DNA from: a virus
Taxonomy: Duplodnaviria; Heunggongvirae; Uroviricota; Caudoviricetes
DNA length: 17,095 nucleotides
Strand: one strand, 5' to 3'
IMG/VR virus record: IMGVR_UViG_2778261641_000010
Coordinates: 1-17,095 of that record
In this document: one piece after another, positions 1-17,095 of the stretch
How positions within the stretch are numbered: position 1 is the stretch's first letter
Layout: the number at the start of each line of letters is the position of its first letter
The notes under the pieces: model-generated
What the model was told of the DNA's origin: nothing
The model's database searches: none
Seen by the model: only the letters and a program-made list of their open reading frames with translations
Position numbers and translations under genes: made by a program

Positions 1-17
1 TTGCAGGAAACGGTAAA
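1..17. other. Inner end of the partner (left) crossover site / terminal inverted repeat of the invertible segment, truncated by the window edge
   Basis: Bases 1..17 are the reverse complement of 3027..3043 (1 mismatch). Bases 1..9 (ttgcaggaa) would be the last 9 bp of an inverted 26-bp site whose remainder lies left of the window. Confidence 0.5.
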
Positions 18-954
18 TCAGGCTTCTGGCGCATTACAGAAAAACCAGAACGGCGCAGATATTCCAGGAAAAGATACCTTCACCAAAAATATTGGTGCCT
101 GCCGCGCATACAGCCCATGGCTGAATATTGGTGGCGATAGTCAGGTCTGGACAACCGCGCAATTTATTTCGTGGCTGGAGAGTCAGGGAGCATTTAACCA
201 TCCTTACTGGATGTGCAAAGGCTCATGGGCTTATGCAAATAATAAGGTCATTACAGATACAGGTTGCGGAAATATTTGTCTTGCAGGTGCTGTGGTGGAA
301 GTTATTGGCACTCGCGGCGCAATGACCATACGCGTTACTACGCCGAGCACGTCCAGCGGTGGCGGAATTACTAACGCTCAATTCACTTATATTAATCATG
401 GTGATGCTTATGCTCCTGGCTGGCGACGAGACTACAACACGAAAAACCAGCAGCCTGCATTTGCTTTAGGGCAAACAGGACGCAGGGTCGCAAATGATAA
501 AGCTGTTGGCTGGAACTGGAATAGCGGCGTTTATGATGCAGATATCAGTGGCGCATCGACATTAATCCTCCACTTTAATATGAATGCGGGGAGTTGCCCT
601 GCTGTACAGTTCCGCGTGAATTATAAAAACGGCGGTATCTTTTATCGTTCAGCGCGTGATGGTTATGGCTTTGAAGCTAACTGGTCAGAGTTTTACACCA
701 CAACCCGCAAACCCTCTGCGGGGGATGTTGGTGCATATACGCAGGCAGAGTGTAACTCAAGGTTTATTACAGGTATTCGCCTGGGCGGTCTGTCATCTGT
801 TCAGACATGGAATGGTCCCGGCTGGTCTGACAGGTCAGGTTATGTCGTTACAGGTTCAGTTAACGGAAACCGTGATGAATTAATTGATACAACACAGGCA
901 AGGCCAATTCAGTATTGCATTAATGGAACGTGGTATAACGCGGGGAGTATTTAA
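1..954 (+). CDS. Alternative tail-fibre C-terminal (variable) domain cassette, 5'-truncated by the window edge; currently not joined to the stf constant part
   Basis: Open frame from base 1 to the stop at 952-954. The first 17 nt (ttgcaggaaacggtaaa, encoding LQETVN) are the reverse complement of 3027..3043 inside stf with one mismatch, then the sequence diverges. The C-terminus ...[14 protein letters not shown] matches the stf C-terminus ...FRPIQKYINGTWYN. It is followed 2 nt later by a tfa-type gene. No start codon or RBS of its own, as expected for a silent cassette. Confidence 0.7.
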
Positions 955-956
955 TT

Positions 957-1490
957 ATGATGCACTTAAAAAACATTACTGCTGGCAATCCTAAAACGAA
1001 AGAACAATACCAGCTAACAAAGCAATTTAACATCAAATGGCTTTATTCAGATGATGGAAAAAACTGGTATGAGGAACAAAAGAACTTTCAGCCTGATACG
1101 TTGAAAATGGTCTATGACCGTAACGGCGTTATTATTTGTATTGAAAAGGATGTTTCAGCAATTAATCCAGAAGGCGCAAGCGTCGTTGAGGTTCCTGATA
1201 TTACAGCAAATCGCCGGGCTGATATTTCGGGTAAATGGATGTTCAAAGATGGCGTAGTGGTAAAGCGAACTTATACCGAGGAAGAGCAGAGGCAGCAGGC
1301 GGAAAATGAAAAGCAAAGCCTGCTACAGCTCGTCAGGGATAAAACCCAGCTATGGGACTCACAGCTACGGCTGGGCATCATTTCCGACGAGAATAAACAA
1401 AAATTAACCGAGTGGATGCTCTATGCGCAGAAAGTCGAATCTACAGACACTTCCAGCCTGCCAGTAACGTTTCCCGAACAACCTGAATGA
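957..1490 (+). CDS. tfa: Tail fibre assembly protein (Tfa/Mu U-like chaperone), partner of the silent fibre-tip cassette
   Basis: 177-aa ORF. The N-terminal ~110 aa ([22 protein letters not shown]...[19 protein letters not shown]) are near-identical to the minus-strand Tfa at 1519..2046, and the C-terminal ~60 aa are divergent. It starts 2 nt after the upstream fibre-tip stop. Confidence 0.8.
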
Positions 1491-1493
1491 GAC

Positions 1494-1520
1494 AAGGCCC
1501 GATAGCGGGCCTTAATTTTT
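1494..1520 (+). terminator. Hairpin terminator between the two convergent tfa genes
   Basis: aaggcccg-atag-cgggcctt forms an 8-bp GC-rich stem with a 4-nt loop, followed on the plus strand by aatttttatt and preceded by an A-rich run on the minus strand. It lies exactly between the convergent stops at 1490 and 1519. Confidence 0.55.
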
Positions 1521-2046
1521 ATTCAGGCTTTTGTGGCCATTCAGGATTTGCCGTATCCACACGGCTGACCAGAACACTGTAGCGTTCCCATGACTCCAGT
1601 CGTGCGCGTTCCTCATCCGTCGCCATATTCAGCCTGACGGCGCGTTCCAGTGGCTGAATAATGCTTTCTGCTTCGGAAAGTAACGCGGCCTTTTGTGATT
1701 CTGCCTGTTGTTGCTGCTCATCTGTCGTATAAATCCGTTTAACTACAGTTCCGTCCTTAAACATCCACTTCCCTGAATCATCGGCGCGACGATTGGCTGT
1801 TATATCTGGAATCTCAACGACACTAAAGCCTTCGGGATTAAGCGTTGAGGCATCTCTGGTGATAGCGACAATAATATTATTTTCATCGTAAACAATCTTT
1901 ATTGTGTCTGGCTGAAAGTTCTTCACTTCCTCATACCAGTTTTTTCCGTCTTCGGACCATAACCAGATAACATCAAAATTCTTTGTTAGCTGATATTGCT
2001 CTTTTGTTTTTGGATTACCTGACTTAATGTTCTTTAAATGCTGCAT
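1519..2046 (-). CDS. tfa: Tail fibre assembly protein (Tfa) for the currently expressed fibre tip
   Basis: 175-aa ORF. ATG at 2046 lies 3 nt after the stf stop, with AGGTG upstream. The C-terminal motif ...[27 protein letters not shown] is typical of lambda Tfa / Mu U-family chaperones. Confidence 0.85.
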
Positions 2047-2049
2047 AAC

Positions 2050-5000
2050 TTACACCTGCGCAACGTTATACCATGTGCCATTGATGTATTTTTGTATCGG
2101 CCTGAAGATGGCTTCATCATCGCCATCTACTTCACCAATGATTCTTAATCCGGTAATCGTGTGTCCGGCTTTTTCATAACGACCACCACGCGCCATCAAT
2201 TGAACAACACGTGTGCCAAGTCGGACATCTCTCACATAGCGTGAGTCAAAATTGCCATAATTTCCGGGAATAATTTGCGCACCGCAAAGCCAGTTACCGT
2301 TATTGTCCATGTACGCCTGACCATCGGTGCCATTGGCTGTCCTTGAGTTATTAATCATGTAGATGCCAAATTGCTTGTTCCCCAGTCCACCTATCATGAA
2401 CTTGCGGTCAGCGTGATTCTGGCGAAGCAACGCCTGAGCGCTATCAGTGTTAACTATATTTTTCCCAAAGATAGCGTTGTTATCGCGCATCTGAATCCAC
2501 ATACCATTACTGCTGTTAATAGCAAAACGGTCTGAAAGCGTCTCCCCTGAAACATTAAGGCCACGCCCCATCGAAACAGCGCCAGTAGCGTTATTAATCC
2601 ATAATGGCCTTAATCCGTTATAAGTCCCCATGTTGTCACCGGAGTTTGTCAACATGAAGTATGTATTTGAACCATCATTACGAATAAAGAATCCGTAATT
2701 ACCATAAGCAATACGTAGGCCGTTTGCTGATTTTGATATGACTTCGCCATTTACAATGGCATTGACAAGAACATACAAAGCATCCCATTTAAGATTCATC
2801 AGGTCTTTTGTTGTGGTGCTTTGTTTGCTTCTCCATTTGAAATATTCATTGCCGTTGTCGCCTGTTTCAAACCACATGTATGAATCAGTATCGCTGTCGG
2901 CATCATTTTTAAAACCAATCTTCGCCCAGTCAGTATTTCGAATCCAGGCAAGGATTGAGTCATTTTCAAAAGTAAGCCCGCCGGACAAGGTATCGCCTGT
3001 CTTTTGAACGGCGTTACCAGCCTTGTTTACCGTTTCCTGTAAACCGAGGTATTCGATAACGGCGGCAACGGTCGATTTCGCAAGAATATCCCGCCCGACT
3101 TTTGTCAGGGTTGCCAGGCTGGCGACATCATTCCCCGTAAAATACGGAAACCTGTCTGCCGCAGTAGCAAGCCCGGCCAGCGCCGTCAGGGTGGCATCTT
3201 TCGGTTGCTTACCCGCAAGCGCGTTAGTCATGGTGGTCGCAAAATTCGGGTCGTTTCCCAGCGCCGCCGCCAGCTCGTTCAGCGTGTTCAGTGCGTCAGG
3301 TGACGAATCTACAAGGGCGGCAATCGCAGCCATAACGAAAGCCGTGCTTGCGATCTGAGTATTGTTAGTACCTTTTGGCGCAGTTGGTGTTGTTGGTGTT
3401 CCGGTCAGCGCCGGACTGTTCAGGGGCGCTTTCTTGTTCGTTTCATCCATTACCACCTTTACAGCTTTCGATGTCGCGGCCAGTGTTTCAGACGTGCTGT
3501 TGGTGGCGCTACTGAGCTGGACAAGGCCTTTTCGCGTCGTGCTGGCATCCTGCGCAGTATATTTACCGTTAGCAAGATCATACGCGGCCTTTACTGCTTT
3601 CGGCGTTGCAGCCTGCGTTTCAGACGTGCTGTTGGTTGCACTACTAAGCTGAACCACACCTTTTTTCGTCGTGCTCGCATCCTCAAGCGCCACGGCGGAT
3701 GCAATATCCTCTGCCCGTTTTGCCGCTGTCTCAGCGCGCGTTGCTGCAGATTCCGCCGTACTTTTGCTCTGAGCTGCTGCCGTCGCACTACCAGCAGCCT
3801 CTGTCGCCTTCGTGGATGCCGTCGTGGCGCTGCCCTTCGCTGCTGACGCCTGTCTGGTCGCCTCATCTTTTGAAGCAGACGCCGATGAGGCCGATGACGC
3901 CGCCGAACTGGCGGACGATGCCGCTGCCGTTTTTGAGGATTCTGCACGGGTTTCCGACACTTTCGCGTTCGTTTCGGATGTCTTCGCTGCGGAAGCTGAC
4001 CTCGCTGCTGCCGTGGCCTGTTCAGTGGCTTCGCCAGCCTTCGTTGTGGCTGTTGAAGCGGATGATGCGGCGCTTTCTGCCGACTTTCCGGCAGCGGTGG
4101 CACTGGCTGAGGCCTGCCCGGCACTTGTTGACGCGGCACTGGCAGATGATGCAGCCGCTGTTTTTGAGCCTGCCGCAGCTGAGGCACTCTGTCCCGCTGC
4201 CGTTTCAGAAGACCTGGCGTTCGTCTCGGACGTCTTTGCCGCCTTCGCGGAATTTCCTGCCGCCGTTGCCGAGGAAGCGGCACTACTGGCGCTTGATGAT
4301 GCGTTCGTTTCTGATGATTTCGCTGCCTCTTTTGAGGCCGCCGCATCCCAGGCTGAGGTGGCAGCTTCTGACGCCTTTGTGGTCGCTGCGGATGCAGAAG
4401 TGGCTGCAGATTTTTGTGACGCTGCCGCATTCGTTTCTGACGTTTTCGCCGCACCGGCACTGGTAGCTGCCGCGCTTTTTGAGGACTCTGCAGCGGCAGC
4501 ACTTTTTGATGCTTCAGTAGCCTTTGTTGATGCCGTTCCTGCGCTGGAAGACGCTGACTGAGCCGACGTCGCGGCCTGCCCGGCTGATGTGCTGGCTGCA
4601 CGTGCTGAGCCTGCAGCATCAGTCGCATGGGTTGCCGCCTCACGGGCTGATGTGCTGGCATCACTGGCTGACTTCTTCGCGGCTGCCGTGTTCTGTGCCA
4701 CCACGGACGCGTTACGCGCCACCTCTTCCACCATCAGCTCAAAACGGCGCAGTGCCTCCGGACGGGCGTCATCCTCCGTCATGGCACCGAGAAAATCATT
4801 CAGCGTACCGGGTCGGGAATCTTCATACACTGTGATGGTCCCGGCATGTGACGGCGGGAATCCTTCCACCAACAGAATAACGCTGTACTGACCGTACTCA
4901 ACGTCCATACTGTAACGCCCGGCTTCATCCGGATTTTCAGATGCCAGCGTGTTCACCACCACCGTGGTACTGTTACGTTTTGCTTTCAGCTGGATTGTGC

Positions 5001-5058
5001 AGTTCTGTACCGGTTTTCCTGTTCCGTCTTTCAGTACACCTGAAATTTTTACTGCCAT
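2050..5058 (-). CDS. stf: Side tail fibre protein Stf: lambda-like N-terminal constant part, long Ala/Ser/Thr-rich repetitive shaft, invertible C-terminal tip
   Basis: 1002 aa from the ATG at 5058 (MAVKISGVLKDGTGKPVQNCTIQLKA..., which I recognise as the lambda Stf N-terminus), with a GGAG RBS 5 nt upstream. The GTG two codons further upstream abuts the RBS and is rejected. Phage tail-fibre repeat motifs (DASTTxKGxVQLSSATNSTSE) occur twice. A gix-like site lies in frame at 3034..3059. Confidence 0.85.
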   Translation of the reverse strand: MAVKISGVLKDGTGKPVQNCTIQLKAKRNSTTVVVNTLASENPDEAGRYSMDVEYGQYSVILLVEGFPPSHAGTITVYEDSRPGTLNDFLGAMTEDDARPEALRRFELMVEEVARNASVVAQNTAAAKKSASDASTSAREAATHATDAAGSARAASTSAGQAATSAQSASSSAGTASTKATEASKSAAAAESSKSAAATSAGAAKTSETNAAASQKSAATSASAATTKASEAATSAWDAAASKEAAKSSETNASSSASSAASSATAAGNSAKAAKTSETNARSSETAAGQSASAAAGSKTAAASSASAASTSAGQASASATAAGKSAESAASSASTATTKAGEATEQATAAARSASAAKTSETNAKVSETRAESSKTAAASSASSAASSASSASASKDEATRQASAAKGSATTASTKATEAAGSATAAAQSKSTAESAATRAETAAKRAEDIASAVALEDASTTKKGVVQLSSATNSTSETQAATPKAVKAAYDLANGKYTAQDASTTRKGLVQLSSATNSTSETLAATSKAVKVVMDETNKKAPLNSPALTGTPTTPTAPKGTNNTQIASTAFVMAAIAALVDSSPDALNTLNELAAALGNDPNFATTMTNALAGKQPKDATLTALAGLATAADRFPYFTGNDVASLATLTKVGRDILAKSTVAAVIEYLGLQETVNKAGNAVQKTGDTLSGGLTFENDSILAWIRNTDWAKIGFKNDADSDTDSYMWFETGDNGNEYFKWRSKQSTTTKDLMNLKWDALYVLVNAIVNGEVISKSANGLRIAYGNYGFFIRNDGSNTYFMLTNSGDNMGTYNGLRPLWINNATGAVSMGRGLNVSGETLSDRFAINSSNGMWIQMRDNNAIFGKNIVNTDSAQALLRQNHADRKFMIGGLGNKQFGIYMINNSRTANGTDGQAYMDNNGNWLCGAQIIPGNYGNFDSRYVRDVRLGTRVVQLMARGGRYEKAGHTITGLRIIGEVDGDDEAIFRPIQKYINGTWYNVAQV
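3034..3059. other. gix/cix/pix-family 26-bp recombination (crossover) site for a Gin/Pin-type serine invertase, embedded in stf
   Basis: ttcctgtaaaccgaggtattcgataa: imperfect dyad around a central GA, and from memory a ~23/26 match to Mu gixL (TTCCTGTAAACCGAGGTTTTGGATAA). It sits exactly where the two fibre-tip sequences stop being alike. It encodes ...IEYLGLQE... in the stf frame. Confidence 0.7.
3437..3700 (-). repeat. Tandem direct repeat (2 x 132 bp, imperfect) inside stf encoding duplicated phage tail-fibre repeat motif
   Basis: The block cagacgtgctgttggt(g/t)gc(g/a)ctact(g/a)agctg appears at ~3489..3520 and ~3621..3652, 132 bp (44 codons) apart. Encoded peptides are DASTTKKGVVQLSSATNSTSETQAATPKAV and DASTTRKGLVQLSSATNSTSETLAATSKAV. 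Confidence 0.7.
3700..4730 (-). repeat. Low-complexity Ala/Ser/Thr/Lys-rich periodic region of stf (fibre shaft) with recurring AAKTSETNA-type units
   Basis: The translation shows AAKTSETNAAAS / AAKSSETNASSS / AAKTSETNARSS / AAKTSETNAKVS units. All three frames of both strands are open over much of this stretch because of the GC-rich repetitive composition. Confidence 0.6.
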
Positions 5059-5067
5059 ATTCACTCC

Positions 5068-5096
5068 ACAAAAAAGCCCGCCTGAACCGGCGGGCT
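5068..5096 (-). terminator. Rho-independent terminator downstream of lom, immediately upstream of the stf RBS
   Basis: Minus strand AGCCCGCC-GGTTCA-GGCGGGCT (8-bp GC stem) followed by TTTTTTGTGG, running straight into the stf GGAG RBS and ATG. Confidence 0.7.
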
Positions 5097-5122
5097 GTCA
5101 TAACACTGTGTTACCTGGCTAA

Positions 5123-5722
5123 TCAGAATTTATAACCGACACCCACGATGAAACCGTCAGTGCGCCAGTCGCCACTGCCGGAACCTTCATAAGCAAGGTC
5201 AATGGCCACGGATTCGGTCGGGTTAAACTGCACGCCAGCCCCCCACGCCAGAGACGTGTTGCTGTGGCGACCGCCATCACTCCCGGTCAGCACATCGTGC
5301 GTTTTCCCCTTGTTGTCAGTTACGCGGAGATAATCCCCGGAGAACGTCGAAACACGGCTGTAAGCCACACCCGCCATCGCATAAGCACTGAACCATTCAT
5401 TCACGCGTACAGACGGCCCCGCCATCACGCTGAACCAGCGGTTACGCACTGAATCTTCATGCCAGCGGGTATCGCTGTAACGGGTAATCTGGCGATTCTT
5501 GTCTCCTGCATAGCTGAATGACGTCACCAGCCCCAGCGTGTCCGTAAATTCATAACGGTATTTCACGTTAATGCCCTTCAGGTCATCACTGCCTGGCATA
5601 TCAGTATGGGTCTGAAGATACCCGGCGCTTAGTGTGGACTGATGCTCTGCTGCGCTCGCTGGCGTACCAGCGGCAACCAGCCAGACTACTGCGGACAGAA
5701 TAACAGCACATAATTTACGCAT
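5123..5722 (-). CDS. lom: Lom outer-membrane protein (Ail/Lom/PagC/OmpX-family beta-barrel); lysogenic-conversion moron
   Basis: 199 aa. N-terminal signal peptide [29 protein letters not shown]-terminal ...[10 protein letters not shown] beta-barrel signature, and strong resemblance to lambda Lom as I recall it ([10 protein letters not shown]...[11 protein letters not shown]...[34 protein letters not shown]). RBS AGAGGT 5 nt before the ATG. Confidence 0.9.
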
Positions 5723-5743
5723 AATTACCTCTCGCTTTTCTGC

Positions 5744-5770
5744 AATAAAAAAGGCGCCATTTCTGGCGCC
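5744..5770 (-). terminator. Rho-independent terminator after J, upstream of lom
   Basis: Minus strand GGCGCCA-GAAA-TGGCGCC (7-bp stem, GNRA-type loop) followed by TTTTTTATT, about 20 nt after the J stop. Confidence 0.7.
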
Positions 5771-5789
5771 CGTATCTGGGTTATAAAAT

Positions 5790-8700
5790 TCAGCTAATCG
5801 TGATGCCTGCAGTGGCTTTCTTCATCACAACAACCAGCAAATCGCTGATACTTGCTGTGGGATACCAGTCATTTACCCACCATGCTGATACAGAAAACTC
5901 CAGTGTCATTACACCACTGCCTGCAGGCATATCAATAACACCCGTGTATATCAGCGTATTATCCAGAGCCGTTCGGTTATAAATTTCAGCCCCGTTTTTC
6001 TTCACTATCAGGCGGCATGACGAATAAGTATCGCTATTCTCCCGCTCATGTCTGGCACCGCTGAAAGCCACCGCTGGAATAACAATTTGCCGGTCAAACG
6101 GCTGATCGTCATAAACCCTGACGGTAATGGTCCCTGATGGCCACCGCTCCGGAGCACGGGAGTCCCGGGGGAAAGCTTTGCCCACTGTTTTAACGAGATC
6201 GCCTTCAATCTGGTTCGCGGACAGTTTTCCCAGAACCCGACAGTTCTCGTTAATCGTGACGTTGTTGAGCGTCCCGGAGTTCGCATTCACGTTACCGCTG
6301 ATATCGGCATTTTTCGCCGTCAGCCGCCCGTCCGGTGTCAGGGAAAATGCCGGAGGATTACCGCCGCTGGTAATGGTCGGAGCCGTCAGGCGTTTCAGGA
6401 ACACGTCGTTCATGAATATCTGATCGCCCTGACCAACAAACATTGGTCTTGTGTTGCCATTAGACGGATCAATAAACGCGATACGGTTAGCGGCAACCAG
6501 GAACTGGCTCAGTTTGCCTTCCTCCGTGTCCTCCATGCTGAGGCCAATACCCGCGACATAATGTTTGCCGTCTTTGGTCTGCTCAATTTTGACGCCCCAC
6601 ATGGCATTCCACTTATCGTTGGCGTCCTTCCACTCTTTCGAAAACTGCTCCAGTTTGCTGGCGTTATCTTCCGTCAGCTCAAAGTTTTCCAGTAGCTCCT
6701 TGCCGAGATGCGTTTTATTGATCAACCCTTTATAAAAATTCAGATAACCTTCCGCATCATCGCTCGCCCGACCGACGGCCTCCACAAATGCCGATTTACC
6801 AACGGTATTCACGCTGCGGATATAAAAGTAATAATCATAACCCGGCTTAATATTGCTACTGGCAGCTATCCAGTACAGCGCCGTGCCAAGATAGCGGGCT
6901 GTGGTTTCAACCTGCCTGATATCAGCAATCCGCTTTTCCGAGAACCAGAACTCAAACTGCACCGTCGGGTCATATACAGCCAGTTTCGGGACCGCTGTTA
7001 TCTGAAAATACCCTGGTATCAGTTCAATAGTGACAGGCGCTGCAGGTGCGGCAATCCGGAACGATACCGATGCCGGATCGCCCTGCTGCCCCCACGCATT
7101 TGCCGCCCGGACCGTCAGCGTGTAACGCCCCAGCGCCAGCTGCCTGAAGCGGTATGTGGTTTCCGTCGTCCGGACCGTGCTGACCAGCCGCTCACTGCCG
7201 TCATCCGCTGTTACGGTCAGACGGAGCAGGAAGCTCACGCCCTTCACCACCTTCGGCGTGTCCCAGCGGGCCAGTACCTGATATTCCCCGCTGTCTGCGG
7301 AGACTTCGGCGGTCAGATGCTGCACTGCTGGCGGCGTGACACCATTCACCGTGCCGCTCTGGTCGCCGTCAAAGTGCGCCCCGTTATCCACGATGGCTTC
7401 TTTTTCCGGTACATGCTGCACGGCGGTGATGGCATACGTGCCGTCGTCGTTCTCACGGATACTCACGCAGCGGAACAGGCGCTGGCGCAGCGTCGGCAGC
7501 TTCAGCCCCCATACGCTGTATTCAGCAACGCCGTCAGGAACACGGCTCACTTTCACCTTCACGCCGTCGGCGACGGACTGAACCTCCACGCTGACCGGAT
7601 TGCCACTTCCGTCAACCAGGCTTATCAGCGTGGTACCGGAGGATGGCAGCGTGATTTCACGGTCGAGCGTCAGCGTCCGGGTCTGGCTGTTCACCGCCAG
7701 CACACGACCACCGTTGCTGATACCGGCATAGTCATCATCGCAGATTTCAATGACATCGCCCGGTACATGGCGAAGCCCTTCAGCACCCACGCTGAAGTCC
7801 ACGGTCTGCGTTTCCAGCAGCTCCGTTTTAATCAGCCACAGCCCGGCGCGGTGTGCCTGCCCCCGGCTGGTACAGCCAAAGGCATCCATCTTCGTGACGT
7901 TACGACCGTAACGGGCAATGGCCTGCGTGTCCTCCACAAGCTCTGTTGCCGTCTCCCAGCCATTGTCCGGGTCAATCCAGTTCACCTCAACGGCATTATG
8001 GCGGTCCTTCAGGGCGCTGAAGCTGTAGCGGAACGGCGCGCCATCATCCGGCATCACCACATTACTGCGGTTATAGGTCCACACCTTATCCGACTGTCGG
8101 TCCTGCACGAACGTCAGCGTCTGCCCGTTCCATACCGGCATACAGCGCATCGCCGAGCAGAAATCACTGAGCACATCCCACGCCTTGCGCTGTGTGGTCA
8201 GGTACGCATTACAGGTGATGCGCGGCTCCGTGCCGCCAAAGCCGTCCGGCACTGACTGGTCGCAGTACTGGCCGATGACATACAGCGCCCATTTGTCCAC
8301 ATCCGCCGCACCAAGACGTTTCCCCATGCCGTAGCGCGGGTGGGTCAGCATATCCCACAGACACCAGGCCATGTTGTTGCTGTATGCTGGTTTTAACGTT
8401 CCGTCCCAGATACCGCTGTATTGTCGCGTCTGCGGGTTATAGTTCGACGGCACCTGCAGAATGCGCCCGCGAAGATGATAATTACGGCTCACCTGCTGGC
8501 TGCCGAACTGCTCCGAGTCCACCTGTACGCCGACCAGTGCCGTGTTCGGGTAGCACTGTTTCACATCGATGATCTCGGTGTATGACGACCAGAGCGTTTT
8601 GTTCTGCAGCTGGTCTGTGGTGCTGTCCGGCGTCATCCTGCGCATCCGGATATTGAACGGGCGCGGCGGCAGGTTATCCACCACCACCGAGGCCAGATAC

Positions 8701-9185
8701 TGCGAGGTGGTTTTGCCCTTAATGGTGATGTCTTTTTCCGTCACCCAGCCACCGTTACGCTGTATCTGAACCAGCAGGCGGACTTCCGACGGATTCCTGT
8801 CTCCCTTTGAGGTGGTTTCCACCAGTGCCTGTACACCGAAGGTAAAGCGCAGACGGTCGATGTTTGCCGACGTAATGGTACGGGTGATCGGCGTGTCATA
8901 TTTCACTTCCGTACCCAGCACCGTCTCGGAGCCGGAGGATTCAAACCCCTCCGGCGGTGTCTGCTCCTGCTCACCTGCCCGGAACACCACCGTGACACCG
9001 GCGATGTTGGTATTCCCTTCACTGTCCAGCACCGGCGTACTGTTCAGCAGCACGCTTTTTAATCCATCCACCGGACCTTCTATCGGCCCTTCGCTGATGG
9101 CATCGATCACACTCAGCAACTGCGTGGACTTCAGGTTATCCTTCGCTTCGCGCGGGGTATGCCCCTTACTGCTGCCTTTACCCAT
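5790..9185 (-). CDS. J: Tail tip / host specificity protein J (central tail fibre)
   Basis: 1131 aa. The N-terminus [45 protein letters not shown]... is the lambda J N-terminus as I recall it. The size and the position after I fit, and a GGAG RBS precedes the ATG. Confidence 0.9.
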
Positions 9186-9195
9186 TCCTCACGCT

Positions 9196-9227
9196 CCATA
9201 AACGACAAAACCGCCCGGAGGCGGTTT
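9196..9227 (-). terminator. Terminator-like hairpin between I and J
   Basis: Minus strand AAACCGCC-TCCG-GGCGGTTT followed by TGTCGTTTAT (interrupted U-tract), in the 60-nt I-J gap. Confidence 0.45.
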
Positions 9228-9245
9228 CACATAAAACATTTTGCA

Positions 9246-9893
9246 TCAGCGACCAATCACCACAACCTGACCACCGTCCCCTTCGTCTGCCGTGCTGATC
9301 TCCTGAGAAACCACCCGCGACCCCACGCGCATTTCACCGTACAGAACGGGCAGAACATTGCCCTGGGCAACCATGTTATCCAGTGAGGAGAAATAGGTGT
9401 TCTGTTTGCCGTTATCTGTACTTGCTGCCGTGGGCGTCCTGGCTTTCGGTGCCAGCATCTGCGCCACTCCGCCCAGGATCATACTGGCCCCTGCCGCATA
9501 CATGCCCGATAAAGCCGCGGCACCCAGCCAGCCTGCGGGGTTCCACCACGCCACCGCAAACAGCGCCGCACCCAGCACCGCCTGAAAAACACCGCCACTT
9601 TTGGCTCCCGCCAGACGCGGCACGATGTGGATCACTGCACCATTTGCCAGCGGCTCATTAAGACGGGCAGATAATTCGGTTTCACCTGCATCACGCCCGG
9701 CAATGCGCACCTGATACCAGCCGTCATTCAGTTTCTGACGAAACGCCGGGAGCTGTGTGGACAGCGCCCGGATGGCTTCAGCCCCCGTTTTCACACGAAG
9801 GTCGATGCGGCGGCCAAATCGTTGCAAATCCCCGTAAAGGCAGATGCGTGCCATGCCCGGTGACGCCAGAGGGAGTGTGTGCGTCGCTGCCAT
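9246..9893 (-). CDS. I: Tail assembly protein I (tail tip assembly, ubiquitin-like N-terminal region family)
   Basis: 215-aa ORF whose C-terminus is ...NTYFSSLDNMVAQGNVLPVLYGEMRVGSRVVSQEISTADEGDGGQVVVIGR. It lies between K and J as in lambda. Start uncertain: ATG at 9893 (GAGAGAGG ~11 nt upstream) or ATG at 9854; both overlap the 3' end of K. Confidence 0.8.
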   Translation of the reverse strand: MAATHTLPLASPGMARICLYGDLQRFGRRIDLRVKTGAEAIRALSTQLPAFRQKLNDGWYQVRIAGRDAGETELSARLNEPLANGAVIHIVPRLAGAKSGGVFQAVLGAALFAVAWWNPAGWLGAAALSGMYAAGASMILGGVAQMLAPKARTPTAASTDNGKQNTYFSSLDNMVAQGNVLPVLYGEMRVGSRVVSQEISTADEGDGGQVVVIGR

Positions 9894-10534
9894 TTGTCGG
9901 TATACCTCTCTCGTTTGCTCAGTTGTTCAGGAATATGGTGCAACAGCTCGCCGTCGCCGCAGTAAATGGCGGCATGATTCGGCACCGATGAACCAAAACA
10001 GCACAGCAGTACATCGCCCGGCTGCGCCGCTGACAACGGCACCTGATACAGCCCCGTTGCCTCCAGATTATCCAGATAGAGATTCTGGCCGTTACGCCAC
10101 CAGTCATCCTCACGATGAAAATCCGGCATCTCAATCCCCGCCAGATGGTAAGCGTCCCGGAACAGCGTGTAACAGTCCGTCACCCCGTGCTCAAAGCGTC
10201 GCCCGGTGAGATGCGGCACACAGCGGAACTTATGAATCGCCCCCCGGCAGACCAGCCACCAAGGCAAATCGCTCTGCACCTGCAGCCGCCTGTCAGCCTC
10301 ACTCAGCCAGGGCAGACCACCGGGGTGGCTGTGGACCAGCGCCACAATCTCACCCTGCATCTCTGCCCGCAGCCAGTCCTCCGGCGACATCCGGAAATAC
10401 GCCTCCGGCTCACCGGAGATATTCACGCAGGGAAAATATCTTTCCCCTTCCGGCGTTCTCACCACGAAGCCGCACGACTCCGCTGGCGCACATCGCCGGG
10501 CGTGCGCCAGAATCGCTGATTCTGTCTGTGTCAT
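9791..10534 (-). CDS. K: Tail assembly protein K with JAMM/MPN metalloprotease and NlpC/P60 domains
   Basis: 247 aa from the ATG at 10534 (MTQTESAILAHARR...), 4 nt after the L stop. Intact JAMM motif HSHPGGLPWLSEAD (H-x-H-x7-S-x2-D), then a Cys/His-containing NlpC/P60-like region (GVTDCYTLF...NHAAIY...HH). The 14 codons upstream in the ORF track lie inside L and are rejected. Confidence 0.85.
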   Translation of the reverse strand: MTQTESAILAHARRCAPAESCGFVVRTPEGERYFPCVNISGEPEAYFRMSPEDWLRAEMQGEIVALVHSHPGGLPWLSEADRRLQVQSDLPWWLVCRGAIHKFRCVPHLTGRRFEHGVTDCYTLFRDAYHLAGIEMPDFHREDDWWRNGQNLYLDNLEATGLYQVPLSAAQPGDVLLCCFGSSVPNHAAIYCGDGELLHHIPEQLSKRERYTDKWQRRTHSLWRHRAWHASAFTGICNDLAAASTFV

Positions 10535-10538
10535 GGGA

Positions 10539-11237
10539 TTACTGCGAAAGTTTGTTAATGGAAAGGAAGCCGCCAAAGTTGCCGACGTTATTGCGAAACT
10601 TACAGCCGCTCAGGCATTTGCTGCATTTATCCTTCGTGATATCGGACGTCGGCTGGTCATATTCATCCGCGACAGCCGGACCATGATAACCGCACTCATC
10701 ACCGCGATAGGTCCAGGTGCAGGTGTTGGCCAGCATGATGCGCCCCGGAAAAACAGCACCATCCGTTTCCGTCGGTGTGGAGAGCACAAAGGAGGCACTG
10801 ACCGCACTCAGTTCGCTGCACTGCTCAATGCGCCAGCGGCTGATCACCTCCTGCTCAGGATCGGCATCGCTGTTTCCGGTGACGAAGTTCACCGCATCCA
10901 GAAAACGGGCGTAAACCTTACGCCTGACCACCGTTCCGCCGACCAGACTCTGCAAATCTTCCACCATCCCGGTGACCATGCCGTGCAGATTAGAGACTTT
11001 CAGAGTTGGCCTGGCGCTGGCTCCTTTACCGTTCATCTCAAATCCGCTCCCCTGAATGGGATACGGCTGATACTGTCGCCCCTGCCAGGTGACCGGCTCA
11101 CCTTTTTCGTTCTGCTCATTACAGAAAAAATAACGCTCTCCGCCGACTTCTGTCAGATCGACTTCCCAGAGCACGACCAGCGCGGATTGCTCCGCTTTTG
11201 TACACTCATTCAGTGTTTCCTGCTGTATATCCTGCAT
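10539..11237 (-). CDS. L: Minor tail protein L
   Basis: 232 aa, lambda L-like length and position; contains a Cys cluster (C-x2-C ... CSKCLSGC). Its start overlaps the M stop. Confidence 0.88.
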   Translation of the reverse strand: MQDIQQETLNECTKAEQSALVVLWEVDLTEVGGERYFFCNEQNEKGEPVTWQGRQYQPYPIQGSGFEMNGKGASARPTLKVSNLHGMVTGMVEDLQSLVGGTVVRRKVYARFLDAVNFVTGNSDADPEQEVISRWRIEQCSELSAVSASFVLSTPTETDGAVFPGRIMLANTCTWTYRGDECGYHGPAVADEYDQPTSDITKDKCSKCLSGCKFRNNVGNFGGFLSINKLSQ

Positions 11238-11578
11238 CAGTGAGTGACCTCTTCAAAGGTACAGTTAAAATCGGTATACATGGCATTATCCGAAATGCTC
11301 CACTCCCTGCAGACAACCCGGACAGTCCTGTTGTGTTTTGGCGGACGCCACAAAAAAGCACGAATCCCGGCATGACGGGATAAAAAACTGTCCAGCGCGG
11401 CACGGGAATATTCATCTGTGACACGAAATACCGGTTTAAACGTTTTCAGATCCGCATTCAGACCACCAGCCCGTCGCTGTTCATATCCGTCACCAAACTT
11501 TACCGTAATAACTGATGGCTTTCGTGTCGTCTCCATCCCCTCACGGGGGATCCAGTTAAAAACTTCAGGCTCAGGCAC
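11237..11578 (-). CDS. M: Minor tail protein M
   Basis: Conserved FGDGYEQR and WRPP motifs as in lambda M (FGDGYSQR...). Preferred start is the GTG at 11578, which has AGGAGGA 7 nt upstream and gives ~113 aa; the alternative is the ATG at 11593. It overlaps the tape-measure stop (11571-11573) by a few nt. Confidence 0.78.
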   Translation of the reverse strand: MPEPEVFNWIPREGMETTRKPSVITVKFGDGYEQRRAGGLNADLKTFKPVFRVTDEYSRAALDSFLSRHAGIRAFLWRPPKHNRTVRVVCREWSISDNAMYTDFNCTFEEVTH

Positions 11579-14500
11579 TGTACAATCCTCCATCCCGACG
11601 CGATGACTGCATAATTGACACAACCCTGCTGTCGATCAGATCCACCAGCCCCCTGGCTGACTGCGTATCTATCTCGCCATTGCTCCCTTTATTCTGAATA
11701 CTGATGTGATACACGGGAGAATAAACAAATCCACCGCCACCATTCACATTGCCAATGGCTCTGACTCCAAGAGAGCCGTCCGCTGCCCGAGTCAGTGGCA
11801 TGATAGCTTCAGGCCCGGCCTCGCCCATCAGCCCGGCACCTTTCGCAAAAGCAAAATACGTCGGGGTATCCACAATGGTGTTACTGTAAGCACTCAAATT
11901 TGCCGATGTATAAACACCACCTTTTGCGTTTGCCACTGCACCGGAAAGCCAGTCGCCGACTGTACCAAGCCATCCTCCGGCACCGGACATGCTTTTGGAA
12001 AGTGACTTCAGCCCGTTAACGATGGCAGCGTTCATCAGAATTTTTGAAACTTCCTGGAGAATTGAACTCCCCCAGTTTCTCCAGTCCACAACATTTCCGG
12101 CCAGTGCATCGGAAATATTTGATACCAGCCCGTCCATAGTGGAAATGACAGCATCTGCCGCCTGCGAAGCATAATCAGTGGCACTGTCTGCCCAGTTCGT
12201 CAGCCCCTCCTGGAGTCCGGCATTCCAGTTACTGCGTAAAGCATCAGCCTTTGCATAATAATCCTGCTGATCGCTGAGACGCTCTTCCAGATATTTTTCA
12301 TTCAGCGATTTTTCCTGTTTCCACAGGGCTTCTTCAATTTCTCCGGCCTGATACTGTCTCAGCAGCTCGTTATTTTTCTGCTCAAACGCCTGCCGGATAC
12401 TCCACATTTCCTGGAGTCGTTCACGCATCCGTGAGCCTTCACCATATCCCAGCAACTGCGCGTCGTCAGATGCCCGGGCACTGGCATTACTGTCCGCCAG
12501 ACTGCTTTCATACGCGGCAAGCTGCTCACGAATCTTTTTCTGGTCGATGAGTGCCGCATTCTGTAAAAGCGTTTTTTTCTGCGCTTCTGACAGGGTTGAT
12601 AATTCGCCCTGACTGACCTGATATTTCATCTTAGCCAGTTCAGTATTCTGCCCTGCCAGTGCTATTTGTTCTTTTTGCTGTTTAATTAGCCGTTTATAAA
12701 TATCTTCTGTTTTTTCCGCTTCGGTCTTTTTATGCGCTTTGGGTTTATTTGCCTGGTTATTTCGCCAGGCATCCAGTGAGTTATTGATATAATTCTGTCT
12801 GGCTGTCTGATACGCCTCTCCCACAAAGCCGAGATCATCCGCAGCATAACCCAGTCGGGCACGCTCACGGGCTTCCCCCTTCAGGCGGGACAGAGCCAGT
12901 TCGCGCTCGCTGTTATTCAGTGCGGTCTGCTGTTTATCATCCAGGGTTGCCTGTGGTAGCCGTAATGGTGCATTCACCAGCCCCTGTCGCTGCTGAAGTA
13001 ATTCATTACCAAGCCCGAGAAGACGATTAAACTCGGTATGCTGCCCATTCATGATCAACAGGGACTGATACGCTTTGTTTTGTTCCGCCGCCTGTTGACG
13101 GATCAACGCCACCCGTCGCTCCTCCAGCCCGGCAAGCACATCCTGAATAGATTGCGCTTTGCCCTGCATTTGAGTGAGGCGAGACTGTTCAACTGCCAGT
13201 TGATTTGTTGCTTCTGCAAGCCCTTCTGTGACAGTTTTCACCGACGTCATATGGTTAATCATAAAACCGTTATCGGTTGTCCAGCCCGGGTTTGCCAGCA
13301 CATACTGATAGCCAGCAATTTTTTCCTGTAAGGATTTAATCTTACTTTTCTGCTCGTCAATTAACCTGTTTTGCTCATCAAGTGCCTGCCGCGTCTTTTC
13401 CTCATTATCTGACGCTTCAGGAAGCGACATTGCCGACGTTTTCTGGCGAATTTCGTCGATTGTTGCGGCATACTGGCGTGCAGATTCTCTGGCCTGCTCC
13501 TGATTCTGATACATCGTGTACCAGGCCGTCGCCCCCAGCATGACGAGTCCCGGCACACCACCAACCAACCCCAGCGCACCACTTAACAGACGACTCCCCA
13601 CTGACGTGACAGTATTCAGCGTTGTCTGTGCCGCTGTTCTGGCCGCAATATTACGGGTAAGTGACGCCTGGGCAGCTGTCAGCTTCGCTTCTGCTGCGGC
13701 CTGCCTTTCGGTACCGCGAGCAGCAACAACCGCCTGTTGCGCACGATAAACCGCCGCACGCGCCCTGGCGGTTGCTATCTGTGTCCCCCGAAGTTGCGCT
13801 TCAGCAAGAGCCACTTCGTTTCTGGCTGCAGTAATTAATCCGGCAGTTGCAGATCCAGCAGACGACGCCATATTGCCAAAATATCGGGCTACCCCGACGG
13901 CAACCAGTGCGCCAGCTGCAGCAGCCACGGTATCAATATTGTCTGCAACACCATTCAACACCCCGGTGAGTGTCTTTGTCACTCCGCTTGCCTCGTTCGC
14001 ACCACCAACCCAGGCCATAAAGGCGTTTTCAACTTTGGTTGCAGAGGATGAAACAGTATCAGGCATTGCTGCATATTCATCACGCAACGCCCCAAGCTGA
14101 CTAATCAGTGCAGGAACAACCTTATCGGCGGTCAGTTTTCCGTTATCCGCCATGGCTTTCAGATCCTTACGGGCAACACCCATTCCCGCAGCCAGCGCAC
14201 GAATAACACGATCGCCGTTCTCATTCACAGAGTTAAATTCTTCACCGCGCAGCACTCCCTGCGCCAGTGCCTGACTGAACTGCGTGATCACCGAACTGGC
14301 TTCTGCTGTACTGGCACCGGATAATTTCAGGCCCGTGGAGATCGCCTCGGTGACTTTCAGTACCTCCTCAGAACTGTAGCCATACTCCCGCATGGAAGCT
14401 GCAGAGCGGGCAAAAAGGCTGGCGTTATCAGAAAACGCCGTTCCCGTTCTCTGGCTGATTGCCATTAATTCACGTTGTGATACCTGAAAATCATCACTGG

Positions 14501-14816
14501 ACTGTGAAGCCTGCTTCAGGCGGGCATTTACTGAATTCCACTCATCGGCGAGAGAAATAAGATGACCGGTAGCAAAAGCTCCGGCAAATGCCCCCGCCAT
14601 ATTCAGTGCCGAAGATTTAGCTGTATTTATCTGATCCGTCACTTCTGCCAGTGCACGCCGCATTTCACGGGATGCAGCAGCGGACTGCCGGCCTCCGTTC
14701 TGCATGGTACGGTAGTAATCCTGCCCCATACGCGAAGCCCGGGAGATCTCTGACTGGAATGACCGGGAATTTGCCGAGATTTTAATAATCAGTTCACGTA
14801 ATGTCGCCACACTCAT
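11571..14816 (-). CDS. Tail tape measure protein
   Basis: 1081 aa, largely alpha-helical/coiled-coil-like composition (Ala/Gln/Leu/Glu-rich), with Gly-rich hydrophobic stretches. It lies between G/GT and M. GGAGA precedes the start (ATG at 14816 or the in-frame GTG two codons later). Confidence 0.9.
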   Translation of the reverse strand: MSVATLRELIIKISANSRSFQSEISRASRMGQDYYRTMQNGGRQSAAASREMRRALAEVTDQINTAKSSALNMAGAFAGAFATGHLISLADEWNSVNARLKQASQSSDDFQVSQRELMAISQRTGTAFSDNASLFARSAASMREYGYSSEEVLKVTEAISTGLKLSGASTAEASSVITQFSQALAQGVLRGEEFNSVNENGDRVIRALAAGMGVARKDLKAMADNGKLTADKVVPALISQLGALRDEYAAMPDTVSSSATKVENAFMAWVGGANEASGVTKTLTGVLNGVADNIDTVAAAAGALVAVGVARYFGNMASSAGSATAGLITAARNEVALAEAQLRGTQIATARARAAVYRAQQAVVAARGTERQAAAEAKLTAAQASLTRNIAARTAAQTTLNTVTSVGSRLLSGALGLVGGVPGLVMLGATAWYTMYQNQEQARESARQYAATIDEIRQKTSAMSLPEASDNEEKTRQALDEQNRLIDEQKSKIKSLQEKIAGYQYVLANPGWTTDNGFMINHMTSVKTVTEGLAEATNQLAVEQSRLTQMQGKAQSIQDVLAGLEERRVALIRQQAAEQNKAYQSLLIMNGQHTEFNRLLGLGNELLQQRQGLVNAPLRLPQATLDDKQQTALNNSERELALSRLKGEARERARLGYAADDLGFVGEAYQTARQNYINNSLDAWRNNQANKPKAHKKTEAEKTEDIYKRLIKQQKEQIALAGQNTELAKMKYQVSQGELSTLSEAQKKTLLQNAALIDQKKIREQLAAYESSLADSNASARASDDAQLLGYGEGSRMRERLQEMWSIRQAFEQKNNELLRQYQAGEIEEALWKQEKSLNEKYLEERLSDQQDYYAKADALRSNWNAGLQEGLTNWADSATDYASQAADAVISTMDGLVSNISDALAGNVVDWRNWGSSILQEVSKILMNAAIVNGLKSLSKSMSGAGGWLGTVGDWLSGAVANAKGGVYTSANLSAYSNTIVDTPTYFAFAKGAGLMGEAGPEAIMPLTRAADGSLGVRAIGNVNGGGGFVYSPVYHISIQNKGSNGEIDTQSARGLVDLIDSRVVSIMQSSRRDGGLYSA

Positions 14817-14826
14817 TCTCCGGACG

Positions 14827-14847
14827 AAAAAAACCGCCGAAGCGGTT
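14827..14847 (-). terminator. Short terminator/attenuator-like hairpin between GT and the tape measure gene
   Basis: Minus strand AACCGC-TTCG-GCGGTT (5-6 bp stem, UUCG-type loop) followed by TTTTTTT, then the GGAGA RBS of the tape measure gene. Confidence 0.4.
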
Positions 14848-14855
14848 ATGTTGAC

Positions 14856-15544
14856 TCACTGAGACACTATTAAAAGCGCGTTTTCCAGTCCGGCAAATGG
14901 ATCTGAGACGCCTTCTGTCTGCTCTTGTTCCCACTGAAGAAGCGCATCATTCAGTGGGACTTTGACACCCTGCGCACCGTAAACCGCAGAAACTATCTGG
15001 GCAGCCCGGATATCAGCCCGCTCGTCACCCAGCGGGCTGAACCTGTCAAATTCTGCCCACATCATGATTTCTGATGCGGACATTTCCCGGCGTAACTCTG
15101 ACAATGTGCGCCCCATCCTGAGCGCCAGCATCATCAGAAAACGCATCCCCGGAAGCTCTACTTTTTTTTAACCTCGCCGGCATCACTGATCAGTTCCAGA
15201 GACTGCCGAAGAAGCCGCGCATGCACCGGGCCATACACGGCAATCACCTGTTCACGATCATCCTCTGAAAATACAGGTTGCAGTCCGGTATCACACAGAA
15301 CATCAATGAACAGTTCAACATCTGCCTCCAGATTTCGGCGGGCGCGCTCCGCAACGGATAACGGTGTCTCATCATCTTTTGCTTTAACGATCTCCTGCCA
15401 GCGCAACCAGGCTTCTGCAGAAGGTTCCCGTAATACAACCGTTGCCCCTTCCCATTCAGGCACATCAACAGTTTTATGGCGAAACCCCGACATCGTTGCC
15501 AGTGCCAGATTGCGGATATTTTTAGTCATCACATCTATCCTCAT
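14856..15544 (-). CDS. Tail assembly chaperone GT fusion produced by programmed -1 ribosomal frameshift
   Basis: The ORF at 14856..15146 has codon phase exactly -1 relative to G. The G frame ends ...GTT AAA AAA AAG TAG, so a slip on A_AAA_AAG (15161..15167) continues K-V-E-L-P-G-M-R-F-L... to the stop at 14856. The downstream ORF has no plausible independent RBS. Confidence 0.65.
15158..15544 (-). CDS. Tail assembly chaperone G (0-frame product)
   Basis: 128 aa; the ATG at 15544 overlaps the major-tail stop (TAATG). An alternative start is the ATG at 15529, with GAGGA 8 nt upstream. Position immediately before the tape measure gene and the acidic C-terminal half fit a G-type chaperone. Confidence 0.75.
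   Translation of the reverse strand: MRIDVMTKNIRNLALATMSGFRHKTVDVPEWEGATVVLREPSAEAWLRWQEIVKAKDDETPLSVAERARRNLEADVELFIDVLCDTGLQPVFSEDDREQVIAVYGPVHARLLRQSLELISDAGEVKKK
15161..15167 (-). promoter_or_regulatory. -1 programmed ribosomal frameshift slippery heptamer A_AAA_AAG, directly followed by the 0-frame stop TAG
   Basis: Run of 8 A then G on the minus strand (plus strand c-tttttttt-a at 15161..15170); A_AAA_AAG is a classic slippery sequence (e.g. dnaX). Confidence 0.65.
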
Positions 15545-16248
15545 TAACTGACGGTAACAGTGCAGGAAGTGGAGGTCACCTTGTTAACAGGGCTTGCTGA
15601 ATCAGAAATCTCGCAGGTATACGCACCGGCATCACCTGATGCTGCTGATGCCTTACTGAATGTTGCCGCCGTCTGTCCGGAAACAGGAGAACTACCTTTC
15701 TTCCAGACATAAGAATAAGGCGGCACACCACCGGCAGCCTCAACCACCATTTCGAGTTTCGCTCCGGCAGAAACCTGCAGCGTGCTGTTTAAATCGACCT
15801 TCACTTTCAGCGGCTCTGTCGTCAGCACAGGTTTACCTTTCAGGCGCAGGGAAAACGTTGCAGCCACAACACCATTAGTTCCTGCAGACCAGGTATGCTG
15901 ACGCACCTCTGCCATAAAGGTAAATCCGTTGCCTGACGGAAAAATAACTTTAAAGCCATACGTGGTGTCATTGTCATAGGCACTGCGCAACGCGTTCTGG
16001 GCAGCATTGAGGTAAAAGTTGCCTGACATGGAAATCTCTGACGCGGCACCAAGGCCGTTAATATTTTCCTGCTCAACAGAACACAGCGTGGTGACATCAA
16101 TATCCTGCTTTTGTCCTGCGGTAAACTGCACCTCTTTGATTGTACAGCTCAGGCCAAGATAGCTGGCAGAATCCAGGGTTTCTGCTGTTACCGGTGCAGA
16201 CGAAATCATAATTTTCGTCAGTTGCGAACGCTCAAAATTAGAGGACAT
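15544..16248 (-). CDS. Major tail protein with C-terminal Ig-like (Big_2-type) domain
   Basis: 234 aa from the ATG at 16248 (MSSNFERS...), with AGGAGA 5 nt upstream. The ORF-track 5' extension runs through a terminator hairpin and is rejected. The C-terminal ~80 aa (...VSAGAKLEMVVEAAGGVPPYSYVWKKGSSPVSGQTAATFSKASAASGDAGAYTCEISDSASPVNKVTSTSCTVTVS) resemble an Ig-like decoration domain. It sits just upstream of G/GT. Confidence 0.8.
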   Translation of the reverse strand: MSSNFERSQLTKIMISSAPVTAETLDSASYLGLSCTIKEVQFTAGQKQDIDVTTLCSVEQENINGLGAASEISMSGNFYLNAAQNALRSAYDNDTTYGFKVIFPSGNGFTFMAEVRQHTWSAGTNGVVAATFSLRLKGKPVLTTEPLKVKVDLNSTLQVSAGAKLEMVVEAAGGVPPYSYVWKKGSSPVSGQTAATFSKASAASGDAGAYTCEISDSASPVNKVTSTSCTVTVS

Positions 16249-16260
16249 ACTCGTCTCCTG

Positions 16261-16287
16261 AAAATAAAAAACCCGCCAGCGGCGGGT
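16261..16287 (-). terminator. Rho-independent terminator-like hairpin in the leader of the major tail gene
   Basis: Minus strand ACCCGCC-GCT-GGCGGGT (7-bp GC stem) followed by TTTTTATTTT, then AGGAGA and the ATG of the major tail gene. Confidence 0.6.
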
Positions 16288-16307
16288 GGGTAAAATCATT
16301 AACGACC

Positions 16308-16652
16308 TCAGGCTATTACCTGAAATTCAAGCGTGGATCTGCTCAGACGGGAATCAGGATCATAACCCTGAGTTTTAGAAATAACGGAAGGTGCAAGTTG
16401 CCTTACCGCATCAAGCGCCTGCTCACGGATATCATCTGCGTCATCAGGTACTGTTGCCCAGACATCGATCTGCACGGTAATTCTGGATTCAGCCTGACCA
16501 TCAAGCACATCAGACGCAGTGTCAGACACCACAGAAAATACCAGCCATGGCGGAGATACCGCAGGCTTTCCCTCCGTCAGCGGGACCACATAAGGATAAA
16601 CCTGTCCTCCGGCCAGTTGAGACAGCAGGGAATACAGTGTGGTCTCTCTCAT
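16308..16652 (-). CDS. Tail completion / tail terminator-type protein (DUF3168-like; lambda U position)
   Basis: 114 aa; its ATG overlaps the stop of the upstream gene (ATGA). The call rests on size and position immediately before the major tail gene. Confidence 0.65.
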   Translation of the reverse strand: MRETTLYSLLSQLAGGQVYPYVVPLTEGKPAVSPPWLVFSVVSDTASDVLDGQAESRITVQIDVWATVPDDADDIREQALDAVRQLAPSVISKTQGYDPDSRLSRSTLEFQVIA

Positions 16653-17095
16653 TTACTTAAGACCTCATCAATAGCCTGATTCATTCGCTGTATGGCAATC
16701 TGTGCTGCCAGTTCCTCTGTCGTATCGAAAGCTGGGCGAATGAACGGATGCGCGGGCATGTTTATCGTTCCCAGCTCCACAAAGCGCCAGTAAAACGCAT
16801 TTCGGGGATCACTGGCTTTCATGCTGTTATCACTGTTTCCGGTTCGCAGGTTCCGTCCACGAATGTGGACACCCGAGATAATTTCCCCCCGACGCTTTGA
16901 ACGCTGAGTGAGAACAACCACATTTTTCTTCAGTTTCCCGGTTCGCTCCGGCGCACGTTCAACAACTGCATCCCGCATAACTTCAGCACCGGCACGGGTG
17001 GCATCGCGCAGTACCTTATTGTTTTCTGCCCTGCTGAGCGTCTCCAGATCCCGTGCAATATCCGCCAGACCTGAAAAATCAAGACTGAAATCCAT
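16649..17095 (-). CDS. HK97 gp10-family neck/tail-completion protein (lambda Z position); possibly 5'-truncated by the window edge
   Basis: 148 codons in the window, starting with an ATG at the very last bases (17093..17095), so completeness cannot be judged. Motifs ...FYWRFVELGT...PAHPFIRPAFD... resemble the HK97 gp10 family as I recall it. Confidence 0.6.
   Translation of the reverse strand: MDFSLDFSGLADIARDLETLSRAENNKVLRDATRAGAEVMRDAVVERAPERTGKLKKNVVVLTQRSKRRGEIISGVHIRGRNLRTGNSDNSMKASDPRNAFYWRFVELGTINMPAHPFIRPAFDTTEELAAQIAIQRMNQAIDEVLSK

Follow-up and report, generated by a model that had tools for sequence, protein, structure and literature searches.

The window analysed here, a 17,095-nt stretch of tailed-phage DNA, begins with a pair of opposed tail-fibre tips and chaperone genes, in which a lambda-type side tail fibre gene (stf) ends. 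The arrangement raises the question of whether this locus is an invertible fibre switch and, if so, which enzyme turns it. We consider it likely that the locus is an orphan switch of the Mu G / P1 C type acting on a lambda-type Stf, whose own invertase is dead and which would flip only through an invertase acting in trans.

Organisation of the cassette

The mirror-image cassette occupies positions 1..3059 and consists of a silent tip (+), a tfa gene (+), a second tfa gene (-) and the expressed tip (-), the last fused in frame to the lambda-type Stf. The silent alternative tip, of the Mu S'v type (1..954, plus strand), is open from base 1 for 317 codons, carries a gp37_C domain (Pfam) and shares 96% amino acid identity with the variable part of Mu S'. 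It lacks its own start codon. The possibility that this frame continues to the left as an independent fibre gene was checked, and an in-frame stop three codons left of base 1, within the left crossover site, closes it. The 177-aa Tfa that follows (957..1490, plus strand) is the chaperone of the silent tip and of the Mu U' type (97% amino acid identity to Mu U'; Caudo_TAP, E 6e-37). The 175-aa Tfa facing it (1519..2046, minus strand) is the chaperone of the currently expressed tip and of the Mu U type (95% amino acid identity to Mu U; Caudo_TAP, E 8e-37). The 28-nt spacer of the convergent tfa genes holds a terminator-like GC hairpin with a T-run (1494..1513, plus strand), recognised by consensus match only.

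The whole Stf (2050..5058, minus strand) has 1002 residues with phage_tail_N, Phage_fiber_2 and Gp34_trimer domains (Pfam). Its variable, expressed C-terminal tip (2050..3045, minus strand; residues about 672-1002) is of the Mu Sv type by similarity to Mu S, with 88% identity between Stf residues 667-1000 and Mu S residues 166-502. Each alternative C-terminus is paired with its own chaperone in mirrored order, S'v with U' and Sv with U. The layout of the reading frames, the Pfam domains and the Mu-type tips and chaperones support the Sc-[Sv-U-U'-Sv'] architecture proposed in an earlier, sequence-only reading of this DNA.

The part of Stf next to the tip is a constant distal shaft of the P2-fibre type (3047..3690, minus strand), which includes two 132-nt Phage_fiber_2 repeat units and shows 93-95% nucleotide identity to P2-like prophage fibre genes until about 3683. 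Homology to Mu stops at about 3066, about 7 nt beyond the right crossover site. The remainder (3691..5058, minus strand) is the lambda-type N-terminal part with phage_tail_N (PF08400, residues 1-134, E 1e-71) and an Ala/Ser-rich repetitive shaft, confirming the lambda-type N-terminus suggested before. The suggested graft onto a lambda-type backbone is also real, but its joint lies near 3690 in the shaft and not at the crossover site. Lambdoid phages match the window at 92-93% nucleotide identity from about 3458-3590 to 9200. This region includes lom (5123..5722, minus strand; Ail_Lom, Pfam) and the tip attachment protein gene J (5790..9185, minus strand; GpJ domains, Pfam), both of a lambda-type tail module. 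The gene order Z-U-V-G-T-H-M-L-K-I-J-lom-stf-tfa is found on the source contig (locus L019) and also at locus L024. The assignment to lambda-type Stf is based on the prophage tail-fibre N-terminal domain, J and lom upstream, and a Tfa chaperone after stf.

Crossover sites and the alternative fusion

The first 17 nt of the window had been read as an inverted repeat of a segment inside stf. The repeat is real: with up to one mismatch allowed, the window contains two copies of the 17-mer, and 200 shuffles give an expectation of 0.00. It pairs with 3026..3042 rather than 3027..3043, and 16 of the 17 bases match (G3 versus A). This window-edge repeat is the inner portion of a 26-bp Gin-type crossover site. 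The right site, TTCCTGTAAACC-GA-GGTATTCGATAA (3034..3059), with its central dinucleotide at 3046..3047, matches Mu gix at 24 of 26 positions and is identical to the right site of P2-like prophages bearing intact invertases. The window begins at position 18 of the left site and so contains only the last 9 nt of its inner half, TTGCAGGAA (1..9), as seen when the source contig is read leftward. The complete left site that the sequence-only reading called for is present on that contig as TTATCTAAAACC-TC-GGTTTGCAGGAA, at window coordinates -16..9 with the centre TC at -4..-3; it also matches Mu gix at 24 of 26 positions, and it is complete in loci L001-L006 as well. The two sites are inverted, and their centres, TC and GA, are mutual reverse complements. 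Each half-site variant of both sites is also found in prophages with intact invertases, and in Mu the gix site centres are the annotated G-segment boundaries.

The motif LQETVN is found at Stf residues 673-678 and at codons 1-6 of the plus-strand frame. In both it has the same frame relative to the repeat and is followed by divergence, in agreement with the crossover placed at this junction. Inversion of the segment in silico gives an in-frame 989-aa protein (Stf'), which retains the Stf N-terminus and exchanges the tip together with its cognate chaperone, as had been predicted. We also considered whether the start of the window inside a crossover site reflects an assembly break caused by inversion heterogeneity. 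This was rejected; the window was cut at gene boundaries from a 247-kb contig, which runs on to the left into host genes.

The adjacent invertase is a remnant

The source contig (GCA_002513175.1) was located through an exact protein match to Stf, while exact 120-mers had no hit in viral or genome contigs; it matches the window with 0 mismatches over 15,058 nt. On it, an invertase gene begins 71 nt before base 1. The predicted invertase just beyond the window was nevertheless not borne out, since this frame is a 64-codon remnant. It is identical to Gin at 62 of 64 residues, Ser9 included, and ends in TGA at codon 65, where Gin and Pin carry Arg. The gene is deleted beyond about residue 77, and the deletion joins the remnant to a tfa fragment, which is followed by host potB about 0.6 kb away. 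A functional serine invertase of about 190 aa, with catalytic domain, E-helix and HTH, is absent at the predicted place on the source contig. Because only 64 invertase codons remain, the cassette is a member of the Mu G family by descent and as a substrate, and is not autonomous. The prophage is integrated beside potB in E. coli; the source contig ends within it, and its remaining part is on a different contig.

The retained first ~190 nt of the invertase gene are near-identical to Mu gin (99/100 in alignment columns 101-200). Inversion of this kind requires a Fis-dependent recombinational enhancer in cis, classically located within the 5' part of the invertase gene (PMC3798978; see also Kahmann 1985). 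Since the retained end so closely resembles Mu gin, it probably still supplies a Fis-bound enhancer, by analogy with Mu.

Orientation of the segment in E. coli genomes

Of 5,426 complete E. coli genomes, 535 (about 10%) carry the same invertase lesion, recognised by its dead-gin junction. With query coverage of at least 80% required, the combination of remnant, cassette and lambda-type Stf is found in direct orientation in 29 complete genomes and inverted in 38. The novelty that had been attached to such a cassette on a lambda-like Stf was overstated, as at least 67 complete E. coli genomes carry the same Stf, cassette and remnant, and the lambdoid phage LLS has been published (PMC12315714).

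The closest comparison is between EC31 and EC12. When EC31 is inverted in silico at the site centres, it equals EC12 over 15,397 nt except for 20 SNPs, all in J. Their 3,055-bp segments show 0 differences and are an exact inversion of each other, and the 64-aa remnant protein of both strains is WP_001378636.1. A further pair differing in orientation is PSS-13 and PSS-16 (blastn). Because the lesion is external to the segment and common to both orientation classes, the inversions must post-date it. The occurrence of same-lesion prophages both ways, together with the exact inversion between EC31 and EC12, indicates that this class of segment still flips.

The cassette also occurs in both orientations beside intact invertases, in P2-like and Mu-like prophages. 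Queries with 1-kb junctions, aimed at the whole set of dead-gin loci, gave 131 versus 100 genomes for the two orientations; these counts are confounded by the intact-invertase loci and are no evidence for inversion in trans. Among the 5,426 E. coli genomes, 3,173 contain sequence matching the invertase 3' half, and in 1,778 of these the coverage is at least 80%. In some relatives (ET358, PSS-13) stf itself is broken, which shows that such cassettes also decay.

Comparison with known switches

Among the closest systems is the invertible G segment of Mu and D108 (Gin, gix). The window aligns collinearly with Mu G at 91.9% nucleotide identity over 3,082 nt, and U, U' and S'v agree at 95-97% in amino acids. 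Mu and D108 have the gene order Sc-[Sv-U-U'-S'v]-gin, 92-94.5% nucleotide identity over the entire segment, the same 28-nt spacer between the tfa genes, crossover sites matching at 24-25 of 26 positions and an almost identical gin 5' end. They differ in that their constant part is Mu Sc, whereas here a lambda-type Stf (PF08400), encoded after J and lom, takes its place; here, moreover, gin is the 64-codon remnant and no com/mom follows the cassette. The segments of D108, P1, P7 and D6 are 92-95% identical in nucleotides to the window cassette. For the C segment of P1, P7 and D6 (Cin, cix) this likeness applies to the central ~3 kb, and the host element there is a plasmid-prophage myovirus. The P1 C segment is longer, with large (0.6-kb) inverted repeats.

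P2-like E. coli prophages (for example, phage P88 and the EPEC P2-like invertons; PMC4272514) carry the same cassette at 92-96% nucleotide identity and have a further ~620 nt in common with the stf studied here, in the distal shaft beyond the segment. They differ by a myovirus baseplate module (gpI, gpJ, gpW, gpV) and an intact 195-199-aa invertase. A P2-like prophage was probably the immediate donor of the module.

The e14 P segment, inverted by PinE and in trans by PinQ (Qin) and PinR (Rac), resembles this locus in the inversion of a fibre tip with its chaperone and, on the mechanism proposed here, in the use of invertases of foreign prophages (PMC12529663, PMC4272514). However, the P segment is 1.8 kb long with other sites, its tips are unrelated or very distant (the 177-aa Tfa matches TfaP at only 26%), and it retains an intact pinE. 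In Rac and Qin, lambda-type stf/tfa genes are linked to pin genes (PMC12529663, PMC4272514); there the enzyme stands without a cassette, and here the cassette without an enzyme. The lambdoid phage LLS combines lambda-like tail proteins with two opposed side-tail-fibre genes and a DNA invertase, and Mu/P1-like tip switching has been proposed for it (PMC12315714). The G-type cassette of the window was found in no isolated lambdoid phage in a 50,697-record collection. The locus is a known class of fibre switch in a known kind of context (lambdoid LLS; e14) with no new mechanism, and its twist is the widespread orphan cassette.

Proposed mechanism and alternative explanations

Window positions 1..3059 hold nearly the whole of an invertible segment of 3,052 bp, in which the lambda-type stf ends. 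In the proposed mechanism, a Gin/Pin/Cin/Hin-family serine invertase would cleave the GA/TC centre of each 26-bp site (-4..-3 and 3046..3047), and rotation of the segment would join Stf residues 1-671 to either tip. The present state pairs the Sv-type tip with the U-type chaperone, and the alternative state would have the S'v-type tip of the 989-aa Stf' with the U'-type chaperone. The tip swap may alter the receptor specificity of the side fibre, and with it adsorption specificity or host range, by analogy with Mu and P1 biology (Grundy & Howe 1984, as cited in PMC4272514). The cis-encoded invertase is dead, so the cassette is an orphan substrate needing an outside invertase; a P2-like, Mu-like, e14, Rac or Qin-type element resident in the same cell would have to supply a compatible enzyme. 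Action in trans has a precedent: the e14 P segment is a substrate for PinQ, PinR and PinE alike, and PinE also flips Mu G (PMC12529663).

The strongest competitor, which we regard as unlikely, is a frozen relic: without a compatible expressed invertase the source strain would not invert the segment, and the locus would be a locked Sv/U fossil drifting to decay. The dead cis invertase, the presence of a well-covered invertase 3' half in only 1,778 of 5,426 E. coli genomes, the broken stf of some relatives and a source prophage that may be defective (the contig ends inside it) are all in line with such a relic. Nevertheless, the four cassette reading frames, both sites and the gene stub bearing the putative enhancer are all intact in the source, near-identical same-lesion prophages differ by an exact inversion, and the two orientation classes are about equal (29 versus 38). 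The earlier model of an autonomous switch, with a working ~190-aa invertase encoded directly left of base 1, has almost no chance of being correct. The gene does start where predicted beside a complete left site, and P2-like and Mu-like copies have intact 193-199-aa invertases at that place, but the stop at codon 65, the fusion to the tfa fragment and the nearby potB refute it barring a misassembly there.

Alternatively, homologous recombination by RecA at the short inverted repeats, or replacement by the cassette of another prophage, might have produced the orientation polymorphism. The repeats have ~25 identical bp, near the minimal length for RecA, and P2-like prophages offer homology on both flanks (the gin 5' end and the ~620 nt of shaft). 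This origin is nonetheless very improbable. The EC31 and EC12 segments differ at 0 of 3,055 positions, compared with 4-8% for the cassettes of other prophages; the breakpoints fall inside bona fide gix-type sites; and events must be frequent for both orientations to be almost equally common and for sister strains to differ. We also give little credence to a host-domesticated function, in which the inverted fibre proteins would serve the bacterium, for example by blocking adsorption, rather than switching the host range of the prophage. The PinQ-driven inversion of e14 yields StfE2, which blocks T2 adsorption (PMC12529663), and the spread of the dead-gin junction through about a tenth of E. coli genomes would suit such a role. 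However, the e14 genes are truncated, and the Stf here is full length, in a lambda-type tail module that is complete. The orphan switch turned in trans is the reading we retain as the likely one.

Implications

The labels given by gene callers are misleading at this locus: they make the silent tip a gene in its own right and call the 64-aa stub a "recombinase family protein". The locus is better described as one invertible fibre gene whose state would be set by enzymes encoded elsewhere in the genome. Because the fibre state depends on such enzymes, the receptor specificity of these lambda-type prophages cannot be read from one assembly, and the difference in orientation between EC31 and EC12 is phase variation and not misassembly. 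The locus also illustrates modular exchange in nature: distal shaft, G segment and gin have passed together, as one switch module, between myovirus-type and lambda-type tails.

A further, speculative idea, to which we assign a low probability, is that the gin-less G cassettes of lambda-type prophages are maintained rather than decaying, either as orphan substrates in a cross-prophage inversion network or because the host exploits the flipped fibres (compare StfE2). If this idea were true, the 190-nt gene stub would have been preserved specifically for its enhancer, and in the network version one resident invertase (P2-like, Mu-like, e14, Rac or Qin-type) would co-switch the fibres of several prophages at once.

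Organization and kinship of the fibre-tip cassette

The fibre and tfa layout first described from the sequence was matched by the ORF map, and each gene identity was given by Pfam. A fibre-tip ORF that is open from base 1 (1..954, plus, 317 codons; gp37_C) is followed by a tfa gene of 177 aa (957..1490, plus; Caudo_TAP), an opposing tfa gene of 175 aa (1519..2046, minus; Caudo_TAP), and stf (2050..5058, minus, 1002 aa; phage_tail_N, Phage_fiber_2, and Gp34_trimer). Upstream of stf are lom (5123..5722; Ail_Lom) and J (5790..9185; GpJ domains). A 515-aa ORF antisense within J (6708-8255, plus) is most likely spurious. The gap between lom and stf contains a strong terminator-like hairpin on the minus, coding strand (5075-5096; 8 pairs, 7 of them G-C, then TTTTTT), and from its sequence, read-through or antitermination would be needed for stf expression past it.

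The cassette, described earlier as resembling the Mu G segment, is more than G-like, being collinear with Mu G at 91.9% nucleotide identity (3,082 nt). Compared with the Mu fibre tips and chaperones, the plus-strand tip, silent in this orientation, is 96% identical to S'v, the 177-aa Tfa is 97% identical to U', and the 175-aa Tfa is 95% identical to U. Residues 667-1000 of Stf are 88% identical to residues 166-502 of Mu S. Among the matches listed for isolated phages, those with at least 80% of the cassette were Mu-like (Mu, D108, SfMu, and PhiR68_1), P1-like (P1, P7, D6, and RCS47), or P2-like (P88), and none was lambdoid. The class itself is well known from Mu G, P1 C, and e14 P. Lambda-like tail proteins together with opposed fibre genes and an invertase have already been described in the lambdoid phage LLS (PMC12315714).

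Crossover sites

The terminal inverted repeat proposed in the sequence-only reading is real (chance expectation 0.00), with the correction that bases 1..17 pair with 3026..3042 and match at 16 of 17 positions. As proposed, both fibre ORFs read LQETVN at the repeat and diverge beyond it; the frame is the same in both. In Mu, two 26-bp sites, TTATCCAAAACC-TC-GGTTTACAGGAA and an inverted counterpart, have their centres at the annotated G-segment boundaries. The right site of the cassette (3034..3059) is TTCCTGTAAACC-GA-GGTATTCGATAA, which matches the Mu site at 24 of 26 positions and is the same as the site of P2-like prophages with intact invertases. The complete left site, expected from leftward extension, is present on the source contig as TTATCTAAAACC-TC-GGT/TTGCAGGAA, with the opening 9 nt of the window as the tail of its inner half.

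A dead invertase on the left flank

We extended the window leftward with the contig NLVW01000004.1 (GCA_002513175.1), located through an exact Stf protein match. The reverse complement of this contig is identical to the window across all 15,058 comparable bases, and its host flank (potB, potA, and pepT) has 98.5% identity with E. coli. The window is a slice bounded by genes, with 241 nt of contig left past its right edge. This contig end is upstream of an HK97-gp10-like tail gene, and a Logan contig from SRR3957065, a run in which the tail region is identical, breaks almost there as well. Other contigs hold the head and early parts of the prophage, with the break probably caused by a repeat common to other prophages.

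The silent ORF is closed by a stop 3 codons upstream, within the left site, and is thus not an independent gene running far to the left. It has neither its own start nor its own promoter, and only inversion allows its expression. Gene callers list this tip (1-954) as a free-standing gene starting with TTG at base 1 or an internal ATG, under the names 'phage tail protein', 'tail fiber protein', or 'hypothetical protein'.

An invertase gene had been predicted just left of base 1. The location was right, the minus-strand ORF starting 71 nt left of base 1, but the gene is only a remnant. It agrees with Gin at 62 of residues 1-64, Ser9 among them, and is then cut short by a TGA at codon 65, a position at which Gin, PinE (the e14 invertase), and the P2-like enzyme all have Arg. 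Resemblance to Pin persists to about residue 77, where a C-terminal tfa fragment takes over, followed by host DNA. The gene lacks the E-helix, the HTH domain, and the latter half of the catalytic domain. The 326-nt junction of this dead gin is carried by 535 of the 5,426 complete E. coli genomes searched. The conserved scar of stub and tfa fragment (window coordinates about -330 to -71; locus positions 15130-15388) is annotated in those genomes as 'recombinase family protein' and a partial tfa.

Inversion after the loss of the invertase

Inversion in silico at both central dinucleotides gave an in-frame Stf' of 989 aa. In P2-like and Mu-like prophages, the cassette beside intact invertases occurs in both orientations. 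For the lambda-type context, we used a 5.4-kb query containing the remnant, cassette, and Stf, with a cut-off of at least 80% coverage in complete E. coli genomes. The direct form was found in 29 genomes and the in-silico inverted form in 38, and in all matches listed the alignment began at query base 1-3, which is the tfa fragment beyond the stub. In strains EC31 and EC12, the prophage occupies the same prfC-proximal locus and encodes an identical 64-aa remnant protein. When the 3,055-bp segment of EC31 was inverted, the locus equaled that of EC12 over 15,397 nt except for 20 SNPs in J, with no differences inside the segment. PSS-13 and PSS-16 are a second pair of inverted relatives. Because both orientation classes share the lesion, which is external to the segment, these inversions are later than the death of the invertase.

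The 20 SNPs between the otherwise identical 15.4-kb loci of EC31 and EC12 all fall within a 900-nt stretch of J (locus positions 12814-13711), a pattern that resembles a patch of recombination in the tail-tip protein. In ET358 and PSS-13, a frameshift or stop in the shaft divides the lambda-type stf into two ORFs beside an intact cassette, indicating loci at differing stages of decay.

The parsimonious cause of the post-lesion inversions would be an invertase provided in trans by another element, which would flip the segment. The e14 P segment is inverted alike by PinQ, PinR, and PinE, the invertases of Qin, Rac, and e14, and Mu G by PinE (PMC12529663); invertons of Mu and P2-like prophages flip constantly in culture (PMC4272514). 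The 3' half missing from this invertase has sequence matches in 3,173 of 5,426 E. coli genomes, with at least 80% coverage in 1,778. Wild-type invertases require a Fis-bound enhancer in cis (PMC4513852); in the Hin system, about 100 bp separate this enhancer from a hix site (PMC3798978). Since the first ~190 nt of the gene, kept in the stub, are nearly identical to Mu gin, the cis enhancer is probably preserved there.

Origin of the grafted module

The Mu homology ends at about 3066, just beyond the right site, while P2-type fibre genes keep 93-95% identity as far as about 3683. The grafted module therefore comprises the distal shaft, the G segment, and gin, and it probably derived from a P2-like prophage. 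By the same alignments, its joint with the lambda-type N-terminal part of Stf (PF08400 and an Ala/Ser-rich shaft) is placed near 3690.

The distal shaft contains a 132-nt direct repeat (3456-3551 and 3588-3683; 82% identical) corresponding to Phage_fiber_2 repeat units. The fibre gene of a P2-like prophage (locus positions 7604-8076) matches this unit at four positions with 132-nt spacing, and shaft length thus seems to differ among phages by repeat copy number. The middle of stf (3760-4700) has many degenerate Ala/Ser-rich repeats (families D1-D10) with spacings in multiples of 21 nt, and is the low-complexity shaft typical of lambda-type Stf.

Biological meaning

Mu particles with G(+) and G(-) adsorb to different enterobacterial LPS types. 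By analogy with Mu biology, inversion of this cassette may likewise change the host range. What has perhaps not been stated before is that many E. coli prophages carry a true Mu-type G segment on lambda-type Stf genes, as an orphan that would need an invertase in trans.

Follow-up and report, generated by a model that had tools for sequence, protein, structure and literature searches.

Two convergent fibre-tip and chaperone sets in a probable Mu G/P1 C-type invertible cassette on a lambdoid side tail fibre

Gene content of the left end

The window (the whole 17,095-nt stretch of IMG/VR record IMGVR_UViG_2778261641_000010 that was analysed) opens with two fibre-tip/chaperone sets that face each other: Sv' (1..954, plus) and tfa' (957..1490, plus) converge on tfa (1519..2046, minus) and Sv, which together with its recombination site spans 2050..3060 (minus). 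Both tfa genes lie directly downstream of a fibre gene, with gaps of 2 nt (954 to 957) and 3 nt (2046 to 2050). Open reading frames of at least 90 codons scanned in 5000..17095 are lambda-like tail genes. The features referred to below are as follows.

1..9, plus: innermost 9 nt (TTGCAGGAA) of the left 26-bp gix/pix-like site, whose remaining 17 nt fall beyond the window's left end
1..954, plus: Sv', read as the silent alternative tip; homologous to the variable portion of Mu S' (PDB 8JU3_A residues 172-488, E=1e-213)
754..951, plus: distal module of Sv' (~66 aa), with the terminal motif at 901..939; the sole region that aligns to the other tip
957..1490, plus: tfa', U' homologue, 177 aa (Pfam Caudo_TAP, E=6e-37)
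957..1277, plus: N-terminal domain of tfa' (aa 1 to ~107), 95% identical to Mu U'
1278..1487, plus: helical C-terminal domain of tfa' (aa ~108-177), 100% identical to Mu U'
1494..1513, no strand: GC-rich hairpin in the gap where the two tfa genes converge; probable bidirectional terminator (terminator scan)
1519..2046, minus: tfa, homologue of U and P2 G, 175 aa (E=1.6e-109 to 5YVQ_B; about 96% identical, alignment by inspection)
1522..1725, minus: C-terminal domain of tfa; identity 80-91% with P2-like G proteins, 48% with lambda Tfa
1726..2046, minus: N-terminal domain of tfa, 97% identical to P2 G
2050..3034, minus: Sv, read as the currently expressed variable tip, within the invertible segment (E=7e-195 to 5YVQ_A, the last ~55 aa excepted)
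3035..3060, minus: right 26-bp gix-like site, which repeats the left one in inverted orientation (repeat I4); its reverse complement, TTATCGAATACCTCGGTTTACAGGAA, encodes ..IEYLGLQE.. of Stf
3061..5064, minus: constant part of the side tail fibre (Stf, lambdoid), which reads in frame into Sv from outside the invertible segment

A single 1004-aa reading frame (2050..5064, minus) crosses the recombination site and carries the Pfam domains phage_tail_N, Phage_fiber_2 and Gp34_trimer; Tandem Repeats Finder found no repeats in its Ala/Ser-rich part. The reading frame of Sv' is open from nucleotide 1, has no start codon of its own and is in the frame that matches Stf (LQETVN...), so that the constant part could read into either variable part. 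The two tips also begin alike for ~12 aa (LQETVN.A..A.QK), a stretch encoded by the recombination site's inverted repeat.

The two Tfa reading frames lie where the earlier note had put them, and its description of a pair alike N-terminally and divergent C-terminally holds. BLASTP aligned the proteins at 58% identity overall; in a pairwise alignment, which contains all of the Tfa motifs the note had quoted, identity is 73.6% over aa 1-110 and 33.8% over aa 111-177, and the corresponding nucleotide identities are 70% and 40%. Nor is the likeness one of low complexity: both proteins match Pfam Caudo_TAP (PF02413) at E~1e-37, with 127.2 and 126.8 bits (cut-off 22.1) over profile positions 2-131 of 131. 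That the Tfa and tip similarities arose by chance or from low-complexity sequence is already refuted in our view and has practically no probability left, given E-values of 4e-77 (Tfa pair) and 8e-8 (tip ends), the Caudo_TAP matches of both chaperones and homologues of both annotated in dozens of phage genomes.

For the tips, the claim that only a terminal motif is shared needs widening. Both do end in RPIQxxINGTWYN, but the one meaningful local alignment between them covers a larger C-terminal module, the last ~66-71 aa, at 38% identity, and ends in Sv with RPIQKYINGTWYN (2065..2103, minus). An inverted repeat (I3, 901-940/2064-2103) spans the two tip ends. Sv' is 88-99% identical to Mu in 100-nt bins, and the equivalent region is annotated in Mu as 'carboxyl terminal end of S' in G(-) phage'. 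In Sv, a distal patch at ~2105..2290 is of the P2 H/P1 S type and not of the Mu type, both in the nucleotide profile and by alignment, and the last 34 aa of Sv are identical to P2 H.

Likeness to the Mu G and P1 C invertible segments

Positions 1..3060 are 92-96% identical in nucleotides to the G segment of phages Mu and D108 and the C segment of P1 and P7. The matching regions of D108, Mu, P1, P7 and D6 (92-95%) carry annotated S, U, U', S', gin/cin and gix/cix. We therefore read 1..3060 as very probably a Mu G/P1 C-type invertible cassette, set in frame on a lambdoid Stf and switching host range, in which the pattern seen by the earlier note stems from the two-domain build of Tfa. With the whole region read as an invertible segment of this type, the "pairs" would be two alternative states of a DNA-inversion host-range switch, a point which the earlier note missed.

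The likeness to the Mu/D108 G segment is close. The four coding parts and their convergent order are the same, nucleotide identity is 88-100% in 100-nt bins over most of 1..3060, and the window proteins match the PDB entries that cover the Mu proteins, 5YVQ (chains A and B) and 8JU3 (chain A). Both also have a 26-bp site with a CCTCGG core at the boundary between the constant and variable parts of S, and a terminator hairpin between U and U'. In the window this hairpin (1494..1513) folds as RNA at -21 kcal/mol (z=-6.7), and its D108 equivalent is annotated as a rho-independent terminator on both strands. The window differs from Mu in its constant fibre part, with lambdoid Stf (phage_tail_N; whole fibre 1004 aa) in place of Mu Sc; in the distal ~80 aa of Sv (2050..~2290), which are only 47-74% identical in nucleotides and of P2 H/P1 type; in the outer half of the right site, which differs by 2 nt; and in having no gin gene within the window.

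The C segment of P1, P7 and D6 (Sv, U, U', Sv', Cin, cix) matches at 92-95% over window positions ~26..3041, distal Sv patch included. In P1, however, the segment is 4.2 kb long with crossover sites further out, the counterpart of the window's sites falls inside Sv/Sv', and identity is only 59-79% in window 1..300. P2 H and G resemble one of the two sets: besides the shared fibre end, U matches P2 G at 97% identity in its N-terminal domain and 90% in its C-terminal domain. In the part of P2 examined, by contrast, G is followed by fun(Z), and neither an invertase nor a convergent second fibre/tfa set follows it; some P2-like prophages do bear the whole cassette. The P segments of the E. coli lambdoid cryptic prophages (e14 with pinE, Rac with pinR, Qin with pinQ) likewise combine a lambdoid fibre with a Pin-type invertase. 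The e14 segment is given as a 1.8-kb unit with stfP/tfaP/tfaE/stfE (PMC12529663), whereas the window has a 3-kb Mu-type set.

The right recombination site is complete and lies inside the Stf reading frame; of the left site, the inner 9 nt are within the window. Relatives read TTATC[TC]AAAACCTCGGTTTACAGGAA at the left site, with a recombinase gene just beyond. The inverted-repeat arms 1-41 and 3002-3042 are 73% complementary, lambdoid and P2-like relatives share the right-site sequence, and the annotated boundary of the Mu G segment has TTATCCAAAACCTCGGTTTACAGGAA. Past the right site, identity to Mu falls to 68%. We also considered whether the window starts within the left site owing to an assembly break at a flipping segment, and rejected this, as only one of 11 short IMG/VR contigs ends in that way.

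All Mu-like, P2-like and lambdoid relatives inspected have a recombinase gene or its remnant beside the cassette; in the lambdoid ones the copy is truncated, and pinR is nearby in two. The window's closest lambdoid relatives occupy the Rac site (ompN-uspF) and have pinR close by, and Pin invertases act in trans on other segments (PMC12529663). Both orientations of the cassette were found among the relatives, the set to which this finding applies: in Mu-like prophages beside the recombinase gene (L001 versus L002), and in lambdoid prophages, where L003 has the opposite orientation and L008 and L009 have that of the window. In the lambdoid relative with the opposite orientation, Stf is joined to an S'-type tip.

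We propose that the cassette holds two convergent sets, Sv-U and Sv'-U', and that a Gin/Cin/Pin-type serine invertase would flip it, joining one or the other tip to the constant shaft and so switching host range. In the present orientation, Sv, with its P2 H/P1-type distal end, and U would be expressed while Sv' and U' would be silent; judging from the reading frames, Sv' would be expressed only after inversion. The window's own copy presumably still inverts.

Chaperone domains and the fibre tip

Tfa proteins are two-domain proteins with an N-terminal fibre-binding domain and a helical C-terminal domain, roles taken from PMC9608196. The drop in identity between the two chaperones from 74% to 34% at ~aa 110 coincides with the predicted domain boundary (~aa 107). 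AlphaFold2 predicted residues 108-161 of Tfa' as a confident helix-turn-helix (helices 108-138 and 144-161, pLDDT 86-96); the run used a two-sequence alignment, in which the C-terminal domain alone is confident and the N-terminal domain has a pLDDT below 50. Passages on the Mu S-U complex (5YVQ) in PMC9608196 and PMC7291167, both of which cover North et al. 2019, have the Tfa N-terminal domain binding the tip of the fibre. The C-terminal domain, for which these passages report no resolved density, is described there as conserved and is thought to trimerise and drive folding. The N-terminal domains of Mu U (the Tfa in 5YVQ) and P2 G share 94-97% identity with that of the window's Tfa and 73-75% with that of Tfa'.

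The earlier note had raised the possibility of contact between the variable C-terminal part of each Tfa and the variable part of its tip. This finds no support: the published descriptions of 5YVQ place the conserved N-terminal domain on the tip instead, the very arrangement that the note had named as telling against its proposal. In our reading, the N-terminal domain (aa 1 to ~107) would dock on the folded fibre at its distal end and remain there, and the C-terminal domain, a helical hairpin, would trimerise and promote folding of the fibre. The relatedness of the two N-terminal domains would then follow from that of the tips, both of which retain a distal module of ~66 aa ending in RP[IV]QxxINGTWYN. 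It is presumably this conserved terminal module in particular (fibre residues RPVQKNINGTWYN) that the N-terminal domain contacts.

The C-terminal domains represent different lineages within one family. That of U, with 80-91% identity to P2-like G proteins, 48% to lambda Tfa and 34% to U', belongs to the mainstream P2 G/lambda Tfa type, and that of U' to a lineage of its own. Only 63 phage records matched the U'-type domain; each high-identity match listed is a Mu-, P1/P7- or P2-like phage with a match to the cassette as well, and the remainder are 30-44% identical.

This distribution bears on a different reading, in which the variable C-terminal ~60 aa of Tfa read the variable body of their own tip and the conserved N-terminus is generic. 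Besides the small number of records with the U' type and their overlap with cassette carriers, it draws on the relative L041, where the U' C-terminal domain remained with the S' body though the distal module and the first ~45 aa of Tfa are of the S/U type, and on the C-terminal domain that lacks resolved density in the account of 5YVQ in PMC9608196; the PDB sequence search with Tfa' recovered no U' chain, its best match being Mu U (E~1e-63). We nevertheless consider this reading unlikely. The solved complex, as described in PMC9608196 and PMC7291167, has the N-terminal domain on the fibre and the C-terminal domain as a conserved trimerisation module, and U-type C-terminal domains serve unrelated tips, namely P2 H, a third kind of tip in L041 and lambda Stf (48% identity). 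The association of the U' domain with S' is also explicable by linkage in a 3-kb cassette that moves as a unit. We give similarly low credence to the more specific proposal that the U' C-terminal domain forms a lineage apart, co-adapted with the body of the S' tip (a gp37_C-like fold), with Tfa C-terminal domains carrying fibre-body specificity.

A co-adapted U' domain is consistent with L041 and with the PDB search result.

Conservation and exchange at the tip/tfa junction

The idea of modular tip-chaperone pairs with a conserved junction was borne out: the terminal motif and the U-type N-terminal domain go together across the 17 fibre/Tfa pairs that could be read. These pairs are diverse picks from phage records, the 80 U-matched IMG/VR loci being all 92-97% identical; the P1 S tail is covered by nucleotide alignment rather than by this comparison.

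The motif and the N-terminal domain adjoin in the DNA, and their co-occurrence could reflect linkage rather than contact.

The earlier note also suggested that the junction acts as a docking motif or as a recombination linker. This is a reasonable idea, though an old one, and relatives do show patch exchange at the junction, but no recent exchange is seen within the window. Here the arms are ~60-75% identical in nucleotides across the junction, and the longest exact matches between them (21, 14 and 12 nt) all lie within the tfa N-terminal region; in the fibre-terminal motif there is no exact inter-arm match of 11 nt or more. Third codon positions in the N-terminal domain region are 44.5% identical, which is near saturation, while the amino acids are kept, a pattern that points to constraint on the protein.

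Of the relatives, D108 has an exchanged patch (2105..2200) that begins immediately beyond the motif. In L041 the arms have been homogenised around the junction: over a patch of ~330 nt, with the junction at its centre, they are 87-100% identical. A histogram of blastn HSPs from 91 relatives has 21 ends at 2101-2125 and 22 starts at 2201-2225; it is contaminated by U/U' cross-hits and used qualitatively. Together with the precedent of mosaic exchange and a conserved junction in literature from 1992-1994 (cited as references 72-74 in PMC3945230), these patches and breakpoints could be taken to mean that the junction (fibre terminal motif plus 5' end of tfa) is conserved mainly as a DNA-level homologous-recombination linker and not for protein function. 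We regard this as quite improbable: the window arms share too little, with no exact match beyond 21 nt, the third positions carry the signature of protein-level constraint, and breakpoints in the relatives are also frequent at ~1660, ~2260, ~2440 and ~2760-2800. Our preferred reading is that protein selection, not recent DNA exchange, would keep the junction constant in the window, and that the conserved junction may, as a by-product, supply homology for occasional patch exchange in the wider family.

The two-tip/two-chaperone observation is thus genuine but ordinary, and is explained already by published genetics and crystal structures. Already known are Mu S/U and S'/U' with their counterparts in P1 and P2, the inversion carried out by Gin/Cin/Pin, the horizontal transfer of fibre modules and the two-domain model of Tfa; the work cited in the literature consulted goes back to 1978. 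With components and mechanism all in print, the value for discovery is small. For annotation, the window's fibre can be recorded as a lambdoid Stf bearing a Mu-type switch; the prophage, if functional, can therefore present two receptor specificities. For fibre engineering, the distal ~66 aa and the Tfa N-terminal domain form a natural conserved unit to hold together.

A Mu-type cassette on a lambdoid side tail fibre

The G segments of D108 and Mu, like the C segments of P1, P7 and D6, shared 92–95% nucleotide identity with positions 1..3100 of the window; their records carry annotations for S, U, U′, S′, gin/cin and the sites of recombination. The genes concerned are as follows.

Genes of the cassette and its host fibre (Tfa and Tfa′ from the ORF listing)
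1..954, plus strand, ORF of Sv′, the silent tip; open from nt 1
957..1490, plus strand, Tfa′, the U′ homologue; 177 aa
1519..2046, minus strand, Tfa, the U homologue; 175 aa
2050..5064, minus strand, ORF of the side tail fibre (Stf) with Sv, the expressed tip; 1004 aa

The right recombination site (3035..3060) reads TTATCGAATACCTCGGTTTACAGGAA in reverse complement; in Mu, the annotated boundary of the G segment carries TTATCCAAAACCTCGGTTTACAGGAA. The left half-site in relatives is TTATC.AAAACCTCGG; nt 1 of the window corresponds to nt 18 of the matching left 26-bp site, that is, 17 nt in, with 1..9 present. Since the window starts inside this site, the invertase gene, which lies just beyond it in relatives, is not visible. 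The idea that the assembly broke here because the segment flips was not borne out, only one of 11 short IMG/VR contigs ending at such a site.

The remaining sequence encodes a lambda-like tail module comprising Lom, J, I, K, L, M, the tape measure protein, a tail assembly chaperone and other tail proteins, and the N-terminal part of Stf is a lambdoid ‘prophage tail fibre N-terminal’ domain. The locus is thus an invertible host-range cassette of the Mu type that reads in frame with a lambdoid Stf.

A strong hairpin lies between the convergent tfa genes (1494..1513; −21 kcal/mol, z = −6.7), and its equivalent in D108 carries a terminator annotation on both strands. The Ala/Ser-rich centre of Stf (3590..4670) contains overlapping shadow ORFs (3591..4664, minus strand; 3699..4466 and 3812..4561, plus strand), which are composition artefacts; Tandem Repeats Finder detected no tandem DNA repeat in this region.

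Chaperone domains and fibre tips

Tfa and Tfa′ aligned with 58% identity (BLASTP, E = 4e-77). In a global alignment, identity was 73.6% over aa 1–110 and 33.8% over aa 111–177, bearing out the earlier note, which had described two chaperones alike at the N-terminus and unlike at the C-terminus. In a PDB sequence search, Tfa matched chain 5YVQ_B, the ‘Tail fiber assembly protein U’ of Mu (E = 1.6e-109, ~7 differences in 175 aa), to which Tfa′ was a weaker match (E ~ 1e-63). Tfa′ is 95% identical to Mu U′ in its N-terminal domain (NTD) and 100% in its C-terminal domain (CTD). An AF2 model of Tfa′, built from a two-sequence alignment only, gave a confident helix-turn-helix at residues 108–161 (pLDDT 86–96) and an NTD without a confident model. 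With the predicted helical fold starting at residue 108, the drop in identity between U and U′ coincides with the domain boundary.

The CTD of U was 80–91% identical to P2-like G, 48% to lambda Tfa and 34% to U′ (tblastn against phage genomes), and its NTD shared 97% identity with the P2 G one. The U′-type CTD was found by tblastn in 63 phage records; among the matches listed, those of high identity came from Mu-, P1/P7- or P2-like phages that also matched the cassette, and the others were 30–44% identical. The two CTDs thus represent different lineages of one family.

The earlier note had further raised the possibility that the divergent C-termini touch the divergent tip regions. This is contrary to secondary descriptions of the Mu S–U crystal structure 5YVQ, attributed to North et al. 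2019: in three papers (PMC9608196; PMC7291167; PMC10579305), it is the conserved NTD, not the CTD, that is seen bound to the distal fibre and that stays in the virion, which is the outcome that the earlier note had named as refuting its idea. The CTD is described there as the part conserved among Tfa proteins, thought to trimerise and drive folding. Three observations leave some room for CTD–tip contacts: according to the same papers the CTD is not resolved in 5YVQ, a PDB sequence search with Tfa′ found no U′ chain, and in L041, a P2-like IMG/VR locus, the U′ CTD remained with the S′ body. Even so, we consider it unlikely that the divergent CTDs contact the divergent tip regions, and the NTD is the domain placed on the fibre by the described complex.

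The minus-strand tip matched Mu S (5YVQ_A, E = 7e-195) except over its last ~55 aa, and the plus-strand tip matched Mu S′ (8JU3_A, E = 1e-213; both by PDB sequence search). Between Sv and Sv′ there was a single significant local alignment, covering the last 66–71 aa (38% identity, E = 8e-8), and the alignable ends terminate in the 13-aa motif RP[IV]QxxINGTWYN (RPVQKNINGTWYN; RPIQKYINGTWYN in Sv). Both tips do end in the motif, as had been noticed earlier, but it is not all that they share, the common part being a 66–71-aa C-terminal module; they also match briefly at their first residues (LQETVN.A..A.QK). The distal ~80 aa of Sv (2050..~2290, minus strand) are of the P2 H/P1 S type and unlike Mu, the last 34 aa being identical to P2 H, and the remainder of the tip is 93–100% Mu-like. 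D108 differs from the window in 2105..2200 only, directly after the motif. The distal part of Sv is a small mosaic patch within the receptor-binding end.

The terminal motif: docking site or recombination linker?

We compared 17 fibre/Tfa pairs from the window and phage records (the P1 pair was left out of 18). Wherever the Tfa NTD was at least 36% identical to that of U or U′, the preceding fibre ended in [RK]P[IVM]Q..[IL].G.W, a set comprising Mu, D108, P2, a P2 variant, SEN8 arm a, FSL SP-004, phiP27 and Hafnia yong1. NTDs of 31–35% identity went with the weaker fibre end APLQKR.G.QWYTV (Fels-2 arm a, ST64B and SEN8 arm b), and lambda Stf and Fels-2 arm b were without the motif, their Tfa resembling U in the CTD only. 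Among these pairs, the motif thus follows the NTD class and not the CTD class. The pattern is consistent with docking of the NTD on a conserved distal module; but because motif and NTD are neighbours in the DNA, linkage alone could give the same pattern.

The Salmonella P2-like phages SEN8 (L092) and Fels-2 (L095) also carry convergent fibre/tfa pairs. In SEN8 the chaperones differ in NTD class, and each fibre end has the motif variant that goes with its chaperone (RRPMQKLIGNQWYN versus APLQKRLGIQWYT), so that motif and NTD co-vary within one cassette.

In the window, the two arms (the tip/tfa sets of the cassette) had 70% nucleotide identity over the NTD and 44.5% at third codon positions. 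The longest exact strings common to both were 21, 14 and 12 nt, all in the tfa N-terminal region, and no exact match of at least 11 nt was present in the fibre-terminal motif. The arms are old copies, and their low third-position identity and short exact matches indicate protein-level selection rather than exchange in the recent past.

L041 has an S′-type body with an S-type distal module, followed by a Tfa that is U-like over its first ~45 aa and U′-like over the remainder; its expressed arm has a third kind of tip body. Between its arms, a ~330-nt stretch with the tip/tfa junction at its centre (2308..2637 versus 3453..3782) is 87–100% identical, compared with ~60% in the window. Exchange around the junction therefore occurs in the wider family. 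Of the two roles that the earlier note had offered, docking motif or recombination linker, that of linker is real (L041, D108 and the Sv patch) but secondary, since breakpoints are also frequent elsewhere in the cassette among 91 relatives; the window arms themselves point to protein selection. The linker idea is an old one (1992–94 papers, cited in PMC3945230).

Mobility and inversion among relatives

Complete E. coli genomes carried the 3.06-kb cassette in several backgrounds at 92–96% identity. It was borne by a P2-like prophage (L004) and by Mu-like prophages, two of which (L001 and L002) had it in opposite orientations relative to the invertase gene; it also occurred on ~91–94-kb plasmids and in the P1, P7 and D6 phage genomes. 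Window positions 1..5800 were matched over at least 80% in 30 complete E. coli genomes, with ~92% identity in the best matches, and those inspected had the same lambdoid arrangement as the window. Among the complete E. coli genomes searched, identity to the window was no higher than ~96% across the cassette, or ~92% when Stf was included.

Among lambdoid prophages at the Rac site, the cassette was oriented as in the window in L008 and L009 and oppositely in L003, where Stf is joined to an S′-type tip. A truncated recombinase gene adjoins the cassette in all three, and full-length pinR lies nearby in two of them (L003 and L009). Inversion in these relatives is probably supplied in trans; Pin-type invertases have been reported to work in trans on further segments, that of Mu G among them (PMC12529663). 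Truncated recombinase and truncated tfa genes stand together beside the cassette (L003 8114..9118, L008 2603..2929, L009 1924..2953) and seem to be left over from successive replacements of the cassette. Because the invertase gene and most of the left site fall outside the window, inversion of this copy is something that we only infer.

The relation of G(+) S/U and G(−) S′/U′ to host range has been reviewed (PMC4406740, PMC11915804). The modular tip–chaperone pairs with a conserved junction that the earlier note had recognised are correctly described, but they are textbook Mu/P1/P2 biology. The cassette is already known, and the only features particular to this locus are that its host fibre is a lambdoid Stf and that Sv has a distal end of the P2 H type.

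Follow-up and report, generated by a model that had tools for sequence, protein, structure and literature searches.

Gene organization at the tail-fibre locus

The stretch of DNA analysed here (17,095 nt, called the window throughout) covers the tail end of a lambdoid prophage, with J (5790..9185), lom (5123..5722), tape-measure and other tail genes that are 96-97% identical to those of many E. coli prophages. The IMG/VR loci closest to the window are 90-97% identical to it, in pieces. The tail-fibre gene stf occupies 2050..5064 on the minus strand and encodes 1004 aa. Its first 673 residues (3046..5064, minus strand) form a constant part of the lambda type, equivalent to Sc, as judged from the open reading frame and from Pfam, which places phage_tail_N (PF08400) at aa 3-136 together with Phage_fiber_2 repeats. 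Upstream of stf aa 669, no homology to Mu S was found save short repeat motifs. The constant part also contains tandem internal repeats (window 3456..3664, where 3456-3560 resembles 3587-3664, both with Phage_fiber_2 motifs) and a long Ala/Ser/Thr-rich stretch of low complexity at about 3700..4900. BLAST matches over this part are split because relatives differ there by indels.

The remainder of stf (2050..3045, minus strand) is the current variable tip, equivalent to Sv, and carries a Pfam Gp34_trimer domain. From stf aa 669, which corresponds to Mu S aa 166 and to the site described below, the protein is 88% identical to Mu S in amino acids as far as the C terminus. The assembly chaperone of this expressed tip, equivalent to U, lies at 1519..2046 on the minus strand (Pfam Caudo_TAP, E 7.7e-37) and is collinear with Mu U. 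A second set faces the other way. The alternative chaperone, equivalent to U' and silent in the current orientation, lies at 957..1490 on the plus strand (Caudo_TAP, E 5.7e-37) and is collinear with Mu U', and the alternative tip, equivalent to Sv', runs as an open frame from the window edge over 1..954 on the plus strand, with a Pfam gp37_C domain. The frame 1..954 has neither an N-terminal part nor a promoter of its own, and it would be expressed only after inversion. Thus Sv-U on the minus strand and U'-Sv' on the plus strand stand in opposite orientations, as they do in Mu and P1, and the four cassette ORFs and stf are all intact in the window.

Two further features of the cassettes may be recorded. 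The chaperone genes form a diverged inverted repeat (955..1313 versus 1690..2048), with 163 nt at 75% and 165 nt at 71% identity. Between them, at about 1494..1512, stands a GC-rich hairpin followed by T's (aggcccgatagcgggcctt aattttt), which could be a transcription terminator for either direction.

The visible part of this segment, which is of the Mu G and S. boydii B kind, extends over 1..3045; it is identified by its identity to Mu, D108 and P1 DNA and by its occurrence in both orientations in relatives. Window 4..3066 is 94.1-94.5% identical to the G segments of Mu and D108 and 92% identical to the P1 C segment, and the DNA match stops at the site. As the homology to Mu S begins at this same place, the site marks where a constant shaft of the lambda type gives way to a variable segment of the Mu G type.

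The crossover site and its reading frame

The site at 3034..3059 reads ttcctgtaaaccgaggtattcgataa, that is, an inner half-site TTCCTGTAAACC (3034-3045), the central dinucleotide GA (3046-3047) and an outer half-site GGTATTCGATAA (3048-3059). Din-type invertases cut and exchange strands at the central dinucleotide. The two half-sites make an imperfect dyad, matching at 7/12 positions, and the whole fits the pattern of Din-invertase sites, with two imperfectly symmetric 12-bp halves around a 2-bp core (TTC---AAAC- -A -GTTT---GAA). Where the outer half deviates from the ideal palindrome, it does so just as bixL and cixR do.

The closest published counterpart is bixL of Shigella boydii, TTCCTGTAAACC GA GGTATTCGATAA, which is identical to the window site at 26/26 positions. 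The bix sites bound the invertible B segment of S. boydii and are targets of PinB (PMC3241671, Table 3, Din-family sites; Tominaga et al. 1991, GenBank D00660). The same table gives bixR as TTCCTGTAAACC GA GGTTTTAGATAA, the sequence of the partner site in relatives. Mu gixL and gixR, taken from both boundaries of the G segment in NC_000929 (TTCCTGTAAACCGAGGTTTTGGATAA), match the window site at 24/26 positions, and P1 cixR (TTCTCTTAAACCAAGGTATTGGATAA) at 21/26. The native 20-bp gix core CTGTAAACCGAGGTTTTGGA (PMC5175349) agrees with this comparison. Since the identity to bixL is complete, the site is real but already known.

An earlier note on this DNA had recognised a gix-like 26-bp crossover site with imperfect 12-bp halves around GA, and this is borne out. 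The Mu gix string that it gave is identical to both boundaries in NC_000929 and to the published table. It had counted about three differences from Mu gix, where there are two (position 18 T>A and position 21 G>C). The close resemblance to Mu gixL that it described holds, but the S. boydii site is closer still. The alignment to authentic Gin-family sites is thus good.

Could ordinary coding sequence resemble gix by chance? The shortness of the motif is all that speaks for it. At up to three mismatches the 26-mer occurs once in the window against a chance expectation of 0.00 (200 shuffles), it is bixL throughout, and the 3-kb segment that it bounds is about 94% identical to Mu G. On the shuffles and these two identities we rejected a chance resemblance, the probability of which we regard as negligible.

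The gene stf reads through the site in frame as STVAAVIEYLGLQETVNKAG, also given as …VIEYLGLQETVN…, and the residues across the crossover are ...IEYL/GLQETVN..., the slash marking the crossover. Translation of the minus strand thus agrees with the earlier reading ...IEYLGLQE.... The same holds for the idea that either tip could be fused in frame. The modelled inverted stf (Sc + GGT + window 1..954) is in frame and 991 aa long, with a single stop at its end, and the current fusion is likewise an open frame. Further sites and cassettes were sought within the window with the full site, both half-sites and the core AAACCNAGGTWT, and no matches above chance were found outside 3034..3059. Additional copies of the half-site, which had been proposed as a pointer to further cassettes, therefore did not materialise in the window, where half-site matches do not go beyond chance.

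The inverted partner at the left edge

The inner end of a bixR-type partner lies at 1..17. The reverse complement of 1..17 pairs with 3026..3042 at 16/17 positions, and relatives with an identical left end carry the rest. Bases 1-9 of the window (TTGCAGGAA) are the final 9 nt of the partner's inner half, and bases 10-17 continue the inverted repeat. The partner's GGT, its central TC and its outer half would fall beyond the left edge, and 3043..3045 would pair with bases there. The window starts 3 nt within the partner's inner half-site, so that the supplied sequence ends inside the inverted repeat. The single mismatch is at window base 3, a G where the right arm predicts A. A repeat search delimited the arms as 1-41 and 3002-3042, at 73% identity. 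The earlier note had paired window 1..17 with 3027..3045; the inverted repeat is real in substance, but these coordinates were slightly off.

Two relatives whose left end is identical to that of the window (L038 and L124) carry the partner as TTATCTAAAACC TC GGTTTGCAGGAA. In most other relatives it is TTATCTAAAACC TC GGTTTACAGGAA, which is bixR read base for base on the opposite strand, so that the central dinucleotides match. Overall, the partner in relatives can be written TTATCTAAAACC TC GGTTT[A/G]CAGGAA, where TC is GA on the other strand. Thus the partner, whose absence the earlier note had named as a possible objection, is present as an inner end in the window and as a full inverted site in relatives.

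The inner half-sites differ here by one base outside the crossover dinucleotide, T at 3040 versus the C implied by window base 3, and each of the two variants is frequent among natural sequences. When the polymorphism (site position 7) was set against the cassettes, the T variant occurred with cassette A 32 times, with B 37 times and with C 20 times, and the C variant with A 12 times and with B 8 times. We tried this base as a marker of the crossover point and rejected it, as it does not segregate cleanly with the cassette and has zero resolution within the site.

Three relatives show unusual arrangements of the sites. On one contig (L124, IMGVR_UViG_2690316161_000025) the partner site is present in two identical copies, each with the same Sv' start, about 8.1 kb apart. 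In L050 and L096 the stf-type outer half-site (TTATCGAATACC) stands on both sides of the segment, about 2.9 kb apart, and L096 has a Gin-like gene downstream on the stf side. Misassembly could account for the layout of L050 and L096, as could a rearrangement of the element.

Both orientations of the segment in natural genomes

In IMG/VR, 94 contigs carry the exact 26-mer and 24 more carry a one-base variant (TTCCTGCAAACC...). In these 118 contigs the outside flanks are at least 91% identical to the window. Cassette classes were assigned from the 80 nt inside the site, the inverted class being the reverse complement of window 10..89, from the other end of the segment. The inside flank was the cassette of the window in 44 contigs and the inverted cassette in 45; a third class accounted for 21, other cassettes for 5, and the flank was too short in 3. 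Among complete E. coli genomes, 300-nt junction queries gave full-length matches to the junction of the window in 359 genomes and to the modelled inverted junction in 126 (best match 99.7%). Hence, at the level of the population and across genomes, the segment occurs in both orientations at the same outside flank. Only single cases, L101 and L108 among them, resemble direct inversion products. L108 has the stf-side outer half as TTATCGAATACC TC GGT, immediately followed by window 1..65 (100% identity), and this is exactly the product that inversion predicts.

The third cassette class, C, comprises 21 loci (L010, L013, L025, L027, L030, L041, L044 and others), and rarer classes were found at five loci (L036, L062, L103, L106 and L118). 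These further cassettes have in common only about 9 nt, (g/a)tttaccgt, beside the site. The segment is also met outside lambdoid prophages. In L122 (NZ_CP137737.1) the site and segment lie in the fibre gene of a P2-like prophage, next to baseplate J and tail protein I genes and with an intact 199-aa recombinase, and in plasmid pGF31-D (L123, NZ_CP172156.1) they lie on a 39-kb circle with P2-like baseplate genes. In these two elements the segment is 94-96% identical to that of the window, and the 300-nt junction queries match at 99.3% and 99.7%.

This diversity suggests that the junction also acts as a splice point for the exchange of tip modules, and the two orientations could partly stem from horizontal exchange of cassettes and not from recent inversion. 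In its extreme form, the junction would be only a patch of homology (...GLQETVN...) at which general recombination swaps tips horizontally, with no site-specific inversion here. The joining of one site and one outside flank to at least four different inside cassettes is in keeping with this, as is the spread of the segment over lambdoid, P2-like, Mu-like and P1-like elements and a 39-kb plasmid. Against it, the two most frequent cassettes correspond exactly to the opposite ends of a single segment, present in one orientation or the other; relatives have a complete inverted partner site with an adjacent serine invertase; and the 26-mer is bixL, listed as a PinB target in PMC3241671 Table 3 after the 1991 S. 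boydii sequence paper. We therefore rejected a purely homologous-recombination junction, which we consider very unlikely. Exchange of modules and site-specific inversion are, moreover, mutually compatible.

The invertase in relatives

In relatives, an ORF of 195-201 aa with Pfam Resolvase and HTH_7 domains begins about 55 nt beyond the partner site. Its identity to Gin is about 85%, and it matches the crystal structures 3uj3 and 4m6f of Mu Gin with E ~1e-99. The gene is intact, for example, in L038, L056 and L122, and L038 also carries the G variant of the window. Nucleotides 19-90 of the L038 invertase gene are identical to Mu gin at 72/72 positions, at the position of the Cin enhancer as annotated in the P1 record. 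Judging from these relatives, the invertase of the present genome would lie just left of window base 1.

The state of the gene varies. Among about 30 IMG/VR relatives with a readable left flank, about 15 have an intact invertase and about 15 match only residues 1-99 of Gin. In the closest full-length E. coli relative (H1/L002) a recombinase remnant of 64 aa (L002 2735..2929) remains beside the partner. At the loci with a shortened invertase (L002, L012, L019, L021, L028, L043, L044, L053, L060 and others) the segment and both sites are intact, in either orientation.

Because about half of the relatives have a cut-down invertase (about 99 or 64 codons), the present copy may be locked or may rely on Pin paralogues in trans. 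An authentic site and segment could thus persist here as a relic, its invertase truncated or absent, and would stay locked with Sv joined to stf except where a Pin paralogue elsewhere in the genome acts in trans. The 64-aa remnant in the closest relative and the shortened genes in half of the readable flanks favour such a relic, and the one-base difference between the inner half-sites indicates some drift. On the other hand, about 15 relatives retain intact invertases of 195-201 aa, including L038 with the same G variant as the window; the four cassette ORFs and stf of the window are intact; and trans-acting Pin paralogues do invert the segment of another prophage in E. coli K-12 (PMC12529663). 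We hold this frozen state to be possible, if somewhat doubtful.

A variant of the same idea is that the invertase is truncated, that other prophages supply Pin paralogues which flip the intact switch in trans, and that the switch is retained to serve the host rather than the host range of the phage. If this were so, one Stf variant might, for example, block the adsorption of other phages, as has been reported for StfE2 of e14 with PinQ. Nothing in the window argues for it, and we regard it as improbable.

Interpretation and proposed mechanism

Taken together, we assign 3034..3059 as the stf-proximal, bixL-type recombination site of a tail-fibre host-range switch of the Gin/Pin/Cin family in a lambdoid prophage, with a probability of roughly 93%. 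The locus has the architecture of Mu G, P1 C and S. boydii B, that is, an in-frame crossover, a constant N-terminus and two tips, each with its chaperone, the two sets standing head to head. Because the site is in frame, the 673-aa N-terminus of the lambda-type Stf joins either the Mu-S-like tip with its chaperone, which is the state seen, or the Mu-S'-like tip with its own.

A mechanism may be proposed for this assigned switch. A small serine invertase, encoded just past the left edge or supplied in trans by a Pin paralogue, would bind the site and its inverted partner about 3.05 kb away as dimers. A Fis-bound enhancer within the 5' end of the invertase gene would assemble the synapse, and both sites would then be cut at the central GA/TC with a 2-nt stagger. 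Subunit rotation and religation would leave the ~3-kb segment inverted, exchanging Stf-Sv/U for Stf-Sv'/U' or the reverse, and receptor specificity would change accordingly. This scheme is built on direct observations, namely the identity of the site and of the segment, the conserved frame, the visible inner end of the partner, and the finding of both junctions in nature. Catalysis and dependence on Fis are presumed from Mu Gin, Hin and PinB, and by the same analogy the present copy may still flip.

The relevance of the assignment is mainly to annotation. Two C-termini are available to the 1004-aa stf; the ORF at 1..954, which has no promoter, is a silent cassette and not a pseudogene; and either orientation of the segment may appear in assemblies. 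More broadly, the fibres of lambdoid, P2-like, Mu-like and P1-like elements have all received one invertible host-range module, of the Mu G, P1 C and Shigella B type, with the join at the same 26-bp junction. The site itself raises no new question. What lies here is the B-segment type of S. boydii on a lambdoid stf.

Comparison with known inversion systems

The S. boydii B segment with PinB offers the closest match at the level of the sites, as the window site is bixL and the partner in relatives is identical to bixR; the partner in the window differs from bixR at one base of the inner half (G at window base 3). The two also share the Mu-G-like arrangement Sv-U / U'-Sv', and likeness beyond the two 26-mers is indirect, coming through the P1 record, which reports 93% identity of this type of segment to D00660.

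The gix sites of Mu have the same inner half and the same central GA, and the outer half is two bases off (GGTATTCGATAA in the window versus GGTTTTGGATAA in Mu). The G segments of Mu and D108 are about 94% identical in DNA over 3 kb, with the site at the equivalent in-frame Sc/Sv junction, and the invertase of the relatives shares about 85% identity with Gin and has the same enhancer region. The fibre itself differs, since the constant part in Mu is a 165-aa Sc and here it is a 673-aa lambda-type Stf, and the host element is, unlike Mu, a lambdoid prophage with J, lom and tape-measure genes. With the P1 C segment and Cin the window shares family and architecture; its outer half matches that of cixR (GGTATTGGATAA) at 11/12 positions, and the segments are 92% identical over the ~3 kb that they have in common. 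In contrast, the core of cix is AA instead of GA, its inner half differs (TTCTCTTAAACC in P1), and the P1 C segment is 4.2 kb long.

In the e14 prophage of E. coli K-12, pixL/pixR, the P segment and Pin (PinE) likewise constitute a serine-invertase switch within prophage stf genes, whereas the pix site (TTCTCCCAAACC AA ...), the length of the segment (1.8 kb) and the cassettes are different. The e14 P segment is also inverted by PinQ and PinR, so paralogous Pin enzymes can serve such sites in trans (PMC12529663). Min of plasmid p15B and Hin/hix of Salmonella have the common 26-bp site design and are Din serine invertases dependent on Fis and an enhancer. However, Min works with six sites and many cassettes, where a single pair is evident here, and Hin flips a promoter, where coding sequence is switched here. 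Systematic surveys of programmed inversion have recognised tail-fibre genes as a class of targets, including a Mu-S-like fibre of an E. coli prophage confirmed by long reads (PMC9881135).

Follow-up and report, generated by a model that had tools for sequence, protein, structure and literature searches.

Does a lom gene that lies between two hairpin terminators in the tail operon of a lambda-like prophage represent an independently acquired cassette, or do the hairpins belong to the operon in which it sits? The stretch of DNA analysed here (17,095 nucleotides, hereafter the window) raises this question at the junction of the tail genes J and stf. An earlier note, made from the sequence alone, had described lom as a classic moron, a lysogenic-conversion gene insulated by terminators on both sides and transcribed either from a promoter inside the 3' end of J or by terminator read-through. 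The identity that it gave to lom, the two terminators and the absence of space for a promoter are right and the insulation of a moron was over-read, so that the description as a whole is partly supported.

Gene content and layout of the region

Pfam matches identify the window as the tail module of a lambda-like prophage, with its genes on the minus strand. The Pfam order begins with a gp10-like tail-component protein, the tail-completion protein, the tube protein and the G and T chaperones, and continues with the tape measure, M, L, K, I, J, Lom, the side tail fibre Stf and the assembly protein Tfa. The features around lom are as follows.

9185..5790, minus strand: J, tail tip / host specificity protein of 1131 aa, with the stop codon TGA at 5792-5790
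5771..5744, minus strand: J-lom hairpin of the intrinsic-terminator type, GGGCGCCA-GAAA-UGGCGCCU followed by UUUUUAUU
5733-5728, minus strand: Shine-Dalgarno sequence GAGAGG of lom, read from the sequence, 5 nt before the ATG at 5722
5722..5123, minus strand: lom, Ail/Lom/PagC-family outer-membrane protein of 199 aa with a signal peptide
5096..5070, minus strand: lom-stf hairpin of the intrinsic-terminator type, AGCCCGCC-GGUUCA-GGCGGGCU followed by UUUUU
5058-2050, minus strand: stf, side tail fibre, with the Shine-Dalgarno sequence GGAG at 5067-5064, the start codon ATG at 5058 and the Pfam domains phage_tail_N, Phage_fiber_2 and Gp34_trimer

The coordinates of the three genes bear out the placement of lom between J and stf. 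Seven GpJ-related Pfam domains were detected in J, including Ig_GpJ_C at residues 1001-1131. The spacers on the minus strand measure 67 nt between J and lom and 64 nt between lom and stf, and each contains a GC-rich hairpin followed by a U-tract. The GTG at 5064 given in the list of open reading frames is the mechanical first start of stf, and the ATG at 5058 was taken as the start.

The product of lom aligns over its full length with the Ail_Lom profile PF06316 (residues 1-199 on profile positions 1-199, 407.7 bits against a cut-off of 23, E = 1e-122), which confirms its assignment to the Ail/Lom/PagC family. The signal peptide that had been ascribed to it is likewise recognised on inspection of the translation, where MRK, a hydrophobic core and ASA/AE make up a signal-peptide-like segment at the N-terminus. 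The C-terminus, also by inspection, reads ...VGYKF and ends in an aromatic Phe, typical of outer-membrane barrels. The protein shares an amino acid identity of 88% with the Lom of phage 434 and 45% with the Lom of lambda.

Hairpins on both sides of lom

The stem of the J-lom hairpin is formed by positions 5770-5764 paired with 5759-5753 and is extended by a G5771-U5752 wobble, giving eight pairs, six of them GC, around the 4-nt loop GAAA; the tail UUUUUUAUU occupies 5752-5744. The hairpin starts 18-19 nt past the J stop, and its end is 21 nt from the lom ATG and 10 nt from the Shine-Dalgarno sequence. It folds at -14.7 kcal/mol (z = -5.3), and none of 200 dinucleotide shuffles was as stable. 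On the other side of lom, positions 5096-5089 pair with 5082-5075 around the 6-nt loop GGUUCA, forming a stem of eight pairs (seven GC) that starts 26 nt past the lom stop and is followed by the U-tract UUUUUU at 5075-5070. This lom-stf hairpin folds at -17.7 kcal/mol (z = -5.35), again with no equally stable structure in 200 shuffles, and the Shine-Dalgarno sequence of stf starts two bases beyond its U-tract, in agreement with the description of a terminator that runs directly into the stf ribosome-binding site. The terminator scan calls both hairpins, and both rank among the three strongest of 26 terminator-like sites in the whole window. The four strongest of these sites are all confined to the intergenic spacers, a fraction of about 2% of the sequence.

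Several hundred homologous loci were gathered by Lom protein match and by DNA pattern, and the alignment used for covariation in the J-lom spacer comprised 23 distinct homologous variants. The J-lom stem is paired in 96.7% of the cells of this alignment. Two adjacent pairs switch on both sides, from G-C to A-U in 4 distinct rows and from C-G to U-A in 8, giving the stem variants GCGCC/GGCGC, GCGTC/GACGC and GCACC/GGTGC. The covariation score was reached by none of 500 shuffles, and in a control in which the partner was slid by 1-3 columns only 35-63% was paired. The compensatory changes indicate selection on the structure of this putative terminator, and together with the fold energy and the distance from the J stop they uphold the claim of a GC-rich stem and U-tract about 20 nt past the end of J. 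The lom-stf stem is 96.9% paired across 16 distinct variants. The changes in it are one-sided and mostly preserve pairing as wobbles, so these 16 variants carry no covariation signal and the stem is supported by conservation. The U-tracts after both stems are kept in almost all homologues, and the lom Shine-Dalgarno sequence GAGAGG is invariant in all window-type spacers collected through the protein match, while the segment 5' of the J-lom stem varies freely among homologues.

Hairpins of independent sequence occupy the same positions in other alleles. Three other Lom types carry unlike sequences at the J-lom position, among them CGUCCG-GGAA-CGGGCG in lambda and GGCACCU-CAGG-AGGUGCC in a Lom type 60% identical to that of lambda, and at one locus (L011) the J-lom hairpin travels with lom beside a different J end. 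The lom-stf hairpin is nearly identical in lambda; in three further loci (L067, L017 and L084) it is replaced by an unrelated strong hairpin with a U-tract, placed directly before the stf ribosome-binding site. From these comparisons we conclude that both hairpins are built like intrinsic terminators and that selection maintains the J-lom structure and probably also the lom-stf structure.

Hairpins in the other gaps of the tail operon

The window's tail operon has five same-strand gaps of at least 39 nt (U-V, T-H, I-J, J-lom and lom-stf), and all five contain a hairpin. The order in each is a GC-rich hairpin, a U-rich run and the ribosome-binding site of the next gene. The three hairpins away from lom are as follows.

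16287..16261, minus strand: U-V hairpin with a strong stem at 16287-16271, ACCCGCC-GCU-GGCGGGU, followed by UUUUUAUUUU, the Shine-Dalgarno sequence AGGAG and the start of V at 16248
14847..14825, minus strand: T-H hairpin with its stem at 14847-14832, AACCGC-UUCG-GCGGUU, followed by UUUUU and the Shine-Dalgarno sequence GGAG; called by the scan, weaker
9227..9201, minus strand: I-J hairpin with its stem at 9227-9208, AAACCGCC-UCCG-GGCGGUUU, followed by UGUCGUUUAU and the J ribosome-binding site

The T-H and I-J hairpins are weaker terminator candidates than the others. The fold of the whole T-H spacer is no better than that of its shuffles (z = -0.87), and the I-J hairpin, which folds at -21.1 kcal/mol (z = -2.68), was left unflagged by the terminator scan because its U-tract is interrupted. 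An uninterrupted run of 5-6 U follows the U-V, T-H, J-lom and lom-stf stems. In lambda such hairpins are found at E-FI, I-J, J-lom and lom-stf, the one at I-J being the same as in the window with the loop UGCG, and the HK97 record has an annotated putative terminator 11 nt before J.

With a hairpin in every sizeable gap, flanking terminators are a property of the gaps in this operon and not the mark of an insulated insert. The earlier note's view of the two hairpins as insulation specific to lom therefore does not hold, since hairpins of the same kind stand in all five gaps of at least 39 nt, and the arrangement of lom between terminators is an ordinary one.

The promoter question

A search of the minus strand from 4500 to 6500 found no sigma-70-type site, and between the J-lom terminator and the lom ribosome-binding site no -10-like hexamer above threshold was found, in line with the remark that this interval leaves no room for a promoter. 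The best sigma-70-like match lies further upstream.

5935..5908, minus strand: candidate sigma-70-like site, TTGATA, 16 nt, TGgTGTAAT; inside J, 186 nt before the lom ATG and upstream of the terminator

Among 170,600 positions scored with a position weight matrix across the whole window, this site ranks first. It has no -11 A, its -10 is common to only about 10% of homologous J ends, most of which have GGTCACATG, and its -35 falls in the conserved peptide VIDMP. As a lom promoter it was rejected on the grounds that the -10 is not conserved and the -35 is part of a conserved protein motif. No other good sigma-70-like match lies in J.

Other candidates around the upstream hairpin were also rejected. 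A sigma-54-like TGGC...TTGC over the 3' arm and U-tract of the J-lom hairpin has, on inspection, a spacing that is 3 nt too long. The hexamer TATAAC after the J stop (5785-5780), which would start an RNA 2 nt before the J-lom hairpin, has no -35 and is not kept in L011, in L082 or in lambda, and was dismissed as a general promoter. A further hairpin inside J (5857-5835) was examined by inspection as a possible RNA structure; its pairing is lost in the L090-type sequence, and its conservation therefore reflects coding. In the predicted 206-nt leader no antiterminator alternative was found, the terminator hairpin being present in both the minimum-energy and the centroid fold. An Rfam search of the whole window gave nothing at the gathering score, and the matches around lom, at E values up to 10, were at chance level.

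Sequence scans may miss a weak or activator-dependent promoter. It is reasonable to hold, as had been proposed, that lysogenic transcription of lom must start inside J or rely on read-through, and for the lom allele of the window lysogenic expression, if any, probably depends on read-through of the J-lom hairpin. Expression of lom in lambda lysogens has been reported (PMC7067206, PMC1151598). In an array study lom was not detected in lysogens, and little was said to be known about its promoter (PMC2147009). The strong terminator directly upstream, with no promoter after it, fits awkwardly with the reported lysogenic expression, which concerns the lambda allele.

Distribution and comparison with known phages

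Matches to the 1.2-kb J-lom-stf segment occur in 226 phage records and in 4815 of 5426 complete E. coli genomes; in 3251 of these genomes the match extends over at least 80% of the segment. Among the sampled loci, a J 3' end of the window type is followed by the J-lom hairpin in all 172 copies, and a stf start of the window type is preceded by lom in 105 of 106; the remaining copy has a deletion that fuses an endolysin-like reading frame with the hairpin's 3' arm. Because of this fixed association on both sides, the cassette is not a recent independent acquisition at this evolutionary scale.

In lambda (NC_001416) the order J-lom-stf is the same, with the J end at 18903, lom at 18965-19585 and the stf start at 19650. 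The lambda spacers of 61 and 64 nt, against 67 and 64 nt in the window, each hold a hairpin and a U-tract. Sequence is almost identical between the two at the 3' end of lom, in the downstream hairpin and at the start of stf, whereas the Lom proteins are the divergent pair noted above and the upstream hairpins differ. Lambda also has a -10-like hexamer, TATTAT at 18939-18944, right after the upstream hairpin and 21 nt before the ATG, which the window allele lacks; judged by its sequence, it could be a weak promoter for the lambda lom allele.

Phage 434 (OL657227, 18918-19652) has the same Lom type as the window in the same place between J and the side tail fibre gene, at the identity given above. 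The long-tailed lambdoid phages that convert to Stx1 or Stx2 production, such as VT1-Sakai, also carry this Lom type at the same position (88-89% identical), and their whole J-lom-stf segment matches that of the window at about 89-91% DNA identity. Phage 434 and the long-tailed Stx phages differ from the window by allelic changes only, and the hairpins are annotated in none of the records. The short-tailed Stx phages of the 933W type are unlike these. In ArgO145 (NC_049918) an Ail/Lom-family gene near the tail genes (49110-49844), whose product is 33% identical, is followed by the intrinsic terminator ACCCGCUGUGAUGGCGGGU with a U-tract and has before it an AT-rich spacer of 90 nt that holds no terminator, a promoter-gene-terminator layout that contrasts with that of the window. 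The small RNA 24B_1 lies downstream of lom in phi24B, in a 933W-type context, and is absent from the lambda-type spacer according to its authors (PMC4426718). A 24B_1 small RNA was accordingly rejected for the window, whose context is different.

Since the same layout is found in lambda, in 434 and in the majority of complete E. coli genomes, it was known before. That lom stands between J and stf in lambda is textbook knowledge, and the published sequences of lambda and 434 contain the same hairpins; the locus has little importance beyond its correct annotation.

Comparison with morons

As defined by Juhala and Hendrix and summarised in PMC3594210, a moron consists of a promoter, a gene and a terminator and is of atypical composition. 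That lom is extra DNA is supported by more distant siphoviruses, in which it is absent between J and the fibre gene. In HK97, J leads to stf without lom, and the N-terminus of the HK97 stf is unrelated to that of the window. In Serratia phage Opt-155 only 15 nt separate a J-family gene from the fibre gene after it, which has the same N-terminal domain, and no lom stands between them. In a protein search the N-terminal domain of stf retrieved nothing beyond close, fragmentary relatives, and the distant junctions came from the phage collection.

A downstream factor-independent terminator is present as well, in the hairpin at 5096-5070. No sigma-70 promoter of its own was recognised for lom on the minus strand from 4500 to 6500, in the spacer or at the J-internal site. 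The GC content of lom is about 0.55, and its 200-nt windows (0.49-0.585) lie within the range of those of J (0.425-0.655) and stf (0.49-0.645); these windows gave no compositional sign of foreign origin. The layout seen in the window is thus terminator, gene, terminator, without a recognisable promoter.

The morons of HK97 and HK022, for example gp22/gp23 of HK97 between I and J, are likewise extra DNA between genes that are adjacent in relatives. The HK97 moron and the lom of the window each have a factor-independent terminator immediately ahead of the late gene that follows, and both the HK97/HK022 morons and lom would be tolerated where late transcription is antiterminated. An own promoter and atypical GC content belong to the definition of a moron, and neither was found for the lom of the window. 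The description as a classic moron therefore stands as regards the extra DNA and the downstream terminator and fails as regards the promoter, the GC content, which is ordinary, and recent independent acquisition, the cassette being fixed among relatives.

Proposed mechanism and alternative explanations

Q-modified polymerase from pR' reads through terminators along the whole lambda late operon. The reading that we prefer, and consider likely, is that lom belongs to a lambda-like prophage and is flanked by two selected terminators of the Rho-independent type, members of an operon-wide set that is read through with Q in the lytic cycle and stops transcription in the lysogen. By analogy with lambda, Q-modified polymerase would pass all the hairpins during lytic growth, so that J, lom, stf and tfa would be carried on one long late transcript. 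Such read-through fits the strong lytic production of Lom, the gene being reported as strongly expressed in the lytic cycle (PMC9836094, citing Liu et al. 2013). In the repressed prophage, which has no Q, an unmodified polymerase that starts inside the silent late operon would be expected to stop at the next hairpin. The J-lom hairpin would then limit transcription entering lom from J, and the lom-stf hairpin would end lom transcripts before the tail-fibre genes. Expression of lom in the lysogen would come from residual read-through of the J-lom hairpin or from a weak, non-canonical start that is not recognisable in the sequence. For this particular element, termination, read-through with Q and lysogenic expression of lom are all things we infer from its sequence and its relatives.

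The competing view of lom as an independently acquired moron, with terminators of its own and a lysogenic promoter in the 3' end of J, seems unlikely. It would account for the absence of lom between J and the side-fibre gene in HK97 and Opt-155, for the upstream hairpin that accompanies lom beside the different J end of L011 and for the location of the window's top sigma-70-like site in J. Against this, the same kind of hairpin occupies all other sizeable gaps of the operon, the composition of lom is not atypical, the J-internal site has neither the -11 A nor a conserved -10, the cassette is fixed with the J end (172/172) and the stf start (105/106), and a promoter upstream of a strong terminator would give mostly terminated transcripts. 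Another reading makes the J-lom hairpin a regulated attenuator, so that a transcript started in J would reach lom only when hairpin formation is blocked, whether by a protein, by a small RNA, by temperature or by ribosomes translating the end of J. The terminator does stand between the sole candidate promoter and lom, and the J stop is 18-19 nt from the stem, where a terminating ribosome would sit close. We nevertheless regard such an attenuator as very improbable, given that no competing pairing appears in the minimum-energy or centroid fold of the 206-nt leader, that Rfam has no match and that homologues differ freely in the segment before the stem. It is also quite improbable, if a little less so, that the late operon is locked by a hairpin in each gap, making every cistron dependent on Q, with the J-lom hairpin as a leaky or regulated attenuator metering out a low, condition-dependent lysogenic expression of lom from a start in the 3' end of J; if true, this would explain the lack of a reported lom promoter in the literature examined.

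The hairpins may alternatively be barriers to 3'-to-5' decay on the late polycistronic RNA, which would stabilise the J or lom segment after endonucleolytic cutting, with termination incidental; if true, neighbouring gene products would be made at different levels. This is somewhat doubtful as the main explanation. In its favour, the hairpins follow genes in an operon that is read by a terminator-resistant polymerase and would have no termination role in lytic growth, lambda has a hairpin directly after the major capsid gene E, and structure is conserved where sequence is not. A stabiliser needs no U-tract, yet 5-6 U follow four of the stems and are kept in nearly all homologues. A barrier to decay is compatible with the preferred explanation by read-through and stop, and is possible as a second role of the same hairpins. 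That they are chance inverted repeats without function deserves practically no credence. The number of terminator-like sites in the 2-kb neighbourhood, 4 against 2.1 +/- 1.6 in shuffled sequence, is not significant and would by itself allow for chance, but no shuffle in 200 gave a fold as good as that of either hairpin, compensatory changes are seen in the upstream stem, other alleles have independent hairpin sequences at the same position, and intergenic sequence, roughly 2% of the window, holds all of its strongest sites. Covariation and position together refute it.

Given selection on the J-lom structure and a hairpin in every sizeable gap, flanking terminators by themselves should not be taken as a sign of a foreign cassette in operons antiterminated by Q. 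The 434-type allele of the window, which is common in E. coli and lacks even the -10-like hexamer of lambda, offers a clean test case for whether lom is truly expressed in lysogens and for where such expression starts.

Hairpins in the gaps of the tail operon

Terminator-type hairpins are not confined to the spacers on either side of lom. The U-V, T-H and I-J gaps between tail genes also hold hairpins of this type, each followed by a ribosome-binding site (RBS), and therefore all same-strand tail-operon gaps of at least 39 nt have one.

Terminator-type hairpins in the other tail-operon gaps
16287-16261, - strand, U-V hairpin, then RBS
14847-14825, - strand, T-H hairpin, then RBS
9227-9201, - strand, I-J hairpin, then RBS

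The same hairpin-in-gap pattern is found in lambda, at E-FI and I-J. The mechanical ORF of the major tail protein (15544-16299, - strand) has its start, 16299, within the U-V spacer; the true start is most likely the ATG at 16248, which lies past the U-V hairpin and the Shine-Dalgarno motif AGGAG. J and stf of HK97 (L326 in our collection of related loci) lie 207 nt apart; this spacer lacks a canonical terminator and holds a long inverted repeat, GGAAGGTGCGAATAAGT ... ACTTATTCGCACCTTCC, around about 70 nt (5040-5170 of L326).

Near the 3' end of J, a stretch of low GC content (0.43-0.48) contains promoter-like matches on both strands.

Candidate promoter-like matches near the J 3' end
5935-5962, + strand, ATAACA-16-TATTAT
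5935-5908, - strand, TTGATA-16-TGTAAT

Variants of the lom-stf junction and Lom matches in other assemblies

Several related loci differ from the window at the junction of lom and stf. In three of them (L067, L017, and L084), lom has an alternative 3' end and is separated from stf by about 150 nt of spacer, which holds two unrelated hairpins; the second of these, GCCCGUGGCGUCACUGCUGCGGGC followed by U7, lies immediately 5' of the stf RBS. In three others (L027, L047, and L054), the stf homology stops 3 nt past the U-tract of the lom terminator, and the element after the break has a first reading frame starting MGNEKSLAHTRWNCKYHIVF. Because we take MGNEKSLAHTRWNCKYHIVF to be the start of an IS200-type transposase, these loci presumably carry an insertion adjoining the lom terminator hairpin. 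L143 is the sole locus with a window-type stf start but no lom before stf; here, an endolysin-like reading frame continues directly into the 3' arm of the lom-stf hairpin, and the junction looks like the product of a deletion or recombination.

Assemblies of Neobacillus, Kitasatospora, Pseudomonas, Shewanella, Bradyrhizobium, and others also gave Lom matches (L092-L102, L103, L104, L109, L110, and L112-L115), and the contigs that bear them have a coverage of about 1x. Among these matches, the full-length ones (L092-L102) are 45% identical to the Lom of the window, exactly the value of lambda lom, and those of them that were inspected have the same flanking sequences as lambda; some shorter Lom fragments in these assemblies are closer to the Lom of the window than the full-length matches are. 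These loci look like contamination by DNA of lambda or a related phage.

The tail-fibre end of the window

Positions 1-3060 form a candidate invertible tail-fibre segment, with the following features.

Features of the candidate invertible segment
within 1-3060, - strand, stf C-terminal part
2046-1519, - strand, tfa, beside the stf C-terminal part
957-1490, + strand, second tfa, opposite the - strand stf/tfa
1-954, + strand, alternative fibre C-terminus (gp37_C match), likewise opposite the - strand stf/tfa
1-41 and 3002-3042, inverted-repeat arms

Positions 3035-3060 read TTCCTGTAAACCGAGGTATTCGATAA, which we take to be similar to the gix crossover site of Mu. The segment looks like an invertible one, with a second crossover site that appears to span the left end of the window; the invertase gene would be expected beyond the window. 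The 28-nt gap separating the two convergent tfa genes is occupied by a strong hairpin, AAGGCCCG-AUAG-CGGGCCUU (1494-1513), which folds equally for both strands at about -15 kcal/mol and is followed on the + strand by a T-rich tail.

Follow-up and report, generated by a model that had tools for sequence, protein, structure and literature searches.

Why should a single co-directional tail operon carry a terminator-like hairpin in every one of its intergenic gaps? This question is raised by a stretch of 17,095 nucleotides from a tailed virus (Caudoviricetes; IMG/VR record IMGVR_UViG_2778261641_000010), which is called the window here.

The tail operon and its five hairpins

The window carries a lambda/HK97-like (hybrid) prophage tail operon. 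Such sequences are widespread in E. coli: 5200 of the 5426 complete genomes match the window, and the best of these complete genomes do so with 95-96% identity and ~80% coverage. The operon forms one block on the minus strand (1519..17095). Its genes were assigned from the open reading frames and from the annotation of PhiR49_2, a complete phage that is 95% identical to the window. They are Z' (16649-17095), U (16308-16652), the major tail gene V (15544-16248), G (15158-15544), T (14856-15146, reached via a -1 frameshift), the tape measure gene H (11571-14816), M (~11237-11569), L (10539-11237), K (~9791-10537), I (9246-~9794), J (5790-9185), lom (5123-5722), stf (2050-5064), and tfa (1519-2046), all on the minus strand; the gene assignments of the initial annotation are correct. 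Only five non-overlapping gaps are found in the operon: U/V, T/H, I/J, J/lom, and lom/stf. Together they make up 1.8% of the operon (283 nt in 15.6 kb).

The initial annotation had also placed five hairpins on the minus-strand transcript, mostly in these gaps. All five are present at those places. Each faces the sense direction (5/5), and each occupies a gap of its own (5/5). It had allowed that the stems might be too weak for termination, which is not borne out by the folding energies (-8.5 to -18.2 kcal/mol, with stems of 6-9 bp and loops of 3-6 nt); T/H has the weakest stem and I/J the weakest U-tract. In four of the five hairpins a tract of T6-T7 directly follows the stem on its 3' side, while that of I/J is weaker. 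For scoring, the d-score of d'Aubenton-Carafa was re-implemented and sanity-checked on lambda.

The U/V hairpin (16261..16287, minus strand) has a 7-bp GC stem and a 3-nt loop (16287-16271, ACCCGCC-GCT-GGCGGGT), with T6AT4 behind it (d = 44, -12.6 kcal/mol). The Shine-Dalgarno motif CAGGAG comes immediately after the hairpin, ahead of the ATG of the major tail gene at 16248. The T/H hairpin (14825..14847, minus strand) is located just upstream of the Shine-Dalgarno sequence and start of the tape measure gene, and consists of 6 bp closed by a UUCG tetraloop (14847-14832, AACCGC-TTCG-GCGGTT; T7, d = 15, -8.5 kcal/mol). In the I/J hairpin (9196..9228, minus strand; 9228-9207, AAACCGCC-TCCG-GGCGGTTT; -15.3 kcal/mol), a GC core, CCGCC/GGCGG, is extended by A-U pairs around the loop TCCG. 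Its U-run is short, UUUU(G)UC(G)UUU, with only 4 U when the A-U pairs are left uncounted, and it still reaches d = 19. The J/lom hairpin (5746..5771, minus strand; 5771-5752, GGGCGCC-AGAAAT-GGCGCCT; T6, d = 42, -15.7 kcal/mol) is found ~30 nt ahead of the start codon of lom. It has 7 bp, or 8 pairs and the loop GAAA in the built-in terminator scan. The lom/stf hairpin (5069..5096, minus strand; 5096-5075, AGCCCGCC-GGTTCA-GGCGGGCT; T6, d = 43, -18.2 kcal/mol) has 8 bp and a 6-nt loop, and lies downstream of the accessory gene lom.

When both strands of the window (17 kb) are scored, exactly six positions are positive: the five gap hairpins and one site on the plus strand. In 40 dinucleotide shuffles, an average of 0.62 sites score above d = 0, and 0.15 sites score above d = 14. 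A chance origin is rejected by this comparison and by the confinement of all five hairpins to the 1.8% intergenic fraction. The sixth site is a hairpin between the convergent genes tfa (minus) and tfa' (plus), at 1494..1522, scored at 1496-1511 with d = 6 on the plus strand. Its T-run exists on the plus strand only, so that it is predicted to be a canonical terminator for tfa' alone. The built-in scan lists four of the five gap hairpins; I/J is absent because of its short U-run. A permissive hairpin scan returned hundreds of meaningless matches and was dropped. In the lambda control the d-score identified five sites, which we take, by their positions and not by annotated features of the record, to be t_oop, tR2, tI, a terminator of the tL region, and t_imm; no site was scored in the tR' region. 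Known structured RNA families were rejected too, since no Rfam family reaches its gathering threshold in any part of the window.

Conservation of the hairpins among relatives

The hairpin at U/V has counterparts in HK97 and in Phytobacter, Symbiopectobacterium, Superficieibacter, and an uncultured bacterium. Their loops are not alike, and one variant swaps the stem CCCGCC/GGCGGG to CCCGGC/GCCGGG. Species-representative genomes were searched for more distant loci of the V gene, and just four usable loci were obtained. The comparison across genera consists of folds and scores of each sequence, since the loops differ in length and the stems are misaligned by MAFFT. Among the 80 closest IMG/VR relatives of the window, the U/V stem is almost invariant and the T/H stem does not vary; these two stems are therefore uninformative on covariation in this set.

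The J/lom hairpin gives a clearer answer. In the 80 relatives 100% of the paired cells are kept, with two double-change pairs (G-C to A-U and C-G to U-A) and one G.U intermediate. The covariation score is reached by none of 500 shuffles, and slid controls give none. Pairing of J/lom in the sense RNA is under selection. The I/J hairpin points in the same direction by another route. Only 1 of its 16 stem positions varies among relatives, compared with 21 of 49 outside the stem (Fisher p = 0.007), and all four loop positions vary. This indicates that the I/J stem is kept by selection while its loop and flanks vary. For lom/stf, no double changes were found among the relatives and the shuffle control is uninformative; its one-sided changes mostly produce G.U in the sense RNA.

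By their anatomy and conservation, the five elements are genuine and evolutionarily maintained terminator hairpins, at which termination is predicted.

Known phages and the slots for accessory genes

The record of HK97 (NC_002167), which reportedly derives from Juhala et al. 2000 (J Mol Biol 299:27), shows a "putative terminator" at three of the same junctions: U/V (6692-6719), before the tape measure gene (8398-8422), and before J (15107-15129). The layout is that of the window, with hairpin, U-tract, Shine-Dalgarno sequence, and start in this order. The U/V stem of HK97 (CCCGCC/GGCGGG) is homologous to that of the window, whereas its T/H and pre-J stems have other sequences. Additional sites of HK97 lie behind the portal gene, behind V, and before I, and HK97 has no lom gene. 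In lambda, the I/J hairpin (15466-15479) is identical to that of the window except for one loop base, and the lom/stf hairpin (19613-19632) is a homologue that shares the outer stem and U6. Lambda also has a hairpin at the J/lom junction, but its sequence is unrelated and its score is lower (d = 9). There are no gaps or hairpins at U/V and T/H in lambda, which has another type of V-G-T-H module. The lambda record NC_001416 gives no features for the I/J, J/lom, and lom/stf hairpins.

Another example is phage L, a P22-like phage. As is proposed here, its predicted Rho-independent terminators are located within a late operon that has a single promoter and is antiterminated. Phage L differs from the window in having a podovirus virion module with terminators at other junctions, and there is no sequence relationship between them. 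In the 2020 report on phage L, intra-operon terminators are described as "not unique to L" and common, their role is said to be not known, and the same hypotheses as ours are offered (PMC8022706). Terminators inside Q-controlled late operons of lambdoid phages are thus already known and are an ordinary feature. Series of them entered the annotation of HK97 25 years ago and can also be seen in lambda, and their presence in the window carries little weight as a discovery.

What the known phages offer is a connection to accessory genes. The space between the tail chaperone gene and the tape measure gene is taken up by gp15 in HK97, and "moron" genes of this kind carry their own terminator (PMC3594210). 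The T/H gap of the window corresponds to the slot of HK97 gene 15. An accessory gene is absent here from the window and present in 7 of the 80 close relatives, in loci of two more genera (L245 and L247), and in HK97. The seven relatives carry an ORF of 113 aa with membrane and zinc-ribbon features, and homology to the window resumes exactly at the base of the hairpin. L245 and L247 carry other cargo, and in each case a hairpin comes after it, directly ahead of the tape measure start. The stems at this junction in HK97, L245, and L247 are different from that of the window. A terminator lies 3' of every T/H cargo examined. Judged from the sequence, the T/H hairpin of the window is the putative terminator of an empty "moron slot". 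For the ORF inserted at T/H in locus L021, the promoter tool reported no promoter-like site upstream. A -35-like hexamer, TTGACT, can be seen by eye upstream of this ORF, with a weak -10 only.

The pre-tape-measure and pre-J hairpins of HK97 follow the accessory genes gp15 and gp22/23, respectively, while both slots are empty in the window, so that its T/H and I/J hairpins stand without an accessory gene. In a moron cassette, such as HK97 gene 15 or lambda lom, a gene has entered a phage late operon together with a promoter and a terminator. The lom gene of the window resembles these cassettes in being followed by a strong terminator of its own. It differs from them in that no promoter was recognised for it, the built-in scan finding no sigma-70-like site upstream on the minus strand. 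The U/V gap contains no extra gene in any of the 80 close relatives, HK97, and the four other genera. Therefore, the slot explanation does not cover the strongest hairpin.

Transcription through the hairpins and their possible role

If these hairpins stop RNA polymerase, how are the genes downstream expressed? The initial annotation had argued for antitermination of the Q type. Q is indeed present in PhiR49_2, HK97, and lambda, but neither a Q gene nor a late promoter or Q-binding element lies in the window itself. In PhiR49_2, Q is recognised as Phage_antitermQ (PF06530, E = 1e-52). A terminator is found 72 nt after its stop codon and leads into one block of late genes of the same orientation, in which all five hairpins occur; nine co-oriented terminators are counted from Q through the late block. 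HK97 and lambda, with which the window shares hairpins, likewise encode Q. Q makes RNA polymerase resistant to terminators (PMC6606751; bioRxiv 10.1101/651190), and the late genes of lambda are expressed as one Q-dependent mRNA of 27 kb (PMC10695390). It is reasonable, on this indirect evidence, to suppose that the five hairpins are read through under the control of Q.

In the sense transcript of the late or tail operon, we consider, the five elements are probably Rho-independent terminators that serve as insulating punctuation and are read through by Q-loaded polymerase. Unmodified polymerase, arising from read-in, from spurious starts, or from transcription of morons such as lom in the repressed prophage, would be halted at the hairpins, and this would silence the flanking structural genes, which are toxic or useless. 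During lytic growth, polymerase loaded with Q at the late promoter would ignore the hairpins and produce the whole block as one long mRNA. The hairpins at module boundaries and cargo slots (T/H, I/J, and J/lom/stf) would then be insulators and not mainly rheostats of late-gene dosage. Insulation is favoured because three of the gaps are known cargo slots of morons. Besides the lack of Q in the window and of an extra gene at U/V, two observations are counted against this explanation. The J/lom terminator lies just before the lom ATG and no sigma-70-like site was found nearby, which leaves the expression of lom past this terminator in a prophage unaccounted for; and the T/H stem is weak (-8.5 kcal/mol) and the U-tract of I/J is short.

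A related idea, tentative and rather doubtful as it stands, is that the hairpins go beyond passive termination and are conserved docking punctuation for the exchange of accessory genes. A terminator set directly in front of the next essential gene and its Shine-Dalgarno sequence would define a safe slot, upstream of which any kind of cargo could be inserted or swapped, and the hairpin itself might be a recombination joint. This is hinted at by the breakpoints located exactly at the hairpin base and by the four unrelated cargoes in the slot before the tape measure gene. If it is true, the empty T/H and I/J gaps are vacant slots and not scars.

The hairpins could instead be partial terminators (attenuators) acting in lytic growth, each of which lowers the amount of downstream mRNA and so determines how much of the abundant tail proteins is made relative to the minor ones. 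Such control of stoichiometry had been suggested in the initial annotation and is one of two possibilities named for phage L (PMC8022706). Of the five, only T/H is well placed for it, with V-G-T upstream and the low-copy tape measure gene downstream, and a hairpin directly follows the major capsid gene in HK97, lambda, and PhiR49_2. The overall fit is poor, however, because the strongest hairpin, U/V, is downstream of the low-copy gene U and upstream of the gene for the most abundant tail protein. No hairpin is found at V/G in the window, where the two genes overlap. At least five partial terminators in series would moreover starve the essential gene J, and Q-loaded polymerase is described as termination-deficient. 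Attenuation is thus unlikely.

It is still less probable that the role of the hairpins is in RNA stability or processing, where they would shield segments of the long late mRNA at their 3' ends, or at the 5' ends left by cleavage, and give each block its own half-life. Stable GC hairpins at the ends of gene blocks, with pairing selected in the sense RNA, would suit this role, and the "terminator" annotated after gp12 in HK97 has no U-tract and looks more like a stabiliser. In the window, however, 5/5 hairpins have a U-tract right after the stem, a hallmark of intrinsic termination that a 3' stabiliser does not need, and the length of this tract is kept (T6-T9) across relatives. Very improbable is the view that the hairpins are functionless scars, left by lost accessory cassettes or by recombination and tolerated only through Q: the T/H and I/J gaps are empty in the window and filled in relatives or HK97, and several homology breakpoints lie at or beside hairpins, but the compensatory substitutions in J/lom, the frozen I/J stem with its variable loop, the persistence of U/V across five genera despite sequence turnover, and the non-homologous hairpins at the J/lom junction of lambda and the window are patterns of continuing selection and not of decay.

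This family of loci is a convenient test bed for the question of whether such terminators insulate the silent prophage, control dosage, or stabilise RNA. It is found in most E. coli genomes, its covariation can be measured, and its T/H slot exists both empty and filled in nature. Note that public annotations in which the major tail gene starts at an upstream ATG bury the U/V terminator in coding sequence.

Hairpins in the gaps of the tail operon

The siphovirus tail operon in the window has 14 co-directional genes on the minus strand. They encode a Z-like tail completion protein (cut by the window end), tail terminator U, major tail protein V, chaperones G and T, tape measure H, M, L, K, I, central fibre J, outer-membrane accessory protein Lom, side tail fibre Stf, and Stf assembly protein Tfa. 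The V-G-T-H part is HK97-like, and the I-J-lom-stf part is lambda-like. The nearest phages are E. coli temperate phages with ~95% identity (e.g., vB_EcoS-640R1 and PhiR49_2), and 5200 of 5426 complete E. coli genomes have matches to the window.

Exactly five gaps in the operon are longer than a few bases, and each has one hairpin, named here by its flanking genes: U-V (16261-16287), T-H (14825-14847), I-J (9196-9228), J-lom (5746-5771), and lom-stf (5069-5096). These gaps total 283 nt, or 1.8% of the operon length. Every hairpin is in sense orientation, with the next gene's ribosome-binding site directly after it. The initial annotation, which placed five terminator-like hairpins on the minus strand, mostly in non-overlapping gaps, is confirmed.

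The d'Aubenton-Carafa terminator score (d) was re-implemented. In lambda it found five sites, which by position rather than by the record's annotation we take to be t_oop, tR2, tI, a tL-region terminator, and t_imm, and none in the tR' region. The score is therefore specific rather than exhaustive. On both strands of the window there are six positives: the five gap hairpins plus a hairpin on the plus strand, at the operon's convergent end. Dinucleotide shuffles give a mean of 0.62 such sites (0.15 at d>14), and the observation is statistically solid. Four of the five are also among the top hits of a built-in terminator scan. Scores and folding energies on the minus strand are d=44 and -12.6 kcal/mol for U-V, d=15 and -8.5 kcal/mol for T-H, d=19 and -15.3 kcal/mol for I-J, d=42 and -15.7 kcal/mol for J-lom, and d=43 and -18.2 kcal/mol for lom-stf. 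With these energies (-8.5 to -18.2 kcal/mol), the objection raised in advance, that the stems are too weak for termination, does not hold. The T-H stem has only six pairs; its UUCG loop and T7-T9 run assist it. I-J has only four uninterrupted U.

Such hairpins are real but already known. In the late operon of the HK97 RefSeq record, 'putative terminator' features are found between the tail terminator and the major tail subunit, after the gp15 moron right before the tape measure, right before J, and at other sites, sharing junctions with three of the five window hairpins. Lambda has hairpins at I-J, J-lom, and lom-stf. All five are present in the complete 41-kb PhiR49_2, with one more after the major capsid gene and three further ones on the stretch from the late antiterminator gene Q to the lysis genes; all share one orientation. 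New here are the evidence for covariation and the reading of T-H and I-J as vacant cargo slots.

An ATG at 16299 opens the longest ORF of the major tail protein, and the publicly annotated start in PhiR49_2 (L082 25948-26703, 251 aa) is equivalent to it. With this start, the U-V hairpin falls within the coding sequence, in the stretch 16249-16299. The alternative ATG, at 16248, follows a CAGGAG ribosome-binding site and agrees with the HK97 gp12 start; the protein is therefore probably annotated 17 codons too long in the relatives. The end of the G gene (15158-15175, minus strand) has a run of eight A (GTT AAA AAA AAG TAG), likely the slippery site for the conserved -1 frameshift producing a G-T fusion chaperone.

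Selection on pairing

As far as the data reach, the hairpin structure is under selection. Among 80 lom-carrying IMG/VR loci, the J-lom stem exists as GGCGCC/GGCGCC, GGCGTC/GACGCC, and GGCACC/GGTGCC, with a G.U intermediate also present. Paired cells amount to 100% and two pairs have two-sided changes; the covariation score was reached by no shuffle and in none of the slid controls. Among 37 distinct I-J junction sequences, only 1 of 16 stem positions is variable, changing to a G.U pair, whereas 21 of 49 positions outside the stem vary, including all four loop positions (Fisher p = 0.007). At lom-stf, double changes were looked for and none was seen; one-sided changes are mostly C-to-U or equivalent, keeping a G.U pair in the sense RNA only.

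The U-V hairpin is nearly invariant among close relatives. The same outer stem with differing loops is found at this junction in HK97 and in prophages of Phytobacter, Symbiopectobacterium, Superficieibacter, and an uncultured bacterium, with the inner pair swapped in one case, while major tail protein identity at these loci is only 66-77%. At J-lom, lambda has a hairpin at the same place unrelated in sequence to that of the window. Before the tape measure, HK97 and the prophage loci L245 and L247 each have a different hairpin.

Proposed roles: insulation, antitermination, and stoichiometry

The common trait of the hairpin positions is adjacency to cargo slots, and insulation is therefore the favoured function. 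The hairpins would halt polymerase without Q, keeping accessory or stray prophage transcription out of the structural genes, and would be transparent during lytic growth. For predicted terminators inside the late operon of phage L, which its authors call 'not unique to L', partial termination or halting of spurious transcription started without antitermination has been proposed (PMC8022706). HK97 gene 15, the original 'moron' and a superinfection-exclusion gene, is located after the tail chaperone gene and before that of the tape measure; morons are described as having their own promoter and terminator (PMC3594210). The same slot, between T and the tape-measure terminator, is filled in 7 of 80 close relatives (L021, 3895-4330; L025, L037, L040, L054, L055, and L072) by a 113-aa ORF whose product has a zinc-ribbon (PF13248) and predicted membrane helices. 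In all seven, similarity to the window restarts precisely at the hairpin's 5' base. Upstream of the L021 ORF, a TTGACT -35-like hexamer with only a weak -10 is seen by eye; a promoter scan there found no site. The T-H slot has a 296-residue TPR protein in Superficieibacter and ~1.6 kb including a reverse ORF in Symbiopectobacterium, each followed by a hairpin right before the tape-measure start.

In HK97, morons gp22/23 precede the pre-J terminator. lom sits between the last two hairpins, and in the J-lom gap (5723-5789) the terminator ends only ~30 nt before the lom ATG. A search for sigma-70-like promoters on the minus strand found none between this hairpin and lom or a short way upstream; expression of lom from lambda prophages has been reported (PMC7067206). 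The U-V gap has no extra gene in any locus examined, and the slot reading does not extend to this hairpin. Similarity to many database phages (L084-L163) begins or ends at gene-module edges, two of which adjoin hairpins (9246 at I-J, and directly past the lom-stf U-tract at 5069 in three loci) and one of which does not (~11241, the M/L boundary). Mosaic joints thus often, but not always, coincide with hairpins.

Q-type antitermination, which the initial annotation deduced from the hairpins, is the textbook interpretation and is indirectly supported. In lambda, a single Q-dependent mRNA of ~27 kb carries the late genes (PMC10695390), and Q makes RNA polymerase resistant to terminators (PMC6606751; bioRxiv 10.1101/651190). 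PhiR49_2 has a Q gene (Phage_antitermQ, PF06530, E = 1e-52), and a terminator follows 72 nt after its stop codon; HK97 and lambda also encode Q. As regulatory genes are absent from the window, the Q inference rests on these relatives. From Q to the tail fibre genes at least eight or nine terminators stand in series, and read-through without antitermination would be negligible unless all were very leaky. The suggestion that the hairpins set stoichiometry is weak: it fits T-H only, the best-scoring site (U-V) precedes the gene of the most abundant tail protein and so is wrongly placed, and V and G overlap in the window with no hairpin between them.

The tail-fibre end

Positions 1-3042 resemble invertible tail-fibre segments such as Mu G, P1 C, and e14 P. 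The C-terminal part of stf and tfa on the minus strand face, on the plus strand, an alternative tfa' (957-1490) and an alternative fibre C-terminus (1-954), which has no start and runs off the window. The inverted repeat arms (1-41 and 3002-3042) contain the motif TTTCCTGTAA / TTGCAGGAAAC, which we take to resemble invertase crossover sites. The invertase gene would then be located immediately beyond the window. Where tfa and tfa' converge, the hairpin between them (1494-1522) has a T-run on the plus strand only, and the minus-strand operon in its present orientation therefore ends without a canonical terminator. Inversion would swap the fibre gene sets on the two sides of this hairpin. The J-stf gap of HK97 (L083, 19031-19239; 207 nt) has neither lom nor a simple terminator and contains a long inverted repeat, GGGAAGGTGCGAATAAGT ... 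ACTTATTCGCACCTTCC.

Follow-up and report, generated by a model that had tools for sequence, protein, structure and literature searches.

The tip attachment protein J encoded in the 17,095-nt stretch of DNA analysed here (the window) is a mosaic, in which a lambda-type scaffold comprising residues 1-982 carries an exchanged, Ig-like receptor-binding domain at residues 983-1131. This domain belongs to the clade that includes 1A2, VT1-Sakai, 2G7b and PhiR47_1. The 1A2 domain, 93-94% identical to it, is functional in ΔlamB cells and depends on OmpC, which makes OmpC the most likely receptor, and we consider that the J protein of the window probably uses it. An earlier note on this DNA had suggested that the phage may use a receptor other than LamB, and the comparison with the LamB-independent and OmpC-requiring 1A2 type makes this likely. 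The features on which the argument draws are collected in Table 1.

Table 1. Features of the window, with coordinates, strand and basis of assignment
Feature	Position	Strand	Basis or remark
Gene J, tip attachment / central tail fibre protein	5790..9185	-	1131 aa + stop; ORF list, translation
Lambda-like J body, aa 1-981	6243..9185	-	~95% aa identity to lambda J; Pfam
Junction block DISG...NENC, aa 961-982	6240..6305	-	final stretch common to all J variants compared
Receptor-binding domain, aa 983-1131, non-lambda allele	5793..6239	-	1A2 / VT1-Sakai / 2G7b / PhiR47_1 clade
Core of receptor-binding domain, aa 1033-1107, old sub-allele	5865..6089	-	dS contrast, differing residues
Terminator-like hairpin + T-run between J stop and lom	5752..5771	-	consensus scan
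lom (Ail/Lom outer-membrane protein), downstream of J	5123..5722	-	Pfam Ail_Lom, E=1e-122
stf, side tail fibre gene, 1004 aa	2050..5064	-	Pfam phage_tail_N, Phage_fiber_2, Gp34_trimer; second host-range determinant
gix-like 26-bp crossover site inside stf, TTATCGAATACCTCGGTTTACAGGAA	3034..3059	-	direct reading
tfa chaperone	1519..2046	-	Caudo_TAP match
tfa', second chaperone	957..1490	+	Caudo_TAP match
Silent alternative fibre tip, 317-codon ORF	1..954	+	gp37_C match
Remaining lambda/HK97-type tail module	9246..17095	-	Pfam, PHROG

The product of gene J was recognised as a lambda-type tip attachment protein by its complete series of Pfam domains, running from the hub to the C-terminal Ig-like domain (Phage-tail_3, FNIII-A_GpJ, Ig_J, Ig_J_second, Phage_Tail_Tip and Ig_GpJ_C), each of which scored above its curated cut-off. 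The body of the protein comprises hub domains, two FNIII/Ig domains, a helical shaft and a beta-prism fibre, with the domain names taken from the lambda structure paper. BLASTP aligned the protein with lambda J (NC_001416, 1132 aa) over its full length at 88% identity, with one single-residue gap. When identity was counted in blocks of 50 residues, it stayed at 0.90-1.00 up to residue 950, except for 0.80 at residues 801-850, and then fell to 0.72, 0.46, 0.42 and 0.32. Residues 1-980 were 94.9% identical to lambda J, in line with the view of the earlier note that the N-terminal majority looks lambda-like, and residues 981-1131 were 42.4% identical. The same break was seen in the DNA of the gene, where identity to lambda dropped from 0.85-0.99 to 0.53-0.57 past about nt 2940, that is, in the final ~450 nt. 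The further claim that the last ~150 residues do not resemble lambda J also held: the 151-residue C-terminal string on which it was based matches the ORF translation exactly, and the pairwise alignment with lambda J gave 41-42% identity in this part against 95% before the break, clearly short of the more than 90% over the C-terminal 150 residues expected of lambda's own LamB-binding domain. The region had been drawn at 5790-6300, which takes in about residues 962-1131 and the stop codon, but true divergence from lambda is limited to residues 983-1131 (5793-6239). Three nested or opposite-strand ORFs that overlap this region (5800-5982 on the plus strand, 6008-6286 on the minus strand and 6127-6423 on the plus strand) were set aside as mechanical ORFs without supporting evidence.

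That lambdoid phages exchange the final ~150 residues of J as a module is well established. In an alignment of 11 J proteins from five receptor-domain clades, the junction block at residues 961-982 was almost unvarying, and to judge from this alignment it is the probable recombination joint of J. The near invariance of the block accounts for the fusion point used by Brödel et al. (Nature 2024, PMC11338833), whose J chimeras were joined at lambda residue 964. Andrews and Fields placed the boundary of natural J diversity at residue 982.

The exchanged part was assigned to its family and clade by profile, structure and sequence comparisons. The Pfam family Ig_GpJ_C ('Tip attachment protein J, C-terminal receptor binding domain') matched residues 1001-1131 with E=6.9e-37. 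The closest solved structure to the J tail was 9wca/9wcb, 'A8 gpJ 713' (E=3e-63), and the lambda J structures 8xcj and 8iyk came next, with E about 1e-40 (2e-40). A megablast search of phage genomes with the 511-nt J region returned 112 records, among which lambda was absent. The best phage record was PhiR47_1, with 98.0% DNA identity, and matches at 90-93% were found in vB_EcoS-640R1, VT1-Sakai, PPompW prophages (O157 strains), Lambda_2G7b and many long-tailed Stx phages. At the protein level, the J tail of PhiR47_1 was 98% identical both over 171 residues and over the divergent 149 residues. The tails of 2G7b and VT1-Sakai each reached 94% over the 171 residues, in the case of VT1-Sakai without a gap, and 93% over the divergent part. 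All other tails compared were much further away: phage 21 with 69% over 171 residues and 62% over the divergent 149, A8 / 2H10 with 66% and 58%, BP-4795 with 65% and 59%, 434B and mEp460 with 49% and 39%, and lambda with 47% and 41%. The close identity without indels across the domain thus places the window J in the clade of 1A2, VT1-Sakai and 2G7b.

The nearest relative, PhiR47_1 (PV340566), is a temperate phage induced from the ECOR collection, and it shares with the window the order J-lom-stf in addition to the receptor-binding domain. Its side fibre differs, being 2.36 kb long and followed by genes annotated as hypothetical proteins only; unlike the window, its annotation holds neither an alternative tip nor a second chaperone. 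A search of the literature for the receptors of PhiR47_1 and Lambda_2G7b gave none: the data in the SNIPE papers concern ManYZ and SNIPE only, and Andrews and Fields say of 2G7b and 2H10 merely that they have 'unique host ranges'.

The receptor assignment goes through 1A2. Brödel et al. (PMC11338833) fused natural J C-termini to lambda J, and two of the resulting chimeras, A8 and 1A2, both recognise OmpC and not LamB. The 1A2 gene is recoded in the supplement of that paper, which is why exact DNA words of the window were absent from it. We took the 1A2 sequence from the machine-read PDF, which contains many errors and indels, and aligned it to protein by a frameshift-tolerant dynamic programme. 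It decoded to the VT1-Sakai tail: 161 of the 171 residues were identical, 6 codons were unreadable and 4 residues mismatched, probably through misread letters in the PDF text. VT1-Sakai and the window differ at 11 positions, and in 10 of these 1A2 agrees with VT1-Sakai. Since 1A2 decodes to the VT1-Sakai tail, the domain of the window is about 93-94% identical to one that has been characterised experimentally. 1A2 and the window J agree in having a J scaffold of the lambda type, a junction that follows DISG...ENC and a domain of one and the same clade, the former being an engineered, recoded fusion and the latter a natural prophage gene.

In the published experiments, 1A2 delivered DNA into ΔlamB ΔompC MG1655 only when a suitable OmpC was supplied on a plasmid (PMC11338833). 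By our own reading of the source data, with an allele scored as working if at least 75% of the cells were GFP-positive at the top MOI, 20 of the 23 OmpC alleles worked, the EDL933 type included, with 76-99% delivery. The alleles that failed were G1, G2 and G40, and the figures for G1 are those of the OmpC-MG1655 panel. Delivery by 1A2 reached a mere 5% at MOI 50 in wild-type MG1655, and about 2% in ΔlamB ΔompC cells with K-12 OmpC (PMC11338833). 1A2 thus discriminates between OmpC alleles and cannot use that of K-12, which makes the range of OmpC alleles that the window J would recognise unpredictable.

OmpC use extends to a second, more distant group of J domains. The A8 tail in the PDB has the same sequence as that of Lambda_2H10, and entry 9wcb shows A8 gpJ713 in complex with an OmpC trimer. 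The tail of phi330, an Stx2a siphophage, is two residues off the A8 tail, and this natural phage needs OmpC on BW25113: it fails on the ΔompC mutant, and complementation restores infection. The A8 / 2H10 / phi330 domain has the fold family and the junction of the window domain and binds OmpC, but in addition to the low identity of the divergent part its loop lengths differ (one 4-residue and one 5-residue indel). It also differs from 1A2, in that A8 uses K-12 OmpC and 1A2 does not. By analogy with A8 gpJ-OmpC and with lambda J-LamB, the trimeric J tip of the window would most likely dock with its distal loops on trimeric OmpC rather than on LamB. The cryo-EM structure paper on lambda J describes a trimeric fibre with a tip that opens upon receptor binding, and docking of the window J on OmpC would likewise cause the tail tip to open.

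The genes around J make up a complete tail module of the lambda/HK97 type. The gene order in the window (tape measure, M, L, K, I, J, lom, stf) has J in its lambda-type operon position, according to Pfam and PHROG. The tail module upstream comprises a tail completion protein, a tail terminator protein, the major tail protein, two G/T-like chaperones, the tape measure and M, L, K and I, and a related prophage of E. coli TUM1880 has the identical tail gene order. Neither the window annotation nor Pfam revealed a separate gene for a receptor-binding protein in the interval from J to lom, which leaves the tip of J itself as the receptor-binding element of the tail tip. The hairpin found between the two genes has an 8-bp stem with 6 G-C pairs, followed by TTTTT; a rho-independent terminator is annotated at the corresponding place in mEp460. 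An Rfam scan of the window returned nothing.

Although the window domain is close to that of 1A2, it is not the same allele. The two differ, with VT1-Sakai standing for 1A2, at 11 residues (1045, 1048, 1050, 1051, 1053, 1062, 1081, 1090, 1092, 1103 and 1106), all of them confined to residues 1045-1106, inside a core of 75 residues. Compared to 2G7b and VT1-Sakai, dS was 0.64-0.85 in the core and 0-0.08, about ten times less, in the flanking parts of the domain. Such a high dS between near-identical flanks indicates that the core is an old allele that was recombined in. Its protein identity is 85%, and dN/dS was 0.11-0.15 in the same comparisons, which shows that the core is under purifying selection. 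In the alignment, the core overlaps segments that vary or bear indels between clades, and these segments are presumably the receptor-contact loops, comparable to L1-L4 of lambda. The lambda structure paper describes L1-L4 as distal contact loops, and their residue ranges are absent from its main text. A single-sequence AlphaFold2 model of the 171-residue tail had a mean pLDDT of 50.6 and was unusable for placing the loops.

Similarity in the receptor-binding domain of J is an unsafe guide to the receptor, and this has to be weighed against the OmpC assignment. The lambda J domain (PDB 8xcj, 8xck, 8iyk) belongs to the same Ig-like family and has four distal loops; lambda J and the window J have the N-terminal 980 residues in common, while their receptor-binding domains are 41% identical, and that of lambda binds LamB. 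Further natural exchanges of this domain, again joined at this junction, are found in the J proteins of phage 21 (LamB) and phage 434 (OmpC). The phage 21 domain is 81% identical to that of A8, which uses OmpC, and 45% identical to that of lambda, which uses LamB, and its receptor is not the one that the nearer relative would suggest: we had considered phage 21 as an OmpC user and ruled this out, as LamB is reported as its native receptor. One mutation in J lets phage 21 gain the use of OmpC, and gains of both OmpC and OmpF use by mutation have been described. The case of phage 21 weakens any inference from similarity alone, and since a domain only 45% identical to lambda's can still serve a LamB user, divergence from lambda is by itself no proof of a new receptor. 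The window domain might accordingly still bind LamB, through contact residues unlike those of lambda, and phage 21 is indeed the second-closest clade to it (62%). However, the far closer 1A2 domain (93%) is active in ΔlamB cells and depends on OmpC, and 1A2 hardly enters wild-type MG1655, although this strain has LamB. Retention of LamB binding in the manner of phage 21 is accordingly hard to credit, and LamB is a very unlikely receptor of the window J.

A receptor other than OmpC and LamB, or a markedly different range of OmpC alleles, is also unlikely, if conceivable from the sequence of the core. Through the 11 core substitutions, the PhiR47_1-type sub-allele might have come to recognise a different porin (such as OmpF), a different outer-membrane protein or markedly different OmpC alleles. 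That all the differences from 1A2 are grouped in residues 1045-1106, within an old and separately evolving segment, would fit such a change, as would the fact that one to four substitutions switch receptor use in phage 21 and lambda. PhiR47_1 and PhiR46_1 were propagated on ECOR13, and PhiR5_1 and PhiR55_1, of the same clade, on E. coli C. The low dN/dS of the core, on the other hand, argues that function was kept rather than retargeted, its protein sequence is still largely conserved, and no data point to a different receptor; we therefore regard the retargeting as doubtful. If the core of the window and PhiR47_1 did confer a different porin specificity, either for another outer-membrane protein or for distinct OmpC alleles such as those of the K-12 type, which we do not expect, the sub-allele would be a natural 'loop cassette', that is, a sub-domain exchange within the receptor-binding domain of J. 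It could also be asked whether J is part of a decaying prophage remnant with a tip that has no current function, since lambdoid prophages of E. coli are often defective and the J of VT1-Sakai is annotated as truncated by mutation. Here, however, the ORF of 1131 residues is intact, all J domains are there, the entire tail module is intact, and the receptor-binding domain is under strong purifying selection. In addition, PhiR47_1, with its 98% identical tail, is an isolated phage for which growth on ECOR13 is on record. Decay is thus extremely improbable, and we retain OmpC as the probable receptor.

The earlier note had also proposed that the phage would have two independent host-range determinants, and as far as can be read from the sequence this is what the window encodes: the J tip, and an stf gene accompanied by two opposed sets of tip and chaperone. 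The site TTATCGAATACCTCGGTTTACAGGAA at 3034-3059, which closely resembles gix of phage Mu, separates the constant from the variable part of the fibre within stf and forms an inverted repeat with positions 1-41 of the window. Its partner is cut by the start of the window, where its last 9 nt are visible at positions 1-9, so that one complete gix-like site and part of a second are seen. This layout is that of a putative invertible segment of the Din type (Gin/Cin/Pin). No serine invertase gene was found within the 17,095-nt window. It may lie just outside, because cassettes 94-96% identical to positions 1-3100 of the window adjoin a recombinase gene in Mu-like and P2-like prophages. In the Mu-like prophage, a gene for a recombinase family protein is located at the other end of the cassette, together with com and mom, and in the P2-like prophage such a gene lies ~70 bp past the point that matches the window start. 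With two alternative tips in a cassette of the invertible type, the side fibre Stf would make a separate, reversible first contact with the host. The pair of J and Stf is in itself the normal Ur-lambda design and no special feature (PMC11338833).

The J tip of the window is an already known and widespread allele, and its close relative 1A2 has a published receptor, OmpC. We searched complete E. coli genomes with the 453 domain-specific nucleotides (cut-offs of at least 80% identity and at least 80% coverage) and found a domain of the window type in 3350 of 5426 genomes (about 62%), with a median of two copies in the genomes that carry it. The sub-allele of the window, at 95% identity or more, accounted for 357 matching records, and the 1A2-like sub-allele, at 90-95%, for 2446. 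The equivalent part of lambda J was present in 96 of the 5426 genomes at 80% coverage or more (98 with any match), always with at least 99% identity, and the top-listed carriers were laboratory strains and DE3 lysogens. Measured by these counts, the tip of the window is the norm among natural J proteins and the LamB-binding tip of lambda an oddity. For annotation, the window can be described as part of a prophage with a probable OmpC-type tail tip of the 1A2/VT1-Sakai clade and a putatively switchable side fibre. Its sub-allele is a ready natural variant with which the loop residues that set OmpC-allele specificity could be mapped, and the comparison as a whole recalls that the LamB tip of lambda is a rare exception among natural J proteins.

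Within J, the tail-tip protein, the core of the receptor-binding domain (residues 1033-1107, window 5865-6089) and its flanks were compared with the closely related domains of 2G7b and VT1-Sakai. The core gave a dS of 0.64-0.85, versus 0-0.08 for the flanks, and a dN/dS of 0.11-0.15. From these alignments, the receptor-binding domain itself looks like a recombination mosaic of core and flanks. In the helical-shaft region, residues 801-850 (window ~6636-6785) share 80% identity with lambda J, versus 90-96% for the adjacent blocks; judged by sequence identity, this is a minor second mosaic patch in an otherwise lambda-like body. In the OmpC-binding sister clade, the J tail of phage phi330 (PV189401, 17482-20610) differs by 2 residues from the engineered A8/Lambda_2H10 tail. 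Phi330 is a natural Stx2a phage that depends on OmpC, and through this near-identity the A8 clade is linked with an OmpC-using phage found in nature.

A 1-kb stretch around J and lom holds three terminator-like sites, after J, after lom and inside J, versus 0.6 expected from shuffles.

Positions of the crossover-type site and of the hairpins following J and lom
Feature	Position	Strand	Location
gix-like 26-bp site	3034-3059		inside stf
Terminator-like hairpin with T-run	5752-5771	-	directly 3' of J
Terminator-like hairpin with T-run	5075-5096	-	directly 3' of lom

None of the complete E. coli genomes or phage records searched matched the entire window; the best database matches covered ~80% of it (3203-17095) at 95-96% identity, and matches to the side-fibre cassette were located elsewhere. 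In the set of complete genomes searched, this tail module and this side-fibre cassette appear to be an uncommon combination. The related prophage of E. coli TUM1880, which has the same tail gene order, carries an HK97-type head module and adjoins yodB/zinT.

Window 1-5064 is laid out like a Din-type invertible segment, in the order stf constant part, tip/tfa, tfa'/tip'. The partner crossover site is split by the window start, with positions 1-9 falling in it, and the invertase gene expected beside it was not found within the window. One might speculate that a contig or window edge placed right at an inverted crossover site reflects an assembly break caused by inversion.

The ~3-kb tip/chaperone cassette (window 1-3100) is 94-96% identical to cassettes of a Mu-like prophage (L010, 3501-6563), where it adjoins a recombinase gene, com and mom, and of a P2-like prophage (L011, 4001-7119). 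The side fibre of the window is of siphovirus type and both of these prophages are contractile-tailed; the same putatively switchable fibre tips are therefore common to long-tailed and contractile-tailed prophages.

Follow-up and report, generated by a model that had tools for sequence, protein, structure and literature searches.

Does the short reading frame that follows the tail assembly chaperone gene of this prophage stand by itself, or is it joined to that gene by ribosomes slipping back one base on a run of adenines, and is the signal in any way particular to this locus? We consider that, in this E. coli prophage of the HK97/lambda type, the tail assembly chaperone gene is subject to a programmed -1 ribosomal frameshift, and assign to this reading a probability of about 0.9. 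The G/GT frameshift is supported by the anatomy of the sequence, by protein family assignments, by conservation of the arrangement and by the 7% frameshifting published for the cassette from Stx prophages. A frameshift with this signal is already known, and it is ordinary for its gene family.

In the window (the whole stretch of DNA that was analysed, 17,095 nt), gene G, the segment T and the recoding signal are all located on the minus strand; the sequence-only reading, from which the question arose, had left the strand unstated. In the direction of transcription, the features are as follows.

15544..16248, minus strand: gene for the major tail protein, equivalent to V, whose C terminus has an Ig domain; the Pfam matches to tail-tube and Ig families are weak.
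15158..15529, minus strand: gene G, tail assembly chaperone, 123 aa plus TAG; Pfam PF06222, start with a Shine-Dalgarno sequence (SD).
15168..15170, minus strand: stop codon TAA of the -1 frame, just ahead of the shifted codons.
15162..15169, minus strand: A8 homopolymer enclosing the heptamer, a possible minor RNA polymerase slippage site.
15161..15167, minus strand: slippery heptamer A_AAA_AAG, with AAA in the P site and AAG in the A site when read in the 0 frame.
14856..15167, minus strand: T segment, translated in the -1 frame once the slip has occurred; Pfam PF06223, TGA at 14858..14856.
15158..15160, minus strand: TAG, the 0-frame stop of G, directly 3' of the heptamer.
15077..15151, minus strand: predicted downstream hairpin, seen in this sequence only; not conserved, and a role as stimulator is unsupported.
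14826..14847, minus strand: hairpin AACCGC-TTCG-GCGGTT with a T7 run behind it, resembling an intrinsic terminator, in the gap that separates T from the tape measure gene.
11571..14816, minus strand: tape measure gene (H equivalent), 1081 aa; Pfam PF06120, PF20155 and PF09718, HK97 TLTM domain.

Read 5' to 3' on the minus strand, the junction is ...GAT GCC GGC GAG GTT AAA AAA AAG TAG AGC TTC CGG GGA TGC GTT TTC TGA..., and the translation of the G ORF (15544..15158) ends with ...DAGEVKKK*. The end of this ORF, ...GTT AAA AAA AAG TAG, was thus seen just as the sequence-only reading had given it, and a frame comparison agreed with its placement of the downstream ORF (15146..14856) in the -1 phase relative to G. 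Both frames are open for 10 nt only, being limited by the -1-frame TAA and the 0-frame TAG, and the heptamer is therefore the sole position where a -1 shift joins G and T. AAAAAAG was counted five times on both strands of the window against 2.7 expected, so the motif by itself is not rare; the chance of finding the heptamer in the exact frame within the 10-nt overlap was roughly estimated as ~1e-4 per position.

According to the proposed mechanism, most ribosomes would translate G (123 aa) and end at the TAG. A minority would slip one base back with two tRNA-Lys(UUU), one on AAA in the P site and the other on AAG in the A site; these tRNAs would re-pair on AAA AAA and reading would resume with GUA GAG CUU CCG GGG AUG..., giving ...EVKKK-VELPGMRFLMM... 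at the junction, the same peptide as had been proposed earlier, and a G-T fusion of 224 aa as the product.

The family assignments agree with this layout. G matched PF06222 (Phage_TAC_1) with its residues 1-123 over the entire profile (positions 1-124 of 124; E 9.7e-58, 193.9 bits against a cut-off of 25). T, whose segment translates as KK VELPG MRFLMMLALRMGRTL...IVSQ, matched PF06223 (Phage_tail_T) at residues 151-219 of the fusion (E 1.2e-18, 67.7 bits against a cut-off of 25.9). The length of the fusion depends on the start of G. The mechanically called ORF reaches back to ATG 15544, a codon that shares bases with the stop of the major tail gene; counted from there, the previously suggested length of about 229 aa would hold. 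ATG 15529, on the other hand, is preceded by a GAGGA Shine-Dalgarno sequence 8 nt upstream, is where RefSeq and phage Evi annotations let the gene begin, and already allows coverage of the full PF06222 profile; the fusion is therefore more probably of 224 aa, counted from ATG 15529.

The gene order on the minus strand is the major tail gene (16248..15544, its RefSeq start mapping to position 16248 of the window), G (15529..15158), T (to 14856) and the tape measure gene (14816..11571). A tail completion gene is also present upstream of G, the tape measure gene is followed by lambda-like M, L, K, I, J, Lom, tail fibre and Tfa genes, and the G/T pair thus sits inside a complete lambdoid tail module. 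By analogy with lambda, the tape measure protein is expected to be the binding partner of G and GT, and the major tail protein to be the partner of the T domain. Four hallmarks of the G/GT family were found at the locus: the location between the major tail and tape measure genes, the -1 overlap, the framed slip site and the conservation across homologues. The -1 frameshift of G/GT in long-tailed phages was described as a conserved class by Xu, Hendrix & Duda 2004.

To assess conservation, 28 relatives were compared, some from phages and others from bacterial genomes, in which the identity of G ranged from 100% down to ~29%. A scan of genome contigs gave 15 loci only, viral contigs provided near-identical copies only, and a phage collection was added for diversity. 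T was located in the -1 frame in 27 of the 28 relatives, the exception being a Leclercia locus with a disrupted G, and the slip lysine was fixed in position, in line with the earlier statement that the G-T frameshift is conserved among long-tailed phages. The slip sites have as their common core a lysine codon, A_AAG, positioned in the A site; all 19 relatives checked have it (as A_AAC in Halomonas), and its distance from the T motif does not vary. In enterobacterial relatives, the -1 frame after the slip lysine reads V-x-x-P and then, at seven residues, F-L-M-x-L-A-L-R-x-G-R; in most relatives the pattern from this lysine onwards is V-x-x-P-x-x-x-F-L-M-x-L-A-L-R-x-G-R/K-T-L. The conservation of V-x-x-P...F-L-M points to protein-level selection acting on the -1 frame from the first shifted codon onward. 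The 0-frame continuation after the slip site varies freely among the relatives (stop, Ser or Leu), with the 0-frame stop positioned from 0 to 11 codons downstream, and the length of the A-run, from A3 to A9, is not conserved either. The slip sites and the distances to the 0-frame stop were distributed as follows.

A_AAA_AAG, stop at 0 codons: window clade, Stx prophages, two Yersinia loci (L099 and L100).
A_AAA_AAG, stop at 1 codon: Yersinia.
A_AAA_AAG, stop at 4 codons: Xenorhabdus.
A_AAA_AAG, stop at 8 codons: Serratia, Pseudomonas.
A_AAA_AAG, stop at 10-11 codons: Burkholderia phages.
G_GGA_AAG, stop at 1 codon: HK542.
G_GAA_AAG (non-canonical), stop at 5 codons: HK97 type.
A_GAA_AAG, stop at 0 codons: Yersinia L098.
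A_GCA_AAG, stop at 0 codons: Klebsiella.
A_AAA_AAC, stop at 0 codons: Halomonas.

Within this gene family, A_AAA_AAG is the slip site met most often and the abutting stop recurs, hence neither marks the locus as special. The sequence-only reading had singled out the dnaX-type heptamer and the stop in the very next codon; both are indeed present, but neither is unusual, since Stx prophages and Yersinia L099 and L100 have them likewise. It should be added that the A_AAG tetramer was ranked among the most shift-prone ones by Sharma et al. (PMC4066793), and that the orthologues in HK97, HK446 and Bcep176 carry a -1 frameshift in their annotation.

The same comparison bears on the possibility that T is made as a separate protein of 96 aa from ATG 15146, where the mechanically listed T ORF starts, either by its own initiation or by termination-reinitiation, with the heptamer being incidental. 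This codon is situated 11 nt past the TAG, which leaves room for some reinitiation producing free T, and public annotations do give 'phage tail assembly protein T' or DUF4035 an entry of its own. However, the position of ATG 15146 is occupied by V, I, T or Q in relatives, so that the ATG is not conserved, yet the five -1-frame codons before it (V-x-x-P-G) are. The earlier remark that the T ORF lacks a credible ribosome-binding site was likewise confirmed, as the sole upstream element is an SD-like GGGG that touches ATG 15146 with a spacing of 0. Furthermore, annotation and literature give GT fusions as the sole form in which the T segments of lambda and HK97 are expressed, and the orthologous Stx cassette does frameshift. 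Independent expression of T hence appears to us quite improbable.

Among the known systems, the closest one is that of the Stx prophages (ECs1801-type; Stx2 phage 1717), where G is 68% and T ~75% identical to those of the window and both belong to the same Pfam families. As in the window, TAG comes straight after A_AAA_AAG, and T occupies the -1 frame. The two differ in the codon before the heptamer, AGA (A6) in Stx prophages versus AAA (A8) in the window, and in the overlap, 25 nt versus 10 nt; furthermore, the Stx prophage has no ATG at the position of ATG 15146. HK97 gp13/gp14 resemble the window in having PF06222 in G (64% identical), PF06223 in T and PF06120 in the tape measure protein, in the -1 frame of T and in an equal spacing from the slip lysine to the FLM.LALRMGR motif. 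In HK97, unlike the window, the site is CGG GAA AAG (non-canonical G_GAA_AAG), the stop lies five codons on, and a moron gene, gp15, is inserted between T and H.

Phage lambda shares with the window the order V-G-T-H, T in the -1 frame, PF06223 and the lysine AAG in the A site (lambda GCG GGA AAG), as well as valine as the first residue after the shift and the seven-residue spacing to F..L.LA.EMGR; its slip site is a different one, G_GGA_AAG, and the stop comes five codons later. Pairwise BLASTP of the T segment of the window against lambda T was not significant, and their homology rests on the shared Pfam family and the motif. The lambda G/GT system was described by Levin et al. 1993 and by Xu, Hendrix & Duda 2004, 2013 and 2014. 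In the lambda model, G and GT are placed on the tape measure, T recruits V, the ratio is about 30:1, and the virion contains neither of the two (PMC5009743). By analogy, many copies of G and few of GT would coat the tape measure protein encoded here, the T domain would recruit the major tail protein, and both G and GT would be absent from the finished virion.

E. coli dnaX has the heptamer A_AAA_AAG in common with the window. In dnaX, the signal also includes an SD-like element ~10 nt ahead of the heptamer and a strong hairpin after it, and frameshifting amounts to ~50%. The window, in contrast, has an SD-like GAGG 4 nt upstream, no conserved hairpin and no Rfam match; in terms of the tripartite signal of the dnaX type, the heptamer is present, and the upstream SD and a conserved stem-loop 5-9 nt after the heptamer are absent. 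The outcome also differs, as the shift shortens the product in dnaX and lengthens it in the window. The basis of the slip is common to both, namely E. coli tRNA-Lys(UUU) on AAG (PMC3711429). A tRNA-Lys with the anticodon CUU, encoded by the prophage and suppressing the slip, was considered and rejected, as the one in a prophage with an identical G/T region has the anticodon UUU.

Related signals have been assayed. In Antonov et al. 2013, 41 HK97-like genes make up a 'phage tail assembly chaperone' cluster ('Phage_TAC'), to which the Stx-prophage genes belong, and two of its cassettes were tried in E. coli with a GST-MBP reporter (PMC3711429). The A_AAA_AAG_TAG cassette of the Stx-prophage type gave 7% frameshifting in E. 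coli (PMC3711429 Table S2) and the GCG_GGA_AAG_CCG_TAA cassette of the HK542 type gave 6% (PMC3711429). The former is identical to the site of Stx2 phage 1717, in a gene orthologous to G of the window and 68% identical to it. In Sharma et al. 2014, the cluster A_AAA_AAG_25 (53 genes, ECs1801, tail assembly chaperone) was classified as a 'true' case, and a lacZ reporter produced 0.29% with the bare heptamer, 4.3% when IS911 stimulators were present and 39% when the IS3 pseudoknot was (PMC4066793 supplement). As the bare heptamer reached only 0.29% in one lacZ reporter, the level attained here is uncertain; the 7% of the Stx cassette set against this 0.29% hints at some local help, with the proviso that the two reporters differ. 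The same frameshift level and the same chaperone function may be inferred for this locus.

The A8 run itself required attention, as a miscounted homopolymer could split one true ORF in two, or the locus could be a decaying pseudogene. The sequence-only reading had named such an error as one finding that would overturn it, and the error is excluded: GTT-A8-G-TAG was identical in 82 of 82 close relatives, and it is read in the window, in Evi, in 606R7 and in 80 of 80 IMG/VR loci. The exact 224-aa fusion was called as a single gene on four contigs, all with A9, which would speak for a miscount; against these four, separate G and T proteins were found each on at least 1000 contigs. In one of the four, a second homopolymer expansion, from A7 to A8, breaks the tape measure gene, which indicates a sequencing error in that contig. 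The A9 contigs are either homopolymer errors or rare slippage alleles, in both cases outside the norm. Moreover, 902 of 5426 complete E. coli genomes contain the region in identical or near-identical form, and the layout with two ORFs is kept across genera, so that an artefact or decay is hardly credible as an explanation of the locus.

A genuine run of this kind could also make RNA polymerase stutter on the T8 template and add one A, as the main route to the fusion or, more plausibly, as a minor addition to it. An A9 transcript, GTT AAA AAA AAA GTA GAG..., would yield the same protein, ...EVKKKVELPG..., as the -1 ribosomal frameshift. Runs of more than seven A are among the listed sites of programmed transcriptional realignment, and in one series, from another gene family, the frameshift yield grew with the A-run, from 10% with 7 As to 40% with 9 As and 63% with 11 As (PMC3711429); slippage is efficient at runs of 9 (PMC5009743). 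The four rare A9 contigs, too, suggest that the run is slippage-prone at some level, although one of them, with the tape measure gene also broken, looks like a sequencing error. What is conserved across the family, however, is the framed heptamer and not the length of the run: Stx and Burkholderia sites have A6, those of the HK97 type A4 and Klebsiella A3, all with T in the -1 frame. The Stx cassette with its A6 already gives 7%, and the A8 site differs from it solely by AAA (K) in place of AGA (R). The run in the window, A8 and not conserved, is also shorter than the 9 or more of documented bacterial cases. We therefore regard polymerase slippage as an unlikely alternative to the ribosomal frameshift, and a small contribution of it to the fusion as possible.

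As to what might assist the ribosomal frameshift, the sequence-only reading had suggested a check for a downstream stimulatory structure within 15100..15160; this stretch, when folded, had z = 0.0 and was no better than shuffles. A fold of 116 nt with the downstream hairpin had z = -2.2. RNAalifold on 20 relatives returned 0 consensus pairs downstream of the heptamer, the hairpin of the window was paired in 57% of cells across relatives with no covariation, and a local hairpin derived from 61-nt folds of the window and Stx was paired in 55% of cells, below the shuffle mean. A conserved stimulatory RNA structure was rejected on these grounds. The Rfam scan of 14700..15700 with E up to 10 resulted in chance-level matches only, far below gathering scores. 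An SD-like stimulator ~10-14 nt upstream of the heptamer was absent, the only candidate being GAGG at 15175..15172, which ends 4 nt before the heptamer; the upstream family consensus, GAnGCnGAA, is without an SD-like element.

The remaining mechanistic point is thus what lifts the efficiency above that of the bare heptamer. One speculative candidate, to which we give little credence, is the abutting stop as a selected tuning element, possibly together with A8 through low-level transcriptional slippage. A ribosome awaiting RF1 at the UAG, with tRNA-Lys on AAG in the P site, would get a second chance to slip; if true, this could account for ~7% of the cassette versus 0.29% of the bare heptamer without any conserved RNA structure. 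In ~6 of 12 lineages, which are not independent, the stop follows the slip site with no codon between them, as compared to a rough expectation of ~15%, based on the choice of Val codons. On the contrary, sites of the HK542 type and of lambda reach 4-6% with the stop 1-5 codons off. In E. coli, placing a stop instead of the next codon after the HIV heptamer lowered frameshifting, and overproduction of RF2 abolished it (PMC4373837). The idea that a 3' stop stimulates -1 frameshifting in E. coli was dropped, as the opposite holds for the HIV heptamer (PMC4373837).

The window represents a very common E. coli prophage of the HK97/lambda type. The 821-bp G/T region was present in the 902 genomes mentioned above, in some of them with 100% identity, and it is 98.9% identical to that of phages Evi and phi467. 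In terms of biology, the locus brings no novelty: as in lambda, correct tail assembly is expected to require the G:GT ratio that results from the slip. The practical value lies in annotation. In public records, 'phage tail assembly chaperone' stands as one gene and 'phage tail assembly protein T' (or DUF4035) as another; the RefSeq/GenBank records of G and T are without a slippage feature and omit the GT fusion, which should be entered as a ribosomal-slippage product.

It should also be added that the terminator-like hairpin at 14826..14847 is part of the context and lies outside the recoding signal; in HK97, putative terminators are annotated at equivalent positions.

The annotated frameshift site between genes gp13 and gp14 of HK97 (locus L003, 1333-1341) reads CGG GAA AAG in the 0 frame; it represents a non-canonical G_GAA_AAG, on which the P-site tRNA-Glu would re-pair on GGA. 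Sites of the HK97 type comprised, besides L003, loci L004, L087-L090, L092 and L108. A canonical P-site slip was also absent in the orthologues from Klebsiella (A_GCA_AAG) and Yersinia (L098, A_GAA_AAG), and the A-site A_AAG was the only slip element universal in the tail chaperone family (AAC in Halomonas). The sole compared relative without the 0/-1 relationship between G and T was that of Leclercia adecarboxylata NCTC13032 (L091, 1501-1900), where G ends prematurely and is followed by an HK97-type slip region in a different frame, probably reflecting prophage decay or an indel.

In four Logan/ENA contigs (L111-L114), the run of eight A residues that contains the slip heptamer is replaced by nine, so that the G-T fusion is encoded as a single in-frame gene. 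In L111 the tape measure gene is split as well, by an expansion from A7 to A8. The additional A in these contigs is probably a homopolymer sequencing error; it is also possible that the contigs carry real alleles arisen by replication slippage, or that they were assembled from RNA-derived reads.

Within the late operon, the block of the probable major tail gene (V), G and T is flanked by two strong hairpins resembling intrinsic terminators:

16287..16261, minus strand, terminator-like hairpin upstream of ATG 16248, the probable start of the major tail gene
14847..14826, minus strand, terminator-like hairpin located after T and before the tape measure gene (H)

Putative terminators are annotated at the equivalent positions in HK97. 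The two hairpins may set the high stoichiometry of V and G versus the low one of H, or Q-type antitermination may be needed there. A minor point is the ambiguous start codon of the tape measure gene: GGAGA immediately abuts the first ATG of the reading frame, 14816(-), whereas RefSeq places the start at GTG 14810(-), which gives normal Shine-Dalgarno spacing.

Outside the window, a tRNA cluster was found in the prophage of E. coli AR_0089 (L109), the G/T region of which is 100% identical to that of the window:

L109 4807-4883, Met(CAT)-Lys(UUU)-Thr-Gly tRNA cluster, located downstream of gene Q

The anticodon loop of its putative tRNA-Lys, CCUUUAA, is unusual in that position 33 is C rather than U. 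The cluster was also present in Evi, 606R7, 689R5 and the PPompW prophages, and phi467 was devoid of its Met-Lys half. In Stx phages, stretches annotated as tRNA-Arg/tRNA-Ile are about 92% identical to this Met-Lys half.

The left end of the window, 1-3059, looks like an invertible tail-fibre segment for host range, with the following features:

3034-3059, candidate crossover site TTCCTGTAAACCGAGGTATTCGATAA, inside the tail-fibre gene 2050..5064(-)
1-954, plus strand, alternative fibre C-terminus (gp37_C)
957-1490, plus strand, first tail-fibre assembly gene of a convergent pair
1519-2046, minus strand, second tail-fibre assembly gene of this pair

The candidate site resembles crossover sites of the Gin/Cin/Pin type. 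An inverted partner arm is located at the extreme start of the window (1-41; 41 nt, 73% complementary), and the alternative C-terminus and both assembly genes lie between the two arms. The corresponding invertase gene would be located past the left edge of the window.
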